Shown here: one piece after another, positions 1-64,000 of the stretch
Layout: every line of letters starts with the position of its first letter
Position numbering within the stretch: position 1 is the stretch's first letter
Source: an uncultured Chloroflexia bacterium
Lineage (GTDB): Bacteria; Chloroflexota; Limnocylindria; Limnocylindrales; CSP1-4
Reading direction: 5' to 3'
Assembly (NCBI GenBank): GCA_963713285.1
Contig: CAVQLA010000009.1
Span: 1,652-65,651, forward strand
DNA length: 64,000 nt
The notes under the pieces: model-generated
What the model was told of the DNA's origin: nothing
Databases searched by the model: none
The model's input: only the letters and a program-made list of their open reading frames with translations
Program-made: the position numbers and the translations under genes

Positions 1-731
1 GTTCGCGGTCCCGGCGTTCCTCTTCGTCCGCGAGCGACCGCGGGTGGCGCCGCCGCTCTCTGGCGGGTGGCGCCGCTGGCGTTCTCGCAGCTGGCGGCGA
101 CGGCCCGGCGGCCGCCGCTACCGGGGGGTGCTCCCCTTCCTGGTCGGGCGGATGTTCTACGCCGACGCCGCCAACACGCTGATCGTCATGGTGGTGCTGT
201 ACGCGACCGACGTCGTTGGCATGACCGACGGCGGACGCCCGCAGGTGGCGATCGTCAGCATCGTGGCCGCGATCCCGGCGGGCATCGCGTGGGGCCGGGT
301 CGTCGATCGGTCGGCCCCAAGCGGACCCTGGACGTCGTCCTGGTGGTCTGGATGGCGATCTTCGCCCTGGTGGCGGCGATCCCCATGCTGAAGCCTGCCG
401 ACCTGGTTGATCTCCCGGCCGGCGCGGCCGTGGGGGTCGCCCTGGCCGGGATCTGGGCATCCGACCGGCCGCTCATGGCGCGTCTGGCCCCGCCGCGCTA
501 CTACGGCCAGTTCTTCGGGCTGTACTCGATGGTCGGACGGTTCGGGGCCATCGTGGGGCCGGCGATGTGGGCACTCATCGTGGCCAGACGCTAGGCTGGG
601 GGCAGCCGGCCGCCGTGATGTTCCTGCTGCTCTGGGTGGTCATCGCGTTCCTGGTCCTGCGGCCGGTCGACGACCGGCCGCGAGCCTGGGGGCCCGAGGA
701 CCTGCCGGGCTATGTCGATCGCGGGGAGTAA
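1..731 (+). CDS. MFS transporter, UMF1/Atg22-like family. 5' end lies outside the window. The reading frame is broken twice (~pos 318 and ~pos 592), each in a G/C homopolymer
   Basis: Three frame segments translate to contiguous MFS C-terminal sequence: ...LPFLVGRMFYADAANTLIVMVVLYATDVVGMTDGG...AIPAGIAWGRVVDR / VGPKRTLDVVLVVWMAIFALVAAIP...PRYYGQFFGLYSMVGRFGAIVGPAMWALIVARR / LGWGQPAAVMFLLLWVVIAFLVLRPVDD...GE*. A single-base indel in a gg/ggg run and in a c/cc run joins them. Confidence 0.5.
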
Positions 732-835
732 CCAGGTTCTAGCTTGCAGCCCCCAGCAGGACCAGAGTTCCCATCGCTAGCGCGGCGACCACGTATGGCG
801 GACGCATAGCGGCACCACGTCGTCTACGACCTCAC

Positions 836-938
836 CGGGCGCTCGGCCGAGCCACTTCCGGCTCCGCTAGGACACCACCGACGGCACGGGCGCTCGGCCG
901 AGCCACTTCCGGCTCCGCTAGGACACCACCGACGGCAC
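836..938. repeat. 51-bp perfect tandem direct repeat, two copies
   Basis: gggcgctcggccgagccacttccggctccgctaggacaccaccgacggcacg occurs twice back to back. Confidence 0.9.
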
Positions 939-952
939 GGGCGCCGGCCGCG

Positions 953-1177
953 ATGAGAGGGTCCCCTGGTACCGTGGCGGCCGGCGCGGTGCTGATCCTC
1001 CCTGCGCTGTCGCTGGCGATCCTCACGCCGTCGCTCGGCACAGTGGTCAACTTCGCCGGGTTGGTGCTCCTAGTCGCGTTCCTGGTTGTTGCCTTCCGCG
1101 GCGCGTGGAACGGGGATGAGAGGCGGGCGGGTCGCACCAATTCACACCGAAACGAGCGGACGGGTAAGCGGAAGTAG
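953..1177 (+). CDS. hypothetical small membrane protein, 74 aa
   Basis: ORF with two hydrophobic helices (AGAVLILPALSLAILTPSL / LVLLVAFLVVAF) and a Lys/Arg C-terminus. This composition is unlike the Arg/Pro/Gly-rich noise ORFs typical of this GC content. No clear RBS. Confidence 0.3.
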   Translation: MRGSPGTVAAGAVLILPALSLAILTPSLGTVVNFAGLVLLVAFLVVAFRGAWNGDERRAGRTNSHRNERTGKRK

Positions 1178-1235
1178 CGGCCAGGCGGGCCGCGTGGAAG
1201 CGGCAGATACGTCGCGGTCCTTAGCCTGCTCTCGT

Positions 1236-1395
1236 GCCGTCCCACCCTTGGGGGTTACGGCGCAACGACGCTCCTGGCGGATTGCAGGCCGATCGCGGAG
1301 CGTCCTCGTTCCGGGTGGCGGCAGCGACACCCGCGCTGCGCGACGCCGGGACGGTCGGCATCGGGACGCTGCCGTTTCCGGGACACCACCCCGTC
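1236..1395. repeat. dispersed repeat, copy 1 (~150 bp)
   Basis: ~80% identical to 2675-2835. Shared core: acgacgctcc.ggcggatt.caggccgatcgcggagcgtcctcgttccggg.ggcggc.gcgacac...ggacggcatcgggacgc.gcc. Confidence 0.8.
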
Positions 1396-1464
1396 AGCGC
1401 GCGCGGCGAGATCGTGAAGCCCGGTAGGTGGCAGGGCGGGCAACCCAGGATGGGTCGGCATCAC

Positions 1465-1629
1465 GGCGCGTCGATCAGGCAGGTCGGACGACTGGTGGCC
1501 TGCCCGGACGATCCAGAGGATCGCATCGACGATCTGGCGTCGGGAGATCGTACCCTTGACGCCGCGATGGACCGACGGATCGAACAGGTCCTTGACCAGG
1601 TCCCACTCGTCGTTCGTCAGCTCGATCAC
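1465..1629 (-). pseudogene. IS5/IS1182-family transposase N-terminal fragment (DUF4096-like helix-turn-helix region); remnant of an insertion sequence
   Basis: MIELTNDEWDLVKDLFDPSVHRGVKGTISRRQIVDAILWIVRAGHQSSDLPDR matches the conserved N-terminus of IS5-group transposases (LTDEEWALIEPLLP...GRPR..RR.VLNAILYVLRTGCQWR.LP). The match is lost after ~55 aa, where the ORF runs into the dispersed repeat. Confidence 0.5.
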
Positions 1630-2061
1630 CGCGCCCGTGCCGCCGGGGCGCCGGACGGTTGCGTCAGGTTGTGTGGCACGAACGGGGAGATACGCGCGTG
1701 GCCAATCGGCTTCAGGCCCTCAGAGCTTTCGCTTCGTCGCCCACGGCCAGCGTCGTAGGACGACGCCATTGATGACCAGGAACGCTGCCGCTGCGGCTGC
1801 CCACATGTTGCGACGAGGGCGTTGCCCCCCTCGATCGTCAACAACGCTCTTCGCGCCGACTCCAGGCGCGGGCGTCGAGGGCGGCGAACCGTCCGTCGGC
1901 GAGACGTCGACGATCCCCGGGCATCCGGCCAGCCCTCCCGTGATCCATCGGCCAAGACGTCTTGCGCGCATCGCGAACCACCTCCCGGGGCGCATCTCGA
2001 CGGTCCGCATCGCCGGTTGCGCACTGCTCGACCAGCCGCCGGTCTCCATCTCGGAAGTCAC

Positions 2062-2460
2062 TTACTCCTGAACACCTCGTTGCCGCTGCGGCCATCGGCG
2101 GAGAAGGAGCCAGAGGACCAGCACCGAGTAGCCGACGCTGACGGCGAAGAACCCGACGACTTCCAGCGGGCTGCTCGACCGCGGTACCTGGTCCACGAGT
2201 CGGAAGACCTCAAGCGCCAAGCCGAGGGTTGTGAGGCCCACGGCAAGCACCCTGCCCCAGGCCTGCACACGGAAGACGCCAGCCGCAGCGGCCAGCGTCG
2301 CGATGCCCAACACCTGAGCGACGAGCGGGACTGGGACGGCGCTGAAGGGCGGGAGGGACACGATCCCCGCGTACAGGATCGCCCCAAGGCCATTCCAGAC
2401 GAGGAGGGCTGCAGCAAGGGTCTGCGGCCACTTTCGACCTGTCGATCCCATCTTCGCCAT
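2062..2460 (-). CDS. hypothetical integral membrane protein, 132 aa, ~4 TM
   Basis: ATG preceded by ggag. Strongly hydrophobic helices (LAAALLVWNGLGAILYAGIVSL, LVAQVLGIATLAAAAGVF, VLAVGLTTLGLALEVF, VVGFFAVSVGYSVLVLWLLL). No family recognised. Confidence 0.4.
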   Translation of the reverse strand: MAKMGSTGRKWPQTLAAALLVWNGLGAILYAGIVSLPPFSAVPVPLVAQVLGIATLAAAAGVFRVQAWGRVLAVGLTTLGLALEVFRLVDQVPRSSSPLEVVGFFAVSVGYSVLVLWLLLRRWPQRQRGVQE

Positions 2461-2674
2461 CTCCGGTGCGTCAACGCCTGTCCTTATGACGCGGGGCCGC
2501 CCGGCCTGTTGCGGACTTGGTGCCTACGCGGCATCTGTCGCGTTCGTGACGGACCACTCGCCAGCCTCCGAAGCTGCCGGCGTCCGCGAGGCCGGACGGC
2601 CCCCGAACGGGTGATGCCCCAGGGCCACCGGGGGATAAGCCGCATGTAGTGGTGGTCGCTACCCTGCTGGCGTG

Positions 2675-2835
2675 CCGTGGCTCCCAAGGGGGGAAGCGCG
2701 CCGCGACGCTCCCGGCGGATTACAGGCCGATCGCGGAGCGTCCTCGTTCCGGGAGGCGGCGGCGACACGCGTGCTGCATGACGTGGGCCGATCGGCCGGG
2801 CCGGACGGCATCGGGACGCCGCCCCCGAGGTTCAC
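2675..2835. repeat. dispersed repeat, copy 2 (~150 bp)
   Basis: See copy 1. Same orientation, 1.4 kb apart. Confidence 0.8.
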
Positions 2836-3214
2836 CGTGGGTGGAGACGCCCCCGGTCGCGCGCTGGCCCTGCCGATCGGTCACGCACGATGCGTTACCG
2901 GGGGATGCAGCCGGCGCCATCTCGCAACGGGGTTAGACGCCGCGGGTTGGTCGTCCTTCGCGTGACCGACCCCGGCGGCGCTTCCCGACGCTTGGGCTGG
3001 GCGCGGCAGGCGGGGCCGGAGCATCGGGCCAGTCCGGATACCCCGGCGTGCCTTGACCCGGGACTCTCATCACCTGGTCTGCGCTTCGCTTGTATGCCGC
3101 CATCAGCCCTGCTACGAGGCGGATGGGAAGAGCCTGTCTCCTGTCGCCTGTCATCTCGACCTTCCAGGGATTGCGCCTGTCAGCACGGGTTGGACGCAAT
3201 GGCGATCGCCGTTG

Positions 3215-3775
3215 TTACCGTGCAGGGCGGTCATCGGGTACCGCGCATGGACCTCTCGGCTCGGTGCGCAACCGGGCGGGGGAACGCATTGCCGGTCGCC
3301 CGTTGTTCGTGCGCGCCTGAGGCCTCCGGGCGACACCTGCGGACGCGCCAGCGTCCCGACATGAGACGGCCCTCAGGCCGACGTTCCGGGCTTCACCCTC
3401 CCTCTTTGCCCAGCGGACGATCCCGAACCCCAGTGCAACCGCGACGAGGTCGTAGACGATGAGACCGAGGACGAGCGGCCAGTACATTGCCAGCTCGGAG
3501 AGTTGTCCGCCCATGTTGAGGTGGGTCTGGACGCCGCCCAGCTCCAGCGGCACCTCGAGTGCCCAGCCCGATGCCGTGCCAACGAGAAGGCCCGCAAGGC
3601 TGGCAGGCCCCTCCGAGACGAGGCTGGTAACCGCACCGATCGCCAGCGGCAGAACCCAATACGGCCACAGCACCGGCTCCAAAGCCATCCACGGCATTGC
3701 CAGACCCGACAGGGCGACGCCCGCGACGCCGACCAGGAACGCTGTGATCGCGATGAGGAGCTGACGGCCCGACAT
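3215..3775 (-). CDS. hypothetical membrane protein; the hydrophobic core is ~130 aa and the 3' extent is uncertain
   Basis: MSGRQLLIAITAFLVGVAGVALSGLAMPWMALEPVLWPYWVLPLAIGAVTSLV...LVLGLIVYDLVAVALGFGIVRWAKRE. The start is an internal Met of the 287-aa ORF; upstream residues are Arg-rich noise. Confidence 0.35.
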   Translation of the reverse strand: MSGRQLLIAITAFLVGVAGVALSGLAMPWMALEPVLWPYWVLPLAIGAVTSLVSEGPASLAGLLVGTASGWALEVPLELGGVQTHLNMGGQLSELAMYWPLVLGLIVYDLVAVALGFGIVRWAKREGEARNVGLRAVSCRDAGASAGVARRPQARTNNGRPAMRSPARLRTEPRGPCAVPDDRPAR

Positions 3776-4164
3776 CACCTGGATCTCCGGAGCTGACTCG
3801 GCGCGGCCCACGGCCCCTGCTCGGATGATGAGTGTGCGTGTTCCCAGTGTGCGCGATCTGCTCTCCAAGCCGCGGGGAGGAACGCACGCAACGACCCTCA
3901 CTGGCGCCTCATGCCGCGCGGAACGCTTCGACCAACGCCTCCACGCCCTCGATGACGAAGGTTGGTGGCGTGCGTTCGGACCCCTCCGGGCGCGCCAGTC
4001 TGCTCGCTCAGGTGTCAATGGCCGCCGTCTGAAAGTCCCCACCTGTGGCCATGAGACCCGAGCGACGACCCGCTCCACTCGTCACGACTGTGAGCGACGC
4101 CGCAGACCACGCGGCCCCGTCGAAGAACGGGTCGTCGCTCTCGATGCTCTGGACGATGAAGCTG

Positions 4165-7100
4165 TCAGAACCGCCAAGTGATCGGTGCTCGAGGGTCGGG
4201 CGTGTAGGAGCAATAGGTTCCCGTGCGGATGGTGACGTCCAGGTGAGCGCTCAGCGCCGCGCTCTGGTCGCCGATCCGCGCCAGCGCTGCTCGGATCGTC
4301 CGCGTGACGCTGACCCGGGCCCGCTCGGCCGCGGAGGCGGCCAAGCGGTCACGACCGCCGAGTCCGAAAGCGGCCGTCAGCTCGCTGACCACCGCCTCGG
4401 ACTCGGCCCGCAGGCGCGCGGCGCGCTCGGGGTCGTTCCAGGCCTCCGCTCCGACAAGCTCCTCCTGAAGCTCATCGAGCCTCTTCCGGTAGGCGGCCTT
4501 CGCTTCCGAGTCGAGCACCGGCCCGGCGTCGCCGAGTCCGTCGGCCGAGAAGCCCGGGCCACCGACCGGACTCACATCGAGCCTCAACGCCTCGAGGCGT
4601 GCCAGCTCGAGAGCGTGCAGTTCCCGACCCGGCGCCCCCAGAAGGCGCGCCAGGTGACGCATGCCCTTCGCGTCCCGGATCCGGAATGCCTCCTGCCCGA
4701 ACTCGATCGTCCAGTAGTCGCCCTCGCGGCGAAACGTACCGGAGCTGAAGGGGGATCCGGGTGCCGCCGCCGACATCGGCTCCTTGGGCCCAGGGCGGAT
4801 CTGCCGCGCCAGCACCATGCCGAGCTCCTCCGCGGTGGCGAGCGCCGCACGGTCGAGCTGCTGGGCCCGTTCTCGATCGCCGGCGAGATTGCGACGCACC
4901 AGGACCTGGGCGAGATCGTGCTGGCTGTGGGCGGTCCACGGCCGAGCGCCCATGCGCTCGTTGCCAGCGATCGCCTCCGTCAGATGACGTTCCGCGTCGT
5001 CGAGCCGGCCGAGCGTGGCCGCGAGGAGGCCCAGGTAGCGATCGACTGCTCCGATACTTCCCTCGGCATGCCCGACCGCATGTCTCCCGGCGAAGGGGGC
5101 GAGCTGCTCATAGAGCGTGTCTGCCGCCGACGCATCGCCCAGCAGGGCGCACGCCTCGCTTGCCAGGCTCGTCCCGAACAGCCATTCGTTGTCCCTGTAG
5201 AGGGCCCGGAATTCATCCCCGGCCAGGTCCTCGAAGACGGCGCGGGCCTCCGCGATTCGATCCAGGTCGAACAGGAGGCACGCGAGCGCGGCCCGGTGCA
5301 ACGGGTACCACGGCAGCTCGTCGATGGAGGCTCGCACGGTGGACTCTTCCTCGGCGATCCGGCCCTGCTCACGACGGACCAGAAACCGTTGCATCCGAGC
5401 AGATGAGACGTCGTCGTTGGCAAACGTGACTCGATGGCGGGAGGACATCTCCCAGGCGATGAGCTCCTCCGCCAGGTCGAAGTCGCCTGCGAGCAGGGCG
5501 AGCTCGGCACGAGTCACCTGCTCCAGCCAGATCTCCGCCGGCTGACGCGGCTCCTCGGCGACTCGGCCGAGGGTCGTTGCCTCGGTTCGGGCCTCCGCGA
5601 TCCTGCCCTGTTCGCACAGGCTTCGGAACCGCACGAAGTGAGCGTCGGCGATTCGCTCGCCCTCCCCGAGCGCCTCGGCGATCTCCACCATCTCCCGCGC
5701 GATCGATTGACGCTCGTCGGGGTTCTCCGGCCACCAGGTTGCCCAGAAGCGGCAGCCGAGCGTGTAGCTGAGGCTCGCCGGGTCGTCCAGGCGCCGGGCG
5801 ATCTCGATCGCTTGCTGGCTCAGTGCCGCGCTGTCGTTCTTCCGCTCTGGCGAGCTGCGCCAGGCACACGCGAGCCGACCCAGGAGACGCGCGCGGAGAC
5901 GGTCATCGCTGCCGCCGAGCATGACCAACGCGTCCTGCAGGAGCGGGATCAAGCGCGTCTCCTTGCCCGGGCGCGCCCATGGGTGGCTACCACCGAACCC
6001 GAGCGCGGCTCGAGCCAGCTGCTGCCCGGTGCCGGTTCGCTTGGCGATCTTCGCGGCCTCGAGGAATGCCGTTCGCGCGTCGTCGATCTCGCCCGCTCGA
6101 GTCTGGGCGTCGCCAAGCGCGAGAAGAACCTCGGTCCGGGTGTGGTCATCCGGGACCTGACCGAGGTCGAGCACGGCCAGCGCCATCGAGTACAGCCGCG
6201 CCGACTCCTCGTACGCCAATGACCACGCCGCATCATCCCCGGCCCGCCTCGCATATTCGACGGCCTTGGACCCGATGCTCTCGACGTCGCTCAGCGCCAG
6301 GGTCTCGTCGCCTCCCTGTGCGGCTTCGACGTAGTGGAAGGCGAGCTCGGCCAGATGCGCATCGATCGTCGCTGCGTGAAACTCCTCGAGGACATGAGCG
6401 GCCCGGCGGTGGAGACGCACGCGCCGACCCGGCGACAGCTCGGCGTCCAGGGTCTCGCGCACGAGGTCGTGAGAGAAGCGGTACCGACCGAGCACACCGG
6501 AAACCGGCTGCAGCAGTCCGGCCTGCACCGCCTCATCGACGAGATCAAGCGCCTGGTCCGCTCCGTAGTCGCCGATCCGACGCAGGACCTCGAGGCTGAA
6601 TTCGGGGCCCAGCACGGCGCCCAGTCCGAGGGCCTGAACCGTTGCTTCGCTGAGGTGCCCGATCCGTCGGGCGATCACCGCCCGGACGCCCGCGGGAACG
6701 GCGACTCTCAGTGACAACGGGTCTGCGACCTCGCCGAGGCGACCCTCCGCCGACAGGAGGCGGACGGCTTCCCCGACGAACAGCGGATTGCCGCTCGTCT
6801 CGCGCCACACGGCCGCGACGAGGCGGCCGTGCGGGGTCACGTTCGCTGCCAGCTCGATGAACTGGCCGACCGCATCCGCTTCGAGCCCCGCGAGCATGAG
6901 CATCCGCGTGGACGGCTCGCGAGCGACCTCCGCGATCGCCAAGGCCAGCGGGTGCTCGGGCGTCAGCTCGACGTCGCGGTAGGTCCCCACCAGGAGCAGG
7001 GGCATGTCGCCAAGCTGGCTTGCCAGGAAGCGGAGGAAGAGGATGGACGGCGCGTCGGCTGCCTGCAGGTCGTCGAGGACCACGAGCAGGGGCTGGGCGC

Positions 7101-7545
7101 GTGCGGCGTTGCGCAGGAGCGTCGCGGTCGAGTCAAACAGCTGGAAGCGGGCGGACTCCGATCCGGTGTCGGCTGGCGGCGGGAGATCCGGGAACAGGTC
7201 ACGCAGCTCGGGCAGCATCTGGGCGATGTCGCCGGCTCCAGATCCCATGTGACGCCGGACAGCCTCCGTCTCGGTTGCCCGGAGGTATGCGCGCAGGGCC
7301 TGGACCCACGGCCAGTAGGGCGGCGCTCCGGCGTCCTCCCAGCCGCGGCCCCACAGGGCCAGGTGGCCTCGCTCTCGGGCTCGTGTCGCAAGCTTGTCTG
7401 CGAGGCGACTCTTGCCGATGCCCGGCTGGCCCCCGACCAGGACGAGGCGACCGCGGCCGGATGCCGCCTCAGCGAGCGCCTCCAGCAGCTCGCGAAGCTC
7501 ACGGTCGCGACCGACGAAGAATGAGCCTGACTGCAGCTGAACCAA
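4165..7545 (-). CDS. large P-loop NTPase (AAA_16/STAND-like N-terminal ATPase) with a TPR-like helical-repeat middle region and a distinctive C-terminal domain; tandem paralog A, 1126 aa
   Basis: N-terminus FVGRDRELRELLEALAEAASGRGRLVLVGGQPGIGKSRLAD...VVLDDLQ has Walker A and Walker B as in AAA_16 regulator/STAND NTPases. The long Ala/Leu/Arg-rich helical-repeat region fits TPR/SARP-like arrays. C-terminal ~200 aa (FRREGDYWTIEFGQEAFRIRDAKGMRHLARLLGAPGRELHALELA...) shows no recognisable HTH. It ends ...ALARIGDQSAALSAHLDVTIRTGTYCSYTPDPRAPITWRF. Confidence 0.75.
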   Translation of the reverse strand: MVQLQSGSFFVGRDRELRELLEALAEAASGRGRLVLVGGQPGIGKSRLADKLATRARERGHLALWGRGWEDAGAPPYWPWVQALRAYLRATETEAVRRHMGSGAGDIAQMLPELRDLFPDLPPPADTGSESARFQLFDSTATLLRNAARAQPLLVVLDDLQAADAPSILFLRFLASQLGDMPLLLVGTYRDVELTPEHPLALAIAEVAREPSTRMLMLAGLEADAVGQFIELAANVTPHGRLVAAVWRETSGNPLFVGEAVRLLSAEGRLGEVADPLSLRVAVPAGVRAVIARRIGHLSEATVQALGLGAVLGPEFSLEVLRRIGDYGADQALDLVDEAVQAGLLQPVSGVLGRYRFSHDLVRETLDAELSPGRRVRLHRRAAHVLEEFHAATIDAHLAELAFHYVEAAQGGDETLALSDVESIGSKAVEYARRAGDDAAWSLAYEESARLYSMALAVLDLGQVPDDHTRTEVLLALGDAQTRAGEIDDARTAFLEAAKIAKRTGTGQQLARAALGFGGSHPWARPGKETRLIPLLQDALVMLGGSDDRLRARLLGRLACAWRSSPERKNDSAALSQQAIEIARRLDDPASLSYTLGCRFWATWWPENPDERQSIAREMVEIAEALGEGERIADAHFVRFRSLCEQGRIAEARTEATTLGRVAEEPRQPAEIWLEQVTRAELALLAGDFDLAEELIAWEMSSRHRVTFANDDVSSARMQRFLVRREQGRIAEEESTVRASIDELPWYPLHRAALACLLFDLDRIAEARAVFEDLAGDEFRALYRDNEWLFGTSLASEACALLGDASAADTLYEQLAPFAGRHAVGHAEGSIGAVDRYLGLLAATLGRLDDAERHLTEAIAGNERMGARPWTAHSQHDLAQVLVRRNLAGDRERAQQLDRAALATAEELGMVLARQIRPGPKEPMSAAAPGSPFSSGTFRREGDYWTIEFGQEAFRIRDAKGMRHLARLLGAPGRELHALELARLEALRLDVSPVGGPGFSADGLGDAGPVLDSEAKAAYRKRLDELQEELVGAEAWNDPERAARLRAESEAVVSELTAAFGLGGRDRLAASAAERARVSVTRTIRAALARIGDQSAALSAHLDVTIRTGTYCSYTPDPRAPITWRF

Positions 7546-7796
7546 GATCTGGCCGCCCCGCTGCTCCCCGGGCGACCAAGGTCACCGACCCCCGTCGCCT
7601 GCGACATCGGATACCGCTCGGCACCACAGTACATACGTTCCCCGGGATGCGCGACGATTTTGGGATTTGTGTCGTGCGGTCGAACGCTCGTGCCGTCGAA
7701 TATCACGCCCCACTGGTAGAAGCGCCAACGGGCAAGCCCTTCTCTCGGGCGAGATCGTGGCGACAGTCGGTGCCAGGCAGGAGGCAAGACGATGAA

Positions 7797-10700
7797 TTAG
7801 GTCGGGCAGAGCTCGCGGACATTGCATGCGCACGGACGAGCCGACGTCTTCGGCCGGGCGCTCCTCATCGCGGTGGTCATCGTGGCCATCGCTTCTGCAG
7901 CGATCCTCGCGACCTCCTGGATCGCGGGATCAGCTTCCCGGAGCAGCGCCGGCTCGCAGGTCGATCCGCTCCGCCTGCCGGAGCTCATCGAGTTCCGTGC
8001 CGGCGAGCGCGTCATGGGCGCGACGCAGGTCGATCCGCTCCGCCTGCCGGAGCTCATCGAGTTCCGTGCCGGCGAGCGCGTCACGCCGATCCGCGCCAGC
8101 GCTGCTCGGATCGTCCGCGTGACGCTGACCCGCGCCCGCTCGGCCGCGGAGACGGCCAAGCGGTCACGACCGCCGAGTCCGAAAGCGGCCGTCAGCTCGC
8201 TGACCACCGCCTCGGACTCGGCCCGCAGGCGCGCGGCGCGCTCGGGGTCGTTCCAGGCCTCCGCTCCGACAAGCTCCTCCTGAAGCTCATCGAGCCTCTT
8301 CCGGTAGGCGGCCTTCGCTTCCGAGTCGAGCACCGGCCCGGCGTCGCCCAGTCCGTCGGCCGAGAAGCCCGGGCCACCGACCGGACTCACATCGAGCCTC
8401 AACGCCTCGAGGCGTGCCAGCTCGAGAGCGTGCAGTTCCCGACCCGGCGCCCCCAGAAGGCGCGCCAGGTGACGCATGCCCTTCGCGTCCCGGATCCGGA
8501 ATGCCTCCTGCCCGAACTCGATCGTCCAGTAGTCGCCCTCGCGGCGAAACGTACCGGAGCTGAAGGGGGATCCGGGTGCCGCCGCCGACATCGGCTCCTT
8601 GGGCCCAGGGCGGATCTGCCGCGCCAGCACCATGCCGAGCTCCTCCGCGGTGGCGAGCGCCGCACGGTCGAGCTGCTGGGCCCGTTCTCGATCGCCGGCG
8701 AGATTGCGACGCACCAGGACCTGGGCGAGATCGTGCTGGCTGTGGGCGGTCCACGGCCGAGCGCCCATGCGCTCGTTGCCAGCGATCGCCTCCGTCAGAT
8801 GACGTTCCGCGTCGTCGAGCCGGCCGAGCGTGGCCGCGAGGAGGCCCAGGTAGCGATCGACTGCTCCGATACTTCCCTCGGCATGCCCGACCGCATGTCT
8901 CCCGGCGAAGGGGGCGAGCTGCTCATAGAGCGTGTCTGCCGCCGACGCATCGCCCAGCAGGGCGCACGCCTCGCTTGCCAGGCTCGTCCCGAACAGCCAT
9001 TCGTTGTCCCTGTAGAGGGCCCGGAATTCATCCCCGGCCAGGTCCTCGAAGACGGCGCGGGCCTCCGCGATTCGATCCAGGTCGAACAGGAGGCACGCGA
9101 GCGCGGCCCGGTGCAACGGGTACCACGGCAGCTCGTCGATGGAGGCTCGCACGGTGGACTCTTCCTCGGCGATCCGGCCCTGCTCACGACGGACCAGAAA
9201 CCGTTGCATCCGAGCAGATGAGACGTCGTCGTTGGCAAACGTGACTCGATGGCGGGAGGACATCTCCCAGGCGATGAGCTCCTCCGCCAGGTCGAAGTCG
9301 CCTGCGAGCAGGGCGAGCTCGGCACGAGTCACCTGCTCCAGCCAGATCTCCGCCGGCTGACGCGGCTCCTCGGCGACTCGGCCGAGGGTCGTTGCCTCGG
9401 TTCGGGCCTCCGCGATCCTGCCCTGTTCGCACAGGCTTCGGAACCGCACGAAGTGAGCGTCGGCGATTCGCTCGCCCTCCCCGAGCGCCTCGGCGATCTC
9501 CACCATCTCCCGCGCGATCGATTGACGCTCGTCGGGGTTCTCCGGCCACCAGGTTGCCCAGAAGCGGCAGCCGAGCGTGTAGCTGAGGCTCGCCGGGTCG
9601 TCCAGGCGCCGGGCGATCTCGATCGCTTGCTGGCTCAGTGCCGCGCTGTCGTTCTTCCGCTCTGGCGAGCTGCGCCAGGCACACGCGAGCCGACCCAGGA
9701 GACGCGCGCGGAGACGGTCATCGCTGCCGCCGAGCATGACCAACGCGTCCTGCAGGAGCGGGATCAAGCGCGTCTCCTTGCCCGGGCGCGCCCATGGGTG
9801 GCTACCACCGAACCCGAGCGCGGCTCGAGCCAGCTGCTGCCCGGTGCCGGTTCGCTTGGCGATCTTCGCGGCCTCGAGGAATGCCGTTCGCGCGTCGTCG
9901 ATCTCGCCCGCTCGAGTCTGGGCGTCGCCAAGCGCGAGAAGAACCTCGGTCCGGGTGTGGTCATCCGGGACCTGACCGAGGTCGAGCACGGCCAGCGCCA
10001 TCGAGTACAGCCGCGCCGACTCCTCGTACGCCAATGACCACGCCGCATCATCCCCGGCCCGCCTCGCATATTCGACGGCCTTGGACCCGATGCTCTCGAC
10101 GTCGCTCAGCGCCAGGGTCTCGTCGCCTCCCTGTGCGGCTTCGACGTAGTGGAAGGCGAGCTCGGCCAGATGCGCATCGATCGTCGCTGCGTGAAACTCC
10201 TCGAGGACATGAGCGGCCCGGCGGTGGAGACGCACGCGCCGACCCGGCGACAGCTCGGCGTCCAGGGTCTCGCGCACGAGGTCGTGAGAGAAGCGGTACC
10301 GACCGAGCACACCGGAAACCGGCTGCAGCAGTCCGGCCTGCACCGCCTCATCGACGAGATCAAGCGCCTGGTCCGCTCCGTAGTCGCCGATCCGACGCAG
10401 GACCTCGAGGCTGAATTCGGGGCCCAGCACGGCGCCCAGTCCGAGGGCCTGAACCGTTGCTTCGCTGAGGTGCCCGATCCGTCGGGCGATCACCGCCCGG
10501 ACGCCCGCGGGAACGGCGACTCTCAGTGACAACGGGTCTGCGACCTCGCCGAGGCGACCCTCCGCCGACAGGAGGCGGACGGCTTCCCCGACGAACAGCG
10601 GATTGCCGCTCGTCTCGCGCCACACGGCCGCGACGAGGCGGCCGTGCGGGGTCACGTTCGCTGCCAGCTCGATGAACTGGCCGACCGCATCCGCTTCGAG

Positions 10701-11360
10701 CCCCGCGAGCATGAGCATCCGCGTGGACGGCTCGCGAGCGACCTCCGCGATCGCCAAGGCCAGCGGGTGCTCGGGCGTCAGCTCGACGTCGCGGTAGGTC
10801 CCCACCAGGAGCAGGGGCATGTCGCCAAGCTGGCTTGCCAGGAAGCGGAGGAAGAGGATGGACGGCGCGTCGGCTGCCTGCAGGTCGTCGAGGACCACGA
10901 GCAGGGGCTGGGCGCGTGCGGCGTTGCGCAGGAGCGTCGCGGTCGAGTCAAACAGCTGGAAGCGGGCGGACTCCGATCCGGTGTCGGCTGGCGGCGGGAG
11001 ATCCGGGAACAGGTCACGCAGCTCGGGCAGCATCTGGGCGATGTCGCCGGCTCCAGATCCCATGTGACGCCGGACAGCCTCCGTCTCGGTTGCCCGGAGG
11101 TATGCGCGCAGGGCCTGGACCCACGGCCAGTAGGGCGGCGCTCCGGCGTCCTCCCAGCCGCGGCCCCACAGGGCCAGGTGGCCTCGCTCTCGGGCTCGTG
11201 TCGCAAGCTCGTCTGCGAGGCGACTTTTACCGATGCCCGGCTGGCCCCCGACCAGGACGAGGCGACCGCGGCCGGATGCCGCCTCAGCGAGCGCCTCCAG
11301 CAGCTCGCGAAGCTCACGGTCGCGACCGACGAAGAATGAGCCTGACTGCAGCTGAACCAA
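7797..11360 (-). CDS. large P-loop NTPase-TPR protein, tandem paralog B, 1187 aa. Near-identical to A over ~1090 aa, with a different, longer C-terminal tail read from the duplicated upstream repeat module
   Basis: Translation is identical to paralog A except for a few substitutions (e.g. ADKLATRAR->ADELATRAR, LAASAAER->LAVSAAER) up to ...TIRAALARIG. It then diverges into a Ser/Arg-rich tail containing two copies of VTRSPARNSMSSGRRSGSTC, encoded by the 60-bp tandem repeat. DNA 8080-11360 matches 4265-7545. Confidence 0.7.
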   Translation of the reverse strand: MVQLQSGSFFVGRDRELRELLEALAEAASGRGRLVLVGGQPGIGKSRLADELATRARERGHLALWGRGWEDAGAPPYWPWVQALRAYLRATETEAVRRHMGSGAGDIAQMLPELRDLFPDLPPPADTGSESARFQLFDSTATLLRNAARAQPLLVVLDDLQAADAPSILFLRFLASQLGDMPLLLVGTYRDVELTPEHPLALAIAEVAREPSTRMLMLAGLEADAVGQFIELAANVTPHGRLVAAVWRETSGNPLFVGEAVRLLSAEGRLGEVADPLSLRVAVPAGVRAVIARRIGHLSEATVQALGLGAVLGPEFSLEVLRRIGDYGADQALDLVDEAVQAGLLQPVSGVLGRYRFSHDLVRETLDAELSPGRRVRLHRRAAHVLEEFHAATIDAHLAELAFHYVEAAQGGDETLALSDVESIGSKAVEYARRAGDDAAWSLAYEESARLYSMALAVLDLGQVPDDHTRTEVLLALGDAQTRAGEIDDARTAFLEAAKIAKRTGTGQQLARAALGFGGSHPWARPGKETRLIPLLQDALVMLGGSDDRLRARLLGRLACAWRSSPERKNDSAALSQQAIEIARRLDDPASLSYTLGCRFWATWWPENPDERQSIAREMVEIAEALGEGERIADAHFVRFRSLCEQGRIAEARTEATTLGRVAEEPRQPAEIWLEQVTRAELALLAGDFDLAEELIAWEMSSRHRVTFANDDVSSARMQRFLVRREQGRIAEEESTVRASIDELPWYPLHRAALACLLFDLDRIAEARAVFEDLAGDEFRALYRDNEWLFGTSLASEACALLGDASAADTLYEQLAPFAGRHAVGHAEGSIGAVDRYLGLLAATLGRLDDAERHLTEAIAGNERMGARPWTAHSQHDLAQVLVRRNLAGDRERAQQLDRAALATAEELGMVLARQIRPGPKEPMSAAAPGSPFSSGTFRREGDYWTIEFGQEAFRIRDAKGMRHLARLLGAPGRELHALELARLEALRLDVSPVGGPGFSADGLGDAGPVLDSEAKAAYRKRLDELQEELVGAEAWNDPERAARLRAESEAVVSELTAAFGLGGRDRLAVSAAERARVSVTRTIRAALARIGVTRSPARNSMSSGRRSGSTCVAPMTRSPARNSMSSGRRSGSTCEPALLREADPAIQEVARIAAEAMATMTTAMRSARPKTSARPCACNVRELCPT
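7958..8086. repeat. 60-bp tandem repeat, ~2 copies
   Basis: caggtcgatccgctccgcctgccggagctcatcgagttccgtgccggcgagcgcgtcatgggcgcgacg repeated. Same unit as at 11775-11960. Confidence 0.9.
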
Positions 11361-11607
11361 GGTCTGGCTGCCCCGCTGCTCCCCGGGCGACCAAGGTCAC
11401 CGACCCCCGTCGCCTGCGACATCGGATCCCGCTCGGCACCACAGTACATACGTTCCCCGGGATGCGCGACCGATTTTGGGATTCGTGTCGTGCGGTCGAA
11501 CGCTCGTGCCGTCGAATCTCACGCCCCACTGGTAGAGGCGCCAACGACAAGCCCCTCTCTTGGGCGAGATCGTGGCGACAGTCGAGTGCCAGGCAGGAGG
11601 CAGGACG

Positions 11608-11985
11608 ATGAGTCAGGTCGAGCAGAGCTCGAGGACATTGCATGCGCACGGACGAGCCGACGTCTTCGGCCGGGCGCTCCTCATCGCGGTGGTCATCGTG
11701 GCCATCGCTTCTGCAGCGATCCTCGCGACCTCCTGGATCGCGGGATCAGCTTCCCGGAGCAGCGCCGGCTCGCAGGTCGATCCGCTCCGCCTTCCGGAGC
11801 TCATCGAGTTCCGGGCCGGCGAGCGCGTCATGGGCGCGACGCAGGTCGATCCGCTCCGCCTTCCGGAGCTCATCGAGTTCCGTGCCGGCGAGCGCGTCAT
11901 GGGCGCGACGCAGGTCGATCCGCTCCGCCTTCCGGAGCTCATCGAGTTCCGGGCCGGCGAGCGCGTCATGGGCGAGAGTCGCTAG
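11608..11985 (+). CDS. hypothetical small membrane protein with three 20-aa tandem repeats, 125 aa; divergent from paralog B
   Basis: ATG preceded by aggagg at optimal spacing (caggcaggaggcaggacgATG). N-terminal TM helix ALLIAVVIVAIASAAILATSWIAG. Then (QVDPLRLPELIEFRAGERVMGAT)x3 and a stop directly after the third repeat. The copy upstream of paralog A (7789-8283) is degenerate (ATG AAT TAG). Confidence 0.4.
   Translation: MSQVEQSSRTLHAHGRADVFGRALLIAVVIVAIASAAILATSWIAGSASRSSAGSQVDPLRLPELIEFRAGERVMGATQVDPLRLPELIEFRAGERVMGATQVDPLRLPELIEFRAGERVMGESR
11775..11960. repeat. 60-bp tandem repeat, 3 copies
   Basis: The same 60-bp unit (ctgccg->cttccg variants) occurs three times in tandem and ends just before the stop of ORF 11608-11985. 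Confidence 0.9.
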
Positions 11986-12194
11986 CACCAGCGGGCAGGC
12001 GGATCGGCTTGCCCGGGCAGGGGCGGCGATCCGCCTGCTTGTCGAGGGCCGACGCTGGGCCAATCTGCCGAGCACGATGCTCGCGCAGCACGGGCGAGGG
12101 CGTGCGCGGGTGCGAGGCCGCATCATCGAAAGCACCCACGCCTTGTGACCGTCGCGGTGCGGCGTCACGGTCACGGCTGGCGCGGGATCAGTAG

Positions 12195-12282
12195 TGCTCG
12201 ATCGTGGCGGAGAGGGTGGGATTCGAACCCACGGGGCGCGAAGGCCCTGCGGTTTTCAAGACCGCTCCGATAAACCACTCCG
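12195..12282 (-). tRNA. tRNA-Ser (anticodon UGA), type II with long variable arm, CCA encoded
   Basis: Reverse complement reads GGAGAGGTGCCGGAGTGGTTTATCGGAGCGGTCTTGAAAACCGCAGGGCCTTCGCGCCCCGTGGGTTCGAATCCCACCCTCTCCGCCA. It has a 7-bp acceptor stem, anticodon loop CTTGAAA (TGA), a long extra arm, T-loop GGTTCGAATCC and 3' CCA. Confidence 0.92.
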
Positions 12283-12490
12283 GCACCTCTCCGCGGTGCG
12301 CACGACGAGGATACCGGGCGAGCCGATGGATGCGGAGCCTGGCGGCGATCGCCGGCGGCGCCGGCGGCACCGGCGCGCGTTGCCCGCGCCACCGGCCCGC
12401 GCGTTGCCGGCGGTTGGGCGTTCGCGTACTGTCCCGTCGTCGGCGCCCGGGCCAACTCCCGGGCAGGACCCGAAGGAGACCATCCGACCG

Positions 12491-12883
12491 ATGCCCGCGC
12501 CGCTCGGCAAGGTCCCCACGAAGAAGATGCCGAACATCCAGGTCTTCGGCACCGACGATTCGCCGGCGACCCGCGCGGCGCTCCGGTTCTTCCGCGAGCG
12601 CCGGATCGTCGTGCACTACGTGGACCTGCGCAAGAAGCCGATCGCCCACGGCGAGCTCCGCCGGTTCACGGACCGGCTGGGTGCCGCCGCGCTCCTGGAC
12701 CCGGAGAGCCGCGCGTACCGTGAGGGCGGCCTCGCCTACCTGGCGACCGACACCGCGGGCATCGTCGCCCGGCTGCTCGCGGACGCGCGACTGATGCGCC
12801 TCCCCCTGGTCCGCCACGGCGAGGAGGTCACGGCGGGCAGGGACGAGGCGACCTGGAAGGCGTGGCTGGCGCGACCGAGGTAG
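12491..12883 (+). CDS. ArsC/Spx-family (glutaredoxin-fold, YffB-like) protein
   Basis: MPNIQVFGTDDSPATRAALRFFRERRIVVHYVDLRKKPIAHGELRRF...LDPESRAYRE fits the ArsC/Spx fold family. The usual Cys pair is absent. Start may be at 12527. Confidence 0.6.
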   Translation: MPAPLGKVPTKKMPNIQVFGTDDSPATRAALRFFRERRIVVHYVDLRKKPIAHGELRRFTDRLGAAALLDPESRAYREGGLAYLATDTAGIVARLLADARLMRLPLVRHGEEVTAGRDEATWKAWLARPR

Positions 12884-12901
12884 GCCGAGCTGGCCAGCCT
12901 C

Positions 12902-14650
12902 TCAGTCCGGCGAGGCGATGGTCGCGTCGACCGCGGCGACCGGGACCCAGGCCAGGAAGAGCGTGGCAGGGTCGGCCGGCGTGCCGTCGGCACCGGCGAT
13001 CCCGGCCATCACGAGACGCACGCCGGCCGGCAGGCCGGTGATCTCGAAGCGAGCCGGAGTCGCAGGGTCGGCCGTCAGCTCCAGGAGCGTCTGCAGGGGC
13101 TCGGCGGCGCGCGAGGGCTCCACGGCGATCGACCGGACGAGAAGCCGCGGCCGCCCCGGGGGGCCCTCCATCGCCGCCACGGCCAGCCCCGGGTCCTGTG
13201 CCGGCGCGGCGTCGGCGACCGCCAGGCTGATGGTCCCGGGCTCCGTCGCCGGGATCGTCGTGATCCGTCCCGCGGGCGGGGTCCGCCCGAGGAGGGCGTC
13301 GTCGCGCGGGCTCGCGACGTCGAGCGGCGCGAGGACGGGAGGGCCGGCGGGCTCGCCGGTCACGAGGGCGGCCGCGGGCAGCACCCGGCCGATGGCACCG
13401 CCATCCCCGGCAAGCCGGACGGCGACCACGGACGGGGTGGCGGGAGCGGCAAGGCGGACCACGGTGGCGCCACCGGCGGCGATGGACGCGTCCAGGGGGA
13501 TCTCGGCGAGGAGGTGCGCGTCCAGGGATGGGTCGAGGGGAAGCGCCCAGGCTTCGACGACGGTCGGGGTCCCGGCCCCGGCAGCCTCGATCGGCTCGCG
13601 GCCCAGGTTCGTGACCGTCGCCGCCAGCATCCCGTCGGGATCGACCGCCAGACCGATGCTCGCCTCGCGCTCGGCGGCGACGCGCACCGTCAGCGGCCGG
13701 ATCGCCGGGCGGTCCGACTTCGGCAGGGGCGCGCCGTCGCTGTCGCGCGCCTCGACCTCCAGGCGCCAGAGGCCCGGCTGGCTCGGGGCGGTGAGGCCGA
13801 GACGAAGGACGCGGCCCGGCCTGTTGGTGCGCTTCACGATCGTCCACGTCGACGCCGGCGCTGCATCGGGCGCGCCGTCCGACGCCTCCACCACCGCCAT
13901 CGGCGTCCACCGGACGGCGAACCGGATGGCGGGCGGCAGCACGGCCCCCGGGCGCGCCCTCCACGCCACCTCGAGGGAGACCGGCGCTCCCGCGACCGGC
14001 CGGCCGGCGAGGGCGAGGGGGCCGAAGTGCACACCGCGTTCCTTGAGCGTGACGACGAGCCGGTCGAGGCTGTTCGCGATGACCGCGATCTTGTCGGCCC
14101 AGCGCACGTCGGACGCGTAGTAGCGGTTCATGGCCCGCAGGGTGGTGAAGCGGTACCAGTACCGGCCGTCCGGGGAGAGGTAGCCCTCGCGGACCTTCTT
14201 CGCGACGGCCAGGATCCCCTGGCGGTAGCTGCGGAAACGGGTCGCGTAGCGCCACGGGTTGCGATCGTAGGCGCCGTACCCGAAGAGGTTGTGCTTGACC
14301 CGGGCGATGGCGGAGGTCCCCCACCCGCTCTCGAGCATGGCGTGGGCGACGAACGTGCGCGCGTTGATCCCCTGGCGGCGCTCGGCCGCGAGGAACGCAG
14401 ACCCGAGCCGGGGGAGGCTGGTGGTGGCGCCCAGCACCTCGTCGATCATCCACGCCGCATACCCCGACGTGGAGAGGACATCCGTGTTGGGGGTGACGGG
14501 CCGCCCGACGCGGTAGGTCGTCATCGACCGGGGCTCGATCTTGCGCGACGGCGAGCGCGCCTCCGCCGGGACGGCGGGGACGGCGGCGGCGAGGGCGAGA
14601 ACGACGGCGAGCGCGGTGGGGACGGCGCGCCGGAGCAGGGCAGTTCGCAT
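12902..14650 (-). CDS. secreted glucosaminidase-domain (FlgJ/mannosyl-glycoprotein endo-beta-N-acetylglucosaminidase family) protein with a long C-terminal extension
   Basis: Signal-like N-terminus MRTALLRRAVPTALAVVLALAAAVPAVPA. Glucosaminidase motif block FLAAERRQGINARTFVAHAMLESGWGTS...HNLFGYGAYD. Internal-Met start chosen at the signal peptide. Confidence 0.7.
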   Translation of the reverse strand: MRTALLRRAVPTALAVVLALAAAVPAVPAEARSPSRKIEPRSMTTYRVGRPVTPNTDVLSTSGYAAWMIDEVLGATTSLPRLGSAFLAAERRQGINARTFVAHAMLESGWGTSAIARVKHNLFGYGAYDRNPWRYATRFRSYRQGILAVAKKVREGYLSPDGRYWYRFTTLRAMNRYYASDVRWADKIAVIANSLDRLVVTLKERGVHFGPLALAGRPVAGAPVSLEVAWRARPGAVLPPAIRFAVRWTPMAVVEASDGAPDAAPASTWTIVKRTNRPGRVLRLGLTAPSQPGLWRLEVEARDSDGAPLPKSDRPAIRPLTVRVAAEREASIGLAVDPDGMLAATVTNLGREPIEAAGAGTPTVVEAWALPLDPSLDAHLLAEIPLDASIAAGGATVVRLAAPATPSVVAVRLAGDGGAIGRVLPAAALVTGEPAGPPVLAPLDVASPRDDALLGRTPPAGRITTIPATEPGTISLAVADAAPAQDPGLAVAAMEGPPGRPRLLVRSIAVEPSRAAEPLQTLLELTADPATPARFEITGLPAGVRLVMAGIAGADGTPADPATLFLAWVPVAAVDATIASPD

Positions 14651-14894
14651 GGGTCGCCGGTCACGATGCGGGTGCACCGGCCGCCCGACCACGACCCGAC
14701 GGTCCGCCCGCGGCTGGCCCCATCGTCCGGGCGCACCGGGCACTCGATCCGCGTTCGACCGGTGCTCGCACTCGCGGCGGCCGTTCCCCGATCCAAGCCC
14801 CGGGGCTCGGCCGATATAGCATCAGCGGGCAAACCACCTGCACACGAGACCCTGTCCAAGCGCAGAGCCCCTGCGCGCCCACCCCGGAGGCCCC

Positions 14895-15737
14895 GTGCTC
14901 CGACGGCTCCTGGGCGGCGCGAACGACCGCATCGCCGCGGAGATCGCCCCGACCCGCCACCTGATCGACCTGCGCCGCGTGGTGAAGGACTACGTGACCG
15001 ACGCCGGGTCGTTCCGGGCGCTTCGCGACGTGGACCTCCAGGTGGACGCCGGCGAGTTCATCGCCGTCGTCGGGAAGTCCGGGTCGGGCAAGTCGACGCT
15101 GATGAACATGATGACGGGCATCGACCGGGCCACCGCCGGCGACGTCTGGGTCGGCGGCACCCACCTCAACCACCTGTCGGAAGGCGCGACGGCCGTCTGG
15201 CGCGGCCGAACCGTCGGCGTGATCTTCCAGTTCTTCCAGCTCCTGCCGACGCTGACCGTCGTCGAGAACGTGATGCTGCCCATGGACTTCGGCGGCCTGT
15301 GGACGCCGAAGGAGCGCGAGGAGCGGGCGATGGCGCTCCTCGAGCAGGTGGAGATGGTCGACCAGGCGCGCAAGCTGCCCTCGGCGACCTCGGGCGGGCA
15401 GCAGCAGCGCGTCGCGATCGCGCGGGCGCTGGCCAACGACCCGCCGATCCTCGTCGCGGACGAGCCGACGGGCAACCTGGACTCCGCGACCGCGGAGGCG
15501 GTGATCCGGCTGTTCGACGAGCTGGTCGCCGCCGGCAAGACCATCGTCATGGTGACCCACGACCGGGAGATCGCGTCGCACGCGCGGCGGACGGTCCACA
15601 TGGTCGACGGGAACCTCCTCGACGGGACCCTTCCGGACGAGGAGGCCCTGCCCGCGGCAGCGGGTGCCCTGGATCCGGTGGCGGCTGGCGCGTCCGCGGC
15701 CCCGGGTGCGCCCGCGGCGCCCGTCGCCGGTGCATAG
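14895..15737 (+). CDS. ABC transporter ATP-binding protein (MacB/FtsE/LolD-type)
   Basis: Walker A GKSGSGKST, Q-loop, signature SGGQQQRVAIARAL, Walker B ILVADEPTGNLD. GTG start. Confidence 0.9.
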   Translation: MLRRLLGGANDRIAAEIAPTRHLIDLRRVVKDYVTDAGSFRALRDVDLQVDAGEFIAVVGKSGSGKSTLMNMMTGIDRATAGDVWVGGTHLNHLSEGATAVWRGRTVGVIFQFFQLLPTLTVVENVMLPMDFGGLWTPKEREERAMALLEQVEMVDQARKLPSATSGGQQQRVAIARALANDPPILVADEPTGNLDSATAEAVIRLFDELVAAGKTIVMVTHDREIASHARRTVHMVDGNLLDGTLPDEEALPAAAGALDPVAAGASAAPGAPAAPVAGA

Positions 15738-18114
15738 CATCCGCTGGCGCAAGGTCGTCCGCGACCTGGGGGTCGCGCGGACCCGCACCGTCCTGGTCGT
15801 CCTCTCCATCGCGGTCGGCGTGTTCGCCGTCGGCACGATCGCCGGCGCCAACGCGCTCCTCCGCGACGGACTGCGCGAGAAGTACCTCGCCAGTCGCCCC
15901 GCGAGCGCCACGATCTCCGCGTCGGCGTTCGGCGACGACCTGGTCGAGACCGTCGGCGAGATGCCCGGGATCGCCGACGCCGAGGCCCGCCGCAGCGTGA
16001 CGGTCCGGCTCCGCACCGGCCCCGAGACGTTCCGCGAGCTGCAGCTCACCGCGATCACCGACTTCGAGGACCAGCGCCTCGACCTCGTGACGCCCGAGCC
16101 CGGCGCCGCCTGGCCGCCGGCCCGCGGCGAGATGCTCCTGGAGCGCTCGAGCCTCACCCTCGCCGACGTCCCGACCTCGGGGGAGGTGGAGATCCAGACG
16201 GTCGACGGCAAGCTCCACACCCTGCGCGTCGCGGGCCTGTCGCACGAGGTGGGAGCGTCCCCGGCCTTCTACATCGGGCGCCTGCAGGGCCACATCACGT
16301 TCGAGACGCTCGACGACCTCGGCTTCGGGACGGCCTACGACGAGCTCCGGATCCTGGCCGACGACGCGACGCTGACCCGCGCCGAGATCCGCACCCTCGC
16401 CGAGACCGTCCGCGAGCGGATGGAGCGGGCCGGCGCCTCGGTCATCTTCGTCTTCGTCCCGCCACCCGGCGAGCACCCGGCCAACGACCTGCTGGCCGGC
16501 GTCTTCCTCGTCCTGGGCTTCCTCGGGCTGCTCGCGCTCCTCGCCTCCGGCTTCCTGGTGGTCAACACGGTGAACGCCATCATCGCCCAGCAGACCCGCC
16601 AGATCGGGGTCATGAAGGCGGTCGGCGCCCGGAACCGGCAGGTCGCCGTCCTGTACCTCGGGATGGTGCTGGCGTATGCGGTCCTCTCGCTGGGCGTCGC
16701 CCTGCCGCTGGGCGCCCTCGGCGCGTACGGCCTGACGGTCTTCACGGCGAGCCTCGTCAACTTCGACGTCACGACCTTCTTCGCCCCGCCGGACGTGATC
16801 GCGCTCGAGGTGGCGGTCGGGCTGCTCGTGCCGCTCCTTGCGGCACTCGTGCCGGTCTGGCACGGCGTGCGGGTCACCGTGCGTGAGGCGGTGAGCAGCA
16901 CGGGGCTCGCGGATCGGTTCGGAAGGAGCCGCTTCGACCGGGCGATCCAGCGGATCCACGGGCTCCCGCGGCCCACGCTCCTGTCCATCCGCAACACGTT
17001 CCGCCGCAAGTCGCGGCTCCTGCTGACCCTGTCGGCCCTGACGCTCGGGGCGGCCGTCTTCATGGCCGTCTTCACGGTGCGGTCGTCGCTCTACCAGACC
17101 CTCGACGACGCCCTCGCCTACTTCGACTACGACGTCCAGGTGGAGCTCGCCGGGTCCGCCCGGGCCGACCTGCTCGAGACGGAGGCATCGCGGGTCCCGG
17201 GCGTCACGGCCGCCGAGGCGTGGCGCTTCGCGACGACCCAGCGCATCCGCGCCGACGGGGCCGAGAGCCGCTCGTTCATCACCTTCGGGCTCCCGCCGGA
17301 GACCACGATGGTGCGCCCGAAGCTCCAGGAGGGCCGCTGGTTGGTCCCGGCCGACGGGAACGCGCTGGTCGCCACGGCGAACATCCGCGAGGACGAGCCC
17401 GACGTCCGCGTCGGCGACGCCATCACGCTGCGGGTCAACGGGCGCGATGCCACGTGGACGCTGGTCGGGATCGTCGAATCCCCGACCCAGCGCCCCTTCC
17501 TGTACGCGAACGCCGGCCCGCTGGAGCAGGCCGCCCGCGACGTGGGCCGGGCCACGGTGGTGATGCTCCGCACGGACACGCGCGACGCGGCGACCCAGGA
17601 TCGCGTCGGCAACGCGGCCGCCGACCACCTCGAGACGGTCGGCGTCCGGGTCGCGGCGACGACGACGATCGCCGAGGTCCGGACGACCCAGGAGCGCCTC
17701 TTCGACGTGCTGGTCATCTTCCTCTCCACGATGGCGCTCCTCCTCGGCGTCGTGGGCGGCCTCGGCCTGACCGGCACCATGAGCATCAACGTCGTGGAGC
17801 GGGCCCGCGAGATCGGCGTGATCCGCGCCGTCGGCGCGTCGGACGGCGCGGTCCTGCGCCTCTTCCTCGCGGAAGGGCTCCTGATCGGCCTCATCTCGTG
17901 GGCCGTCGGCGCGCTGCTCGCGATCCCCATCAGCCGGACCCTGTCGGACGCGCTGGGGATGGTCTTCCTGTCGCGCCCGCTCTCCTACTCGATCAGCGCC
18001 GAGGGAGTCATCCTCTGGCTCGGCATCGTCCTCGTCCTGGCCGCGGTCGCCAGCCTCTTCCCCGCCTGGCGCGCGTCGCGGCTCGCCGTGCGGGAGGTCC
18101 TCGCCTACGAATGA
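15730..18114 (+). CDS. ABC transporter permease with duplicated FtsX/MacB-type domains (~795 aa)
   Basis: GTG start overlaps the ATPase stop by 8 nt (GTGCATAG). Two FtsX-like 4-TM modules, each preceded by a large extracytoplasmic loop. C-terminal ...ISRTLSDALGMVFL...REVLAYE. Confidence 0.85.
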   Translation: MHSIRWRKVVRDLGVARTRTVLVVLSIAVGVFAVGTIAGANALLRDGLREKYLASRPASATISASAFGDDLVETVGEMPGIADAEARRSVTVRLRTGPETFRELQLTAITDFEDQRLDLVTPEPGAAWPPARGEMLLERSSLTLADVPTSGEVEIQTVDGKLHTLRVAGLSHEVGASPAFYIGRLQGHITFETLDDLGFGTAYDELRILADDATLTRAEIRTLAETVRERMERAGASVIFVFVPPPGEHPANDLLAGVFLVLGFLGLLALLASGFLVVNTVNAIIAQQTRQIGVMKAVGARNRQVAVLYLGMVLAYAVLSLGVALPLGALGAYGLTVFTASLVNFDVTTFFAPPDVIALEVAVGLLVPLLAALVPVWHGVRVTVREAVSSTGLADRFGRSRFDRAIQRIHGLPRPTLLSIRNTFRRKSRLLLTLSALTLGAAVFMAVFTVRSSLYQTLDDALAYFDYDVQVELAGSARADLLETEASRVPGVTAAEAWRFATTQRIRADGAESRSFITFGLPPETTMVRPKLQEGRWLVPADGNALVATANIREDEPDVRVGDAITLRVNGRDATWTLVGIVESPTQRPFLYANAGPLEQAARDVGRATVVMLRTDTRDAATQDRVGNAAADHLETVGVRVAATTTIAEVRTTQERLFDVLVIFLSTMALLLGVVGGLGLTGTMSINVVERAREIGVIRAVGASDGAVLRLFLAEGLLIGLISWAVGALLAIPISRTLSDALGMVFLSRPLSYSISAEGVILWLGIVLVLAAVASLFPAWRASRLAVREVLAYE

Positions 18115-18230
18115 CCGAGCTGCCCGCTGCCCCGCTCCTGCCTCCGACGCAGCCGCCGGCCCCACCGCCGGCATCGCCACCCCCGTCATCGCCACCGCCG
18201 CCGTTCCCGGACCAGCCCCGAAGGAGCCCC

Positions 18231-19232
18231 ATGCGCCGCCTCGCCCTCGTCGCCGTCATCGCCGTCGCTGCCGTCATCGGCGGCTGGCTCCTGCTGGGAG
18301 GAGGAGGCGGCGGCGCAACCGCGACCCCCGACCCTTCGCTCCCGCCGGTCCCACCCTCCACGGAGATCGTCGCCGACGGCCGCGTCGTGCCGGTGCGGTT
18401 CGTCGAGCTCGGCGTCGCCGTGCCCGGGACGATCGCCGAGGTGCTCGTCGCCGAGGGTGATGTCGTGGCCGCCGGCGACCCGCTCGTCCGGCTCGACGCG
18501 ACCGCGGCCCAGGCCGAGGTCGACGGGGCCACGGCGGCGGTGACGGCGGCCGAGGCGAACGCGGCGGCCGCCGCGGCGGGCGTGACGCAGGCCAACGCGG
18601 CCGTCGACGCGGCCGAGGCCGCCGTGGACCAGGCGCGGGCCGGCTGGGATGCCGCGCGCGCGGCACAGGACGGGCTCCCGTCCGGCGCCTCGAGCGCGCA
18701 GGAGCGCGCGGCCGAGGCCGAGGCGGCGGCCGCGCGCGCGGCGCTGACCGGCGCGCAGGCCAACCTGCGGGGCGCGCGGGCCGCCGCAACGGCCGCCGGC
18801 GAGGCCAGCGCGGCGGCCGCGGCCGACGTGGAGCGCGCCCGGGCCGGGCTGAGCATCGCGCAGGACGCGCTCGCGCAGCTCACGCTGGCCGCGCCCTTCG
18901 CCGGCACCGTGGCGTCGCTCGACGCGCGCGTCGGCGAGCGGGCGTCGCCCGGCGTCACGCTGGCGCGCGTCGCCGACACCACGGGCTGGCGGATCGAGAC
19001 CACCGACCTCGACGAGACGACGGTCGCACGGGTCGGGGTCGGCGCGGCCGCGAGGATCACGTTCGACGGCCTGCCCGGCACGACGGTCGACGGGACGGTC
19101 ACCTCGGTCGCCCTGTTCGGGGCCTCGGCGCAGGGTGACATCGTCTACCGGGCGATCGTGACCCCCGCGACCGCGCCCGACGGCCTGCGCTGGAACATGA
19201 CCGCCACGGTCACGGTCGAGGCCGGGGAGTAG
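18231..19232 (+). CDS. HlyD-family periplasmic adaptor / membrane fusion protein (MacA-like)
   Basis: aaggag RBS 5 nt upstream of ATG. N-terminal TM anchor, Ala-rich coiled coil, then C-terminal beta-barrel motif block LAAPFAGTVASLDARVGE...TVDGTVTSVAL. Confidence 0.85.
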   Translation: MRRLALVAVIAVAAVIGGWLLLGGGGGGATATPDPSLPPVPPSTEIVADGRVVPVRFVELGVAVPGTIAEVLVAEGDVVAAGDPLVRLDATAAQAEVDGATAAVTAAEANAAAAAAGVTQANAAVDAAEAAVDQARAGWDAARAAQDGLPSGASSAQERAAEAEAAAARAALTGAQANLRGARAAATAAGEASAAAAADVERARAGLSIAQDALAQLTLAAPFAGTVASLDARVGERASPGVTLARVADTTGWRIETTDLDETTVARVGVGAAARITFDGLPGTTVDGTVTSVALFGASAQGDIVYRAIVTPATAPDGLRWNMTATVTVEAGE

Positions 19233-19277
19233 CCGCCGTCCCACCCGGGCCCTGGGCTCCCCCGCGAGGCGCGGCGG

Positions 19278-20558
19278 TCAGGTGAGGTCGTGCACCACCC
19301 ACACGTTGGCGTCGTGGTAGATGACGCGGTCCGCCGCCCGGTCCACGAGCACCGGGTTGGTGGCGAACGGGACGACGTGCTCGCCGCTCTCCGGGAAGGT
19401 CATCCCGGTCCGCTCCTCCCACTCGGCAACGGTTCCGCACGTCACCATGCTGGCGGGCACGGCGCGAACAACGCGACCCCCGAGCCGGACGTGGACGCGG
19501 ATCCAGGGGTCGGACGGCAGCCCGTCCGGGCGCGTCCAGGCGGCGTACCGCTCGATCGGCACCAGGGGGTAGCGGTGCTTCTCGGTGGGTCGGACGCAGG
19601 CGACGAGCGCGCGGAGGCCGGCTGCCCGGGCGCGATCGCGGAACGTCTCGACCATCCGGCCCGCCAGGCGCTCGCCCTGGTGGTCGGGCGCGACGACGAT
19701 CTGGATCGCGCCCAGCGTGTTCGGCCGGATCCCGGCCCGCAGCCCGTCCACCGTCCGCTCGAACTGGTCGTCCCAGCCGACCGGCAGTCCCTCGTCGGTC
19801 CCGTCCCACGCCAGCGGAGCGCTGTTGCCGGCGGCGGTGATCTGGCCCTCCGGGTCGAGCAGCATGAGCTGCCAGGCGGCGAAGTCCTCCTCCAGGTGGT
19901 GCCAGAGCCGCCCGGCGACGGGGAAGTGGAGCATGAACTCCGGCCATGCCGCGCCGTTGTGGTCGTCCAGCGCGTCGCGCAGGTCCGGGCGCTCCGCCAG
20001 GGTGACGAGGCGCAGGCCGGCGCCCGCGCCGGTCACCGCGCGCTGATGACGCAGGTGCCCGGCGATCAGGTCGTGCCAGCCGCGGCGCCGGCTGTCGACC
20101 AGGATCCAGACGAAGCCGAGGTAGAACACGGCGGCGGAGACCCACCAGCCGACGAGCCGGAGCAGGGCGGCTCCCCACCCGATCCGGCTCCCGTCGCGAT
20201 CGTTGACGACGCGGATCCCGGCGGCCTTCATGCCCGGCGTCGCACCGCCGCGCGCCCAGAAGAACGGGAAGTAGAGCAACCCCAGGATCGAGATCAGCAG
20301 GGAGCCGGCGAAGAGGAGGAGGATCGAGCCGGCCGCGGCCGCGGTGTCGCCGAACACGATGTCGCCGGTCGCGTCGACCGGTAACTCGAGCGAGCCGAAG
20401 AGGACGAGCGTGAGGACGGCGATGAACGCCGTGACGAAGACGGTCAGGAGGATCGCGTCGAGGATGTAGGCGCCGAGGCGGGCGCCGTGGCCGGCGAACT
20501 GGACGCCGGGGGCCGGGCCCGACGGACGCCGCGGGCGTCAGCCAGGACGGGGGCGGGC
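19278..20558 (-). CDS. RDD-family membrane domain fused to a C-terminal GNAT-like acetyltransferase domain; apparent frameshift near the N-terminus
   Basis: ORF 19278-20357 carries the second half of an RDD domain (FPFFWARGGATPGMKAAGIRVV...RRRGWHDLIAG) plus a GNAT-like block (GAIQIVVAPDHQGERLAGRMVETFRDRARAAGLRALVACV). The first RDD half (GARLGAYILDAILLTVFVTAFIAV) continues in frame upstream without a start. An RBS-supported ATG at 20556-20558 (ggagaggagcccgATG) is in the +1 frame, consistent with a 1-nt indel in a ccccc run. Confidence 0.55.
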
Positions 20559-20603
20559 GCGGTCATCGGGCTCCTCTCCGGTGGTTGCTGGACAGGGTGG
20601 GCG

Positions 20604-21251
20604 TCAGGCGGGCTGGACCATGACGGTCCCGGCGAGCAGGTCGTGCCAGCCGCGACGACGCTTGTCGACGAGGATCCAGATGAAGCCCAGGTAGAAGACC
20701 AGGCTGGAGACCCAGAACCCGATCAGGCGCAGGAGGGCGGCGCCCCAGCCGAGCGGACCCCCGTCGACGTCGCGCACGACCCGCAGGTTGAAGATCCGCA
20801 TCCCCGGGGTCGCCCCGCCGTGCACCCAGAACCACGGGAAGTAGCCCAGGCTCACCGCGAAGATCGCGACCAGCAGGACGATGGCGCTCATCACGGCGAG
20901 GGGACCGGCGTCCGCGGCGGCGAGCCCCGCCGTGAGGAGCGACAGCGCGATCGCGACGGCCGTCACGAGCACGCCGACGAGGATCGCGTCGACGATGTAG
21001 GCGACCAGGCGCGCGCCGTGGGAGGCGAACTGGACGCCGGGCGCAGGGCCGATCGGCTCGATCGGACCAGGCCACGCCTGGGCCGGATAGCCCGGTGGCG
21101 GCGGAGGTGCGGGCGGCTGGACGGCAGGCGGGTACGCGGGCGGCGGCGGATAGGCCGGCGGCTGGGTGGGCGGGACGCCCTGGGTGACGTCGTCGGGGCG
21201 GTTCGGCTGATCCATCACGGGCTCCCTCGCTCGGACACCGCGCCGCGGCAT
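20604..21251 (-). CDS. RDD family protein with Pro-rich N-terminal region
   Basis: N-terminal PPTQPPAYPPPPAYPP... followed by a complete RDD domain (ARLVAYIVDAILVGVL...GATPGMRIFNLRVV...RRRGWHDLLAGTVMV). Confidence 0.8.
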   Translation of the reverse strand: MPRRGVRAREPVMDQPNRPDDVTQGVPPTQPPAYPPPPAYPPAVQPPAPPPPPGYPAQAWPGPIEPIGPAPGVQFASHGARLVAYIVDAILVGVLVTAVAIALSLLTAGLAAADAGPLAVMSAIVLLVAIFAVSLGYFPWFWVHGGATPGMRIFNLRVVRDVDGGPLGWGAALLRLIGFWVSSLVFYLGFIWILVDKRRRGWHDLLAGTVMVQPA

Positions 21252-21438
21252 CGCCCCTCGATCCTATCGGCTCGCGGCGCGCGCGTCGACGGTCCCTTCT
21301 GCCCGACCTGCGGGCCGACCGGCCCGGCCTGCGCGTCCGACGACGCCCCTATCCGCGGGCCGCCCGCGGCGCGGGCGCTTCGGCACTGGCCGTCGCGATC
21401 GCGCTGCGGCAGGATGCGGGCACAACGGAGATCGAACG

Positions 21439-21600
21439 ATGCGACGGCTGCTCGCGGCTATTGGGCGGTTCCTCGACGGGCTGTTCCCGCGGCCGGCGGA
21501 TGAGAGCGACTTCCCGGCGACCGAGGACGAGGCCGCCGAGCGACTGCGGCAGATGCGCCGGCGACGCCTCGAGAAGCGGGGCCACGGCGGGAACGGCTGA
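21439..21600 (+). CDS. hypothetical small protein, 53 aa (not in the supplied ORF track)
   Basis: ATG preceded by ggag. MRRLLAAIGRFLDGLFPRPADESDFPATEDEAAERLRQMRRRRLEKRGHGGNG. No homology recognised. Confidence 0.2.
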   Translation: MRRLLAAIGRFLDGLFPRPADESDFPATEDEAAERLRQMRRRRLEKRGHGGNG

Positions 21601-21611
21601 GGGACCTGCGC

Positions 21612-22928
21612 TCAGCGCGGCCGGATGACGTCGGTGCCGAGGGTGCCGCGGAGCGGCTCCGGGACGAGGACGCTCCCGTCGGGCTGCTGGTACGTCTCCA
21701 GGATCGCCGCCACGACGCGTGCCAGCGCCAGCCCGGAGCCGTTGAGCGTGTGGACGAGCTCCGGCTTGGCCCCCGCGGCCGGCCGGTAGCGGATCGCCAT
21801 CCGGCGGGCCTGGTAGTCCCGGAAGTTCGAGCAGGAGGAGACCTCCAGCCAGCGCTCCACGCCCGGCGCCCACACCTCGAGGTCGTACTTCTTGGCCTGC
21901 ACGAAGCCCAAGTCACGGGTCGCCATGAGCAGCACCCGGTAGGCGAGCCCGAGGCGCCGGAGGAGATCCTCGGCCCGGCCGGTCATCCACTCGAGCGCCT
22001 CGCTCGAGGTCTCCGGCCGCTCGAAGAGGACCATCTCGACCTTGTCGAACTGGTGGACGCGCAGGATCCCGCGGGTGTCCTTGCCGGCGGCGCCGGCCTC
22101 CCGGCGGAAGCACGGGGTGTAGGCCGCATAGCGCACCGGCAGCACGTCCGCCTCGAAGATCTCGTCGCGGTGCAGGTTCGTGACGGGGACCTCGGCCGTC
22201 GGGACCAGGTACAGCTCGTCGCGCGTGACGACGTACATCTGGTCTTCCTTGTCCGGGATCTGCCCGGTCCCCCGCGCCGACGCGGTGTTGACGACGACCG
22301 GGGGCCAGATCTCGGTGAAGCCGTTCTCCCGGACGTGGACGCCGAGGAAGAAGTCGATGAGGGCCCGCTGGAGGGCCGCGCCGGCGCCCTTGTAGACGGG
22401 GAAGCCCGAGCCGGTGATCTTCGCGCCTCGCTCGAGGTCGATGATGTCGAGCGCCTCGGCGATCTCCCAGTGGGGCCGTCGCACCCAGGAGCCGTCCGGC
22501 CCGTCGGCGGCCTCGTTCGGCAGGAGGGTGCCCCACGTCCGGACCGTCACGTTCGCGTCGGCGTCGCCGACCGGGACGTCGGGGTCGGCGGGATTGGGGA
22601 TCCGGAGGAGGAGGTCGTCGAGCTTGGCCTCGACCTCGGCGGCCACCGCGTCCAGCACCGCGATCCGTTCGCCGGCCGCCACGGACGCGGCCTTCAGCGC
22701 GGCGACCTCAGGGCCGCCGGGCGCGGCGCCGCCCCGGATCGCCTCGCCGACCTCCTTCGAGACGGCGTTCCGCTGCGCCTTGAGGGCGTCGGCCTCGCCG
22801 AGGACCTGCCGGCGGCGGGCGTCGAGCTCCAGGGCGACGTCGACGAGCGAGGCGTCCTCGCCCTTGTCGAGCGCGCCCCGGCGGATGACGTCCGGCTCCT
22901 CGCGGAGCCGCTGCAGCCCGACGCTCAT
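21612..22928 (-). CDS. serS: seryl-tRNA synthetase
   Basis: Class II motifs and SerRS-specific blocks (FRREAGAAGKDTRGILRVHQFDKVE, GSGLALARVVAAILE). Full-length, 438 aa. Confidence 0.95.
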   Translation of the reverse strand: MSVGLQRLREEPDVIRRGALDKGEDASLVDVALELDARRRQVLGEADALKAQRNAVSKEVGEAIRGGAAPGGPEVAALKAASVAAGERIAVLDAVAAEVEAKLDDLLLRIPNPADPDVPVGDADANVTVRTWGTLLPNEAADGPDGSWVRRPHWEIAEALDIIDLERGAKITGSGFPVYKGAGAALQRALIDFFLGVHVRENGFTEIWPPVVVNTASARGTGQIPDKEDQMYVVTRDELYLVPTAEVPVTNLHRDEIFEADVLPVRYAAYTPCFRREAGAAGKDTRGILRVHQFDKVEMVLFERPETSSEALEWMTGRAEDLLRRLGLAYRVLLMATRDLGFVQAKKYDLEVWAPGVERWLEVSSCSNFRDYQARRMAIRYRPAAGAKPELVHTLNGSGLALARVVAAILETYQQPDGSVLVPEPLRGTLGTDVIRPR

Positions 22929-24559
22929 GCCCCGGCCTCCTCGACGCTCGCGGCGACCTCGCCCGCGTGATCATGCCAGCCGGCGGCAGCGCGCAGGCGG
23001 TCGACCACGAAGGCGACGTCCAGGCTCGCGAGCAGCCAGCCGGCACGCGGCCCGTTCGTCCGCCCGAGGAAGGCGAGGTAGACGGCCCCGAAGGCGCGGC
23101 CCGGCGGGAGGCCCGCCTCGCCGGCGACCCGGAAGAGGAGGTCCTGCCACGCGTCGCCGCCCTGGGGGCGTTCCTTCAAGGCGGCGAGGGCGAGCCCGCC
23201 CAGGAAGACCCGCTGGTCCTCGCCGAGGGCCGTCACGGCCGGTGGGAGGCCCTCGCGGTGGACCTGGACGATGGCACTCTCCGGCGCGTAGGCCGCCAGC
23301 CACGCCCGCGCGGCCGCCAGGCGCTCGGCGAGGGTCAGCTCCTCGGTCGGCGTGAGCGGGGCGCCCTTCTCCTCGGCGACCCGCGCGGCGATGTCGACGC
23401 CGGGGATCTGGGCCAGCAGCGCGAGGTGGGCGAACGCCGGGCGGTAGGCGGCCGCGGCCTCGGCCGGGACGGCCCCGCGGAGGAGGACGTAGCCGAAGAG
23501 CCGATCGGCGTCGGGCGGCAGCTCCCCGCGGAACGGGCGCCCGGCGACGGCGGCCGCGAGGCGGTCCAGCTCGTCGAAGAGGCGCGGGATGGCATCCGTT
23601 CCCTCGGGGTCGAACTCGATCGCCTGGTTCGGGCGCGGGCGCAGGAAGAGGAGGCGAAGCTGCTCGGGCGGGACGATCTCGACGATCTGGTGGGCGGCAG
23701 CGCCGCGTCCCTTGGAGGTCGACATCTTGCGCCCGCCGATGTTGAGGAACTCGTAGGGCAGGTTGAGGGGCGGCTCCCGGTCGAAGACCTCGCGAGCGAT
23801 GGCGTCGGAACGATCGCGGGAGCCGCCGGCGGTGGCGAGGTCCTTGCCGCACGGCTCGATCGTGACCCCGAAGTGGCCCCACTGGGCCGCCCACTCGAGG
23901 TTCCAGTAGAGCTTCGCGTTCCCGCCGAACGGGGAGACCCGGCCCGTGAAGCCGCAGCCGCGGGCCCATGTCACGTAGTCGGGGCGGCACTCGACCTGCA
24001 CGGTGGCGCCGTCCCAGTCGAGCGCGATCGTCGTGCCCACCTTGCCGCAGGCGGGGCAGACGGCCTGGACCGGCAGCCAGCCCGCAGGGCGCTCCACCTT
24101 CGCGACGCGGCGATAGACGTCACGCACGACCTGGGCCCGGTCGAGGGCCGTCCGGATGAAGCCGTCCAGGGCGCCCGTCGGGTAGATGTCGCTCATCCAG
24201 TAGTAGCGGTCGGGGAGGATCCCCAGGCCGGCGAACAGGTCGACGAAGGTCTGGGCGTGGTGGCGGGCATAGGACGCGTGACAGGCGCCGGCCTGATCGG
24301 GGACGTGGGCCAGCGGCCGGCCCATCTCGTGGTCGACGGCGTCGGGGGTCAGGAGCGCCTGGGCGTCCATCGGATCCATGTCGTCGACGCCGTACAGGAG
24401 CGTCGTCGGGAGGCCGCGGCCGCGCAGGGCGCGGGTGATCACGTCCAGGATCACCGGGCCGCGCAGGCTGCCGACGTGGACGGTGCCGGACGGCGTCTTC
24501 GAGTCGTTGACGACCTGCGGTCCCTCGACCGACGCCGCCAGCTCGTCCGCCCAGTACAT
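22925..24559 (-). CDS. lysK: class I lysyl-tRNA synthetase (archaeal-type LysRS)
   Basis: HVGSLRG (HIGH-like) and KMSTSKG (KMSKS) motifs. Overall class I LysRS architecture, 544 aa. 4-nt overlap (ATGA) with the serS start. Confidence 0.85.
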   Translation of the reverse strand: MYWADELAASVEGPQVVNDSKTPSGTVHVGSLRGPVILDVITRALRGRGLPTTLLYGVDDMDPMDAQALLTPDAVDHEMGRPLAHVPDQAGACHASYARHHAQTFVDLFAGLGILPDRYYWMSDIYPTGALDGFIRTALDRAQVVRDVYRRVAKVERPAGWLPVQAVCPACGKVGTTIALDWDGATVQVECRPDYVTWARGCGFTGRVSPFGGNAKLYWNLEWAAQWGHFGVTIEPCGKDLATAGGSRDRSDAIAREVFDREPPLNLPYEFLNIGGRKMSTSKGRGAAAHQIVEIVPPEQLRLLFLRPRPNQAIEFDPEGTDAIPRLFDELDRLAAAVAGRPFRGELPPDADRLFGYVLLRGAVPAEAAAAYRPAFAHLALLAQIPGVDIAARVAEEKGAPLTPTEELTLAERLAAARAWLAAYAPESAIVQVHREGLPPAVTALGEDQRVFLGGLALAALKERPQGGDAWQDLLFRVAGEAGLPPGRAFGAVYLAFLGRTNGPRAGWLLASLDVAFVVDRLRAAAGWHDHAGEVAASVEEAGA

Positions 24560-24634
24560 GCCTGCGTCCTCCGCTCGGGGGCGCCGGGCGGGGCCGCGGC
24601 GCCGGCCGCCCGCCCCGGTCCGTCCGGGCGAGCG

Positions 24635-25099
24635 CTAGCTGATCGACTTGATCGTGTAGGTGTAGTCCGTCCCGTTGGGGAGCTTGACGACGACCGTCTC
24701 GCCGGGCTTCTTGCCCAGGAGGGCGCGGCCGACGGGCGACTCGTTGGAGATCTTGGCGTCGGCGGGACGGGCCTCGGCCGAGCCGACGATCGTGAAGGTC
24801 TCCTCGCCGTCGAGGGACTCGACCGTGACGACCGAGCCGAGCGCCACGTGCTCGGTGCCGCTGTTCTCGATGATCACGGCGGTCTTGAGCATCCCCTCGA
24901 GAGTCTGGATCCGGCCCTCGACGAACGCCTGCTCGTTCTTGGCCTCCTCGTACTCGGCGTTCTCCGAGAGGTCGCCGTGCTCCTTCGCGTCGTGGATGCG
25001 CGCGGCGACCTCGGTCCGGCGGACGTTGACCAGCTGCTCGAGCTCCGCCCGAAGCGCAGCCTCGCCTTCGCGCGAGAGGTAGGTGGGCTTGTTGTTCAC
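24635..25099 (-). CDS. greA: transcription elongation factor GreA
   Basis: ...YLSREGEAALRAELEQL...EHGDLSENAEYEEAK...VVVKLPNGTDYTYTI. GTG start chosen to give a canonical ~154-aa GreA. Confidence 0.9.
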   Translation of the reverse strand: MNNKPTYLSREGEAALRAELEQLVNVRRTEVAARIHDAKEHGDLSENAEYEEAKNEQAFVEGRIQTLEGMLKTAVIIENSGTEHVALGSVVTVESLDGEETFTIVGSAEARPADAKISNESPVGRALLGKKPGETVVVKLPNGTDYTYTIKSIS

Positions 25100-25289
25100 G
25101 AAGGAGCGAACCCCCGTCGAAGGTGCCGTCCGGAGAGCGTCGGCGACGCGGCGGCGCGGCGGTGAGGTGGCGGATAACGAAACGAACCCCGGGCGCTCCG
25201 CCCCTCGTGAGCGGCACCCGAAGTCCGGCCGGCGCGGATCATAGCCCCGCCCCTCGGGGAGTGTCAAAGACGGGCTGCGGCGCCCGGCT

Positions 25290-25904
25290 TCAGCGGGACG
25301 TGCCGCGGGCGCGAGCCGTCAGGAAACGCCCGTCGGCCGAGGCGACCAGGCAGGCTGCCACACGCGTTCCCCGTTCCCACGTCCGCTCGTCCGGAATCAC
25401 CGCGAATCCGACGTACGCCGAGCTCGCCGTACCGGCCGGCAGCCCGAGGTATGCGGCCAGGCCTCCGGCGCAGGCCTCATCCGCGACGGCTGCCAGCACG
25501 ACCGGGTCGTAGGCCGGCGGCGCCGCCGGCGCCGGGTCGACCGCGTCGTGGTCGTCGAGGTCGACGACGCCGCTGACCTCGTGGCTGTGGGAGAGATCGC
25601 AGCTGGCTTCCTCGGCTCCGCCGGACAGGATCGCCTGGCGCACGGAGGCCGGGGCGCCGGGGCCGGCATCCAGCGGCGAGATGGCGGAGGCGGTCCGCAC
25701 GAAGAGGCAGTCGCCCACGCGGAGGTCGTCAAGGCCGACGACACTGGGCGTGAGCACGCGGTACAGGACCGCGAGCCCGACGACGATGGCGATCGCCGCG
25801 GTCCCGTTCCGGTGGGCCGGGAACCAGCCGACGAAGTCCTCCGCCTGCTGCCGGAGCGTCGCCTTCGGATAGTGGTCCAATTCGCGCGGCTCGGGCTCCC
25901 ACAT
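25290..25904 (-). CDS. hypothetical membrane-anchored protein, possibly septum-formation family (PF13845-like Cys/His motifs)
   Basis: Single TM (TAAIAIVVGLAVLYRVL), then VGDCLF...ASCDLSHSHEV...ACLVASADG, resembling actinobacterial septum-formation domain proteins. Start set at an internal Met. Confidence 0.4.
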   Translation of the reverse strand: MWEPEPRELDHYPKATLRQQAEDFVGWFPAHRNGTAAIAIVVGLAVLYRVLTPSVVGLDDLRVGDCLFVRTASAISPLDAGPGAPASVRQAILSGGAEEASCDLSHSHEVSGVVDLDDHDAVDPAPAAPPAYDPVVLAAVADEACAGGLAAYLGLPAGTASSAYVGFAVIPDERTWERGTRVAACLVASADGRFLTARARGTSR

Positions 25905-25935
25905 GTCCCCGATGTACGCCGGGCCGGGGCCCTCG

Positions 25936-27424
25936 TCAAGAGCCGCTCCGCTCCCCGTACCCGACGAAGCGACCTCCCGCGTCGCGAACGACCGCCCGCA
26001 CGCCCCGCACGGCATCCCGGCGCAGCGGCCCGTAGACGTGGGGATAGGGGCTCCCCGGCTCGTCGTAGCGCCACCGGGCGCCGACGAGGGCGAGGTCGAG
26101 GTCCAGCACGAGGAATGCCCCCGGGTCGGCGACGTAGAAGCGGTTCGCCACGGCGAGCATCTCCGCGTCGCCGTCCGTGCAGTGGACGAAGCCGTCGGCC
26201 TCGAAGGCTGGGGGCGTGTACCGGGCGGCCGGGCCCGGGTCGGCCCGCCACGCGTCCCAGCGCGCGGCCGGGACCAGGTGGAGGGTCACGTGCCCGCCGG
26301 CATCGCCCGGCAGATCGCGGAAGAGGAGCCGCCGGGCGTTGCCCGCGTAGACGAGGCGCAGCACCTCCTCGGGGAGCCCCAGGCCGTGGATGCGCCATCG
26401 ACCCTGCGAGCCCGGGGGCGGGACGGCAGGGTCGTCGCCGTCGTCCGGCGGCTCGTACGCGAACGACTCGTCACGCGTCTCGAGGAACCGGGCGTAGGTC
26501 GCCCACCAGGCCGCGTCGGGCGGGGCGTCCGTCCCGAAGAGGATCCGGTCGGCGAACCGGGCCACGAGCTCGCGCGCCGAGTACGGCTGGCGCCCGAGCT
26601 CGGCGATCCGCGCCGCCAGGTCCACGTGCCAGTTGGGGTACGCGGCCAGCATCGTCGCGACGCGCCCCAGGTCCTCCGGCGCGCAGCCGACATGGGCGCC
26701 GACGAACGTCGTTCGCGGGTGGCGGGCGACGAGCGGCCTCCAGGCCGTCGATCAGCTCGTCGAAGGGCGGGAAGCCGGGGAGATCCGGGCGGCCCGCCGG
26801 CCGGGTCGGCCAGAAGTGCCAGTCGGGATGCTCGAGCAGCTCCTCGTACCGCTCGTTCGCGGCATCGAGCGGGTCGAAGAAGGCGATCGGGTCGGCGACG
26901 TGGATCGTCACCGGCACGCCCAGCTCGCCGGCGGCCGCCCACAGCGGGTCCAGCCGGGCGTCGTCGACCGCGACGAGCCGGCCGGAGGCGTCGCGCGCCG
27001 TCAGCCCGAGGGTCTTCCAGGCCTTCAGCCCGCGGGCACCGGCGGCGACGCCGGCGCGCAGGCGCCGGGCCTCCTCGTCGCCGAAGTCCGCGCGCTCTGC
27101 CCACATCGGGTAGTCGAGCCCGGCGTAGACGGCGACGCGGCCGCCCAGCGCCTCCCAGCGCTCCAGCTCGCCCCGGAGCGGGTCGCCCTGGCCCCCGTCG
27201 AGGTCGACGATCGCGGCGATCCCGGAGCGGTCGAGGGCCTCCGCCAGCTCCGCCGCGGTCGCGTCCGCCCAGCGGCCCGAGAACGGCGTCGGGCCGAGGT
27301 GGTTGTGGGCGTCGATCGCGGCCAGCGACGGCCGGTCGATCGGCGTGGCCGCGACGCGCAGTCGCTGCCGCGGGCGGAACGCGCCCAGCGCGAGGTCGCC
27401 GCGCGATCGGCGGGACGGCGACAT
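25936..27424 (-). CDS. amidohydrolase-2 family (TIM-barrel metal-dependent hydrolase) fused to a C-terminal DUF952 domain; apparent frameshift at ~26700
   Basis: N-terminal part (26680-27424) contains IDAHNHLG. The +1 frame continues with ARHPRTTFVGAHVGCAPEDLGRVATMLAAYPNWHVDLA...RILFGTDAPP and the DUF952-like C-terminus GFVHCTDGDAEMLAVANRFY...PYPHVYGPL. Frames join with a 1-nt indel near gccgctcgtcgcccgcc. Confidence 0.6.
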
Positions 27425-27431
27425 GGCTCCC

Positions 27432-28373
27432 CTACCCCTTCAGCCCCGAGAGGGCAATGCCGCGCACGAAGTACTTCTGCGCGACCAGGAAGAGCACGAT
27501 CATCGGCGCCAGGCTGACCAGGGCGCCGGCCATCATCTCGGGCCACTTGCCCACGTGCTGGCCCTGGAAGAAGGCCAGGCCGACCGTCGTCGTGTACTGG
27601 TCGAGGTCGTACAGGTAGATGAGCGGGTTCAGCAGGTCGTTCCAGGTCCACATGAAGGTGAAGATCGCCAGCGTCGCGAGCGCCGGCCGGGCGAGCGGAA
27701 GGTAGACCTTCGTGAAGGTCTGCCACGGGTTCGCCCCGTCGACGCGGGCCGCATCGGCGAGCTCCCTGGGGACTGCCAGGAAGAACTGCCGCAGCAGGAA
27801 CGTGCCGAAGGCCCCACCCAGCCACGCCCCCACCCAGAGCGGCTCCTGCGTGCCGATCCAGTTCCCGCTCGCGCTGAAGGGATGCGGGAGCGTGCGGTAC
27901 AGGATGAAGTTGGGGACCAGGACCACCTGGAAGGGGATGATCAGGGTCGCCAGCAGGAGCGCGAAGAGGGGCCCGCGGCCCCGGAACGGGATGACGGCGA
28001 AGGCGTAGGCCGCCATCGACGCGGTGACGAGCTGGCCGGCCGTGCAGAGCACGGCGATCTTGATCGAGTTGAGGAAGAACGTCCCGAACGTCACGTCGTT
28101 CGGGAAGGCGTTCCACATGTTCGTGTAGTTCTCGAAGTGGAGGCCCGACGGGAAGCTGAGCGGCGAGGTCCCGAAGACCTCCGCCCGGGTCTTGAGCGAG
28201 GTCGCGATCATCCAGAAGAAGGGGATCATCATGAGGATGCCGCCGGCGATGAGCGCGGCGTAGAGGAGCGACCGCACGACGAGCCGCTGCCGGCCGCGCC
28301 TGCCGGGCCGTTGCCGCCTGAGCAGCGCGACCGAGGCGGCCATGCCCGGGGACGCCAGGCGCGGGGCCGTCAT
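27432..28373 (-). CDS. carbohydrate ABC transporter permease (MalG-like)
   Basis: 6 TM, BPD_transp_1 EAA-type loop ...KVYLPLARPALATLAIFTFMWTWNDLLNPLIYL. Confidence 0.85.
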   Translation of the reverse strand: MTAPRLASPGMAASVALLRRQRPGRRGRQRLVVRSLLYAALIAGGILMMIPFFWMIATSLKTRAEVFGTSPLSFPSGLHFENYTNMWNAFPNDVTFGTFFLNSIKIAVLCTAGQLVTASMAAYAFAVIPFRGRGPLFALLLATLIIPFQVVLVPNFILYRTLPHPFSASGNWIGTQEPLWVGAWLGGAFGTFLLRQFFLAVPRELADAARVDGANPWQTFTKVYLPLARPALATLAIFTFMWTWNDLLNPLIYLYDLDQYTTTVGLAFFQGQHVGKWPEMMAGALVSLAPMIVLFLVAQKYFVRGIALSGLKG

Positions 28374-28383
28374 GATCCCCGCC

Positions 28384-29304
28384 TCACTGGTAGTGCACCC
28401 AGCGTCGCTGGGAGCGGAAGTAGAAGTACGTCAGCACGGCGACGATGAGGAACAGGACCCACGACGCAGCCGCCGCGTAGCCCATCTTGAAGTTCTTGAA
28501 GCCGTTCTCGTAGATGAAGTAGACGAGGGTGACGGTCGCCTCGGTGGGTTTGCCGGGGCGCGCGAGCACGTACACCTGGTCGAAGATCTGGAACGCCCCG
28601 ATGAGGGCCAGGATGCCGGTGAAGAAGAGGCTCGGCGTCAGGAGCGGCAGCGTCACGTTCCGGAACCGCGCCCAGCGTCCCGCGCCGTCCACCGACGCGG
28701 CGTCGTAGTACTCCTGCGGGATCCCCTGGAGGCCGGCGAGGAAGATGATCACGCTCGTCCCGAGCCCCTGCCAGACGCTCATCATCACGATCGCCGGCAT
28801 CGCCCAGAACGGGTCGGTGACCCACTTCTGGGGCGGGAGGCCGAGGAGCTCGAGGAGCTGGTTGAGGATGCCGCCCGACGGGGCGTAGATCCAGGCCCAC
28901 ACCAGCCCGACCGCCGTGGCCGACGTGACCACGGGCAGGAAGTACGCCGTCCGGATCCAGGCGATCCCGCGGATCGTCTGGTTCAGCGCCAGCGATAGGC
29001 CGAGCGCGAGGACCATCCCGAGCGGCACCGACACGACCGTGTAGAAGGTGGTGTTGCGCAGCGCCACCTGGAAGCGGTGGTCGCCCACGAGCGCCGCGTA
29101 GTTCTCCAGCCCCACCCACTCTGGCGCCGTGAGGAGGTCCCACGCCGTCAGGCTGATCCCGAACGTGGCGCCGATCGGGCCAGCCGACAGGATCGCGAGG
29201 CCGATGAGCGTAGGGGCCAGGAAGAGCCACGCCCAGCGGGCCTCGGCGGCAACCGGACCGCGACCGCGCCGCTGGGAAGCGGCGCGGTCGCGGAGCGCGG
29301 TCAT
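28384..29304 (-). CDS. carbohydrate ABC transporter permease (MalF-like)
   Basis: ARWAWLFLAPTLIGLAIL...AASVDGAGRWARFRNVTLPLLTPSLFFTGILALIGAFQIF. Start at internal Met MTALRDRAAS. Confidence 0.85.
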   Translation of the reverse strand: MTALRDRAASQRRGRGPVAAEARWAWLFLAPTLIGLAILSAGPIGATFGISLTAWDLLTAPEWVGLENYAALVGDHRFQVALRNTTFYTVVSVPLGMVLALGLSLALNQTIRGIAWIRTAYFLPVVTSATAVGLVWAWIYAPSGGILNQLLELLGLPPQKWVTDPFWAMPAIVMMSVWQGLGTSVIIFLAGLQGIPQEYYDAASVDGAGRWARFRNVTLPLLTPSLFFTGILALIGAFQIFDQVYVLARPGKPTEATVTLVYFIYENGFKNFKMGYAAAASWVLFLIVAVLTYFYFRSQRRWVHYQ

Positions 29305-29332
29305 TGAGTGCCGTCCGCCGGGCGACGGGTCG

Positions 29333-30706
29333 TCACTGGGCGGCGAGGACGGCGTCCAGCTGCGGGACGACGTCGGCCAGCGCCTGCGCGGCCGTCTTCT
29401 TCGGCTCGTTGAAGACGTTCGTGTCCAGCTCGCCCTGGAGGATGGTCGTGAACTCGTTGTAGCCGGCGAACGACGGCTTGAGGTTCGCGTAGGAGAGGCT
29501 CGCGGCCAAGACGTCGGCGCCCTCGAACGAGGTCGCATACGGGCCTGCGAGGACCTCCTTGCTGACCGGGAGCGACGCCTTCAGCAGCATCAGCTGCTCC
29601 TGCGCGGCGGGGCTCGCCAGGTACTTCACGAACTCCCAGGCTGCGTCCGGCGCCTTCGTCCCCTTGTAGACCACGGCACCGGTCGGGTTGACCGAGGTGA
29701 AGCGTCCGGCCGGCCCGGCCGGCAGCGGGGCGAGCCCGAACGTGAAGCCGAGCTCCTCGGAGGCGGCGGTGTGCGTCGGGACGAGCCAGGAGCCGTTCGC
29801 CTCCATGGCCGCCTTGCCCTGCTCGAAGGCGTCCCCGGTCTCCGCGAAGAGCGCCGGCTCCGCCATGATCTTCTCCTTCCAGATCAGGTCCTGGAGGAAC
29901 TGGATCCCGCCGGCCGCCTCGGGCGTGCCGAGGAGGGTCGCCGTCCTGTCGGCGCTGATGATGTCGCCGCCGTTCTGCCAGACGAGCGAGCTCCAGTAGT
30001 TCTCCATGTCGGTCGTCTCGGTGTAGAAGCCCCACTGGTCGACGGTGCCGTCACCGTCGACGTCCTTGGTCAGCTGCTTCCCGACCTCGACGAGCTTCGC
30101 CCAGTCCCAGCTCTCGTCCGGGTAGGCGACGCCCGCGGCGTCGAACATCGTCTTGTTGAAGTACAAGATGATCGTGTTCAGATCGCGGGGCAGGCCGTAC
30201 TGGCCGCCGTCGCTCGTCGTGAAGACCGCCACGCCCTGGTCCGCCAGCTGCGTCAGGTCGTAGCCGTCGCGGTCGATGTAGGGCTTGAGGTCCAGCAGCA
30301 CGTCGCGGGACTGGTAGTCGGGGAAGAGCGGGCCGTCCATCGCGAAGACGTCGGGCGCGGCGCCGCCGGCGAGGCCCGTCTGCAGCTTGTCCCAGTAGGC
30401 GTCCCAGTCGCTGACCGTCACGTCGACCGTGATCTTGGGGTTCGCCGCCGTGAACGTGTCGACGACCGCCTGCTGGCTGCTGAGCTCGGCCGGGTCACCC
30501 CAGATCGAGTAGGTGATGGTCACCTCGGGCCCCGTGTACCCGCCGGTCGGCGAGGCCGCGGGCTCGCCCGACGCGGGCGGGGTCGAAGGGCCCGTCGAGG
30601 GGGCGACGGTCGGCGAGGCGTCGCCGCCGCAGGCCGCGGCCAGCAGCCCGACGGTGGTGACGGTGGCGAGGAGACGCGCTCCCCGCGTCGTCCGGAATGT
30701 GCGCAT
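29333..30706 (-). CDS. carbohydrate ABC transporter substrate-binding lipoprotein (SBP family 1)
   Basis: ATG preceded by ggaggag. Lipoprotein signal MRTFRTTRGARLLATVTTVGLLAAC. SBP_bac_1-type fold motifs. Confidence 0.85.
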   Translation of the reverse strand: MRTFRTTRGARLLATVTTVGLLAAACGGDASPTVAPSTGPSTPPASGEPAASPTGGYTGPEVTITYSIWGDPAELSSQQAVVDTFTAANPKITVDVTVSDWDAYWDKLQTGLAGGAAPDVFAMDGPLFPDYQSRDVLLDLKPYIDRDGYDLTQLADQGVAVFTTSDGGQYGLPRDLNTIILYFNKTMFDAAGVAYPDESWDWAKLVEVGKQLTKDVDGDGTVDQWGFYTETTDMENYWSSLVWQNGGDIISADRTATLLGTPEAAGGIQFLQDLIWKEKIMAEPALFAETGDAFEQGKAAMEANGSWLVPTHTAASEELGFTFGLAPLPAGPAGRFTSVNPTGAVVYKGTKAPDAAWEFVKYLASPAAQEQLMLLKASLPVSKEVLAGPYATSFEGADVLAASLSYANLKPSFAGYNEFTTILQGELDTNVFNEPKKTAAQALADVVPQLDAVLAAQ

Positions 30707-30729
30707 CGTTGCTCCTCCTGCGGGTCCGG

Positions 30730-32061
30730 TCAGTCGAGGCCGCTGCCGCCGAGCCAGTCGGGGCCGCTGCCGCCGAGCCAGCCGGGCAGCCATTCCGCCT
30801 CGGCGGCGATCAGCTCGTCGGTCAGGCGCCAGGCCTCCTCGAGGGTGAGGGCGGCCTGGACCTGGGGGTCGGTGAGGACGGCGTGATAGACGAGGTCGCG
30901 GTCCTCCTCAAGGGCCGCCTGGACGGTGAGCACCTGGCAGTCCACCGCGGGCCGGCTGTACGCCGCGCACTGCGGCGGGAGCGACCCGACCGGCACCGGC
31001 TGGACGCCGAGGCCGTCGACGAGGGCCGGGACCTCGACGCAGGCGTCGCCGTCGAGGTTCGCGATGAGGCGACCCCCGGCGTTGGGCACGTTGGCAACGA
31101 TCCGGGCCGGCTCCCCGGTCGTCATGGCGTGGACGATGACCGCCGCGTACTCCCCACTCCTCTCGATCTCGAACGGCTCGCCGGCGTCGAGCTTGCGCTT
31201 CGTCTCGTCGTACTCCACCAGGTTGTCCGCCACGCGCGAGAGATACTCCCCGATCGGCACGTGGAACGGCTCCACCTGGCCCTTGGGGATGAACCACGGG
31301 TTGTACTCGGCATGGTGCTCGGAGGACTCGGTCGGGTAGAAGCCGAAGCGGCGGAAGAGGTCGGCCCGCACGAGGTCGTCGTCGGGCACCCGGCCGGACC
31401 CCACGAAGGCATGCAGAGCGGGGTACAGGTCGGTTCCCCGGTGCTCGAGCCGGAGGATCCAGGCCAGGTGGTTCACCCCGGCCGAGAGCGCGTCGACCTC
31501 CGCCAGCGGCACGTCGAGGTACTCGGCGAGGCGATGGACCGTCCAGTACACGGAGTGGCAGAGCCCGATGGTGGGCAGGCCGAGCGTGTCGTCGACCGCC
31601 TTGACGAGCATCCCCATCGGGTTGGTGTAGTTGAGGAAGAGGGCCTCCGGGCAGACGTCGGCCATGTCGGCGGCGATCCCCAGGACCACGGGGATCGTGC
31701 GCAGCCCGCGCAGGACCCCGCCCACGTTGATCGTGTCGTTGATCGTGTACCGAAGCCCGAAGCGGGCCGGCACGTCGAAGTCGACCTGGGTCGCCCGGGC
31801 GCCGCCCACCTGGATCGTGTTGATCACGAAGTCGGCGCCCGCGAGCGCCTCCCGGCGATCGAGGCTGCCGCGGATGGCGGGCGCCGCGCCCAGCGCGTCC
31901 GCGGTCCAGCGCGCCATCCGCTCGGCGGTGGCCAGGCGGTCCCCGTCGATGTCGTGGAGGACGATCTCCGCGTCGCGCAGCTCCGGGTAGGACAGGAAGT
32001 CACCGAGCAGGTTGCGGGTGAACTCGACGCTGCCGGCGCCGACGAGGACAATTCGAGGCAT
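30730..32061 (-). CDS. glycoside hydrolase family 4 (NAD+/Mn2+-dependent alpha-glycosidase)
   Basis: MPRIVLVGAGSVEF Rossmann N-terminus, NYTNPM, GLCHSV. C-terminus carries a duplicated WLGGSGPD peptide from a 24-bp tandem repeat (30741-30790). Confidence 0.85.
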   Translation of the reverse strand: MPRIVLVGAGSVEFTRNLLGDFLSYPELRDAEIVLHDIDGDRLATAERMARWTADALGAAPAIRGSLDRREALAGADFVINTIQVGGARATQVDFDVPARFGLRYTINDTINVGGVLRGLRTIPVVLGIAADMADVCPEALFLNYTNPMGMLVKAVDDTLGLPTIGLCHSVYWTVHRLAEYLDVPLAEVDALSAGVNHLAWILRLEHRGTDLYPALHAFVGSGRVPDDDLVRADLFRRFGFYPTESSEHHAEYNPWFIPKGQVEPFHVPIGEYLSRVADNLVEYDETKRKLDAGEPFEIERSGEYAAVIVHAMTTGEPARIVANVPNAGGRLIANLDGDACVEVPALVDGLGVQPVPVGSLPPQCAAYSRPAVDCQVLTVQAALEEDRDLVYHAVLTDPQVQAALTLEEAWRLTDELIAAEAEWLPGWLGGSGPDWLGGSGLD

Positions 32062-32062
32062 C

Positions 32063-33163
32063 TCAGCCCTCCGTGACGGCGCTGCCGACGCCGACGATGT
32101 GGCGCAACCCCTGGCTGTGGTAGCGCTCCACCCAGCCGGGGTGGTCCGGGTCGTGGCCGCGGCGGCGGGCCAGGGCGAAGGCGAGGAGCGCCACCGGCGC
32201 GACCGCGGTCAGCGGCGCCAGGTCCTCGGCCGTGTTCGCCGGGAGCGGGAGGTGGTCTGCCCCCGCGATCCCCGGCGCGTCGCCGGGCCCCACCTCGACG
32301 ATCCGCGCCCCCCAGCCCGCGGCGTGCCGGGCGACGTCCAGCGTCGCCTCCCGGCCGGGGCCGTGGGGCGCCAGCGCGACGACCACGCTCGAGGGCCCGA
32401 CGATCGTCGCGGCGCCCGACGCCATCTCCCAGGACTCGGCCGCCTCGGCATGGACGAGCGCCATCTCCTTGAGCTTGAGGGCGGCCTCGAGGGCCGCGGC
32501 GGACGCGCCCCCGCTGCCGACGACGAAGAGGTGCTCACGCCCGACGAGGGCGTCGGCGAGGGCCGGCACGCGAGGCGCTGCGGCGGCGACGGCTTCGTCC
32601 ACGTGCTCGGCTGCCTCCGCCAGGCCGCGCCGAACGGCGTCGGCCCGGGCCCCGCCGAGCAGCTCGCCGAGGACGAGGTACGTGGCCGCGAGCGTGGCGA
32701 CGAACGTCTTCGTCATGACCGGGGCGCCGCTCGGACCGCCGGCGGAGCGCACGACGTGGTCGGCCGCCCGGTCGAGCGTGCTGCCCGGCACGTGCACGAT
32801 GCCGACCGTCGGAACCCGCCCGCGGAGGGCCTCCACGACCGCCAGGACGTCCCGGAACTCGCCGGACGCCGAGATGCCGATGACGGCATCCCCGCTGCCC
32901 AGGTCCGGCAGGTAGTGGCGAAACTCCCCGGCCGGCAGCGCGACGACGGTGGGGTCCGACGCGTTCGCGAGGCGCCGGTGGAGCGTGGCGGCCGCGAGCG
33001 CGGAGTGGTACGAGGTCCCGTTGCCGATCACGTGGATCCGACGCGTCCCGGCGGCCCGCAGCGCCTCCGCGGCGGCGCGCGCCGGCGGCAGCGCCTCGCG
33101 GAGCGTGGCCTGGATGGCGGCCCCCTCGGCGCGAATCTCGATGGGGACGACGCCCTCGCTCAT
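32063..33163 (-). CDS. SIS-domain sugar-phosphate isomerase/deaminase (AgaS/GlmS-C/FrlB-like), two SIS domains
   Basis: IHVIGNGTSYHSA...IGISASGEF...LFVVGSGGASAAALEAALKLKEMA. Start ATG overlaps the DeoR stop (ATGA). Confidence 0.8.
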   Translation of the reverse strand: MSEGVVPIEIRAEGAAIQATLREALPPARAAAEALRAAGTRRIHVIGNGTSYHSALAAATLHRRLANASDPTVVALPAGEFRHYLPDLGSGDAVIGISASGEFRDVLAVVEALRGRVPTVGIVHVPGSTLDRAADHVVRSAGGPSGAPVMTKTFVATLAATYLVLGELLGGARADAVRRGLAEAAEHVDEAVAAAAPRVPALADALVGREHLFVVGSGGASAAALEAALKLKEMALVHAEAAESWEMASGAATIVGPSSVVVALAPHGPGREATLDVARHAAGWGARIVEVGPGDAPGIAGADHLPLPANTAEDLAPLTAVAPVALLAFALARRRGHDPDHPGWVERYHSQGLRHIVGVGSAVTEG

Positions 33164-33966
33164 GGGGTGGCCTGGGCTCCTTTCGAGACGCCGGCGGGCA
33201 CGAAGCTCGCGGCCGGGGGGGCAACGACGACGCGGACGCCGCGCGCCCGCAGGGCGACGACGTCGGCCGGATCGGCGCCCGCGTCGGTGACGATCGTGTC
33301 GACCTCGTCGAGGCCGAACACGAACGCCGGGGCAACCTGGGCGAACTTCGAGGAATCGGCGAGAACGACGCAGCTCCGCGCGCTCCGGCGCAGCGCGCGG
33401 TCGGTGAGGATCTCGGGGATCGAATCGTTCATCAGCCCGTGATCCGGGTCCACGGCCCCGATCCCCATGAACAGCGTGTCGGCGCGCAGCTCGCGGAGCG
33501 CGATCTCGGCGAGATGGCCCAGCATCGAGTGCATGCGCGGGCGGACGACCCCGCCCAGGATCACCAGCTCGATCCCGTCCCGGTCCAGGAGAACGCTCGC
33601 GACGTCCAGGGCGTTCGTGATCACGGTCAGGCGCCGGTCCACCAGCCGGCGGGCGAACTCCAGGGTGGTCGACCCGCTGGAGATCGCGATCGTCTGGCCG
33701 TCCTCCACGAGGGCCGCCGCCGCCCCGCCGATCGCCCGCTTGGCGGTAGCCGCCGCGTCCACCCGGCGGGGCAGCGGCGCGCTCGCCCCGGCGAGGGCGG
33801 CCCCCCCGTAGGTCCGGACCAGGGTTCCCTCGTCCGCCAGCCGGGCAAGGTCGCGACGGATGGTGGACGGCGTGACGCCGAGGTCGCGGGCGAGGACATC
33901 CACGCTCGCCCGGCCATCCTCGCGGAGGCGGCGCACCAGGCGGAGGCGTCGGTCGGACCGCGGCAT
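33160..33966 (-). CDS. DeoR-family transcriptional regulator
   Basis: N-terminal HTH RLRLVRRLREDGRASVDVLARDLGVTPSTIRRDLARL. DeoR C-terminal sugar-phosphate sensor domain (IAISSGSTTLEFARRL...LFMGIGAVD). Confidence 0.85.
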   Translation of the reverse strand: MPRSDRRLRLVRRLREDGRASVDVLARDLGVTPSTIRRDLARLADEGTLVRTYGGAALAGASAPLPRRVDAAATAKRAIGGAAAALVEDGQTIAISSGSTTLEFARRLVDRRLTVITNALDVASVLLDRDGIELVILGGVVRPRMHSMLGHLAEIALRELRADTLFMGIGAVDPDHGLMNDSIPEILTDRALRRSARSCVVLADSSKFAQVAPAFVFGLDEVDTIVTDAGADPADVVALRARGVRVVVAPPAASFVPAGVSKGAQATP

Positions 33967-34090
33967 GCGGCAATCCTGTGACGCATCCTGCGCATCGTCA
34001 ACACGGGTTCTGCGCATTCCGCGCAACTCCATGCGTTGTGTGCGCTGGCGCTGGAGGCGTACGATCGCCGCAACCCGCACGAGGTCTCCG

Positions 34091-35062
34091 ATGGCCCACC
34101 TGCTCGGCACGCGACGCGGCCTGGAAGCCTGCGCGTCCCCCCGCGGGACGTTCGCGGTCCTCGCGCTCGACCACCGCCAGAACCTCCGGAAGGAGCTGCG
34201 ACCGGACGATCCGTCCGCCGCGACCTACGGCCAGATGGTCGAGTTCAAGCGGGCGGTCGTCCGGGCCCTTGCCGGCACCGCCACCGGCACGCTCCTCGAC
34301 CCGGAGATCGGCGCCGCCCAGTGTGTCGCGGACGGCTCCCTGCCGGGCCGCGCCGGGCTCGTCGTCGCGATCGAGGCGACGGGCTACGACGGGCCGCCGA
34401 CCGCCCGCGTGAGCCGCGTCCTCCCCGGCTGGTCCGTGGAGCAGGCGAAGCGGATGGGCGCCTCGGCGGCGAAGCTCCTCGTCTACTACCACCCGGCCGC
34501 CGCCAACGCGCCCGACCAGGAGCGGCTCGTCGCGGCGGTGGCGGCGGCCTGTCGGGCGGTGGATCTCGCCCTGTTCGTCGAGCCGCTGGGCTTCGATCCC
34601 GCGACCGGCGGGAAGCTCGTCGGAGAGGCCCGTCGCGCCTGTGTGGTGGAGACTGCCCGGCGGCTCATGGCCCTGGGCGGCGACGTCCTCAAGGCCGAGT
34701 TCCCCTACGACCCCGGCGTGACCGACGAGGCTGCCTGGACCGACGCCTGCGCGGAGCTCGACGCGGCGTCGCCGGTGCCGTGGGTCCTCCTCTCCGGCGG
34801 GGTGGACGACGCGACCTTCGAGCGCCAGGTGGCGGTCGCCTGTCGGGCAGGCGCCTCGGGCGTCCTCGTCGGCCGGTCTGTCTGGGCCCCGGCCGCGACG
34901 CTCCCGCCGGCCGAGCGCGACGCCTGGCTCGCCGGCGAGGGCAGGGCCCGGCTGGCGCGCCTCGTCGACCTCGTCGACGAGCTCGGCGTCCCGTGGCCGG
35001 CGCGGCCCGGGGCGGTGACCGACGCGGCCACCCCGGGCGAAGGCTGGTACCGGGAGTACTGA
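34091..35062 (+). CDS. class I aldolase of the DeoC/LacD family (tagatose-1,6-bisphosphate aldolase-like)
   Basis: FAVLALDHRQNL (cf. LacD ALDQRGS), LKAEFPY, VLLSGGVDD. Divergent from the DeoR gene. Confidence 0.7.
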   Translation: MAHLLGTRRGLEACASPRGTFAVLALDHRQNLRKELRPDDPSAATYGQMVEFKRAVVRALAGTATGTLLDPEIGAAQCVADGSLPGRAGLVVAIEATGYDGPPTARVSRVLPGWSVEQAKRMGASAAKLLVYYHPAAANAPDQERLVAAVAAACRAVDLALFVEPLGFDPATGGKLVGEARRACVVETARRLMALGGDVLKAEFPYDPGVTDEAAWTDACAELDAASPVPWVLLSGGVDDATFERQVAVACRAGASGVLVGRSVWAPAATLPPAERDAWLAGEGRARLARLVDLVDELGVPWPARPGAVTDAATPGEGWYREY

Positions 35063-35065
35063 GAG

Positions 35066-36034
35066 ATGCCCGGGCCCGGCGGCACGCTGCGCGACCTCGA
35101 CCTCCTCGTCCTCGGCGAGGTGAACCCTGACGTGGTCGTCCGGTCGGCGGACCCGCGGCCCGCGTTCGGGGAGGTCGAGCGGTGGGTCGACACGATCGAG
35201 CTCGTGATCGGCGCATCGTCGGTGATCTTCGCCTGCGGCGCCGCGCGGCTCGGCCTCCGCGTCGCGATGGCCGGCGTCGTCGGCGACGACGCGCTCGGGC
35301 GCTTCATGCTCGCCGCGATGGCCGAGCACGACCTCGAGACGACCGCCGTGCGGGTCGACCCGGCCGTGCCGACCGGGGCCAGCGTCATCCTCTCCGACGG
35401 TCGCGACCGGGCGATCCTCACCGCCGCCGGCACGATCCCGCGGCTGCGGGTCGCCGACGTGCCGCCCGGGCTCGTGGCGCGGGCGCGCCACCTCCACGCG
35501 GGGAGCGTCTACCTCCTCGACGACGCCCGCCCCGACCTCCCGGACCTCTTCCGGCGTGCGCGGGCCGGCGGGGCCACCACCTCGGCCGACACCAACTGGG
35601 ATCCACGGGGAGCGTGGGACGGCGGGATCCGGGCGATCCTGGCCGAGACCGACGTCTTCCTGCCGAACGCCGCCGAGGCGACCCGGATCGCCGGGCTCGC
35701 GGACCCGGAGGATGCCGCCCGGGCGCTCCTCGCGATCGGGCCCCGGGTCGTGGCCGTCAAGCTGGGCGCCGAGGGGGCGCTCGCGGTGACGGCCGACGGC
35801 GGGGCATGCCGCGTCCCTGCCGTGCCCGTGGCACCCCTCGACACGACCGGGGCCGGCAATTCGTTCGACGCCGGGTTTCTGGCGGCGTGGCTGGCCGGGC
35901 GCCCGCTGGAGGCGTGCCTGGGGATCGGCGCGGCGTGCGGCGCCCTCTCGACCCGCGGGATCGGCGGCACGTCGGCCCAGCCGACGCTCCCCGAGGCCGA
36001 GGCGGCTGCCCGCGCCGCCGGGCTGCTGCCGTGA
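35066..36034 (+). CDS. PfkB-family carbohydrate kinase (ribokinase-like)
   Basis: C-terminal anion-hole motif DTTGAGNSFDAGFLAA, PfkB fold. Immediately downstream of the aldolase. Confidence 0.8.
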   Translation: MPGPGGTLRDLDLLVLGEVNPDVVVRSADPRPAFGEVERWVDTIELVIGASSVIFACGAARLGLRVAMAGVVGDDALGRFMLAAMAEHDLETTAVRVDPAVPTGASVILSDGRDRAILTAAGTIPRLRVADVPPGLVARARHLHAGSVYLLDDARPDLPDLFRRARAGGATTSADTNWDPRGAWDGGIRAILAETDVFLPNAAEATRIAGLADPEDAARALLAIGPRVVAVKLGAEGALAVTADGGACRVPAVPVAPLDTTGAGNSFDAGFLAAWLAGRPLEACLGIGAACGALSTRGIGGTSAQPTLPEAEAAARAAGLLP

Positions 36035-37065
36035 GCGGCCGGCGGCCGGCCGCGGGGAGCCCGTCGCCCGGCGTCACGCGGACGCCGGCAGACGGCCGTG
36101 CCGCCTGGCCGCGCCGCCTCGTCTGCGTCTCGGTCAACGCGGCGATCGACAAGACGGCCGCCGTCCCGCGTCTCGTCCCCGGCGAGATCCACCGCCCGGA
36201 GATGCTCTCCGTCCTGCCGGGCGGCAAGGCGCTCAACGTCGCCCGCGCGGCCCGCACGCTGGGCCTCGACGCCATGGTCGTGGCGGTGCTCGGGGGGCAT
36301 GCGGGCGACTGGATGGCCGAGGCGCTGGCCGCGCGCGGGATCCCGACCCGCGCGATCCGCGTCGCCGGCGAGACGCGCACGTGCCTCTCGATCCTCGACC
36401 GGGCCACCGGCAGCCTGACGGAGTTCTACGAGGCCGGGCTCACCCTGCGCCCGGCGGGCTGGTCGTCCGTGGAGGAGGCGCTGCGGGCCGAGCTGGCCGA
36501 CGACCCGGGCGGCGCGTTCGTCGTGGTGGCCGGGAGCCTGCCGCCGGGCGTGCCCCAGGACGGGTATGCGCGGCTGGCTGCCGTCGCTGCCGAGGCTGGG
36601 GCACGGGCGGCGGTCGACGTCGACGGGGCCCATCTCGCGGCGGCGCTCGAGGCCCGACCGTGGCTCGTCAAGGTCAATGCCCGCGAGGCCGGCGCCGCGA
36701 CGGGGATCCCGACCGATGACGAGGCCGGGTCGCTGCAGGCGGCCGCGGCGCTGCGTGCCCGGGGGGCCGCGATCGCGGCGGTCACGCGAGGGGCCGGCGG
36801 TGCGGTGCTCGTCGATGGCGAAGGGGGCGGGTGGCGGATCGGGCCCCCGCCCGAGACCGGTCCCTATGTCGTGGGGAGCGGCGACGCGTTCCTCGCCGGG
36901 CTGGCGGCCGGGCTGGCGGCCGGGCACCCCCTCCCCGAAGCCGCCCGCCTCGGCGCGGCCGCCGCGTGCGCCAACGCCCTCCGCCCCGGCCAGGGGGAGC
37001 TGGACCCGGACGACGTCGCCCGCGTCCGCCCGGGCGTGACCCTCGCGCCCATCCGCCTGGCCTGA
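36031..37065 (+). CDS. 1-phosphofructokinase / tagatose-6-phosphate kinase-like PfkB kinase (FruK/LacC family)
   Basis: VSVNAAIDKT...LPGGKALNVARAA...VVGSGDAFLAGLAAGL. GTG start overlaps the upstream stop (GTGA). The exact start is uncertain. Confidence 0.75.
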   Translation: MSGRRPAAGSPSPGVTRTPADGRAAWPRRLVCVSVNAAIDKTAAVPRLVPGEIHRPEMLSVLPGGKALNVARAARTLGLDAMVVAVLGGHAGDWMAEALAARGIPTRAIRVAGETRTCLSILDRATGSLTEFYEAGLTLRPAGWSSVEEALRAELADDPGGAFVVVAGSLPPGVPQDGYARLAAVAAEAGARAAVDVDGAHLAAALEARPWLVKVNAREAGAATGIPTDDEAGSLQAAAALRARGAAIAAVTRGAGGAVLVDGEGGGWRIGPPPETGPYVVGSGDAFLAGLAAGLAAGHPLPEAARLGAAAACANALRPGQGELDPDDVARVRPGVTLAPIRLA

Positions 37066-37113
37066 GCGAGACGGCGCCGCGGGTGCCGCGGCCCGGGAGG
37101 GTGGACCGCCCCC

Positions 37114-37572
37114 CTACCCTGCCGCCAGGCGTTCGAACCGAGCGCGGAGGCGCCGCAGGGCCCGGCGGTCCGGGCAGGCCACGAAGAGCGTGTCGTCGCC
37201 GGCGATCGAGCCGACGACCTCCGGCCAGCGCGCCCGGTCCAGCGAGGCCGCGATCGCGTGCGCGGAACCCGGCAGCGTGACGAGGACCAGCAGCGGGCCG
37301 GCCTCGCGAATCTCCACCGGGAGGTCGCGGAAGAGGCGCCGGAGCCGCTCCTCGCCGGTCGGGTCGGCGTCCGCGAGGCGCGGCGGCAGGGCATAGACGG
37401 AGATCCCGTCGCGGTGGGCCTTCACGAGCTGGAGCTCCGCGATGTCGCGGCTGATCGTCGCCTGCGTGGTCCGGAAGCCGCGCTCGCGGAGCGCGGCGGC
37501 CAGCTCCTGCTGGGTCCGGATGGGACGCTGCTCCACCAGGTCGCGGATCGCCCGCTGACGGAGCTGCTTCAT
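37114..37572 (-). CDS. argR: arginine repressor
   Basis: MKQLRQRAIRDLVEQRPIRTQQELAAALRERGFRTTQATISRDIAEL + C-terminal oligomerisation/arginine-binding domain (GDDTLFV). Confidence 0.9.
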   Translation of the reverse strand: MKQLRQRAIRDLVEQRPIRTQQELAAALRERGFRTTQATISRDIAELQLVKAHRDGISVYALPPRLADADPTGEERLRRLFRDLPVEIREAGPLLVLVTLPGSAHAIAASLDRARWPEVVGSIAGDDTLFVACPDRRALRRLRARFERLAAG

Positions 37573-37597
37573 CACTTCCACGGCGGCGGACCCGGCC

Positions 37598-38425
37598 CTA
37601 CGCGGAGAGGAAGTGGACGACGACGACGCCCGCCAGCACCAGGCGGTAGACGACGAAGATCGTCATCCGGTGGTTGCGCAGGTAGCGCAGGAGAACCGCG
37701 ATCGCAACGAATCCCGCCGCGGCGGCCGCCAGCATCCCGGCGATCAGGATCCCCGCATCGACCGGCACGCCGGCGTCGCCGGCGAGGAGCTTGCGGAACT
37801 CCCAGATCACCGCACCGAGGGTGATCGGCGTCGCCATCAGGAAGCTGAAGCGGGCCGCTCCCTCCCGCGTCAGGCCGGCGAAGAGGCCGGCGCTGATGCT
37901 GATGCCGGACCTGCTGATGCCCGGCACGAGCGCGATCGCCTGGGCGCATCCGATCCCGAACGCCGCGCCGAAGCCGAGGCCGTCGAGCTTCTTCGTCTGG
38001 CGGCCGAGCCGGTCGGCGGCCCACAGGATGCCGGCGCCGATCACGAGCGTCAGGGCCACGAGGAGCTCCTGCCTGACCTGCTCCTCGAAGAAGTCGTTGA
38101 GCGTGACGCCCACGACCACGGCGGGCGGGAGGGTCGCCGCGATCAGCCACGCCAGCTTGCGATCGGGGTCGCCCCGGAACGAGCGGTCGCGGAGGGTCGC
38201 AAGGCCCGCCGGGACGAGGCGGGCCCAGTCACGCCAGAAGTAGGCGAACAGGGCGACGAGCGTCCCGACGTGGAGCATCACGGTGAACGCCAGGGACGTG
38301 ATGAAGGGATCGTCCCAGCCCGCGATGTGCGGGACGACGAGCAGGTGGCCGGACGAGGAGATCGGCAGGAACTCGGTGAGCCCCTGGATGATCCCCATGA
38401 CGATGGCCTGGAGGAGCGTGTCCAT
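37598..38425 (-). CDS. uppP: undecaprenyl-diphosphate phosphatase (BacA/UppP)
   Basis: QGLTEFLPISSSGHL...GISRSGISISAGL motifs, 8 TM. Confidence 0.95.
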   Translation of the reverse strand: MDTLLQAIVMGIIQGLTEFLPISSSGHLLVVPHIAGWDDPFITSLAFTVMLHVGTLVALFAYFWRDWARLVPAGLATLRDRSFRGDPDRKLAWLIAATLPPAVVVGVTLNDFFEEQVRQELLVALTLVIGAGILWAADRLGRQTKKLDGLGFGAAFGIGCAQAIALVPGISRSGISISAGLFAGLTREGAARFSFLMATPITLGAVIWEFRKLLAGDAGVPVDAGILIAGMLAAAAAGFVAIAVLLRYLRNHRMTIFVVYRLVLAGVVVVHFLSA

Positions 38426-38479
38426 CGAATCTGAGGGCGGGCCGCGCCCCGAGGGGCGCGGCCCGCCGATCGATATCGC

Positions 38480-40732
38480 CTACAGGATGAAGAGCGGGGC
38501 GAGGACCAGGGTGATCGTCGCCAGCAGCTTCACGAGGACGTGCAGCGACGGGCCGGCCGTGTCCTTGAACGGGTCGCCCACCGTGTCGCCGACGACCGCC
38601 GCGGCGTGCGCGTCGCTCTTCTTGCCGAGGACGTTCCCGTCCGCGTCCGTGAGGTGACCGGACTCGATGTACTTCTTGGCGTTGTCCCACGCCCCGCCGC
38701 CGTTGTTGAGGACGGTCGCGAGGAGGACGCCGGCGATCGTGCCGACCATCAGGAGGCCGGCCACCGCCTCGTAGCCGAGCAGGACGCCCACGATGATCGG
38801 CGTCGCGACCGCCACGAGACCCGGGGCCACCATCTGCTTGAGAGCCGCCTTGGTCGTGATGTCGACCACCCGGGCGTAGTCCGGCTTGGCCGTGTAGTCC
38901 ATGATCCCGGGGATCTCGCGGAACTGGCGCCGGACCTCGACGATGATCGACTGGGCGGTCGTGCCGACGGCGCGGATGGCCAGCGAGCTGAAGAAGTAGA
39001 CCAGCATCGACGCGATGAGCGCGGCGACGAAGACGCTGACATCGGCGAGGTTGACGGACGTCATGAGCTCGACGCCCTCCTTGCCGGCCGCGATCTGGCG
39101 CCCGAGGATCAGGTTCACCTTGTCGATGTAGGCGCTGAAGAGCAGGAAGGCCGCCAGCGATGCCGACGCGATCGCGTAGCCCTTCGTCAGCGCCTTGGTC
39201 GTGTTGCCGACGGCGTCGAGGCGATCCGTGATCTCGCGGGCGTGCGCCTCGGCACGGCTGAACTCGGCGATGCCGCCCGCGTTGTCGGTGATCGGACCGA
39301 AGGTGTCCATCGCCAGGATGTAGGCGGTGGTCATGAGCATGCCCATCGTCGCGACGGCCGTCCCGAAGATGCCGCCGACGTTCCTGCCGTCCTCGCTGAG
39401 GAGGCCGGCCTGCTCGCCCAGCCAGTGGCTGGCCAGGAGGGCGATGCCGATCGTGATCGCGGTCACGAAGGTCGTCTCGTAGCCGACCGCGACGCCGCTG
39501 ATGATGTTCGTGGCCGGGCCCGTCTTGCTGGCCTCGGCGATCTCCTTGACCGGGCGGAACGTGCCGGCCGTGTAGTACTGCGTGATGTAGACGAACGCGA
39601 TGCTGGTGGCGAGGCCGACGACGCCGGCGCCGAAGAACCAGATCCAGGTCGGGATGTCGTTCGCGCCCGTCTGGGTGCCCGTCTGCATCATCACGTTGGT
39701 GACGAACGCGAGGGCGACCACGGACAGGGCGGTCGTGACCCAGTAGCCCCGGTTGAGCATGTTCATGGGGTTCTCGTCCTCGCGCCCGCGGACGAAGAAG
39801 ATGGCGATGATGGTCGCGAGCAGGCCGAAGGCGCGAACGACGAGCGGGAAGAAGATCCAGGCCTCGGGGTTGGCCCAGCCGGCGTTCGTCGCGACGGCGT
39901 AGACGCCGACGCCCAGGATCATGGCCCCGATGTTCTCGGCGGCGGTCGACTCGAAGAGGTCGGCGCCGCGGCCGGCGCAGTCGCCGACGTTGTCGCCCAC
40001 GAGGTCGGCGATGACACCCGCGTTGCGCGGGTCGTCCTCGGGGATCCCCGCCTCGACCTTGCCGACGAGGTCGGCGCCGACGTCGGCGGCCTTGGTGTAG
40101 ATGCCGCCGCCCAGCTGGGCGAAGAGGGCCACGAAGCTGGCGCCGAAGCCGAAGCCGACGATGAGGAACGGCGCCTGGGCCACGGTCTCCGAGTTCAGGC
40201 CGCCGAACGCCGCGAACATCAGGTAGACGCCGAGGAGCGACAGGGAGACCACGAGGAAGCCGGAGACGGCCCCGCCGCGCATCGCGACCTGGACGGCCTC
40301 GACGAGGCTGCGGCGGGCCGCGGCGGCCGTCCGGACGTTCGCCTTCACGGCGACGAACATCCCGATGATCCCGGAGGCCATCGAGCAGGCCGCTCCGACG
40401 AGGAAGGCGATCGCGGTGCGGATGCCAAGCTCCACCCCGAAGACCGACGTGTCGGCGACCTCCTCGGTCTCGAAGAATGAGATGACGAACCCGATCGCGA
40501 CCGCGCCGAGGACGGCGAGGACGGCGATCGTCACGTACTGGCGGCGGATGAAGGCGACGGCGCCCTCGAAGATCGTCGCTGCGACGGCCTCCATCTCCTT
40601 CGTCCCGGTGTCGCGCCGGAGCACATCCCGGGCCAGGTACAGGGCGAAGGCGATGGCGATGAGCCCCGCCGGCAGGATGATGAGCTGGAGCTGTTCGGGG
40701 CTCATGGGCTGGTTCTGCGACCTCCCTGTCAC
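38480..40732 (-). CDS. hppA: membrane-bound proton-translocating pyrophosphatase (H+-PPase)
   Basis: Full-length 750 aa with hallmark blocks GGGIYTKAADVGADLVGKVE, DNVGDCAGRGADLF, DTVGDPFKDTAGPSL. Confidence 0.95.
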   Translation of the reverse strand: MTGRSQNQPMSPEQLQLIILPAGLIAIAFALYLARDVLRRDTGTKEMEAVAATIFEGAVAFIRRQYVTIAVLAVLGAVAIGFVISFFETEEVADTSVFGVELGIRTAIAFLVGAACSMASGIIGMFVAVKANVRTAAAARRSLVEAVQVAMRGGAVSGFLVVSLSLLGVYLMFAAFGGLNSETVAQAPFLIVGFGFGASFVALFAQLGGGIYTKAADVGADLVGKVEAGIPEDDPRNAGVIADLVGDNVGDCAGRGADLFESTAAENIGAMILGVGVYAVATNAGWANPEAWIFFPLVVRAFGLLATIIAIFFVRGREDENPMNMLNRGYWVTTALSVVALAFVTNVMMQTGTQTGANDIPTWIWFFGAGVVGLATSIAFVYITQYYTAGTFRPVKEIAEASKTGPATNIISGVAVGYETTFVTAITIGIALLASHWLGEQAGLLSEDGRNVGGIFGTAVATMGMLMTTAYILAMDTFGPITDNAGGIAEFSRAEAHAREITDRLDAVGNTTKALTKGYAIASASLAAFLLFSAYIDKVNLILGRQIAAGKEGVELMTSVNLADVSVFVAALIASMLVYFFSSLAIRAVGTTAQSIIVEVRRQFREIPGIMDYTAKPDYARVVDITTKAALKQMVAPGLVAVATPIIVGVLLGYEAVAGLLMVGTIAGVLLATVLNNGGGAWDNAKKYIESGHLTDADGNVLGKKSDAHAAAVVGDTVGDPFKDTAGPSLHVLVKLLATITLVLAPLFIL

Positions 40733-40947
40733 GCACAGCCGTCCGCGTGGGCGCGACCGTCGCGCCGGGGACGAGGGATCGTTGGTGCGCCTGGGGACCG
40801 CCGGTCCTCCTGGGGCAGGATGCCGGGGCGGCTCAGGCCGCGGGCGAGTGTATCAACTGCCGGAAGCGCGGGTCAAACGCGGATATCTCACGATTTATGC
40901 ATCGCTGCGCACGCGCGCACGCCCGCCGAGCCCCGGGGGCGGGGGCC

Positions 40948-41580
40948 ATGCCGTGCCCCTATACTGCCGATCTTGTGACACGCCGCCCCCTCGGGTGCCT
41001 CTTCGAGATCGTCGAGACGCTCGTCCTCACCCTGATCATCTTCTTCGTCATCCAGACGTTCGTCGCCCAGCCCTACCGGGTCGAGCAGCAATCGATGGAA
41101 CGGACGCTCGAGCCCGACCAGTACGTGCTCGTGGACAAGCTGACGCCCCGCTTCGACGCGTACTCGCGCGGCGACATCGTGGTCTTCGAGCCGCCGGAGG
41201 CGTGGGTCCAGGGCGGACCGAGGACCCCGTTCATCAAGCGGGTCATCGGGCTCCCGGGCGAGACGGTCGAGATCAAGGACGGGGTGATCTTCATCGACGG
41301 TGCCCGGCTCGAGGAGCCGTACGTGTACGACCTCCAGCCGACGACGGCGAGCGAGGAGCCGGCCAGCTGGGTGATCCCCGAGGACGAGGTCTTCGTGATG
41401 GGCGATCACCGCGCGGCGTCGGCCGATTCGCGCGCGTTCGGGCCGATCCAGCGGACCACGGTCATCGGGCGCGCCTGGCTCCGCTACTGGCCCATCTCCA
41501 GCCTGGGGATCCTTCCCACGCCCGAGTACCCGACGCCCCCCGGGAACGGCGACGCGAGGCCCAGCCCGGCCGCGCCGTGA
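40948..41580 (+). CDS. lepB: signal peptidase I
   Basis: TM anchor, catalytic Ser box QSMERTL, GDIVVF, RVIGLPGETVEI, GDHRAASADSRAFGPI (Lys box). Start could also be 40897. Confidence 0.9.
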   Translation: MPCPYTADLVTRRPLGCLFEIVETLVLTLIIFFVIQTFVAQPYRVEQQSMERTLEPDQYVLVDKLTPRFDAYSRGDIVVFEPPEAWVQGGPRTPFIKRVIGLPGETVEIKDGVIFIDGARLEEPYVYDLQPTTASEEPASWVIPEDEVFVMGDHRAASADSRAFGPIQRTTVIGRAWLRYWPISSLGILPTPEYPTPPGNGDARPSPAAP

Positions 41581-42233
41581 CCTGGCTCCTCGCAGCGGCC
41601 GGCGCGCTGGTCATCCTCGGGGCCGGGGTCGCGGTCGGCGCGCGGGACGCCCGCAACGCCACCGGCGGGGCCCTCGTCGCGCTCGTCCTCGCGCCGTTCG
41701 TGGCGGATCCCATTCCCTCCTCGCCCGAGCTCGCGTTCCGGATCGTGGCCGGCGTGCTCACGGCCTTCCTGCTCCTGGTGGCCGCCCGCGGCGCCGGCGA
41801 CGAGGCCCCGCCGCCGCTCGGCCTGCCCGGAACGCTGGCCGCGGCGGCCGCCGCGTTCGTGGCCGGCCTGGGAGCCACGGCCGTCGGGCTGCCCGCGTTC
41901 GGCGCGAGCGCCGCCCTCGCCGCCGGGCTGGCCTGCCTGGCCGTCGCGACGCCGTCGATCGCACGAGCCGGCACGCCGTTCCGCCTGGGCATGGCCCTGG
42001 TCGTCCTCCTCGGCGGCGGCCTCATGGTGCGCGCGGGCCTGGTGGGGACGCCGCCCGCCCTCGAGACCATGGTCGCCGGCGTGGCCCTCGCCGGCCTTGC
42101 CGGCGCGGTGCTCGCCCTCGGTCGATCGGCGGCCGCCTCTGCCGCCCGTGACGCGGCGCCGCCCCGCGAGACGACCCGGCCTCGCCTGCCGGTCGGGCCG
42201 GACGCCGCCCGGCCGCGGCGCCCCGGCGGCTGA
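41577..42233 (+). CDS. hypothetical polytopic membrane protein (~6 TM), Ala/Gly/Leu-rich
   Basis: GTG start overlaps the lepB stop. The hydrophobicity pattern is continuous over 218 aa. No family recognised. Confidence 0.4.
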   Translation: MTWLLAAAGALVILGAGVAVGARDARNATGGALVALVLAPFVADPIPSSPELAFRIVAGVLTAFLLLVAARGAGDEAPPPLGLPGTLAAAAAAFVAGLGATAVGLPAFGASAALAAGLACLAVATPSIARAGTPFRLGMALVVLLGGGLMVRAGLVGTPPALETMVAGVALAGLAGAVLALGRSAAASAARDAAPPRETTRPRLPVGPDAARPRRPGG

Positions 42234-42243
42234 GCGCCCCCAC

Positions 42244-43860
42244 GTGAGCCTCCTGCCGTTCCTAGGGGTGACCATCGCGGGGGCGCTGGTGACGCTCGCG
42301 CTTCACCGACGGCGTACCGCCGGGAGCGTCGCGGGGCTCGTCTCGGTGGCGGCCTCCCTCCTCGCGCTCGTCCTGGCGACGCCGGGCGAACCCCTGCTGG
42401 TGGGCGGCGGGGCGCTGGCCCTCACCGACTACACGCGCATCCTCCTCGGCGTCGGGCTGGCGGGGGGCCTGGCCGTCCTGGCCGTCAGCCGCCTCGCAAC
42501 GTGGGAGGCGATGGGCCCCGCCACCCTCCTCGTCGCCACGGCGGGCCTGGGCCTGGGGCTCGGGATCGCCGGCGCGCTGCCCGGTCTCCTCCTCGCCGGG
42601 GCGGCGGCCACGCTTGCCGGCACCGTGGCGCTCGCCCACCCTGCCACGCCGGTGCGGGTCCGGGCGCTCGCGCGCGAGCTCCGCGGCGCGACCGTCGCGA
42701 CGACCGTGGGCCTCATCGCCGTGGGGCTGGTCCCGGAGGAGATCGGCGGGCTGGCCGTCCAGCCCCAGGTTGCCGGGCTCGCGGCCGTCGCCGCCGGGCT
42801 GGCCCTCGGACATCGGCTGGGAGCGATCCCCCTGCACGCGCGGGTCGCCCGCCTCACCGACGCGGCTCCCGCCTCGACGCTGCCGACGCTGCTCGTCCTG
42901 CTTCCCGCGGGCTGGGCCGTCGTCGTCCTCGGCTGGGCTCCCGACACCCTGGGCCCTGCCGCGCCCGTGCTCGGCTGGGACGGCACGCTCCTGGTCCTGA
43001 TCGGGCTGACGACGCTCGTGCTGGGCACGTTCGCCGCCCTGATCCAGGACGACCTGCTCCGGATCATCGCCTACACGGTGGTCCTCGACGCGGGGGTCGT
43101 GGTCCTCGGCTACTCCTCGCTGGACCCGGTCGGTCGCGAGGCGGTGCGAGCGTGGCTCGTCCCGTTCGTCGCGAGCCGCACGGCGCTGGTGGGCTGGGCG
43201 ATCGCCTTCCGCGCCGCGTTCGCCACGACCCACCTGTCAGAAGCGCGCGGCTGGCTCCGGCGGGCACCCGCGCTGGGCGTCGCGCTCGCCGGGATCGGCG
43301 TCGCGACCGTCGGCTGGCCGGGGTTCCTCGTCTGGGACGCGCGCCTGGACGCGTTGCAGGCGGCCACGGCAGGCCCGGCGCTGCTGGTGGCCTCGCTCGC
43401 CTCGCTCGGTGCGGCCATCGCCGTCGCGCGGATCCTCGGCACCGGCCTCGGGCGGCCCGAGCCGCGGGTCGTCGCCGCCGCGGGCGAGCTCGCCCGGGTG
43501 CCGGCCGGCCTTCGCGCCGCCGCCAGGGCGTTCCGCGCTCCCGACGGCCGCCGTGGCGCGGCCCTCCGGGCCGCCACCCACGAGGCACGACCGCTCCTCG
43601 AGCTGAACCGGACGCCGTTGCGGGCGCTGCTCGTGGTGATGCTCGCCGGCCTGGCCCTCATGAGCGCGGCGGGAGCCTTCGGCATCCGGGAGGCTGCCGC
43701 CCAGCCGGACATCCCGATCCCGGTGCCGTCCGCTCCGCCCCCCGATCTGCTGCCCGTGGTGACGCCGTCCCAGGAGCCGGACGTCCCGCCGGAGGAGTCG
43801 CCCGCGCCGGAATCGTCGCTCCCGCCCGTGCCCGAGCCGTCGGGAACGCCGGCCGCATAG
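42244..43860 (+). CDS. proton-conducting membrane transporter family protein (NuoN/NuoL/MnhD-like, PF00361-type) with a Pro/Glu-rich C-terminal tail; orphan (no other complex I/Mrp genes in the window)
   Basis: LTTLVLGTFAALIQDDLLRIIAYTVVLDAGVVVLGYSS resembles the conserved NuoN/MnhD helix (GNLAAL.Q.NIKRLLAYSSI.H.G). ~14 TM. GTG start. Confidence 0.55.
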   Translation: MSLLPFLGVTIAGALVTLALHRRRTAGSVAGLVSVAASLLALVLATPGEPLLVGGGALALTDYTRILLGVGLAGGLAVLAVSRLATWEAMGPATLLVATAGLGLGLGIAGALPGLLLAGAAATLAGTVALAHPATPVRVRALARELRGATVATTVGLIAVGLVPEEIGGLAVQPQVAGLAAVAAGLALGHRLGAIPLHARVARLTDAAPASTLPTLLVLLPAGWAVVVLGWAPDTLGPAAPVLGWDGTLLVLIGLTTLVLGTFAALIQDDLLRIIAYTVVLDAGVVVLGYSSLDPVGREAVRAWLVPFVASRTALVGWAIAFRAAFATTHLSEARGWLRRAPALGVALAGIGVATVGWPGFLVWDARLDALQAATAGPALLVASLASLGAAIAVARILGTGLGRPEPRVVAAAGELARVPAGLRAAARAFRAPDGRRGAALRAATHEARPLLELNRTPLRALLVVMLAGLALMSAAGAFGIREAAAQPDIPIPVPSAPPPDLLPVVTPSQEPDVPPEESPAPESSLPPVPEPSGTPAA

Positions 43861-43931
43861 GCTCTCCTGGCCGCGCAGGCCGTCGCCGGCCGCGCAGGCC
43901 CGCCAGGCCGCGCAGGCCCTCGCCCTGCCCC

Positions 43932-44390
43932 TCAGCCCTCCGGCGAGAGCACCCAGCGATCGACGTCGCGGGCGTACTCCAGCAGGCCCTCCGGGAACCA
44001 CAGGGCGAGCTCCGAGGCGGCCGTCTCCGGGCCGTCCGAGGCGTGGATCAGGTTCTGGGCGACGACGACCGCGAAGTCACCGCGGAGGGTTCCGGGGGCC
44101 GCCTCCCATGGACGGGTGGCACCGACCATGGCGCGCACCACGGAGATCGCGTTCGGCCCCTCGACGGCCATCGCGACGAGCGGGCTCGAGGTGATGAACT
44201 CGACCAGGCCGGCGAAGAACGGGCGCTCGCGGTGCACGGCGTAGTGCTGCTCCGCGAGCTCGCGCGTCACGTGGACGAGCTTGAGGCCGACGAGCTTGAG
44301 GCCCTTGTCCTCGAACCGGCCGATCACGCGTCCCACGAGGAGGCGCTGGACGCCGTCGGGCTTGATCAGGACGAGGCTGCGTTCGGTCAC
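43932..44390 (-). CDS. ndk: nucleoside diphosphate kinase
   Basis: ERSLVLIKPDGVQR...NLIHASD(G) active-site His block. 152 aa. GTG start with gggag RBS. Confidence 0.92.
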   Translation of the reverse strand: MTERSLVLIKPDGVQRLLVGRVIGRFEDKGLKLVGLKLVHVTRELAEQHYAVHRERPFFAGLVEFITSSPLVAMAVEGPNAISVVRAMVGATRPWEAAPGTLRGDFAVVVAQNLIHASDGPETAASELALWFPEGLLEYARDVDRWVLSPEG

Positions 44391-45235
44391 TGGGAGCTCC
44401 CTGGGGGGCCGGCCTCGGCCGGCGCGAGGGCGAGACGTTCGGCGGAAGCGTAGGCGATCCGCGCCTCCTCGTGCCGCCCGGCCGCCCGAAGCGCCTCCGC
44501 CCGCACGAAGGCGAAGGCGGCAGCGTGCGCCGGCCCCGGATCGACCCCGTCGAGGGACCCCAGGACGGCCTCGGCCGCCGCACGATCGGCGCGCAGGGCG
44601 AGGGTGAGGAGGACGGCCGCTCGCTCGGGCGCCTCGGCCGCGAGCGAGGCGCCGGCCCGCGCGAGCTCGGCGGCGGCGGGGGTGATCGGCGTGGCGCGCC
44701 CCTCCGCCGCCCGCGCCTGCCCCGCGGCCGCGCGCGCGGCCCCGGCGACGACCGCGGCCGGGGCTCCCTCTGCGCCCTGCGCCCCGGGACCCGGGGCGGG
44801 CGTCGCGTCGGTCGCCTCGGCGCCCCACGGCCAGGCGGCCCGGGCCGCGATCCCCGCCAGGATCGCGTCCAGCGTGTCCCGATCGCCCAGGCCCACCGCC
44901 GCGGCCTCGACGTGGACCGCGGCCTCCGCGGCCCGGCCGCGCTCGGCCGCGGCCTCGGCGCAGATCACGTGGGCCAGGACCAGCGGGGCGCCGGCCGCGT
45001 CGCCTTCCTCGAGCCACGTCATCGCGGCCGCCGCGGCTCCCGGCAGGTCGCCGGTCCGCCAGCGCACCTCCGCGAGGTCGAGGACGGCGTCGCGATCGAG
45101 GCGGTCTGCGCCGGCGAGCGTCTCGAGCTCGGCGCGGGCAAGAGCGTAGGTGCCGCCCCGGAGGTGGAGGTGCGCGAGCCGGAGGTCGGCCGACCGGCTC
45201 GCGGCGGGCCGGGGCTCGGGGACGGGCGCCGTCAT
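44387..45235 (-). CDS. hypothetical Ala-rich helical-repeat (TPR-like) protein
   Basis: Start overlaps the M16 peptidase stop (ATGA) and stop overlaps the ndk start (GTGA), so operon context supports translation. No specific family. Confidence 0.5.
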   Translation of the reverse strand: MTAPVPEPRPAASRSADLRLAHLHLRGGTYALARAELETLAGADRLDRDAVLDLAEVRWRTGDLPGAAAAAMTWLEEGDAAGAPLVLAHVICAEAAAERGRAAEAAVHVEAAAVGLGDRDTLDAILAGIAARAAWPWGAEATDATPAPGPGAQGAEGAPAAVVAGAARAAAGQARAAEGRATPITPAAAELARAGASLAAEAPERAAVLLTLALRADRAAAEAVLGSLDGVDPGPAHAAAFAFVRAEALRAAGRHEEARIAYASAERLALAPAEAGPPGSSQ

Positions 45236-46521
45236 CGGGGAGCCGGGCCCGGGGATGCCGGGATCCGGAGCGTGCGCTCCAGGGCCCGTCCCTTGCCGGC
45301 CGGGGCCACCACCGCCAGGCGAAGGCCGTCGTCGTGGAAGAGCCGGCTCGAGAGCGCGGTCACGTCGTCGGCCGTCACCGCCTCGATGGCGGCCAGCGCC
45401 TCGTCGGGCGTCATGACCCGGTCGTGGAGGGCCTCCTGGGTGCCGATCCACGACGCCAGGTAGCGCGTCTCGTCGAGGCGGAGCTCGAGGCGCCCGGCAA
45501 GGTAGGCCTTCACCTTCTCGATCTCCGCGTCCGGCACCCGCTCGTCGCGGAGGCGGGCCAGCTCCTCGAGCACCGCGGCGATCGTCGGCCGGATCTTGGC
45601 CGGGTCGACCCCCGCGTACACCGAGACGACGCCGGCATCGGAGTAGCTGATGATCGAGCTCCCCACGTCGTAGGCCAGGCCCCGCTCCTCGCGGACTTCG
45701 AGGAAGAGCCGGCTGGACATCCCGTCGCCGAGGACCGCGTTGAGGACCGTGAGCGTCCATTGGTCCGGGTGGTCGCGCCGCAGGCCCGGGACGCCCACGA
45801 TGAGCTGCGCCTGGGTGGTGGCCCGGGTCGCCCGCACGAACCGCTCGCCGGCCGGGATGGCCGGCGCCGGCGCGTACGCCGGGATCGCGCCGTTCCCGGT
45901 CCCGAACGCGTCGGCCGCCAGCCGCACGATCACCTCGTGGGCGATGTCGCCCGAGGCGGCCACGACCACGTTCGCGGGCCGGTAGTACGTGCCCCAGAAG
46001 CGGTGGATCGCGTCCGCCGGCAGCTCGCGGACGCTCTCGACCGTTCCGGCGATCTCGCGGCCGAGCGGCGTGTCGTCGAAGACGGCGAGGTCGAACAGGA
46101 CGTTGGCATGCTCGGCCGGGTCGTCGAGGTAGGAGCGGATCTCCTCGACGATGACGTCGCGCTCCTGCTCGATCTCCTTCTCGTCGAGGAGCGGGCGCTC
46201 CACCAGCTCGCCCAGGACCCGCATCGCCAGGGCGGCGTGACGCACGGGGACGCGCACGTAGTAGACCGTCGACTCGCGGTCGGTCGAGGCGTTGAACGTC
46301 CCGCCGATCCCCTCCACGGCCTCGGAGAGCGCGCGCGTCGTCGGGAAGTCCCGGGTCCCCTTGAAGGTCAGGTGCTCCATGAAGTGGGCACAGCCCGCCT
46401 GGTCGGCGCCCTCGTGGCGGGAGCCGGCCAGGACGTGCGCCTCGATCGTGACCGACCGGGAGCCGGGCAGCCGCGCGGAGATGACGCGCGGCCCGTCGGG
46501 CAGCGCGGTGCGTTCGAACAT
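45232..46521 (-). CDS. M16-family zinc metallopeptidase (insulinase/pitrilysin-like)
   Basis: Inverted zinc-binding motif HFMEHLTFKGT (HxxEH), 429 aa. Confidence 0.85.
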   Translation of the reverse strand: MFERTALPDGPRVISARLPGSRSVTIEAHVLAGSRHEGADQAGCAHFMEHLTFKGTRDFPTTRALSEAVEGIGGTFNASTDRESTVYYVRVPVRHAALAMRVLGELVERPLLDEKEIEQERDVIVEEIRSYLDDPAEHANVLFDLAVFDDTPLGREIAGTVESVRELPADAIHRFWGTYYRPANVVVAASGDIAHEVIVRLAADAFGTGNGAIPAYAPAPAIPAGERFVRATRATTQAQLIVGVPGLRRDHPDQWTLTVLNAVLGDGMSSRLFLEVREERGLAYDVGSSIISYSDAGVVSVYAGVDPAKIRPTIAAVLEELARLRDERVPDAEIEKVKAYLAGRLELRLDETRYLASWIGTQEALHDRVMTPDEALAAIEAVTADDVTALSSRLFHDDGLRLAVVAPAGKGRALERTLRIPASPGPAPR

Positions 46522-46844
46522 CGGGCGGAAGGGTATCGGAAATGGCGCCGCGCGCGAGCGGAGTCTCACGTGGCCGCACGCGATGGCCCGCGGTTGCAGG
46601 ATCCGGCGCCCGGTGTGACCCATGGGAGCAGGAGGCTTGCCGACGCCGCGATTCCCCGCCCGACGGGGAACCGTCCCGCCCCCGGAAGGGGGCCCAACGG
46701 CCCTTCGACGGGGCCACCCGCGGACTATCCTTGGGGCGCGCGATCCGGCCCGACTGGGGCCCGGTTCGCCGGGCAGCAGGCAGCGCCGAGCGCCCCCAGC
46801 GTGCCTGCCGGCCCTCATGGTGCTCGCTTGGAGGAGAGGACACG

Positions 46845-48146
46845 ATGGCCACCCGACTCCGGACGCCCCTGGCCCTGCTGGCCGCGGGGGTCCTGCTGGT
46901 GAGCGGCTGCTCGGGCGGTGGAACCGCGAGCCCGACCACCGGCGCAAGCCCAAGCCCCGCCGCGAGCTCGGAACCCAGCGCCAGCGCGGAGCCGACGGCC
47001 ACCGCCTGCGAGGCAGCTGCGGCGGCCGGGACGCAGATCCCCGAGATCGTCGAGGGCAAGTTCAACGTCGCGATGGTCCTCATCGGGCCCCACAACGACG
47101 GCGGCTGGAGCCAGGCCCACTACGAGGGCCTGATCTACCTGTGCGAGAACATGCCCGACTCGCACGTGGCCTACATCGAGAACGTCCCCGAGGGCGCCGA
47201 CTCGGAGCAGGTCTTCCGGAGCCTGTCGCGCAAGGGCTTCGACTTCATCGTCGGGACCTCGTTCGGCTACATGGACCCGATGGACAATGTCGCCAAGGAG
47301 TTCCCCGACATCACGTACCTCCACCTGACGGGGTACAAGTCGAACGGGACCAACTTCGGCAACTTCTTCGGCGCGATGGAGAACTTCAAGTACCTCGCCG
47401 GCATGCTCGCCGGGTCGCGCGCCAAGCTCGACGGCAACCCGAAGATCGGCTACATGGCCACCTTCCCGATCCCCGAGGAGCTCCGCCTCGGCAACGCGAT
47501 CATGCTCGGCGTCAAGGAGACGTGCCCCGAGTGCACGATGGACATCCGCTTCATCAACACCTGGCACGACCCCGTCCTCGAGAAGCAGGGCGCCGCGTCG
47601 CTCTTCGACGCCGGCGCGCAGGTCGTCTTCACCGGCGCCGACACGGGCGCAGTCGCCGACGTGGCCCAGGAGAAGGGCAAGTGGGGCGTCACCTACGATC
47701 ACCCCGACTCCTGCAAGGCCGAGCGCTGCCTCACCGCCCCGTACTGGATCTGGGGTCCCGAGTACACCCGGATCGCCGAGCTCGTGAAGGCCGGCGAGTA
47801 CAAGGCGGGCTACGAGTACTTCGACGCCGACGCCGGCGCGATGGGCCTCCTCGGCTTCATGGAGGGCGAGACCCCGCGCATGGGCGTGAACGACCTCCCC
47901 GCGGCCGACGTCCAGCTCGTGAAGGACACCCTCGCGAAGATGCTGGCAGGCGAGTTCACCCGCTTCGACGTCTTCGCCGGGCCGCTCAAGGACAACGCCG
48001 GCAACGAGCTGCTCGCCGCGGGCGAGAAGCTCGAGCAGTCGGATCTCGACCAGTTCCCGCCCGGCGCCCCCGGCAACGAGTGCAAGACCTGCATGTACTG
48101 GTGGGCGGAGGGGATCAACGCGAAGCTGCCCGACCTGAGCCAGTAG
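46845..48146 (+). CDS. BMP-family (PnrA/TmpC-like) ABC transporter substrate-binding lipoprotein, likely nucleoside-binding
   Basis: ggaggagagga RBS. Lipobox LVSGCSGG. Low-complexity linker, then Bmp fold (KFNVAMVLIGPHNDGGWSQAHYEG). Confidence 0.8.
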   Translation: MATRLRTPLALLAAGVLLVSGCSGGGTASPTTGASPSPAASSEPSASAEPTATACEAAAAAGTQIPEIVEGKFNVAMVLIGPHNDGGWSQAHYEGLIYLCENMPDSHVAYIENVPEGADSEQVFRSLSRKGFDFIVGTSFGYMDPMDNVAKEFPDITYLHLTGYKSNGTNFGNFFGAMENFKYLAGMLAGSRAKLDGNPKIGYMATFPIPEELRLGNAIMLGVKETCPECTMDIRFINTWHDPVLEKQGAASLFDAGAQVVFTGADTGAVADVAQEKGKWGVTYDHPDSCKAERCLTAPYWIWGPEYTRIAELVKAGEYKAGYEYFDADAGAMGLLGFMEGETPRMGVNDLPAADVQLVKDTLAKMLAGEFTRFDVFAGPLKDNAGNELLAAGEKLEQSDLDQFPPGAPGNECKTCMYWWAEGINAKLPDLSQ

Positions 48147-48216
48147 GACTCATGAGGTTGGGGCCCGCGGCGATGCGCTCGTCGCGGGCCCTCCTCGTCC
48201 CCACAGCACCCGTCGC

Positions 48217-49809
48217 ATGACTGCCGTCCCGGACGCCGCGCCCCCGCCTGCGCTGCCGGCCACCATGGCCGTCGAGATGCGCGGCATCGTCAAGCGCTTC
48301 CCCGGCGTCGTCGCCAACGACGGCGTCGACTTCGACGTCCGCCTCGGCGAGGTCCACGCCCTCCTCGGCGAGAACGGGGCCGGCAAGAGCACGCTCATGA
48401 ACGTGCTGGACGGGCTCTACCGCCCCGACGCCGGCGAGGTCCGGCTCTTCGGGGAGCGGGTGGACTTCCGCTCGCCGCGGGACGCGATCGCGGCCGGCGT
48501 GGGCATGGTCCACCAGCACTTCGCGCTGGTGCCGACGCAGACCGTGACCGAGAACATCCTCCTCGGCCTCGCCGAGCCGCGCTTCCGGCTCGACGCCCGA
48601 CGCTACGACGAGCGGATCGCCGAGCTTGCCAGCCGCCACGGGCTCGCCGTCGATCCCCAGGCGCGCATCTGGCAGCTGTCGGTCGGCGAGCAGCAGCGCG
48701 TCGAGATCCTCAAGATGCTCTACCGGGGGGCGCGCATCCTGATCCTCGACGAGCCGACCGCGGTGCTCGCCCCGCAGGAGGCGCAGGAGCTCTTCAGCAC
48801 CCTCCGCACGATGGTGGCCGAGGGCACCTCGATCGTCTTCATCAGCCACAAGCTCGCCGAGGTGACCCAGATCGCCGACCGCGTCACCGTGATGCGCCGC
48901 GGGAAGGTCACCGCGGCCGGCGTCGCCATGGCCGGCACGACGACGACGGACCTGGCCAACCTGATGATCGGCCGCGACGTCATCGAGACGATCGAGAAGT
49001 CGCCGTTCGAGCCCGGGCCCGTGGTGCTCGCCGTGCACGACGTCGAGGCCCAGGGCGACCGTGGGCTCCCCGCCCTGCGCGGGGTCTCGTTCGACGTCCG
49101 CGCGGGCGAGATTCTGGGCGTCGCGGGCGTCGCCGGCAACGGCCAGTCCGAGCTGGCCCAGGTGCTCACGGGCCTCCGTCGCTGCACCGCCGGATCGATC
49201 ACCGTCAACGGCATCGAGGTGGCGAACCACACGCCGCGGGAGGTCATCAACCAGCACATCGGCCACGTCCCGGAGGACCGGACGGGTGTCGGGACGGCGC
49301 CGGACCTCTCGATCGCCGACAACCTCATCATGAAGTCGTATCGCGATGCCCCGGTGTCGCGACGCTGGTCGATCGACACGGGCGCCGTGCGCCGGTTCGC
49401 GACCGGGCTCCGGGAGTCGTACGCGATCGCCGCACCATCGATCGACACCGAGGCACGCCTGCTGTCGGGCGGCAACCTGCAGCGGCTCATCCTCGCCCGC
49501 GAGATCGCCTCGCAGCCACGCCTGATGATCGCCGTCCAGCCCACGCGCGGTCTCGACGTGGGCGCGATCGCCACGGTCCACCGGCTCCTCCTCGACCAGC
49601 GCGCGGCGGGCTCGGCGACGGTCCTGATCAGCGAGGACCTCGACGAGGTGCTGACGCTCTCCGACCGCGTCGCCGTCGTGTACGAGGGCCGCATCGTCGG
49701 GATCGTCGACGCGGCCGACGCCGACATCGCCGAGATCGGCCTGCTGATGACCGGCGGCCGGGCATCGGCGACGATCGAGCCGGGCGACGCCACGAGGCTG
49801 GTCCCGTGA
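48217..49809 (+). CDS. ABC transporter ATP-binding protein with duplicated ATPase domains (BMP/nucleoside uptake type)
   Basis: Two Walker A/signature sets (GENGAGKST...; GVAGNGQSEL...LSGGNLQR). Confidence 0.9.
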   Translation: MTAVPDAAPPPALPATMAVEMRGIVKRFPGVVANDGVDFDVRLGEVHALLGENGAGKSTLMNVLDGLYRPDAGEVRLFGERVDFRSPRDAIAAGVGMVHQHFALVPTQTVTENILLGLAEPRFRLDARRYDERIAELASRHGLAVDPQARIWQLSVGEQQRVEILKMLYRGARILILDEPTAVLAPQEAQELFSTLRTMVAEGTSIVFISHKLAEVTQIADRVTVMRRGKVTAAGVAMAGTTTTDLANLMIGRDVIETIEKSPFEPGPVVLAVHDVEAQGDRGLPALRGVSFDVRAGEILGVAGVAGNGQSELAQVLTGLRRCTAGSITVNGIEVANHTPREVINQHIGHVPEDRTGVGTAPDLSIADNLIMKSYRDAPVSRRWSIDTGAVRRFATGLRESYAIAAPSIDTEARLLSGGNLQRLILAREIASQPRLMIAVQPTRGLDVGAIATVHRLLLDQRAAGSATVLISEDLDEVLTLSDRVAVVYEGRIVGIVDAADADIAEIGLLMTGGRASATIEPGDATRLVP

Positions 49810-50939
49810 CGGCGGGGGTCCCGGCCCGCCGTCCCCAGCGCGCCCGGGTGGCCCTCCCCTGGACGGTGCGCGCCGAGCGACGCCTCGAGGTCCCGCGCTG
49901 GCTCCCCGTCGCCACGACCATCGGCGCCGTGGCCGTGGCCCTCCTGATCGGCGGCGTGATCCTCGCCCTCGCGGGCGGCGACCCGATCGCCATCTACGCG
50001 CACATCCTGCGCTCGTCGTTCGGCAGCCTCGGCGTCCTGTCCGACACCCTGGTGAAGGCGACGCCGCTGATCCTCACCGGCCTCGCCTGCGCCCTCGCGT
50101 TCCGGATGCGCCTGTGGAACATCGGCGCGGAGGGCCAGCTGCTGATCGGCGCCTGGGCCGCCTCCGCGGTGGTCCTTGTGCCCATCGTGCCGCCGGGCAC
50201 GCCGGCGATCATCACGCTTCCCCTGATGATGGTCGCGGCGATGCTCGCCGGCGGCGTGTACGGGGCGATCCCCGGCATCCTCAAGGCCGTCCGCGGGGTG
50301 AACGAGATCATCGTCACCCTGATGCTCAACTACATCGCCGTGTTCTGGCTCTCGTACTGGGTCTTCGGACCGTGGAACGAGGGTGGCTTCCCGATCACGC
50401 CGCAGTTCCCGCCCGAGGCCTGGCTCCCCCGCCTCTCCGACTTCGCCGAGGCGTTCCCCGCCCTCAGCGGACTGACGGTCCACTTCGGGCTCCTGATCGG
50501 CCTCGTCGCAGCGGTCCTGGTCCACTTCCTCCTGTTCCGGAGCCGGCTGGGCTACGAGATCCGGCTCATCGGCGACAGCCCACGGGCGGCGCGCTACGCG
50601 GGCGTCAACGTCGTGCGCAACACGATCGTCGTGTTCGCCATCTCGGGGGCCCTCGCCGGCCTCGCCGGCATGAGCGAGGTGTCCGGCGTCGTGCACCGCC
50701 TGCAGCTGACGATCTCCCCGGGCTACGGCTTCACGGCGGTCATCGTGGCCTACATCGCGAAGCTCAACCCGTACGGCGTCGTCGTCGCGGCGATCGCCTT
50801 CGGCGCGCTCATCCTGGCCGGCCGCGAGATCCAGCCCTCGGGCATCCCGGCGATGATCCAGGGGATCATCCTCTTCTCGCTCATCGCGAGCGAGGTCTTC
50901 CTCCGCTACCGCTTCCGAATCCAGCGGCGGGCCGCCTGA
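49806..50939 (+). CDS. ABC transporter permease (BMP system, YufP/NupP-like)
   Basis: BPD_transp_2-type, ~9 TM. Overlaps neighbouring genes. Confidence 0.85.
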   Translation: MTAGVPARRPQRARVALPWTVRAERRLEVPRWLPVATTIGAVAVALLIGGVILALAGGDPIAIYAHILRSSFGSLGVLSDTLVKATPLILTGLACALAFRMRLWNIGAEGQLLIGAWAASAVVLVPIVPPGTPAIITLPLMMVAAMLAGGVYGAIPGILKAVRGVNEIIVTLMLNYIAVFWLSYWVFGPWNEGGFPITPQFPPEAWLPRLSDFAEAFPALSGLTVHFGLLIGLVAAVLVHFLLFRSRLGYEIRLIGDSPRAARYAGVNVVRNTIVVFAISGALAGLAGMSEVSGVVHRLQLTISPGYGFTAVIVAYIAKLNPYGVVVAAIAFGALILAGREIQPSGIPAMIQGIILFSLIASEVFLRYRFRIQRRAA

Positions 50940-51907
50940 TGGACCCGATCGTCATCCTCGCCGCCGGGGTCGCGGCCGGAACCCCCTACCTGTTCGCCGC
51001 GGTCGGCGAGACCTTCGCCGAGCGCGCCGGCGTCCTCAACCTCGGGGTGGAGGGCATGATGCTGATGGGCGCGGTCGTCGCCTTCGGCACGGCGGTCGCG
51101 ACCGGCAACCCGTGGCTGGGGCTCGTCCTCGCGATGCTCGCCGGCGGCCTGCTCTCGCTCCTGCACGCCGTCATCACGATCAGCTTCCAGGCCGAGCAGG
51201 TCGTCTCCGGCCTCGCCCTGACGTTCCTCGGCAGCGGCCTCGCCCGTGTCCTCGGGGAGGAGCTCAGCAAGGCCGGCGCGATCGGCCTCATCCCGACGGC
51301 GTCGATCCCGGTCCTGTCGGCCGTGCCGGTTGTCGGCCCGATCCTCTTCACGAACCAGAGCCTCCTCGTCTACCTCGGCTTCCTCGTCGTCCCTGCCGCC
51401 TGGTACTGGATCAACCGGACCCGCCCCGGCCTCCACCTCCGGGCGGTCGGCGAGAGCCCGACGGCGGCGGACACCCTCGGCGTCGACGTCTACCGGCTGC
51501 GCTACGTGTACGTGTTCGTCGGCGGCCTGTTCGCCGGCCTCGGCGGGGCGACGATCACCCTCGCGATCTCGCCCGGCTGGTTCAGTGACCTCACGACCGG
51601 CGGGGCCGGCTGGATCGCGATCGCGATCGTGATCTTCGCCCGCTGGAACCCGGTCTGGGTGGCCGTCGGAGCCTATGCCTTCGGGACGCTCCGGCGGATG
51701 ATCATCGACCTCCAGGGACCCGAGACGCTGTTCGGCTTCCCCAACCCGTTCTTCGAGGACCACACGCTCACGTTCTTCCTGGAGATGCTGCCGTACATCC
51801 TGGTCATCGTGGTCCTCGTGATCGTCTCCGGCGAAGCGCTCCGGAAGCGGGTCGGCGCGCCGGCCGCGCTGGGCATCCCCTACGTGCGGGGCGAGCGCGG
51901 GGCGTAG
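50939..51907 (+). CDS. ABC transporter permease (BMP system, YufQ/NupQ-like)
   Basis: ATG overlaps the upstream TGA (TGATG). MDPIVILAAGVAAGTPYLFAAVGETFAERAGVLNLGVEGMM. Confidence 0.85.
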   Translation: MDPIVILAAGVAAGTPYLFAAVGETFAERAGVLNLGVEGMMLMGAVVAFGTAVATGNPWLGLVLAMLAGGLLSLLHAVITISFQAEQVVSGLALTFLGSGLARVLGEELSKAGAIGLIPTASIPVLSAVPVVGPILFTNQSLLVYLGFLVVPAAWYWINRTRPGLHLRAVGESPTAADTLGVDVYRLRYVYVFVGGLFAGLGGATITLAISPGWFSDLTTGGAGWIAIAIVIFARWNPVWVAVGAYAFGTLRRMIIDLQGPETLFGFPNPFFEDHTLTFFLEMLPYILVIVVLVIVSGEALRKRVGAPAALGIPYVRGERGA

Positions 51908-51920
51908 CCCGCCGCCGGCG

Positions 51921-52346
51921 TCAGGCGAGCTCGTCGGCCTCGGGGCCCGGGAGCTCCATCTGGACGAAGCCACTCGTGTCGAAGGCGAGCTGCTCCGGGG
52001 CGCGGCCCGCGGCCTCCGCGAAGGGCGCGAACTCCAGGACGATGCGCTCGTCGCCCTCGACGAGGGCGTAGACGATCAGCTGGTCGGGCCGGGTCTCGAA
52101 CTCCAGGTGCTCGAAGGAATCCACGTTCAGGCAGATCGAGACGGGCGTGAAGTACGACGACGTCTCCGGCTCGTCGATGACGACGCGTTCCACCCAGCCC
52201 GTGCCGCTCGCGACGAGGTCGCGGCCGCGGTAGTAGCGGTACGCCACCGTCTGCTTCAGGAGCGGCCGCAGGAGGTTGAGGATGTCGGTCCGGGACGACA
52301 CGATGCCGCTGTTCACGTAGAACTTGGCGGGGGTCGGGCGCGCCAT
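51921..52346 (-). CDS. hypothetical protein, 141 aa
   Basis: ggaggtg RBS before ATG. Non-noise composition (MARPTPAKFYVNSGIVSSRTDILNLLRPLLKQTVAYRYYRGRDL...). No family recognised. Confidence 0.5.
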   Translation of the reverse strand: MARPTPAKFYVNSGIVSSRTDILNLLRPLLKQTVAYRYYRGRDLVASGTGWVERVVIDEPETSSYFTPVSICLNVDSFEHLEFETRPDQLIVYALVEGDERIVLEFAPFAEAAGRAPEQLAFDTSGFVQMELPGPEADELA

Positions 52347-52486
52347 CGGGGGCACCTCCTGGGCGAGCCGGGCCGGGACGATGCGGCCGCTCCCGGCAGC
52401 CCCGGGGACCGGGGACCGGGAGCAACCCCGGGATCGTAGCGCACCGCCGGTGCCGCGGGGAGCCCGCCGCGCCCTATCATCGGCGC

Positions 52487-53284
52487 ATGCTCCTGGTGAT
52501 CGACGTCGGCAACACGAACCTGCGCCTCGGCACGCTGCGCGACGGCACGCTCGCCACGACCCGCAGGGCGTCGACCCCGCAGGGCGCCACGCCGGACGAG
52601 GTCGAGGTCCTCCTCGAAGCGCTGCTCGGCCTCGACGGACTCCACCTCGCCGACGCGGGCTCTGTCGCCCTCGCCTCCACGGTCCCGGCGCTCGCCGCGG
52701 CGGTGGAGACGGTCGCCGCCCGGCACACCCTCTCGTGCGTGATCGCCTCGGCGGGAACCGTCCCGATGCCGGTCCGCGTCGACCGCCCGGGTGACGTCGG
52801 GCCCGACCGCCTGGTGAACGCCTACGCGGCCGCGCACCTCCACGGGACCCCGGCCATCGTGGTCGACTGCGGCACCGCCACCACCTTCGACGCGGTCGAC
52901 CACGCCGGCGCCTTCGTCGGCGGTGCGATCGCGCCCGGGATGGGACTCGGGCTCGAGGCGCTGGCGACCCGCACGGCGCGCCTGCCACACGTCGAGCCGC
53001 GCCTGCCCGACGGCCCGATCGGCCGCGACACCGCGGCCGCGATCCGCGTCGGGACCGTGCTGGGCCACCGGGCCATGATCGAGGGGCTCCTGGCCCGCAT
53101 GCGCCGCGAGCTGGCGGGGGGCGGCGGCCTGGCGCCCCACGACGTCCGGGTCGTCCTCACGGGGGGCCTCGCGACGCTTCCCTGGGCCCGCACGGTGGAG
53201 GGGATCGACGCCATCGATCCCGACCTCACCCTGCGCGGCCTCGTCCTGTTCCACCGGGCCGTCACCGGGGTGGACGAGGCATGA
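52487..53284 (+). CDS. coaX: type III pantothenate kinase
   Basis: MLLVIDVGNTNLRLG... and CoaX family blocks. Confidence 0.92.
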   Translation: MLLVIDVGNTNLRLGTLRDGTLATTRRASTPQGATPDEVEVLLEALLGLDGLHLADAGSVALASTVPALAAAVETVAARHTLSCVIASAGTVPMPVRVDRPGDVGPDRLVNAYAAAHLHGTPAIVVDCGTATTFDAVDHAGAFVGGAIAPGMGLGLEALATRTARLPHVEPRLPDGPIGRDTAAAIRVGTVLGHRAMIEGLLARMRRELAGGGGLAPHDVRVVLTGGLATLPWARTVEGIDAIDPDLTLRGLVLFHRAVTGVDEA

Positions 53285-54702
53285 CCGGGCAGGGGCGCCT
53301 CGAAGGCCGATTCATCGGCCTCGGGATCACGGGCTCCATCGCCGCCTTCAAGGCGATCGACCTGCTGCGCCTGCTGCGCGCGGAAGGGGCCGACGTCCAG
53401 GTCCTGATGACGCCCTCGGCGACCCGCTTCGTCGCCCCGCTCACGCTCGCGGCGCTCTCGCGCCGCCACGTCGATGCCGAGGTCCTCGATCTCCTCCCGG
53501 ACGGCCGGATCGGCCACGTGCTGACGGCCGATGCGGCCGACGTGATCCTCGTCGCGCCGGCGACGGCGCACTGGCTGGGTGCGATGGCCCACGGGCTGGC
53601 GGCGGACGTCGTCACGGCCACCTGCCTCGCCACGGCCGCCCCGGTCGTCGTGGCCCCGGCCATGGATGGCGACATGTACGCCCACCCTGCGACGCAGGCC
53701 AACGTCGCCATCCTCCGGGACCGGTTCGGGTACTCCATCGTCGAGCCGGAGAGCGGCCCGCTCGCGTCCGGCCAGGTCGGCCCCGGCCGCCTTGCCGATC
53801 TCGAGGCGATCGTCGACGCCGTCGTGGCCGCGATCGGCGACCGCCCGGTGCGCCGCCCCGACGCCGCCGACCGCACGCCGCTCCTCCCCGGGGCCGTCGC
53901 CGACGGCCTGGCGCGCGACGCGGACGACCTAACCGGCCGTCACGTCGTCGTGACGGCGGGCGGCACGGCCGAGCCGATCGACCCGGTGCGCTACATCGGC
54001 AACCGCAGCACCGGGACGATGGGCGTGGCCGTCGCCGAGGCCGCCCGCGACCGCGGCGCCCGCGTCACGCTCGTGGCGGCGATGGTCAGCGTGCCGCTGC
54101 CGGAGGGCGTCGAGGTCGTCCGGGCGGAGACCGCGGAATCGATGCGAGCCGCGCTCCGGCGCCTCCTGGAGACGGCCGGCGGCCGCCCGGGCTTCGACGC
54201 CCTCGTCATGGCCGCGGCGGTCGCGGACTTCCGTCCGTCGCACCCCGCCGACCGTAAGCTTCCACGCACCGATGCCGGGCTGAGGCTGGAGCTCGTGGCG
54301 AACCCCGACCTGCTCGCGGAGATCGGCCGCCTGGTCCGCGGCCTCGACGACACCGGCGCTCCGACGCGACGAGCCTTCGACCCGCGGCCGGTCCTCGTCG
54401 GGTTCGCCGCGGAGACGGGGAGCCTGGAGCGCGCCGCCGGCAAGCTCGCGGCGAAGCGGGTCGATCTCCTCGTCGCCAACGACGTGGCCGAGGAGGGCTC
54501 GGGATTCGGCACGGCCACCAACCGCGTGACGATCTTCGCCGCCGACGGGACACAGGAGGCCCTCCCGCTCCTTCCCAAGCGCCAGGTCGCCGACCGGATC
54601 GTGGACCGGGTTGTCGCCGCGCTGGACGCCCGCGACGCGGCGGCGCAGACTGGCGACGACGAGCTCCCAGACGAGCCCCCACAGGAGATCCGCGTCCCGT
54701 GA
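53281..54702 (+). CDS. coaBC: bifunctional phosphopantothenoylcysteine decarboxylase / phosphopantothenate-cysteine ligase
   Basis: N-terminal flavoprotein domain (GITGSIAAFKAIDLLRLL) + C-terminal CoaB domain (VVTAGGTAEPIDPVRYIGNRSTG). Confidence 0.92.
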   Translation: MTGQGRLEGRFIGLGITGSIAAFKAIDLLRLLRAEGADVQVLMTPSATRFVAPLTLAALSRRHVDAEVLDLLPDGRIGHVLTADAADVILVAPATAHWLGAMAHGLAADVVTATCLATAAPVVVAPAMDGDMYAHPATQANVAILRDRFGYSIVEPESGPLASGQVGPGRLADLEAIVDAVVAAIGDRPVRRPDAADRTPLLPGAVADGLARDADDLTGRHVVVTAGGTAEPIDPVRYIGNRSTGTMGVAVAEAARDRGARVTLVAAMVSVPLPEGVEVVRAETAESMRAALRRLLETAGGRPGFDALVMAAAVADFRPSHPADRKLPRTDAGLRLELVANPDLLAEIGRLVRGLDDTGAPTRRAFDPRPVLVGFAAETGSLERAAGKLAAKRVDLLVANDVAEEGSGFGTATNRVTIFAADGTQEALPLLPKRQVADRIVDRVVAALDARDAAAQTGDDELPDEPPQEIRVP

Positions 54703-55616
54703 GCGCCACCCCCGCCGGCCCGGCCCGCATCACCGTCCTCGACTTCGCCCGGATGCACGCCGACGGCGAGCGGATCGCGATGCTCACCGCGTATGACTAC
54801 CCGACGGCGCAGCTCCTCGACGAGGCTGGCATCCCCTCGCTCCTGGTCGGCGACTCGCTCGGGCAGGTGCTCCTGGGCTACGACACGACGGTCCGCGTGA
54901 CGATGGAGGAGATGCTCCACCACACGAAGGCCGTCGTCCGCGGCGCGAAGCGCGCGCTGGTGGTCGGCGACATGCCCTTCCTCTCCTACGCCACGCCGGA
55001 GGAGGCCCTCGCGAACGCCGGGCGCTTCCTGCGCGAGGCCGGCGCGCAGGCCGTCAAGATCGAGGGAGGCGTGCGCTCGGCGCGGATCATCGAGACCCTC
55101 GTCCGGGCCGGGATCCCGGTCATGGGCCACATCGGGCTCACGCCCCAGGCCATCAACGCGCTCGGCAGGGTGCGGGTGCAGGGGAAGAGCCGCGAGCAGG
55201 CGCGGGCCCTCCTGCACGACGCGCTGGCGGTCCAGGAGGCCGGCGCCTTCGCCGTCGTGCTCGAACTCGTCCCGGAGCAGCTGGCGGCTGCCATCACCGC
55301 CCGCCTGCGCATCCCGACGATCGGGATCGGGGCCGGGGCCGGCTGTGGCGGGCAGATCCAGGTCATCACCGACGTGCTGGGGCTCGGGGCGTTCATCCCG
55401 CGCCACGCGAAGCCCTACGCCGACCTCCGGGGCAGCATCCTGGCGGCGGCTGCCTCCTACCGCGCGGAGGTCGAGGCCGGGACGTTCCCCGGGGACGCCC
55501 AGGCGACGCGCATGGAGGAGGCGGTGCTCGACGAGGTCCTCGGGCGCGCCGCGGGCGACCGGCCGGGAACCGCCGACGCGATCGCGGGGGGGATCCCGCT
55601 CGACCGCGACCTGTGA
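54699..55616 (+). CDS. panB: 3-methyl-2-oxobutanoate hydroxymethyltransferase
   Basis: IAMLTAYDYPTAQLLDEAGIPSLLVGDSLG..., VKIEGG. Confidence 0.92.
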   Translation: MSATPAGPARITVLDFARMHADGERIAMLTAYDYPTAQLLDEAGIPSLLVGDSLGQVLLGYDTTVRVTMEEMLHHTKAVVRGAKRALVVGDMPFLSYATPEEALANAGRFLREAGAQAVKIEGGVRSARIIETLVRAGIPVMGHIGLTPQAINALGRVRVQGKSREQARALLHDALAVQEAGAFAVVLELVPEQLAAAITARLRIPTIGIGAGAGCGGQIQVITDVLGLGAFIPRHAKPYADLRGSILAAAASYRAEVEAGTFPGDAQATRMEEAVLDEVLGRAAGDRPGTADAIAGGIPLDRDL

Positions 55617-56509
55617 CCGGGACGGCCGACGCGGCGCCTGACCGCCCCCCGAACGACGGCCCGTCCGCAACCGGCGACCTCCTCGTCGTGCGCTCGCGCA
55701 CGGAGCTGGCCGACGCGCTCGCGCGGGCGCCGCGCCCGCTCGGCCTCGTCCCCACGATGGGCTGGCTGCACGCCGGACACCGCTCGCTGATCGCGCGGGC
55801 CCGCGTCGAGTGCGCCAGCGTGGCGGTGTCCATCTTCGTCAACCCACGCCAGTTCGGCGATCCCGCGGATCTCGTCCAGTACCCGCGCAACGAGGGCCGT
55901 GATCTCGCCATCTGCGCCGAAGAGGGCGCCGACCTCGCCTGGGCGCCGTCCGTCGAGGACGTCTACCCGCCCGGCTTCGACACGCGGGTGAGCGTCGGCG
56001 CCCTCGCCCAGCCGCTCGAGGGCGCAGCGCGCCCCGGCCACTTCGACGGCGTGGCGACGGTCGTGGCGGTGCTCTTCGGCCTGGTCCGGCCGGACCGCGC
56101 CTACTTCGGCATGAAGGACGCGCAGCAGCTGCGCGTGATCGCCCGCATGGCGACCGACCTCGACCTCACGACCGTCGTTCCCTGCCCCACCGTGCGGGAG
56201 GCCGACGGGCTGGCCCTGAGCTCCCGGAACGTGCACCTGGCGCCGGCGGAGCGCGCGGCCGCGCCGGTCCTCCACCGAGCCCTCGCGGCGGGCCGCGAAC
56301 GATACGCGGCAGGCGAGCGCGACGCCGAGGCGATCCGGGCGACGGTCCGCACCGTCGTGGCCACCGAGCCGTTGGCGCGCCTCGAGTACGTCTCGCTGGC
56401 CGACGACGCGACGCTCGCGGAGCTCGAGCGCGTGGACGGCCCGGCGCTCCTGTCGATCGCGGCCCGGTTCGGAACCACGCGCCTGATCGACAACCTCGTC
56501 CTTGGCTGA
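55613..56509 (+). CDS. panC: pantoate--beta-alanine ligase
   Basis: LGLVPTMGWLHAGHRSLI, FGMKDAQQLRVI. Confidence 0.92.
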   Translation: MTGTADAAPDRPPNDGPSATGDLLVVRSRTELADALARAPRPLGLVPTMGWLHAGHRSLIARARVECASVAVSIFVNPRQFGDPADLVQYPRNEGRDLAICAEEGADLAWAPSVEDVYPPGFDTRVSVGALAQPLEGAARPGHFDGVATVVAVLFGLVRPDRAYFGMKDAQQLRVIARMATDLDLTTVVPCPTVREADGLALSSRNVHLAPAERAAAPVLHRALAAGRERYAAGERDAEAIRATVRTVVATEPLARLEYVSLADDATLAELERVDGPALLSIAARFGTTRLIDNLVLG

Positions 56510-57554
56510 GCCGCGCGGCGCCCCCATCACCTGCGCCCCGTTCGCGCCGGCGGACATCCCCGCCGCTGCGGTCGCGGCGGCCGCGGCAGCGGCGCGCCTG
56601 CGGGCCCGCGCGCCCGCGCTCCCCGGGCGCTGGAGCGAACCGGCCGCGCACGTGCCCGTGCTCGACGACCTGGCGGCGGCCGGCACCGGGTGGGTTGCCC
56701 GGCGGGACGGCGCCTCCCTCGGGCATCACGTCGCCTGGAGCGTCGGCACCGGTCGCGACGCCCGGACGTTCGCCCCCGAGCCGGGGCTCGCCGTGGCGCC
56801 GGGCCTCGCGCCCCGGGTCGCGCGCCGCGTCGTGGAGGAGCTCGTCACGGCGGCGGGCCGCGACTGGGTGGAGCGCGGCTTCCGGACCCACATCGCCGCG
56901 ATCCCGTTCGGCGACGCGGCGCTCCGCGACGCGCTCACCTGGCTCGGGTACGGGATCCTCGTGGTCGATGCGGTCCGCGGCCTCGATGATCCCCTCCTCC
57001 CGGCGCTTCCCGCGGCGCCTCCTCCCGGCGTGCGGGTCCGGCGGGCCGGCCCGGACGACCTGCCCGCCGTGCTCGACCTGGACCGCGGCCTGCGGCGCCA
57101 CCTCGTGGATGCCCCCACCTTCCTGGTCCTGCCCCGCCCGCAGGACCCCGACGCCATCGCGGCCGCCCTGGCCGGCCCCGGGATCGCCACGCTCCTGGGC
57201 GAGGTCGACGGCGCGCCGGTCGCCCTCCTGCGGGTCGGGCCTTCGGCCGACGATGTCGCGATGCTGGTCCGTGATCCCGCCACCGCCAGCGTCAACGCGG
57301 CGTTCACGCGTCGCGAGCACCGTGGGACGGGCGTCGCCGCCGCCCTGCTGGCCGCGGCCGAGGAGTGGGCCCGCGAGCGCGGCCATGCCCGCCTGGCGGT
57401 GGACTTCGAGTCCGCGAACGTCCTCGCGGCGCGGTTCTGGACCCACTGGTTCACGCCAGTGGTCGCGTCGTACGGGCGCCGCCTCCACCCGGCCGCCGGC
57501 TCGCGCGAGGCGTCGGTCGATCCCGAGGATCTCCCGGGAACCGTCACTCCCTGA
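56502..57554 (+). CDS. GNAT-family N-acetyltransferase with two GNAT-like halves
   Basis: C-terminal half has the motif A region REHRGTGVAAALLAAAEEWARERG. Start (TTG) overlaps the panC stop. Start uncertain. Confidence 0.55.
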   Translation: MAEPRGAPITCAPFAPADIPAAAVAAAAAAARLRARAPALPGRWSEPAAHVPVLDDLAAAGTGWVARRDGASLGHHVAWSVGTGRDARTFAPEPGLAVAPGLAPRVARRVVEELVTAAGRDWVERGFRTHIAAIPFGDAALRDALTWLGYGILVVDAVRGLDDPLLPALPAAPPPGVRVRRAGPDDLPAVLDLDRGLRRHLVDAPTFLVLPRPQDPDAIAAALAGPGIATLLGEVDGAPVALLRVGPSADDVAMLVRDPATASVNAAFTRREHRGTGVAAALLAAAEEWARERGHARLAVDFESANVLAARFWTHWFTPVVASYGRRLHPAAGSREASVDPEDLPGTVTP

Positions 57555-57616
57555 GGGCCGTCTGGGGGCCGTGACGCGGGCCGAGCCCGCACCGCGTCCG
57601 CCACAGGGGTCGACCG

Positions 57617-58598
57617 ATGACTCGTCGCCTCTCGTCCGCCGCCACGATGCCGCGGACCATCCGTTCCTCGTTTGCCCTCCTCGCCGCCCTCGCCACCGTT
57701 GCCGTGGTCGTCGCGGCGTGCGGCGGCGCCGCCGTGCTCTCCAGCGTCGGGGCGCCCGTGGAGAACGGCGCCGGTGCGCTGCCCCTTCCGGCCGCCACGG
57801 CCGGGCCAGCCGAGGTCGACGGCCAGGCTGCCGAGGACGCCAGTCGCAGCGCCTCGGCGCTCGCCGGCGTCGACGGCCCGCTCATCGTCCGCACGGGCCA
57901 GCTCACCCTGGAGGTCGCCGTCCTCGACGACGCCGTCGCCGCCGCCGAGAAGGCGGTCGTGGCGGCCGGCGGGTACGTCGCCGCCTCGCAGCGCCAGGGC
58001 GACGGCGAGTCCGCCAGCGCGACGGTCACCTTCCGGGTCCCGGCGGACCGCTGGGAGGCGACCCTCGCGGCACTCCGCGCCGTCGGCACGAAGGTGCTCG
58101 CGGAGCAGACCGCCAGCGAGGAGGTCACGAGCCAGGTCGTGGACCTCGGCGCGCGCCTCGTCAACCTGCGGGCCACCGAGACGGCCCTCCAGGCGATCAT
58201 GGCCAAGGCCACGAAGATCCCCGACATCCTCGAGGTGCAGGCGCAGCTCACGACCGTCCGCCAGGAGATCGAGCAGCTGACCGCCCAGAAGCTGTCGCTC
58301 GAGAAGCAGGCGGCGCTCGCCACGCTCACGGTGGGGTTCTCCCTGCCGCCCGTCGTCGCCGTCACGCAGGTCCAGCGAGGGCTGGGACCCGGCCGGCGAG
58401 GTCGACCGCGCCGCCGCGACCCTCGTCGGCCTCGCCCAGGGGGTCGCCAGCGCCGTCATCTGGGCCATGATCGTCCTTCTGCCACTGGCTCTCGTCCTCG
58501 GCGTCGCGATCGGGATCGCCTGGCTCGTGGCTCGGCGGCTCCGCCCGCGCCGGGTGCCGCCCACGCCGCCGGCCGCGCTCGACGCGCCGGCCGCCTGA
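57617..58598 (+). CDS. DUF4349-like lipoprotein (signal peptide, coiled-coil, C-terminal TM); apparent frameshift at ~58385
   Basis: Lipobox-like N-terminus LLAALATVAVVVAACGG. LIVRTGQLTLEV...coiled coil...LTVGFSLPPVVAVTQVQR, then the +2 frame gives the expected C-terminal TM (GWDPAGEVDRAAATLVGLAQGVASAVIWAMIVLLPLALVLGVAIGIAWLV). The frames join if one g is removed from a ggg run. Confidence 0.55.
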
Positions 58599-58660
58599 AG
58601 GTCCTCGCGCCGGCGGGCGTGCGGCTCGCGACGCCCGGTGTCCGTGCGCCGCCCGGCGGC

Positions 58661-59422
58661 CTAGAGCTCCTGGCGGCGGAAGCTCCACAGGGCCAGGCCG
58701 AGCGCGGCGGCCGCGAGCGCGACGTTGGCCAGCACCGGCCCGACCAGCGGCTCCGGGATCGTGCCGAGCGCCAGCACGTCGGCGGCGCCCCACAGGCTCG
58801 TCGGCAGGTACGGCCCGATCCCCGGCAGCGCGGAGAGGATCCCCGCGACCAGGAGCAGGCCGAAGCCGACGCCCCCCGCGACGAGCGCCGACCGCGTCGT
58901 CACCGACGCGAGGAACGTCAACGCGGCGAAGACCGCCAGCGAGAGCCAGACAAGCGCCACCGCCGCCGCGAAGCCGGCGACGGGCAGTGGCTCGAAGAGG
59001 ATCGTCGTGTAGATCCAGCACAGGGTGCCGGCGACGGCAAGCGCCAGGGCGAGAAGACCCCCGATCGCGACGACCTTGGCGGTGACGAACGCGCTGCGGG
59101 TGATCGGCTTCGTCAGCAGGAAGGCCGCCGTGCCGCGCTCCTTCTCGGTGGCCACGGAGCCCATCGTCACCAGGATCGCGATCAGCGCGCCGAACTGGCC
59201 CATGTTCTTGGTGAACTGGACGACCGCGTCGCCGACGACGGGCTCCGGGATCATGCCCTCGAACTGGCCGCCGCCGATCGCCTCGACGATCTCGCGGACG
59301 TAGCGGGCGAAGACCGGCGACAGGATCCCGAAGATCGCGAAGACGGCCACGACCGCCGGCAGGCGCATCGTTCGGGCCTGCTCCCGGAGCTCCTTGCGCA
59401 GGAGCAGCCCGAAGCCGCTCAT
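58661..59422 (-). CDS. ABC-2 family transporter permease
   Basis: 6 TM, ABC-2-type (ATEKERGTAAFLLTKPITR). Confidence 0.8.
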   Translation of the reverse strand: MSGFGLLLRKELREQARTMRLPAVVAVFAIFGILSPVFARYVREIVEAIGGGQFEGMIPEPVVGDAVVQFTKNMGQFGALIAILVTMGSVATEKERGTAAFLLTKPITRSAFVTAKVVAIGGLLALALAVAGTLCWIYTTILFEPLPVAGFAAAVALVWLSLAVFAALTFLASVTTRSALVAGGVGFGLLLVAGILSALPGIGPYLPTSLWGAADVLALGTIPEPLVGPVLANVALAAAALGLALWSFRRQEL

Positions 59423-60456
59423 GCCGGGACTCCCGGGGTCGGCCCGGGCTCCGGCGTCGTCTCGCCGGCGGCCCCGTCGTCCGCTGCCGGGCCGTTGCCC
59501 ACCAGCTGCAGGAAGACGTCCTCGAGCGTCGGCCGGACCCGCTCGAAGCGGGCCAGACGAACGCCGGCCGCCACCACGAGCGGGAGCGCCTCGGCGGTCG
59601 CCCGCCCCGTGTCGGACACCACGACGCGCAGGATGCCGTGCTCGGCGCGGACGTCACGCGTCCACGCCGCGGCCCGGAGCGCCTCGGCGAGACCGGCCAC
59701 CGCCGCGTCCTGGCCGGGCTCGGGATCCAGCTCGAGAATCGGCCTGGTGTGGCGCGCGAGGAGCTCGTCGATCGGCGCCTCCGTCACCAGCCGTCCGTGG
59801 TCGAGGATCGCGACCCGGTCGCAGATCCGCTCCACGTCGGTCAGGATGTGGGTGCTCATGAAGACGGTCGCGGTGCCGCGCAGCCGGCCGATGAGCTCGA
59901 GGACGTCGCGCCGGCCCTCGGGATCGAGGGCGCTCACGGGCTCGTCGAGGAAGAGCACCGCCGGTCGCGGGAGCAGCGCCTGGCCCACGCCCAGGCGCTG
60001 GCGCATGCCCCCCGAGTACCCGCCGATGCGGCGCCGCGCCGCCTCGGTCAGGCCGACGATCTCGAGAACCTCGTCGACTCGCGAGCGGAGGGCCGCTCCC
60101 GTCATCCCGTAGGCCCGCCCGACGAAGGTCAGCAGCTCCCGACCGCTCATCCAGCCGTAGAAGCGCGGGTCCTGGTCGAGATAGCCGGTTCGCGCCGCGA
60201 GGTCCAGGCCGCCCCGGCCCACCGGGACCCCGGCCACCGTGGCACTGCCGGCCGTCGGATGGCCGAGGCCGGTCAGGAGGCGGAGGGTCGTCGTCTTCCC
60301 GGCGCCGTTGGGCCCGAGGAACCCGAACACGGCACCGCTGGGGACGACCAGGTCGAGGGCGTCGAGGGCGAGGACGTCCCCGTAGCGCTTCGTCAGGCCG
60401 TGGGCCTCGACGGCCGGCGGGACACCGGCGGCGGGCGGCCCGGGGAGGGCGGTCAC
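59419..60456 (-). CDS. ABC transporter ATP-binding protein
   Basis: GPNGAGKTT, YSGGMRQRLGVGQAL, VLFLDEPVSALD. 4-nt overlap with the permease. Confidence 0.9.
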   Translation of the reverse strand: MTALPGPPAAGVPPAVEAHGLTKRYGDVLALDALDLVVPSGAVFGFLGPNGAGKTTTLRLLTGLGHPTAGSATVAGVPVGRGGLDLAARTGYLDQDPRFYGWMSGRELLTFVGRAYGMTGAALRSRVDEVLEIVGLTEAARRRIGGYSGGMRQRLGVGQALLPRPAVLFLDEPVSALDPEGRRDVLELIGRLRGTATVFMSTHILTDVERICDRVAILDHGRLVTEAPIDELLARHTRPILELDPEPGQDAAVAGLAEALRAAAWTRDVRAEHGILRVVVSDTGRATAEALPLVVAAGVRLARFERVRPTLEDVFLQLVGNGPAADDGAAGETTPEPGPTPGVPA

Positions 60457-60466
60457 GACCGAGCCC

Positions 60467-60673
60467 TCACGTGTCCTCGCGGCCGACGAGGAAGTAGAGG
60501 ATCGGGCCGATGACGTTCACGAAGATGATGATCAGCGCCCAGACGACCTTGCTGTCGCCTTTGACCCGGCGGTCCGGGCGCGTGAGGTCGTAGAGGCCCC
60601 AGGCCAGCAGGCCCAGCTGGATCGCCAGGATCGGGATCGCAATCGCGAGGAACAAGCCCAGGTCGTTTGGCAC
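60467..60673 (-). CDS. PLD-nuclease N-terminal (PLDc_N) small membrane protein (YxlE-like), 68 aa
   Basis: MPNDLGLFLAIAIPILAIQLGLLAWGLYDLTRPDRRVKGDSKVVWALIIIFVNVIGPILYFLVGR matches the conserved PLDc_N mini-protein fold found upstream of ABC-2 exporters. Confidence 0.75.
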   Translation of the reverse strand: MPNDLGLFLAIAIPILAIQLGLLAWGLYDLTRPDRRVKGDSKVVWALIIIFVNVIGPILYFLVGREDT

Positions 60674-60688
60674 GGGTGTCTCCGTCTC

Positions 60689-61810
60689 TCAGGCGGCCTC
60701 CGCGGCCGCTGCGAGCATGCGGTCGGCGTCGAGCGACGCCGCAACGATTGCCTTGATCATCTCGATCTTGCCGCGATCGGACGCGTGCGTCTTGACCAGG
60801 AGGTCATGAACATCGGAGGCCACCATGTACGTGTCCTCGTCGAGGAAACAGGCGAACAGGTCCGCGCGCCGGATCTCCTCGACGACCGCCTGGCGCGGCC
60901 GGTAGCCGGACAGCACGAACCCGACCGTCGCCGGCTCGGCCTCGCCGCGCTGCACGGCGGGGCGGCGCATCTCGGCTCGATGGGCCCGCGAGAGGGCGAC
61001 GATGACGTCCTCGCGGTCGCCGGCGACGATGACGATCCGGCGCCCGGTCACGTGCTGCAGCACGTGGTGCGGCTCCATCGCCGCGACGCTGATGCCGCCG
61101 ATGACGAGGTCGAGGTCCGGGCCCGCGTTGAGCAGGTCGGCGCGCGTCCCCTCCAGGATCATCGCCAGCGACGGGTTCGACAGGATGGGCCGGTACGGGA
61201 TCAGGCCGAGCAGCGGGATGCCGTGCTTCGCGAGGCCGCGCTCCAGGATCGAGCCGATCCCCGGCTGGGCGTCGACGTTCACCTTGTTGACGATGGCCCC
61301 CGCGACCGCGACCCCGTGAGCCGCGAAGTGGCTGGCATTGAGGACGATCTCGTCGATCGGCCGGCCCACGCCGCCCTCGCTCACGATGACCGCGGGCGCG
61401 CCCAGCATGCGGGCGACCACGGCGTTCGAGAGCCCGATCACGGCGCCGACGCCGGCATGGCCGGTCCCTTCGATGAGGAGGAGGTCCCGGTCGGCGAACG
61501 TCGCGTGGGCGTCGACGATGCGGGCGCCGAGATCCTCGACCACCTCGCCCGCGATGTAGGCCTTCGTGAAGCCGCGCGGGATGTGAACCGGGCTCATCGC
61601 GGCCATCGGCTCGCGGAGATCGTAGACGGCCTTCATCAGGACGGCGTCCTCGTCGGCCGGGACGCCGTCCGGGTCGACGATCGTGCGCTGCCCGACGGGC
61701 TTCATGAACCCGGTCCGCAGGCCCTCGCCCAGGAAGAGATCCATGAGGCCGAGCGACGTGGTCGTCTTGCCCCGGTTCTGGCCGGTGGCGGCGAGGTAGA
61801 GGTGGCGCAT
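60689..61810 (-). CDS. P-loop (BioD/CobQ-like AAA_26) + DRTGG domain protein (phosphotransacetylase N-terminal-domain-like)
   Basis: MRHLYLAATGQNRGKTTTSLGL P-loop N-terminus. IVIVAGDREDVIVA DRTGG-type motif. 373 aa. Confidence 0.65.
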   Translation of the reverse strand: MRHLYLAATGQNRGKTTTSLGLMDLFLGEGLRTGFMKPVGQRTIVDPDGVPADEDAVLMKAVYDLREPMAAMSPVHIPRGFTKAYIAGEVVEDLGARIVDAHATFADRDLLLIEGTGHAGVGAVIGLSNAVVARMLGAPAVIVSEGGVGRPIDEIVLNASHFAAHGVAVAGAIVNKVNVDAQPGIGSILERGLAKHGIPLLGLIPYRPILSNPSLAMILEGTRADLLNAGPDLDLVIGGISVAAMEPHHVLQHVTGRRIVIVAGDREDVIVALSRAHRAEMRRPAVQRGEAEPATVGFVLSGYRPRQAVVEEIRRADLFACFLDEDTYMVASDVHDLLVKTHASDRGKIEMIKAIVAASLDADRMLAAAAEAA

Positions 61811-61863
61811 CGGTGGGCTCGCGGGCGCGGCGGGCGGTCGGCGCGGGCGGTCGGCGCGGGCGC

Positions 61864-62481
61864 CTAGCGCGGCGTCGTCTTGCGCTCGACGAGGGCGAGC
61901 GCCTCGCGAAGGCGGCCGATGATCTCCGGATCGACGCTGTCGGGCTCGAGGTACGGCCCGAGCCGCTCCAGCACGTCGCCGACCAGGCCCAGGTAGACCC
62001 CGGCGTCGGCCACGAAGAACTGGGGCTCGTTGTTGTAGCGGACCAGCGTGAGCCGCCCCTGCAGGACCCGGCGGTCGTCCATGTGCGCGATCTGCGTGGC
62101 GAAGCTGTGCCCCTGGATCCCGTCCGGGTTGTTCAGGAAGTTGAGGGCGTTGTCGATCGCGAGGCCGAAGCGGGCGCGCCAGGCCGTCAGGCGCTCGTGA
62201 ACCTCCGGGGTGATCCGGACCTCGCCCACCTCCTCGAAGACCTCGGGCGCCACCGTCAGCAACCCGACCAGCGTGGAGCCGGCGCGCGCCCCGAGCATCA
62301 CCTGGAGCGAGCGCTCCAGCGTGAAGACCTCGGAGTCGAAGCGCGGGCTCGTGATGACGTCGGTGAGGAGGTCCTCGACGTTGTCGAGGACGGCCGAGTC
62401 GGACATCGCCCCGCCGAGGTGGAGGATCTCCTCCTTGAACAGGAACTTCTCTTCGTGGTCGAGCATGGGGCGATGGTACAC
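61864..62481 (-). CDS. hypothetical protein, 205 aa
   Basis: Coding-like composition (MYHRPMLDHEEKFLFKEEILHLGG...). No family recognised. Confidence 0.45.
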   Translation of the reverse strand: MYHRPMLDHEEKFLFKEEILHLGGAMSDSAVLDNVEDLLTDVITSPRFDSEVFTLERSLQVMLGARAGSTLVGLLTVAPEVFEEVGEVRITPEVHERLTAWRARFGLAIDNALNFLNNPDGIQGHSFATQIAHMDDRRVLQGRLTLVRYNNEPQFFVADAGVYLGLVGDVLERLGPYLEPDSVDPEIIGRLREALALVERKTTPR

Positions 62482-62557
62482 CGCGGGAATCCCCGGGCCC
62501 CGGCCGGTCGGCCGGGGCCCGGGGACGGTGCAGCCGACGGCGGTGAGCCGCGTCGGG

Positions 62558-63823
62558 TTACGGGTAGAGGCCGCGGAGGGCGGTTGCGTCGGCCACGCGC
62601 TGGACGGCGAGCAGGTAGGCGGCGGTCCGCATGTTGACCTTCTCGCGCTGCTGCATCGCGAGGACCTCGGCGAAGGACCGATCCATGATCTCCTTGAGCT
62701 TGGCGTTGACGACGGCCTCGCTCCAGTGATCGCGGTTGAGGTCCTGGACCCACTCGAAGTAGCTGACGGTCACGCCGCCGGCGTTGGCGAGGATGTCCGG
62801 GATCAGGAAGATGCCCTTCTGGTAGAGGACCTCGTCCGCCTCGGGCGTCGTCGGGCCGTTGGCGGCCTCGGCGACGATCTTCGCCCTGATGTTCGCGGCG
62901 TTGGCGGCCGTGATCTGGTTCTCGAGGGCAGCCGGGATCAGGATGTCGCACTCGAGCTCGAGGAGCTCGGCGTTGGTGATCGTGGTCGAGCCGGGGAAGC
63001 CGACGACGGTCGCGTGCTCCTTCTTCCAGGCGAGGACGCGGTCGACGTCAAGGCCGTCGTGCTTCACGATCGCGCCGCCGGTGTCGGAGACGGCGATGAC
63101 GGTGGAGCCCTCGTCCGCCATCAGGCGGGCGGCGATGTTGCCGGCGTTGCCGAAGCCCTGGACGACGGTGGTGGTCTTCGCGAGGTCCATGCCGAGGTGC
63201 TTCGCGGCGTCGACCACGGTGAAGACGCAGCCGCGGGCGGTCGCCTCGTTGCGCCCTTCCGACCCGCCGATGCTGATCGGCTTGCCGGTCACGACGCCCG
63301 GGACCGTGTAGCCCTGGTGCATGGAGTAGGTGTCCATGAACCAGGCCATGATCTGGGGCGTCGTGTTGACGTCGGGCGCCGGGATGTCGCGCTCGGGGCC
63401 GATGAGGACCGAGATCTCGGTGAAGAAGCGGCGGCTGAGACCCTCGAGCTCCTTCTTGGAGAGCTTCTTGGGGTCGACGATGACGCCGCCCTTGCCGCCA
63501 CCGTACGGGATGCCGACGACCGCGCACTTCCAGGTCATCCACATCGCGAGGGCCTTGACCTCGTCGAGGCCGACGTCCTGGTGATACCTGATGCCGCCCT
63601 TGGCGGGGCCGCGACCGAGGTTGTGCTGCACGCGGTAGCCGGTGAACACCTTGACGGTCCCGTCGTCCATGTGGACCGGGAAGTGGACGGTCAGCTCGCG
63701 TCGCGGCTCGCGGAGCACCGCACGGAGCCCCGGATCCAGGTTGAGACGCTCTGCAGCGAGGTCGAACTGGCGCTGGGCGACCTCCCACGCGTTGATGGCG
63801 GGCGCCGCCTGCTCGGTGGTCAT
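62558..63823 (-). CDS. gdhA: glutamate dehydrogenase (NAD(P)+)
   Basis: GGIRYHQDV...GGGKGG...QGFGNAGNIAA hallmark blocks, 421 aa. Confidence 0.93.
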   Translation of the reverse strand: MTTEQAAPAINAWEVAQRQFDLAAERLNLDPGLRAVLREPRRELTVHFPVHMDDGTVKVFTGYRVQHNLGRGPAKGGIRYHQDVGLDEVKALAMWMTWKCAVVGIPYGGGKGGVIVDPKKLSKKELEGLSRRFFTEISVLIGPERDIPAPDVNTTPQIMAWFMDTYSMHQGYTVPGVVTGKPISIGGSEGRNEATARGCVFTVVDAAKHLGMDLAKTTTVVQGFGNAGNIAARLMADEGSTVIAVSDTGGAIVKHDGLDVDRVLAWKKEHATVVGFPGSTTITNAELLELECDILIPAALENQITAANAANIRAKIVAEAANGPTTPEADEVLYQKGIFLIPDILANAGGVTVSYFEWVQDLNRDHWSEAVVNAKLKEIMDRSFAEVLAMQQREKVNMRTAAYLLAVQRVADATALRGLYP

Positions 63824-64000
63824 GGAGTGGGGTTCCTCCTGCCCGGGGCCCCCATCCGGGGTGCCGCCGACTTCGTCCGCCCCCGCGGGGCGGCCATGCT
63901 GCCGCCTTCGGGACGGCTGCCGGCCGCGGCGCGCGACCTGCGGAGGGCAGGCCGTCGCGGCGCGACGGAGTTCACACCGGGCCGATCATCCGGCCGGCCC

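Follow-up and report, generated by a model that had tools for sequence, protein, structure and literature searches.

Tandem duplication across a divergent regulator/small repeat-protein gene pair in an uncultured Chloroflexia bacterium, with a chimeric reading frame at the junction

The 64,000-nucleotide stretch of DNA analyzed here (the window) comes from an uncultured Chloroflexia bacterium and contains two copies of a large minus-strand gene, one of them chimeric, and two copies of a small plus-strand gene, one of them a remnant. The locus comprises the following features.

3972 to 3997, minus strand: 3' remnant of a tRNA-Arg (23 of 26 nt), at which homology to the locus of a close relative, L001, ends.
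4165 to 7545, minus strand: big gene A, intact, 1126 aa, with an AAA_16 P-loop ATPase at its N-terminus, then TPR repeats and a conserved domain at the C-terminus.
4269 to 8083, no strand: duplication unit 1, 3815 nt, from repeat spacing and pairwise alignment (26 differences).
7546 to 7791, no strand: proximal intergenic (promoter) region upstream of gene A, 95.9% identical to 11361-11607 and carrying the L001 allele at 8 sites.
7792 to 8083, plus strand: small-gene remnant, with ATG AAT TAG at 7792-7800, a TM segment and 1.87 repeat units, cut by the junction.
7797 to 11360, minus strand: big gene B, chimeric, 1187 aa, from the translations.
8083 to 8084, no strand: the single novel junction, placed by alignment of 4260-4275, 8075-8090 and 11891-11906 and by the first and last matching positions of the copies.
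8084 to 11899, no strand: duplication unit 2, 3816 nt, from repeat spacing and pairwise alignment.
11361 to 11607, no strand: distal intergenic region, from which B and the intact small gene diverge, aligned with the relatives L001, L002, L003 and L013.
11608 to 11985, plus strand: intact small gene, 125 aa, recognized by its RBS, TM helix, repeats, homologues and synteny.
11988 to 12040, plus strand: strong hairpin just past the small-gene stop (fold -50.9 kcal/mol, z -3.5), a candidate terminator that lacks a T tract and is kept in L001 and L002.
12205 to 12292, minus strand: tRNA-Ser(UGA), found by ARAGORN and by Rfam (tRNA, 58 bits), its 3' end toward the module.

The spacing of repeat families D2, D3 and D5 (3815/3816) and base-level pairwise alignment delimit a tandem, head-to-tail duplication of the whole 3815/3816-bp unit. 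An earlier note on this DNA had recognized a duplication but confined it to a module of ~450 bp upstream of each big gene, at ~90% identity; the actual figure for these modules is 96.3% (20 differences in 538 nt), and the full units are 96-100% identical across 3.8 kb, which is not a chance product. Unit 1 comprises all of the big gene except its last 34 codons, then the intergenic region and the first 292 nt (5') of the small gene. The outer breakpoints fall at 4268/4269, 34 codons ahead of the regulator stop, and at 11899/11900, after nucleotide 59 of the small gene's second repeat unit, and the big gene's 3' 104 nt and the small gene's last 86 nt lie outside the duplication as single copies. 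At the junction, 8083/8084, position 59 of small-gene repeat unit 2 abuts big-gene codon 1093; sequences compared around the three breakpoint sites share no microhomology beyond chance. A tblastn search with the small protein found these two unit copies in the window and none further, and the closest relatives, L001 (97% nucleotide identity) and L002 (96%), each have a single unit that aligns with both window copies at one place. The duplication thus appears restricted to this lineage, and the ancestral locus was probably a two-gene divergent module with regulator and small gene 247 nt apart. Head-to-tail duplication of a 3815-bp segment would have created the one junction and left a single intact copy each of the regulator (A) and the small gene, now 3.8 kb apart.

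Taken as a whole, the structural account (the duplication, its junction, an antisense tail on B in a shadow frame, and a plus-strand ORF that is a real gene) has in our estimate a probability of about 0.8. It resembles the spontaneous tandem segmental duplications of bacteria that create chimeric join genes, with two head-to-tail copies, one non-homologous junction, relatives that are single-copy, a fused and a truncated ORF at the join, and redundant parts that decay (a nonsense codon at codon 3). It differs in that the two copies, identical at their centers, bear distinct population alleles toward the edges, which points to later short-patch recombination or to the polishing of mixed strains.

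The distribution of differences is strongly uneven. Across 3277 nt the big-gene bodies differ at 6 positions, none of them in the central 2860 nt (4535-7394), from which we infer that the duplication is very recent; the difference in density between body and upstream module is pronounced (Fisher P = 7e-13). Within 7546-7830 there are 17 differing sites, and 8 of these pair an L001 allele in the proximal copy with an L002 allele in the distal one, all in the same direction (P = 7e-5). Most of the 26 differences therefore probably arose by short-patch recombination with co-circulating alleles rather than by mutation. A diversity-generating mechanism was considered for the copy differences and rejected, since the substitutions are not adenine-specific and match the alleles of relatives. 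Polishing of a strain mixture could also yield an identical central 2.86 kb with allele-like differences at the edges. An assembly or polishing artefact, in which the genome has one unit and a strain mixture or chimeric read led the assembler to set two haplotypes in tandem, would account for module copies that hold different population alleles at 8 sites around an invariant center, for the single unit in close relatives and for a search of JGI metagenome contigs in which the junction-spanning 28-mer was absent. We nevertheless consider it quite improbable: the junction links non-homologous sequences, a repeat array and a big-gene 3' end, a join that mis-traversal of a haplotype graph cannot make and that needs real or chimeric molecules; both reading frames are intact across 3.3 kb; and the proximal copy has private changes (TAG at 7798, 7816 and others, polarized with L001 and L002) that fit decay of a real redundant copy. 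The duplication is known from one assembly, and an exact-sequence look-up of the window's own small protein in the gene-position index gave no record.

In the intact small gene, an AGGAGG RBS at 11595-11600, 7 nt ahead of the ATG, precedes a protein with a positively charged N-terminus, one hydrophobic TM helix (~residues 23-44), a linker and three tandem repeats, QVDPLRLPELIEFRAGERVMGAT. The earlier note had read the RBS and helix correctly and had the repeat count right; its unit length of 20 aa was not, since the array (11771-11974) is made of 23-aa (69-nt) units with the core DPLxxPxLIEFRAGER, and the stop does not follow the last repeat immediately but comes three codons (ESR) past a modified final unit. 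The knockout of the proximal ORF at codon 3 is confirmed as a CAG>TAG change at 7798 that is derived in the proximal copy when polarized with L001 and L002. The remnant otherwise matches the intact protein at 97% over residues 1-97 (tblastn); with its array truncated to 1.87 repeats and the nonsense codon in place, it is a pseudogene. Its array, 7955-8083, spans 129 nt (1.9 copies by TRF) and ends at the position that corresponds to 11899 in the distal copy. The proximal copy does have fewer units, as claimed, but this reflects no independent change in number: the breakpoint cuts an ancestral three-repeat array after 1.87 units, and so produces at once the apparent 2-versus-3 difference and the antisense tail of B. 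The proposal that the region is a junction artefact of tandem duplication is thereby borne out, given single-copy L001 and L002 and a breakpoint that suffices to explain both the repeat counts and the tail.

Big gene B follows A exactly over residues 1-1092 (8085-11360) except for K51E and an A>V change. Beyond the junction B would read on for 95 codons through the antisense of the pseudogene, to an antisense stop that is also present in the single-copy relatives; as had been described, these last 95 codons (7800-8084) are antisense to the proximal ORF in the frame that shares third codon positions with it, and the B stop (7797-7799) overlaps small-gene codons 2-3. In GC-rich genomes an antisense frame that shares wobble positions rarely meets stops, as the sense codons TTA, CTA and TCA that would produce them are seldom used. 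The B frame is open for this reason, as it shares third positions with a gene of 85% GC3, and it is open in single-copy relatives too, where L001 has a 120-aa ORF at 9387-9749 in that very frame. Stop counts show nearly all alternative frames of this GC-rich DNA to be open, so openness is no evidence of coding. With GC1 below GC2, both the B tail and the L001 ORF resemble ordinary shadow ORFs, the difference being that here the frame has been physically joined to a real gene and would be translated if B is expressed.

It had been left unclear which strand, if either, is under selection. The minus-strand read-through could in principle be the selected product, with the 95-residue tail (VTRSPARNSMSSGRRSGSTC repeats) serving as a functional new C-terminus or the antisense frame as a gene of its own; the frame is open in relatives, and its dN/dS is no worse than that of the sense frame (0.53-0.98 for the small gene, similar in both frames, across five loci and the first 80 codons). 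Since wobble positions are shared, however, similar ratios on the two strands are to be expected; the strand-by-strand dN/dS comparison suggested in the earlier note cannot discriminate between them, the ratios are high, and selection on the small protein has to be read from motif conservation and architecture. Antisense GC1 (0.50) lies below GC2 (0.72), whereas real genes here show the opposite order; openness is what sharing of wobble positions with an 85% GC3 gene predicts; no gene runs into the antisense frame in single-copy relatives; sense-frame similarity reaches further than antisense in distant loci; and the tail displaces near-invariant residues of a conserved domain. A selected minus-strand product is thus scarcely credible. 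The sense frame, by comparison, has GC1/2/3 of 0.72/0.50/0.85, resembling 0.76/0.51/0.83 in gene A, and the pattern GC1 > GC2 < GC3 recurs in 12 of 12 loci tested; six-frame tblastn scores the sense frame highest in 7 of 9 distant loci. L001, L002 and L003 retain both GGAGG and the ATG (L013 has GGGGG). Together, the RBS, TM helix, GC1>GC2, family size and synteny indicate that the plus-strand ORF is a real gene and largely settle the strand question in its favor.

The homologue search suggested earlier for the 125-aa protein found the plus-strand ORF conserved. A word-index search returned 35 homologues and a profile search 240 clusters at E<=1e-3, with a TM helix in 172 of the 181 family sequences examined; homologous proteins of 79, 102 and 125 aa are 75-89% identical. 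In ~19 of 30 related Chloroflexota loci the small gene is found upstream of the big gene in divergent orientation, and a crude filter found no small TM-repeat ORF in the other 11; the most distant homologue, P0033, does not adjoin an AAA_16 gene. An [IV]E[FY]RAGER core is near-invariant in the family while linkers diverge; repeat-unit cores include, for example, IEFRAGER, DGWEAGL and SYDQIEAxRG, and paralogous pairs bear different motifs (L021 and L033, from one MAG). By the positive-inside rule, 119 of 133 informative family members are predicted to be N-in/C-out (119 versus 14), with a mean of 2.1 K+R flanking the helix on its N-terminal side and 1.0 on its C-terminal side. Pfam, NCBIfam, PADLOC and PDB sequence searches with the small protein gave only sub-threshold noise (DUF7012, DUF6350), and the family has neither a Pfam model nor a solved structure.

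Repeat number varies among relatives, with 3 units in L001, 5 in L002, 7 in L003 and 5 in L013; units are 97-100% identical within an array and 73-95% between genomes. Array copy number is truly variable between lineages (1-7) and homogenized within each array. This repeat-number polymorphism among relatives is a property of contingency loci, and the suggestion of a contingency-type variable region holds to that extent: the array expands and contracts over time. It fails for the difference within the window. It is very improbable that programmed or slippage-driven gain or loss of units followed the duplication here, because the proximal array stops mid-unit exactly at the junction, so that no slippage is required, and because 69-nt units that lie in frame inside the coding sequence cannot toggle expression through frame or promoter spacing as classical short-repeat contingency loci do.

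The big gene matches AAA_16 (5.5e-27, residues 10-186), TPR_12, TPR_2 and TPR_4 in Pfam, and its ATPase-helical part (residues 10-411) has a below-cutoff match to NCBIfam TOMM_kin_cyc. STAND proteins are signal-sensing P-loop ATPases with a repeat sensor domain, and by its domain order, an N-terminal AAA_16 P-loop followed by a TPR sensor region, the predicted product is a regulator of the STAND kind. The conserved C-terminal domain of ~190 aa has a putative OmpR/PhoB-like winged-helix fold, is fused elsewhere to receiver or PadR domains, and has neither a Pfam model nor a solved structure. Large ATP-binding STAND regulators include MalT of the LAL family and proteins of the AfsR/SARP type, which likewise combine a P-loop NTPase, a helical/TPR sensor and a DNA-binding domain in one polypeptide. 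Here, however, the putative DNA-binding domain is C-terminal and OmpR-like, rather than LuxR-type as in MalT or N-terminal OmpR-like plus BTAD as in AfsR, and the C-terminal module adds long helices and a conserved tail that no Pfam model covers. B has 95 antisense codons in place of the conserved last 34 residues, a region modeled confidently by AF2 whose near-invariant positions include L207, H210, T214, R216, T217, G218, C221, Y223, P225, D226, P227, R228, P230 and W233 (C-terminal alignment numbering). With this element lost, B is probably inactive or interfering. Among the PADLOC anti-phage defence models the big gene matched only mad8 (E 0.0084, over the P-loop) and the small protein none; no viral contig matched the big gene, and there is thus no sign of phage origin.

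Blocks in the distal intergenic region are conserved down to relatives of 77% identity, and a 13-nt direct repeat, TCGTGC[G/C]GTCGAA, occurs twice in 11488-11516 with period 16 as a candidate operator. Rfam on 3800-12400 at E<=1 matched only tRNA, so the conserved blocks are not a known RNA. A scan for consensus promoters and terminators returned nothing, and the organism probably departs from sigma-70/T-tract consensus. The tRNA-Ser(UGA) marks the right edge of a lower-GC region by composition, and no integrase or other mobility gene was recognized in 1-4100.

What might the gene pair do? By guilt by association we posit, tentatively and expecting that it may well prove wrong, that the small protein and the regulator form a peptide-ligand/receptor-regulator pair. 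The small protein would insert N-in/C-out with its repeats facing outside the cell, and its repeat unit, present in several copies, would serve as a peptide ligand or bait that the neighboring ATPase regulator would sense through its TPR region, either directly, after processing and uptake, or indirectly; the putative winged helix would then act on the conserved shared intergenic region. Another reading, possible and likewise short of probable, makes the small protein (i) a mere regulated target at the surface or envelope, or (ii) a tether at the membrane or an anti-regulator, with repeats that bind the TPR region in the cytoplasm and hold or nucleate the ATPase. The divergent layout and conserved shared intergenic region fit a regulator with its target, an oligomerizing STAND ATPase could be bound multivalently by tandem identical units, and no peptidase, exporter or peptide importer (including a linked one of the Opp type) was found conserved beside the pair. 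Cytoplasmic tethering, however, runs against the positive-inside rule, which places the repeats outside in nearly all informative family members. The data fit a pure target and a ligand alike.

Two kinds of known system offer parallels for a ligand role. Multi-copy peptide precursors such as the yeast alpha-factor prepro-protein, which contains tandem mature units, resemble the small protein in having an N-terminal export segment and, behind it, near-identical units in tandem, in numbers that differ between strains; the small protein differs in being bacterial and in having no recognizable dibasic processing sites. The other kind comprises the RRNPP-type peptide signaling pairs of Bacillota, Rap/Phr, NprR/NprX, PlcR/PapR, Rgg/SHP and AimR/AimP (PMC13361665, PMC12445099). 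As in these pairs, a cytoplasmic TPR regulator lies beside a gene for a small exported protein with a conserved short motif in its C-terminal part, in this case a TM protein with predicted external repeats at the ~19 syntenic loci. The receptor, in contrast, is a 1126-aa P-loop ATPase with a putative C-terminal OmpR-like winged helix, where RRNPP receptors are HTH-TPR proteins of 300-400 aa; a long TM anchor and 1-7 tandem 23-aa units characterize the small protein; the genes are divergent, have no linked import or processing genes and are known from sequence alone; and the phylum is Chloroflexota.

The junction itself carries little weight, being an ordinary, textbook case of chimeric-ORF formation by tandem duplication, yet the locus holds two cautions for the annotation of MAGs: tandem duplication makes chimeric ORFs, and GC-rich antisense frames masquerade as coding sequence. 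The valuable part is the gene pair: uncultured soil Chloroflexota repeatedly encode, divergent from a large regulator with ATPase, TPR and putative winged-helix parts, small single-pass proteins of a family of ~240 clusters. In its fullest form the ligand/receptor proposal is speculative and on balance unlikely: the pair would be a previously undescribed peptide-signaling or self-sensing module of Chloroflexota (with at least one example in Actinomycetota), in which a membrane-anchored precursor shows or releases 1-7 tandem, fast-evolving 23-aa units as the cognate ligand of the adjacent regulator's TPR sensor, copy number sets dose or valency, and the duplication described here has just uncoupled ligand and receptor, leaving a tail-less, possibly dominant-negative receptor. 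If the repeats are indeed ligands of the TPR sensor, they would extend the peptide-receptor logic of RRNPP signaling to a new phylum and a new class of receptor, and the arrays of 1-7 repeats would provide a natural allele series for testing it.

The window carries a 3815/3816-bp unit twice, head to tail (4269-8083 and 8084-11899), as both the 3815-3816 spacing of its repeat families and base-level alignment indicate. Within a copy, 246-247 nt of intergenic DNA separate most of a large minus-strand regulator gene from the 5' part of a small gene on the plus strand, which encodes a membrane protein.

Features of the duplicated region (window coordinates)
4165-7545, minus strand: ORF A, large regulator, 1126 aa
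7797-11360, minus strand: ORF B, large regulator, 1187 aa
7955-8083: proximal repeat array, 129 nt, 1.87 units
11608-11985, plus strand: intact (distal) small ORF, 125 aa, with AGGAGG 7 nt 5' of the ATG

The proximal array stops precisely where sequence homologous to the big gene's 3' part sets in, 8084 corresponding to 4269, and its position 8083 matches 11899 in the distal array; the ancestral array thus comprised three units, and one duplication breakpoint lay inside unit 2. That breakpoint alone explains the count of two versus three repeats, and the earlier note's suggestion of a junction artefact of tandem duplication was right: the junction lies at 8083/8084, and the nearest relatives are single-copy. 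The second breakpoint falls 34 codons ahead of the big-gene stop; no microhomology was seen at the join when the sequence on either side of it was inspected.

When one genome per species was scanned, collinear homologues of the big protein turned up at 77 loci, mostly in uncultured Chloroflexota ("Chloroflexia"/Limnocylindria MAGs), then in Actinomycetota and others. Both window copies match one place in each of the two nearest relatives, the loci L001 (97%) and L002 (96%); the unit is thus single there, and the duplication is specific to the window's lineage. Homology to these loci stops ~200 nt past the big-gene stop and ~70-100 nt past the small-gene stop; the flanks beyond are unrelated between them and the window. 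Differences between the two copies are very unevenly spread: the 3277-nt gene body has six, none of them in 4535-7394, and the 538-nt module (intergenic region plus small gene) has 20 (Fisher P = 7e-13). Eight of the 17 differences in 7546-7830 are states that separate L001 from L002, and at all eight the L001 state is found proximally and the L002 state distally (P = 7e-5), in patches at 7554-7805 and 11369-11621, respectively. Most simply read, the unit would have been duplicated very recently and its copies then altered by short-patch recombination with co-circulating alleles; alternatively, the mosaic could stem from polishing of a strain mixture. That the duplication is purely an assembly artefact is improbable because non-homologous sequences meet at the junction, although the junction 28-mer was not found in JGI metagenome contigs.

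Residues 1-1092 of the chimeric B are those of A, bar two replacements, and are followed by a tail of 95 codons (7800-8084) antisense to the truncated small gene, with a stop at 7797-7799. The corresponding triplet is also a stop in the distal copy, L001 and L002, there TGA rather than TAA. The tail frame and the small gene have their third codon positions in common, and the antisense frame is open in single-copy relatives too (e.g., L001 9387-9749), as expected from shared third positions opposite a gene with 85% GC3. B's antisense tail is a shadow-frame by-product. The 34 residues missing from B include many near-invariant positions, so B is probably defective or interfering. The proximal small gene opens ATG AAT TAG at 7792, as had been described; only this copy has the nonsense change, C>T at 7798, as expected of a gene that is redundant and truncated.

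The intact distal protein has a positively charged N-terminus, a single hydrophobic helix and three tandem units of QVDPLRLPELIEFRAGERVMGAT, the last closing in ...GESR directly before the stop; a strong hairpin is predicted by folding 3' of it (-50.9 kcal/mol, z -3.5). The features reported in the earlier note are real but partly mis-measured, the unit being 69 nt (23 aa) rather than 20 aa. That note had left undecided which strand is selected. Start signals, codon-position composition, six-frame scores, a homologue family and synteny all point to the plus-strand ORF as the true gene, of an uncharacterised family. The ATG and ribosome-binding site are kept at equal spacing in L001, L002 and two further related loci, L003 and L013. 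GC1/GC2/GC3 is 0.72/0.50/0.85, versus 0.76/0.51/0.83 for gene A, a pattern seen likewise in 12/12 orthologous ORFs tested, whereas the antisense frame would give GC1 < GC2. In six-frame comparisons with distant loci, the sense frame scored highest in seven of nine. The dN/dS test that the note had proposed was not decisive: values of 0.53-0.98 were alike for sense and antisense frames because the two share wobble positions.

Homologues of the plus-strand ORF, for which the note had advised a search, were found in related genomes by tblastn and ORF inspection. A word search gave 35 homologous small proteins, and a profile search across 1.84 billion representatives gave 240 clusters at E<=1e-3. 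Nearly all members are 70-225 aa long; a TM helix, beginning near residue 22, is present in 172 of 181 sequences, and whereas the linkers diverge, [IV]E[FY]RAGER hardly varies. The N-terminal flank is richer in K+R in 119 members and shows the opposite bias in 14; the positive-inside rule thereby places the repeats, by prediction, outside the cell. Searches of Pfam, NCBIfam, PADLOC and PDB found no relatives of the small protein. At ~19 of the 30 loci with a big protein >=50% identical, the small gene sits immediately upstream of its large neighbour and on the other strand (tblastn plus ORF inspection), and two more contigs reached via the small protein share this divergent arrangement. The most distant IEFRAGER-repeat protein, P0033 (contig L078, 6001-6324), has no adjoining AAA_16 gene; its gene is flanked by one for cytochrome c assembly and one for a class II ribonucleotide reductase. 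Linkage of the small family to the regulator is therefore not strict. On two contigs, L081 (4110-5807 / 2426-3967) and L083 (4341-7811), the small gene's large neighbour is split into two or three consecutive ORF calls, probably through frameshift errors or pseudogenisation in long-read assemblies.

Close homologues of 79, 102 or 125 aa contain one, two or three units, and the arrays number three units in L001, five in L002, seven in L003 and five in L013. Repeat number therefore does vary between lineages, but the two-versus-three contrast here was set by the breakpoint. Units are 97-100% identical inside one array versus only 73-95% across genomes; the arrays thus undergo continual homogenisation and resizing. 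Among the big gene's more distant partners, the architecture of a TM helix plus tandem 17-26-aa units is retained but the cores are different (DGWEAGL, SYDQIEAxRG, AAFWAEERELGG, SGAYIRE), and one MAG has two paralogous pairs whose cores differ (L021, L033).

The tRNA gene beside the two-gene module changes from relative to relative, being Arg in L001 (13549-13625), Lys in L002 (13468-13542), Gly in the related locus L038 (13482-13557) and Ser in the window (12205-12292), and a 26-nt remnant of a tRNA-Arg 3' end (3972-3997, minus strand) lies exactly where L001 homology ends; together these suggest that the module may travel on, or within, tRNA-targeting islands. Composition left of tRNA-Ser looks island-like (~1000-12200: GC 0.68-0.70, gene GC3 0.83-0.85; right of it, 12300-30000: GC 0.72-0.80, GC3 0.92-0.98). 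No integrase or other mobility gene was recognised by Pfam in 1-4100. A perfect 51-nt tandem repeat of 2.3 copies (CGGGCGCTCGGCCGAGCCACTTCCGGCTCCGCTAGGACACCACCGACGGCA) occupies 836-950, where no gene was recognised, and a 135-nt direct repeat (81% identity) is dispersed at 1211-1345 and 2649-2783, 1.4 kb apart in low-GC, unannotated sequence to the left of the big gene.

The big protein combines Pfam AAA_16 (5.5e-27) with TPR repeats, the TPR region spanning about residues 430-900; a search for defence-system matches returned none. Its last ~190 aa (4168-~4740, minus strand, in A) form a widespread domain without a Pfam model, matched by 960 database proteins at E<=1e-5 and found also standalone (about 190-230 aa) or joined to a receiver (PF00072) or PadR (PF03551) domain; it looks like an output domain not yet catalogued, built around a winged-helix core. 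The shared intergenic region, which has no Rfam match, contains blocks kept even in relatives at only 77% overall identity. Within such a block a 13-nt direct repeat, TCGTGC[G/C]GTCGAA (TCGTGCSGTCGAA), occurs twice with period 16 at 11488-11516, and likewise at 7672-7700; it may serve as an operator for the regulator with its putative winged helix. We favour, at a probability of about 0.3, a model in which the small protein would be exported as a multi-copy peptide or bait; the neighbouring ATP-dependent regulator, with its putative winged helix, would sense this through its TPR domain and in turn act on the shared intergenic region. In the main functional alternative, the small protein would be just a regulated target, or a tether. 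RRNPP signalling is the nearest functional analogy to the peptide-sensing model, but the receptor architecture of the window regulator places it outside that group.

Follow-up and report, generated by a model that had tools for sequence, protein, structure and literature searches.

A conserved ten-gene sugar-utilization locus in Limnocylindrales-type Chloroflexota, possibly serving amino-sugar catabolism through tagatose phosphates

The DNA considered here (the window, 64,000 nucleotides) comes from a genome of ~73% GC related to Limnocylindrales MAGs (Chloroflexota). Frame analysis by third-codon-position GC, together with Pfam and NCBIfam matches, finds all ten genes listed in the original prediction. 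The locus they form spans 25936-37065 (11 kb); the stretch to which it had been assigned, 32063-37065, is only part of it and covers just 5 of the 10 genes, those for the SIS protein, DeoR, the aldolase and both kinases, with the GH4, ABC importer and amidohydrolase fusion genes lying upstream at 25936-32061. On the minus strand are deoR and the genes for the SIS protein, GH4, the solute-binding protein (SBP), two permeases and the amidohydrolase-DUF952 fusion; the LacD-type aldolase, PfkB1 and PfkB2 are encoded divergently to deoR, on the plus strand:

25936..27424, minus strand: Amidohydro_2 (TIM-barrel metal hydrolase) with C-terminal DUF952 (Pfam); 1-base insertion
27432..28373, minus strand: ABC permease 2, MalG/UgpE-like, CUT1 (BPD_transp_1; partial UgpE and MalG matches)
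28384..29304, minus strand: ABC permease 1, MalF/UgpA-like (BPD_transp_1; partial UgpA and GlcT matches)
29333..30706, minus strand: lipoprotein SBP of a sugar ABC importer (SBP_bac_1, 139 bits; SBP_bac_8)
30730..32061, minus strand: cytoplasmic GH4 NAD+/Mn2+-type glycosidase, MelA-like (Pfam Glyco_hydro_4 and Glyco_hydro_4C)
32063..33163, minus strand: double-SIS sugar-phosphate isomerase/deaminase, like the GlmS isomerase domain (Pfam SIS, two stretches)
33160..33966, minus strand: DeoR-family repressor, AgaR/SrlR-like (Pfam HTH_DeoR and DeoRC)
33967..34090, no strand: divergent control region between deoR and the aldolase gene
34091..35062, plus strand: class I (Schiff-base) LacD-type ketohexose-1,6-bisphosphate aldolase (DeoC/LacD Pfam, 106.6 bits)
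35066..36034, plus strand: PfkB1, ribokinase-like sugar kinase (PfkB Pfam, 156.7 bits)
36031..37065, plus strand: PfkB2, ketohexose-phosphate kinase of the FruK/LacC/Pfk-2 family (TIGR03168)

A 636-aa open reading frame at 32063-33973 was rejected as a gene: third-position GC changes frame near 33100-33160, and so it is the SIS gene plus an out-of-frame read-through of deoR. The start of the SIS gene and the stop of deoR share the overlap ATGA, and the GTG start of PfkB2 likewise overlaps the stop of PfkB1.

Profile searches and comparative genomics, both proposed with the original prediction, gave family assignments for the locus proteins and found the co-occurring gene set in related contigs and in other phyla. 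At least 8 related contigs share the gene order while differing in the genes that flank it, and the ten-gene order is kept in Limnocylindrales-type contigs L001-L011 amid unrelated flanks; because of this recurrence the cluster is a real, conserved sugar-utilization locus and no chance juxtaposition.

The best NCBIfam match of the DeoR protein is AgaR (174 bits, under the cut-off of 260). The control region that it shares with the aldolase operon contains direct repeats and three TGCGCA/CGCGCA boxes (33989-33994, 34011-34016 and 34020-34025), box density being 5 in its 124 bp versus 2.1 per kb window-wide, and TTGAC and TGCGC...CGCGCA prove conserved when 10 orthologous intergenic regions are aligned. 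A strict sigma-70 scan of the region found nothing, so that the promoters of deoR and of the aldolase operon are only putative: for the former, -35 TTGACG (34001-33996) and -10 CAGGAT (33978-33973), the end of which lies 6 nt before the ATG so that the transcript may be leaderless; for the latter, -10 TACGAT (34060-34065) with a candidate Shine-Dalgarno sequence GAGGT (34081-34085).

The importer is as had been anticipated, an SBP with the N-terminal lipobox LLAAAC and two permeases, and no ABC ATPase gene is present within the locus (Pfam, NCBIfam). The expectation of a GH4 NAD-dependent glycosidase likewise held, with matches to both GH4 families and 535 bits to the alpha-galactosidase subfamily NF011657 (cut-off 486). 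This protein is 42.7% identical to MelA from a Klebsiella melR-melA-melB operon; C168/H169 (in the segment GLCHSV) and H198 are invariant among 18 aligned GH4 proteins, just two alignment columns set the amidohydrolase-linked GH4s apart, and a neighbour-joining tree did not separate the locus GH4 from genuine MelA. By sequence it is indistinguishable from MelA alpha-galactosidases. The score above cut-off, the identity to a true mel-operon MelA and the absence of a separating residue signature all speak for an ordinary alpha-galactoside locus (melibiose, raffinose, galactinol-type) with galactose disposed of by a non-PTS tagatose-6-phosphate route. The GH4 enzyme would then be a MelA-type alpha-galactosidase, PfkB1 a galactose 6-kinase, the SIS protein a galactose-6-P/tagatose-6-P isomerase, PfkB2 and the aldolase analogues of LacC and LacD, and the amidohydrolase an accessory enzyme; the kinase-isomerase-kinase-aldolase series would be complete with four enzymes. 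Against this, we know of no described galactose 6-kinase route of this kind.

The predicted fusion of an amidohydrolase to DUF952 exists and is intact in orthologues (P0121-P0124, uninterrupted at 495 aa and 88-95% identical), but in the window the gene is split by one extra base at ~26733, where the frame switch was mapped, and DUF952 (49.2 bits, Pfam) is a clade-specific addition outside the conserved pathway. The Amidohydro_2 domain scores 22 bits in its N-terminal half (profile positions 1-147) and 55.3 bits in its C-terminal half (164-288; both Pfam). The residues H40, H42, H175, H244 and D299 are invariant in the family and compatible with the metal site of an amidohydrolase. An AlphaFold2 model has a pLDDT of 82, and the solved folds nearest to it are those of ACMSD-type decarboxylases, with 13-18% identity. 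What might the enzyme do? All members of its subfamily are uncharacterized, and to our knowledge the Amidohydro_2 enzymes with known function are decarboxylases, hydratases and lactonases, none of them an N-deacetylase. A NagA/AgaA-type deacetylase is absent from all of the compared loci, which makes the conserved amidohydrolase the deacetylase candidate, and a de-N-acetylase role is what we propose for it. One related contig (L008) retains DeoR-SIS-amidohydrolase and aldolase-PfkB1-PfkB2 with the GH4 and ABC genes absent, tying the amidohydrolase to monosaccharide catabolism.

An orthologous module of GH4, Amidohydro_2 and ABC importer also occurs in Alphaproteobacteria and Actinomycetes, and across these three phyla the amidohydrolase is the gene most tightly linked to GH4; the alpha-galactoside explanation leaves it unaccounted for. 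On a Pelagibacterium plasmid the orthologues are 48% (GH4), 47-55% (amidohydrolase), 42% (SBP) and 45-47% (permeases) identical, and their partners are a DeoR protein, a BadF/BadG-type kinase (weak NagK match), an SIS protein that retains equivalents of GlmS His504 and Lys603, and an agaZ_gatZ protein (TIGR02810, 595 bits, cut-off 568.8). GatZ/KbaZ proteins are tagatose-6-P/fructose-6-P 4-epimerases (PMC11907403). The amidohydrolase-GH4 pair of Fodinicola, Spongiactinospora and a JGI contig is accompanied by a PfkB kinase, a NagB-like protein (nagB models, 76 and 50 bits) and an Aldolase_II-family protein, of which the Fodinicola copy, the one scanned against the AraD-like 4-epimerase subfamily NF005123, scores 366 bits (cut-off 251). 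The partners are thus swapped by non-orthologous displacement, the kinase being BadF-type or PfkB-type, the deaminase a canonical SIS or NagB-like, and the 4-epimerase GatZ-like or AraD-like; every lineage combines a single sugar kinase, the amidohydrolase, a deaminase-type enzyme and a disposal route for a C4 epimer. Such deaminases and 4-epimerases suggest that an amino sugar and a C4 (tagatose) epimer are involved.

A secreted Spherulin4 (GH135-like) adjoins the module in Nonomuraea, Embleya, Fodinicola and the JGI contig L096, that is in 4 of the 7 GH4-containing loci outside Chloroflexota, or 4 of 8 on counting L097, where the gene beside the amidohydrolase is cut off and without Pfam assignment. 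The GH135 member Sph3 is an alpha-1,4-N-acetylgalactosaminidase (PMC11356417, PMC12054363). The Embleya locus also has a lipoprotein of GH114, the endo-alpha-1,4-galactosaminidase family. In the window and the Limnocylindrales loci no GH114- or GH135-type gene was found.

The double-SIS protein is present as predicted; its supposed AgaS/FrlB likeness did not survive (28.5 bits to AgaS, cut-off 529; FrlB models unmatched in the NCBIfam search). It is close to GlmS (150.7 bits), keeps equivalents of GlmS Ser303, Ser347, Lys485 and Glu488, and has a family-specific C-terminal insert, GWVERYHSQGL. GlmS-type chemistry, however, uses the ring-opening His504 and the Schiff-base Lys603, and the window protein has Ser249 and a Gly at these positions; in NagB-II loss of the ring-opening His lowers kcat about 1200-fold (PMC10201695). 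A deaminase role is thus inferred from context alone, and a plain isomerase, as alpha-galactoside use would require, suits the protein better. That explanation does not account for the NagB-like and canonical SIS deaminases, the NagK-like kinase or the secreted GH135-like and GH114 proteins of the equivalent loci, and we consider it unlikely.

Amadori compounds (fructosamines) had also been suggested as substrates, in an frl/fra-type scheme with a PfkB kinase making fructosamine-6-P and an SIS deglycase releasing glucose-6-P and the amine. Bacillus subtilis frlBONMD does combine SIS, PfkB and an ATPase-less ABC importer, and there are weak partial matches to fructoselysine 6-kinase (PfkB1 64 and PfkB2 49 bits, cut-off 247). 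The scheme lacks specific support: besides the unmatched FrlB models, the His of related deglycases is missing from the window SIS, and GH4, the second kinase, the aldolase, the GatZ/AraD-like partners and the GH135/GH114 neighbours go unexplained, making it very improbable.

The LacD-type class I aldolase and the pair of PfkB and FruK/LacC-like kinases were correctly foreseen. The aldolase exceeds the cut-off of the 'tagatose 1,6-diphosphate aldolase' subfamily NF009498 (235.7 bits versus 184) and its DVLKAEFP aligns with DVLKVEVP of LacD, retaining the Schiff-base lysine motif. PfkB1 matches IolC, ribokinase and tagatose-kinase models, all below their cut-offs, with ribokinase and YdjH its best PDB relatives, and we propose that it may be a hexosamine/hexose 6-kinase. 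PfkB2 is above the cut-off of the '1-PFK hexose kinase' subfamily TIGR03168 (240.2 versus 216.4 bits), with tagatose-6-P kinase 2awd, FruK and Pfk-2 as best PDB relatives.

Among solved structures, the sulfofructose-phosphate aldolase YihT matches the locus aldolase at 95 bits, not far below LacD (102-110 bits). Could the substrate then be sulfoquinovose, in a sulfo-EMP-like locus under a CsqR-like repressor? CsqR (YihW) is a DeoR-type regulator and YihV a PfkB-family kinase. In E. coli, CsqR controls the yih sulfoquinovose genes (PMC10991401). GH4 would be an NAD+-dependent sulfoquinovosidase, the SIS protein would convert sulfoquinovose (a glucose-6-P mimic) to sulfofructose, and a PfkB kinase would make sulfofructose-1-P for a YihT-like class I aldolase. 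NAD+-dependent sulfoquinovosidases exist, but those known are GH188, structurally nearest to Gfo/Idh/MocA-type oxidoreductases and not GH4 (PMC10755693). Sulfofructose kinase is absent from the PDB matches of both kinases (E <= 1e-10), two kinases are present, no sulfolactaldehyde reductase/dehydrogenase or sulfonate exporter lies in or near any locus, and the module partners in other phyla are enzymes of amino-sugar and tagatose metabolism; the chance of this explanation is the slimmest of all.

A gluco-configured alpha-linked amino sugar (GlcN/GlcNAc glycosides) also has to be weighed, with the SIS protein a GlcN-6-P deaminase yielding fructose-6-P, PfkB2 a phosphofructokinase and the aldolase an FBP aldolase. 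The models nearest to the SIS protein are those of GlmS, GlmD and NagB-II, enzymes of GlcN-6-P and Fru-6-P; PfkB2 is about equidistant from Pfk-2, FruK and LacC, and LacD-type aldolases cleave FBP too. Yet fructose-6-P would require no dedicated downstream enzymes, a C4 epimer is handled in three lineages (GatZ-like, AraD-like or LacC/LacD-like), the GH4 is MelA-like and characterized MelA members are galacto-specific, and the secreted enzymes encoded alongside the module are members of galactosaminidase families. We regard gluco configuration as distinctly unlikely.

From the module partners and the Spherulin4/GH114 neighbours we favour, at a probability of roughly 0.5, a DeoR-repressed locus that would import alpha-linked oligosaccharides of galacto-configured amino sugars and catabolize them by an aga-like route via tagatose phosphates. 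The aga/lac-like pathway of non-orthologous parts first envisaged gains independent support from the deaminase and 4-epimerase partners in other phyla, and is weakened by the lack of His504 and Lys603 in the window SIS. Also counting against the favoured reading are the frameshift in the window's amidohydrolase gene, the MelA-like GH4, the other functions known for Amidohydro_2 enzymes, and the failure to find GH114- or GH135-type genes in the window and the Limnocylindrales loci. An oligosaccharide would enter through the lipoprotein SBP and two permeases, powered by an ATPase encoded elsewhere; in the cytoplasm the Amidohydro_2 enzyme would take off N-acetyl groups, and monosaccharides would be freed by the NAD+/Mn2+ GH4 glycosidase. 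PfkB1 would phosphorylate the hexosamine at C6, and the double-SIS enzyme would turn aldosamine-6-P into tagatose-6-P with release of ammonia; were the sugar galactose, it would instead isomerize galactose-6-P. PfkB2 would then make tagatose-1,6-bisphosphate, and the class I LacD-type aldolase would cleave it to DHAP and glyceraldehyde-3-P.

Context suggests alpha-1,4-GalNAc/GalN-type oligosaccharides as substrate, most likely pieces of alpha-1,4-GalNAc/GalN(/Gal) exopolysaccharides, for instance the galactosaminogalactan of fungi or the Pel of bacteria. Alpha-linked galactosamine-type oligosaccharides are of a kind present in fungal and bacterial biofilm slime. The enzyme set of this locus is absent from textbook pathways.

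The locus occupies 25936-37065 as a compact gene unit flanked by the housekeeping genes greA (24635-25267) and argR (37114-37581). Because the G+C content of the window is ~73%, spurious frames dominate raw ORF lists, and genes were called from the GC of third codon positions together with the rule that GC1 exceeds GC2, which yields one consistent gene set. The genes of the locus, each supported by third-position GC and by Pfam and NCBIfam, are these:

25936-27424, minus strand: Amidohydro_2-DUF952 gene
27432-28373, minus strand: permease
28384-29304, minus strand: permease
29333-30706, minus strand: solute-binding protein
30730-32061, minus strand: GH4 gene
32063-33163, minus strand: double-SIS gene (SIS)
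33160-33966, minus strand: deoR
34091-35062, plus strand, divergent: LacD-type aldolase
35066-36034, plus strand, divergent: PfkB1, a ribokinase-like kinase
36031-37065, plus strand, divergent: PfkB2, a FruK/LacC-type kinase

Overlaps of 4 bases link SIS to deoR and PfkB1 to PfkB2, as operons would show. All the families named in the original prediction of a tagatose-phosphate locus at 32063-37065 were confirmed by Pfam and NCBIfam; those coordinates cover only five of the genes, from SIS to PfkB2. An ORF of 636 aa (32063-33973), considered as a fusion protein, was rejected. Third-position GC switches frame, and Pfam and the translations resolve the ORF into SIS together with DeoR read in antisense or out of frame; it is an artefact spread over two genes in different frames. 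Elsewhere in the window there is a lysyl-tRNA synthetase of class I type (22925-24559, minus strand; TIGR00467 lysS_arch 284 bits, Pfam tRNA-synt_1f), adjoined by serS (21612-22970), and a membrane H+-translocating pyrophosphatase (H_PPase family; 38480-40732, minus strand) beside uppP and argR. The latter is ~81% identical to its counterparts in the related contigs L006 and L011, and its neighbourhood is kept in these and in L001. According to Rfam and ARAGORN the window has a single RNA gene, a tRNA-Ser (anticodon TGA; 12205-12292, minus strand), and these scans revealed no RNA feature related to the locus.

Limnocylindria are known here from metagenome-assembled genomes alone and all close relatives of the locus were found in these. 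The closest homologues of SIS and of the amidohydrolase are all metagenomic, and those bearing a name are from Chloroflexota or Candidatus Limnocylindrales. Among eleven related contigs of Limnocylindrales type (L001-L011), the order aldolase-PfkB1-PfkB2 / DeoR-SIS-GH4-SBP-permease-permease-amidohydrolase is repeated in L001-L004, L007, L009 and L011, in L002 with unrelated flanks. Partial versions are also present: in L008 DeoR-SIS-amidohydrolase remains along with the aldolase-kinase arm but the GH4 and ABC genes are missing, as they are from L005, and L006 is without the aldolase-kinase arm. Beyond the window's lineage the identity of SIS falls abruptly to ~36% or below, with most matches aligning like the GlmS isomerase domain. 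Some 2 kb past PfkB2, L002 carries an Aldolase_II (AraD/FucA-family) gene (3495-4163) whose product is 36.5% identical to an AraD-like protein of Fodinicola; it may be a coincidence, or the remnant of an alternative means of disposing of tagatose-6-P.

Framing in these assemblies calls for care. Broken or frame-fused genes occur in L001 (2444-4690, 6080-8051), L005, L006, L008 and L009, and the frame-broken relatives are contig_N contigs that belong to ENA assemblies (ERZ...) or to MAGs labelled MFD. Examples of frame change are an H+-PPase in four pieces, a split PfkB1, and PfkB1 and PfkB2 called as one product of 533 aa. Indel errors, perhaps from long-read assemblies, are suspected, and caution is therefore appropriate with single frameshifts in the assemblies of this lineage.

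The window has one such case. Its Amidohydro_2 profile (PF04909) is divided between two frames, with profile positions 1-147 in one and 164-288 plus DUF952 in the other. The C-terminal half scores 55.3 bits (cut-off 26.4), DUF952 (PF06108) 49.2 bits (cut-off 23.7), and the N-terminal half, separated from the rest by the frameshift, 22 bits. Junction translation and DNA alignment point to an extra base at ~26733 (26725-26745, minus strand), where the window has GAGGCCGCTCGTC and four orthologues have GAGGCCG-TCGTC; its removal restores a protein of 495 aa. Since database proteins 88-95% identical to the fusion are intact at exactly 495 aa with both domains present, the predicted amidohydrolase-DUF952 fusion is real in the window's clade, though the window's own copy is frameshifted. 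Either that copy is a recent pseudogene or the base is a sequencing error, and as the base is outside any homopolymer run a true pseudogene is possible alongside an assembly error. Programmed frameshifting was also considered; it has no support from one additional base, so placed, that the four orthologues lack, and no slippery motif is evident.

DUF952 is confined to the closest relatives, the remoter orthologues being stand-alone amidohydrolases of 366 aa, and it therefore lies outside the conserved pathway. Between the fusion gene and greA is a gene for a 'Septum_form' domain protein (PF13845, 35 bits; 25290-26015, minus strand). In L006 and L011 the amidohydrolase is followed directly by greA, so that DUF952 and the Septum_form gene were seemingly inserted together in the window's clade.

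The amidohydrolase itself has the metal-ligand pattern HxH, His, His, Asp, with H40, H42, H175, H244 and D299 unchanged across 40 relatives. An AlphaFold2 model (pLDDT 82) and Foldseek confirm the Amidohydro_2 fold. As a guide to function the structure was uninformative, Foldseek against the PDB giving only distant enzymes of ACMSD, IDCase and LigI type, and PDB fold and homologue searches found no solved or characterised close relative. Gene context is what suggests an activity: the loci compared are all without a NagA-type gene, for which reason the amidohydrolase is put forward as a candidate N-deacetylase acting on GalNAc-type substrates. It belongs to an uncharacterised subfamily with thousands of members. 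Three further homologues, L085 (from a haloarchaeon), L090 and L098, are in unrelated contexts and were treated as paralogues and left aside. The first of these, on a Natrononativus amylolyticus plasmid (10019-14711), is distant (36% identical) and has a differing haloarchaeal context, with a sulfatase, a Gfo/Idh/MocA oxidoreductase and an LLM-class flavin oxidoreductase as neighbours.

The search of annotated plasmid and chromosome records with GH4 and the amidohydrolase, and examination of the contexts of amidohydrolase homologues, showed that GH4, this Amidohydro_2 subfamily and a CUT1 ABC importer (solute-binding protein and two permeases) form a module that crosses phyla, being present in Chloroflexota, Actinomycetes and Alphaproteobacteria. 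The module is constant and its partner genes vary among loci. On a Pelagibacterium plasmid (L084), whose GH4, amidohydrolase and solute-binding protein are respectively 48%, 47-55% and 42% identical to those of the window, the module is accompanied by DeoR, a BadF/BadG-type kinase that weakly matches NagK, a SIS protein and an agaZ_gatZ protein (595 bits, cut-off 568.8). Fodinicola (L088) and Spongiactinospora (L095) combine a regulator of GntR/UTRA type with a PfkB kinase, a NagB-like protein and an Aldolase_II protein, that of Fodinicola matching an AraD-like 4-epimerase subfamily model (366 bits, cut-off 251). A JGI contig (L096) has the same three kinds of protein, there with a ROK regulator. 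A Zn-dependent dehydrogenase is common to Nonomuraea (L086) and Embleya (L087). Both also have an SDR, which Nonomuraea supplements with a D-Ser-dehydratase/BhcC-like PLP enzyme and Embleya with a lactonase and an FAH-family enzyme; these sets look like an oxidative route. In Actinocrispum (L089) an IclR regulator stands alone beside the module.

GatZ/KbaZ proteins are tagatose-6-P/fructose-6-P 4-epimerases (PMC11907403), and with these partner sets three lineages thus each have a kinase, the amidohydrolase, a deaminase-type enzyme and a device for dealing with the C4 epimer, which in the window would be the LacC-like kinase with the LacD-like aldolase. This recurrence is the strongest argument that the pathway runs from an amino sugar via tagatose-6-P. 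A locus for gluco-configured amino sugars, or one for Amadori compounds, is less likely.

Which amino sugar, and in what linkage? A Spherulin4-family protein with a signal peptide adjoins the module in Nonomuraea, Embleya, Fodinicola and L096, and in Embleya there is a lipoprotein GH114 within 3 kb of it. The Spherulin-4-like Sph3 founded GH135, a family of alpha-1,4-N-acetylgalactosaminidases, and the members of GH114 are endo-alpha-1,4-galactosaminidases. Fungal galactosaminogalactan, in which Gal, GalNAc and GalN are joined by alpha-1,4 linkages, is a substrate of both families, and bacterial Pel, a GalN-GalNAc polymer with the same linkage, is a substrate of related ones (PMC11356417, PMC12054363, PMC9135694). 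With such genes beside orthologous modules, the importer is proposed to take up alpha-1,4-GalNAc/GalN(/Gal) oligosaccharides, which the neighbouring endo-enzymes of the actinomycetes would yield. The Limnocylindrales loci differ in this respect, as tblastn with GH135-like and GH114 queries found no gene of either type in the window or in L001-L011; the endo-enzyme would have to be encoded elsewhere, or the fragments scavenged from other producers.

The GH4 protein has both domains of its family, the N-terminal NAD+-binding Rossmann domain (PF02056, 170.7 bits) and the C-terminal one (PF11975, 169.2 bits). It scores 535.1 bits (cut-off 486) with the NCBI alpha-galactosidase model NF011657, which describes a subfamily and is not an equivalog. 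C168/H169 in the GLCHSV segment and H198 are invariant in 18 aligned GH4s, MelA of Klebsiella included, and these positions we take, from GH4 structures, to include ligands of Mn2+. The window protein is 42.7% identical to that MelA, encoded in a melR-melA-melB operon, and neither GH4 phylogeny nor a search for discriminating columns and specificity-determining positions gave a clean split of amidohydrolase-linked GH4s from MelA. The tree and the columns would fit action on alpha-galactosides as well as on alpha-GalN or alpha-GalNAc glycosides. Here the main rival has to be weighed, namely that this is an ordinary alpha-galactoside locus in which galactose passes through galactose-6-P and tagatose-6-P; a MelA-like GH4 is what it would have, yet it offers no explanation for the amidohydrolase, for the deaminase-type partners or for the neighbouring galactosaminidases. 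In melRAB of Klebsiella and E. coli and in the agp-melA locus of Sinorhizobium pSymB the GH4 is 42-43% identical to that of the window and an ABC importer or permease adjoins; those loci, however, consist of regulator, transporter and GH4 only, without amidohydrolase, SIS, kinases or aldolase. For the tight pairing of GH4 with the amidohydrolase there is a speculative chemical rationale. In GH4 enzymes the sugar is bound to Mn2+ through its O2 and O3. A free 2-amino group could still bind this metal and an acetamido group could not, in which case deacetylation would have to come first. We know of no description of exo-alpha-galactosaminidase activity in GH4.

The double-SIS protein, with its SIS domain in two stretches, bears on both readings. 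Its closest likeness is to the isomerase domain of GlmS, whose phosphate-binding Ser/Thr residues (303, 347, 349) and catalytic Lys485 and Glu488 have counterparts in the window; the segments GTS, ISASGE and LKLKE, carrying the equivalents of Ser303, Ser347, Lys485 and Glu488, align and are invariant in the family. The ring-opening His (GlmS His504, NagB-II His243) is replaced by Ser249 in the window and by Ser or Thr in relatives, and Gly is aligned with the C-terminal Schiff-base lysine (GlmS Lys603), preceded by an insert of 11 residues in which R, Y, H and Q are conserved. Both His and Lys are kept in the Pelagibacterium protein. In NagB-II, a SIS-type deaminase, replacing the ring-opening His cost ~1200-fold in kcat (PMC10201695), and the missing His and Lys count in favour of an alpha-galactoside locus.

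The aldolase (PF01791, 106.6 bits) scores 235.7 bits with the 'tagatose 1,6-diphosphate aldolase' subfamily NF009498 (cut-off 184), and keeps the Schiff-base lysine motif, DVLKAEFP aligning with DVLKVEVP of LacD. With the LacD equivalog TIGR01232 it reaches 84 bits of the 432.2 set as cut-off, and it is about equally distant from LacD, YihT and a DUF2090 protein. PfkB2 belongs to the FruK/LacC/Pfk-2 subfamily TIGR03168 (240.2 bits, cut-off 216.4) and falls below the equivalogs for FruK (221 against 292) and LacC (77 against 410); PfkB1 is a generic ribokinase-like kinase. A link to myo-inositol was entertained, as the best PDB match of the aldolase is the DUF2090 protein and PfkB1 is weakly IolC-like, and was rejected, there being no Iol genes and the scores being no better than for LacD. 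Sulfoquinovose degradation, for which a YihT-like aldolase, a DeoR regulator and the idea of a phosphate mimic at the SIS protein could be adduced, is likewise less likely and was rejected on gene content and literature: in the locus and its flanks no GH31 or GH188 sulfoquinovosidase, no YihS/SqvD isomerase, no YihV-type kinase, no sulfolactaldehyde reductase or dehydrogenase and no sulfonate exporter was detected, and only the aldolase has a likeness to its counterpart, YihT.

The 124 bp between deoR and the aldolase gene (33967-34090) have TGCGCA twice and CGCGCA once, as repeats, these boxes being ~19-fold enriched over the window average and aligning with conserved TGCGC...GCGCA palindromes that adjoin a conserved TTGAC in ten orthologous regions. 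The TGCGCA boxes would be the sites at which DeoR represses. Only 6 nt separate the end of a -10-like hexamer from the ATG of deoR, which suggests that its mRNA may be leaderless, and the aldolase gene has a putative TACGAT box and GAGGT ribosome-binding site. As a scan of the divergent region for strict sigma-70 consensus and for terminators found nothing, the promoter calls are hypotheses from conservation.

How does all this compare with what is known? The aga/gam regulon of E. coli has a DeoR-type regulator, AgaR, which is the best match of that in the window. With it and with AgaK-AgaAII-AgaS of Shewanella the locus would share the logic of de-N-acetylation, deamination and isomerisation by a SIS protein to tagatose-6-P, and entry to glycolysis via tagatose phosphates; the Shewanella GalNAc/GalN variant has a non-PTS kinase (PMC2996990), and the window locus is alike. 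No enzyme, however, is orthologous: the deacetylase candidate is of Amidohydro_2 and not NagA/AgaA type, the aldolase is class I LacD-type and not KbaY/KbaZ, the kinases are of the PfkB family, and uptake is by an ABC importer with GH4, a pairing which argues for an oligosaccharide and not a monosaccharide as substrate. AgaA/NagA, KbaY/Z and LacAB are absent, and the window proteins fall short of the AgaS (TIGR02815, 28.5 bits against 529.2), AgaR, LacC and LacD equivalogs. By function the locus is aga/lac-like, as the original prediction had it; it would work as the aga pathway does without belonging to it. LacABCD of Gram-positive cocci similarly has a LacC-family kinase followed by a LacD-family class I aldolase, to whose TIGR03168 and NF009498 subfamilies the window enzymes belong; unlike it, the window has no LacAB (RpiB-type galactose-6-P isomerase), PTS or phospho-beta-galactosidase, and its kinase and aldolase stay far under the LacC and LacD cut-offs (77 of 410 and 84 of 432 bits). 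In the chitin pathway of Thermococcus the deacetylase is Dac and the exo-glucosaminidase GlmA. In the logic proposed here, as in that pathway, an imported oligomer of amino sugars is processed jointly by a deacetylase and an exo-glycosidase, and a kinase and a SIS-fold hexosamine-6-P deaminase follow, GlmD being a SIS-type deaminase (Tanaka et al. 2005, as cited in PMC10201695). The enzyme families are other ones, with GH4 and Amidohydro_2 in the window, and Thermococcus takes beta-1,4-GlcNAc to fructose-6-P, whereas the window locus would take alpha-linked galacto sugars to tagatose bisphosphate.

The sequence of events that we infer would be as follows. Oligosaccharides brought in by the importer would be de-N-acetylated by the amidohydrolase ahead of GH4, an exo-glycosidase for alpha-GalN or alpha-Gal linkages; PfkB1 would be the 6-kinase, SIS the GalN-6-P deaminase/isomerase, PfkB2 the tagatose-6-P kinase and the LacD-type aldolase a tagatose-bisphosphate aldolase. 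In its fullest form, to which we give a probability of roughly 0.3 and which is accordingly offered tentatively, the proposal is that the module is the missing intracellular half of a widespread soil and freshwater route for eating cationic alpha-1,4-GalN/GalNAc biofilm polysaccharides. A new Amidohydro_2 de-N-acetylase would prepare the non-reducing end for a GH4 exo-alpha-galactosaminidase, with Limnocylindrales using a novel PfkB GalN kinase, then a SIS deaminase in which the usual His and Lys are missing, and lastly enzymes like LacC and LacD; it would be the first catabolic route for Pel or galactosaminogalactan. The literature searched has no description of GH4- or Amidohydro_2-based catabolism of fragments of these polymers, which does not prove absence, and what was found on GH114, GH135, GH166 and GH191 deals with biosynthesis or with the dispersal of biofilms and not with catabolism further downstream. 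The four families of glycoside hydrolase cutting galactosaminogalactan and Pel are mostly bacterial, and why there should be four is an open question (PMC12054363).

Should the alpha-galactoside reading be true, the locus would be a non-PTS tagatose-6-P route for galactose, of modest interest. Among the adhesive, cationic polymers of biofilms galactosaminogalactan and Pel are major ones, and if the amino-sugar reading is true the locus and its cross-phylum relatives would define a route by which their oligosaccharides are consumed, with a function for an uncharacterised Amidohydro_2 subfamily, an added specificity for GH4, and three independent solutions to the problem of tagatose-6-P: GatZ-like, AraD-like and LacC/LacD-like. 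For the Limnocylindria it would provide a concrete prediction of a carbon source.
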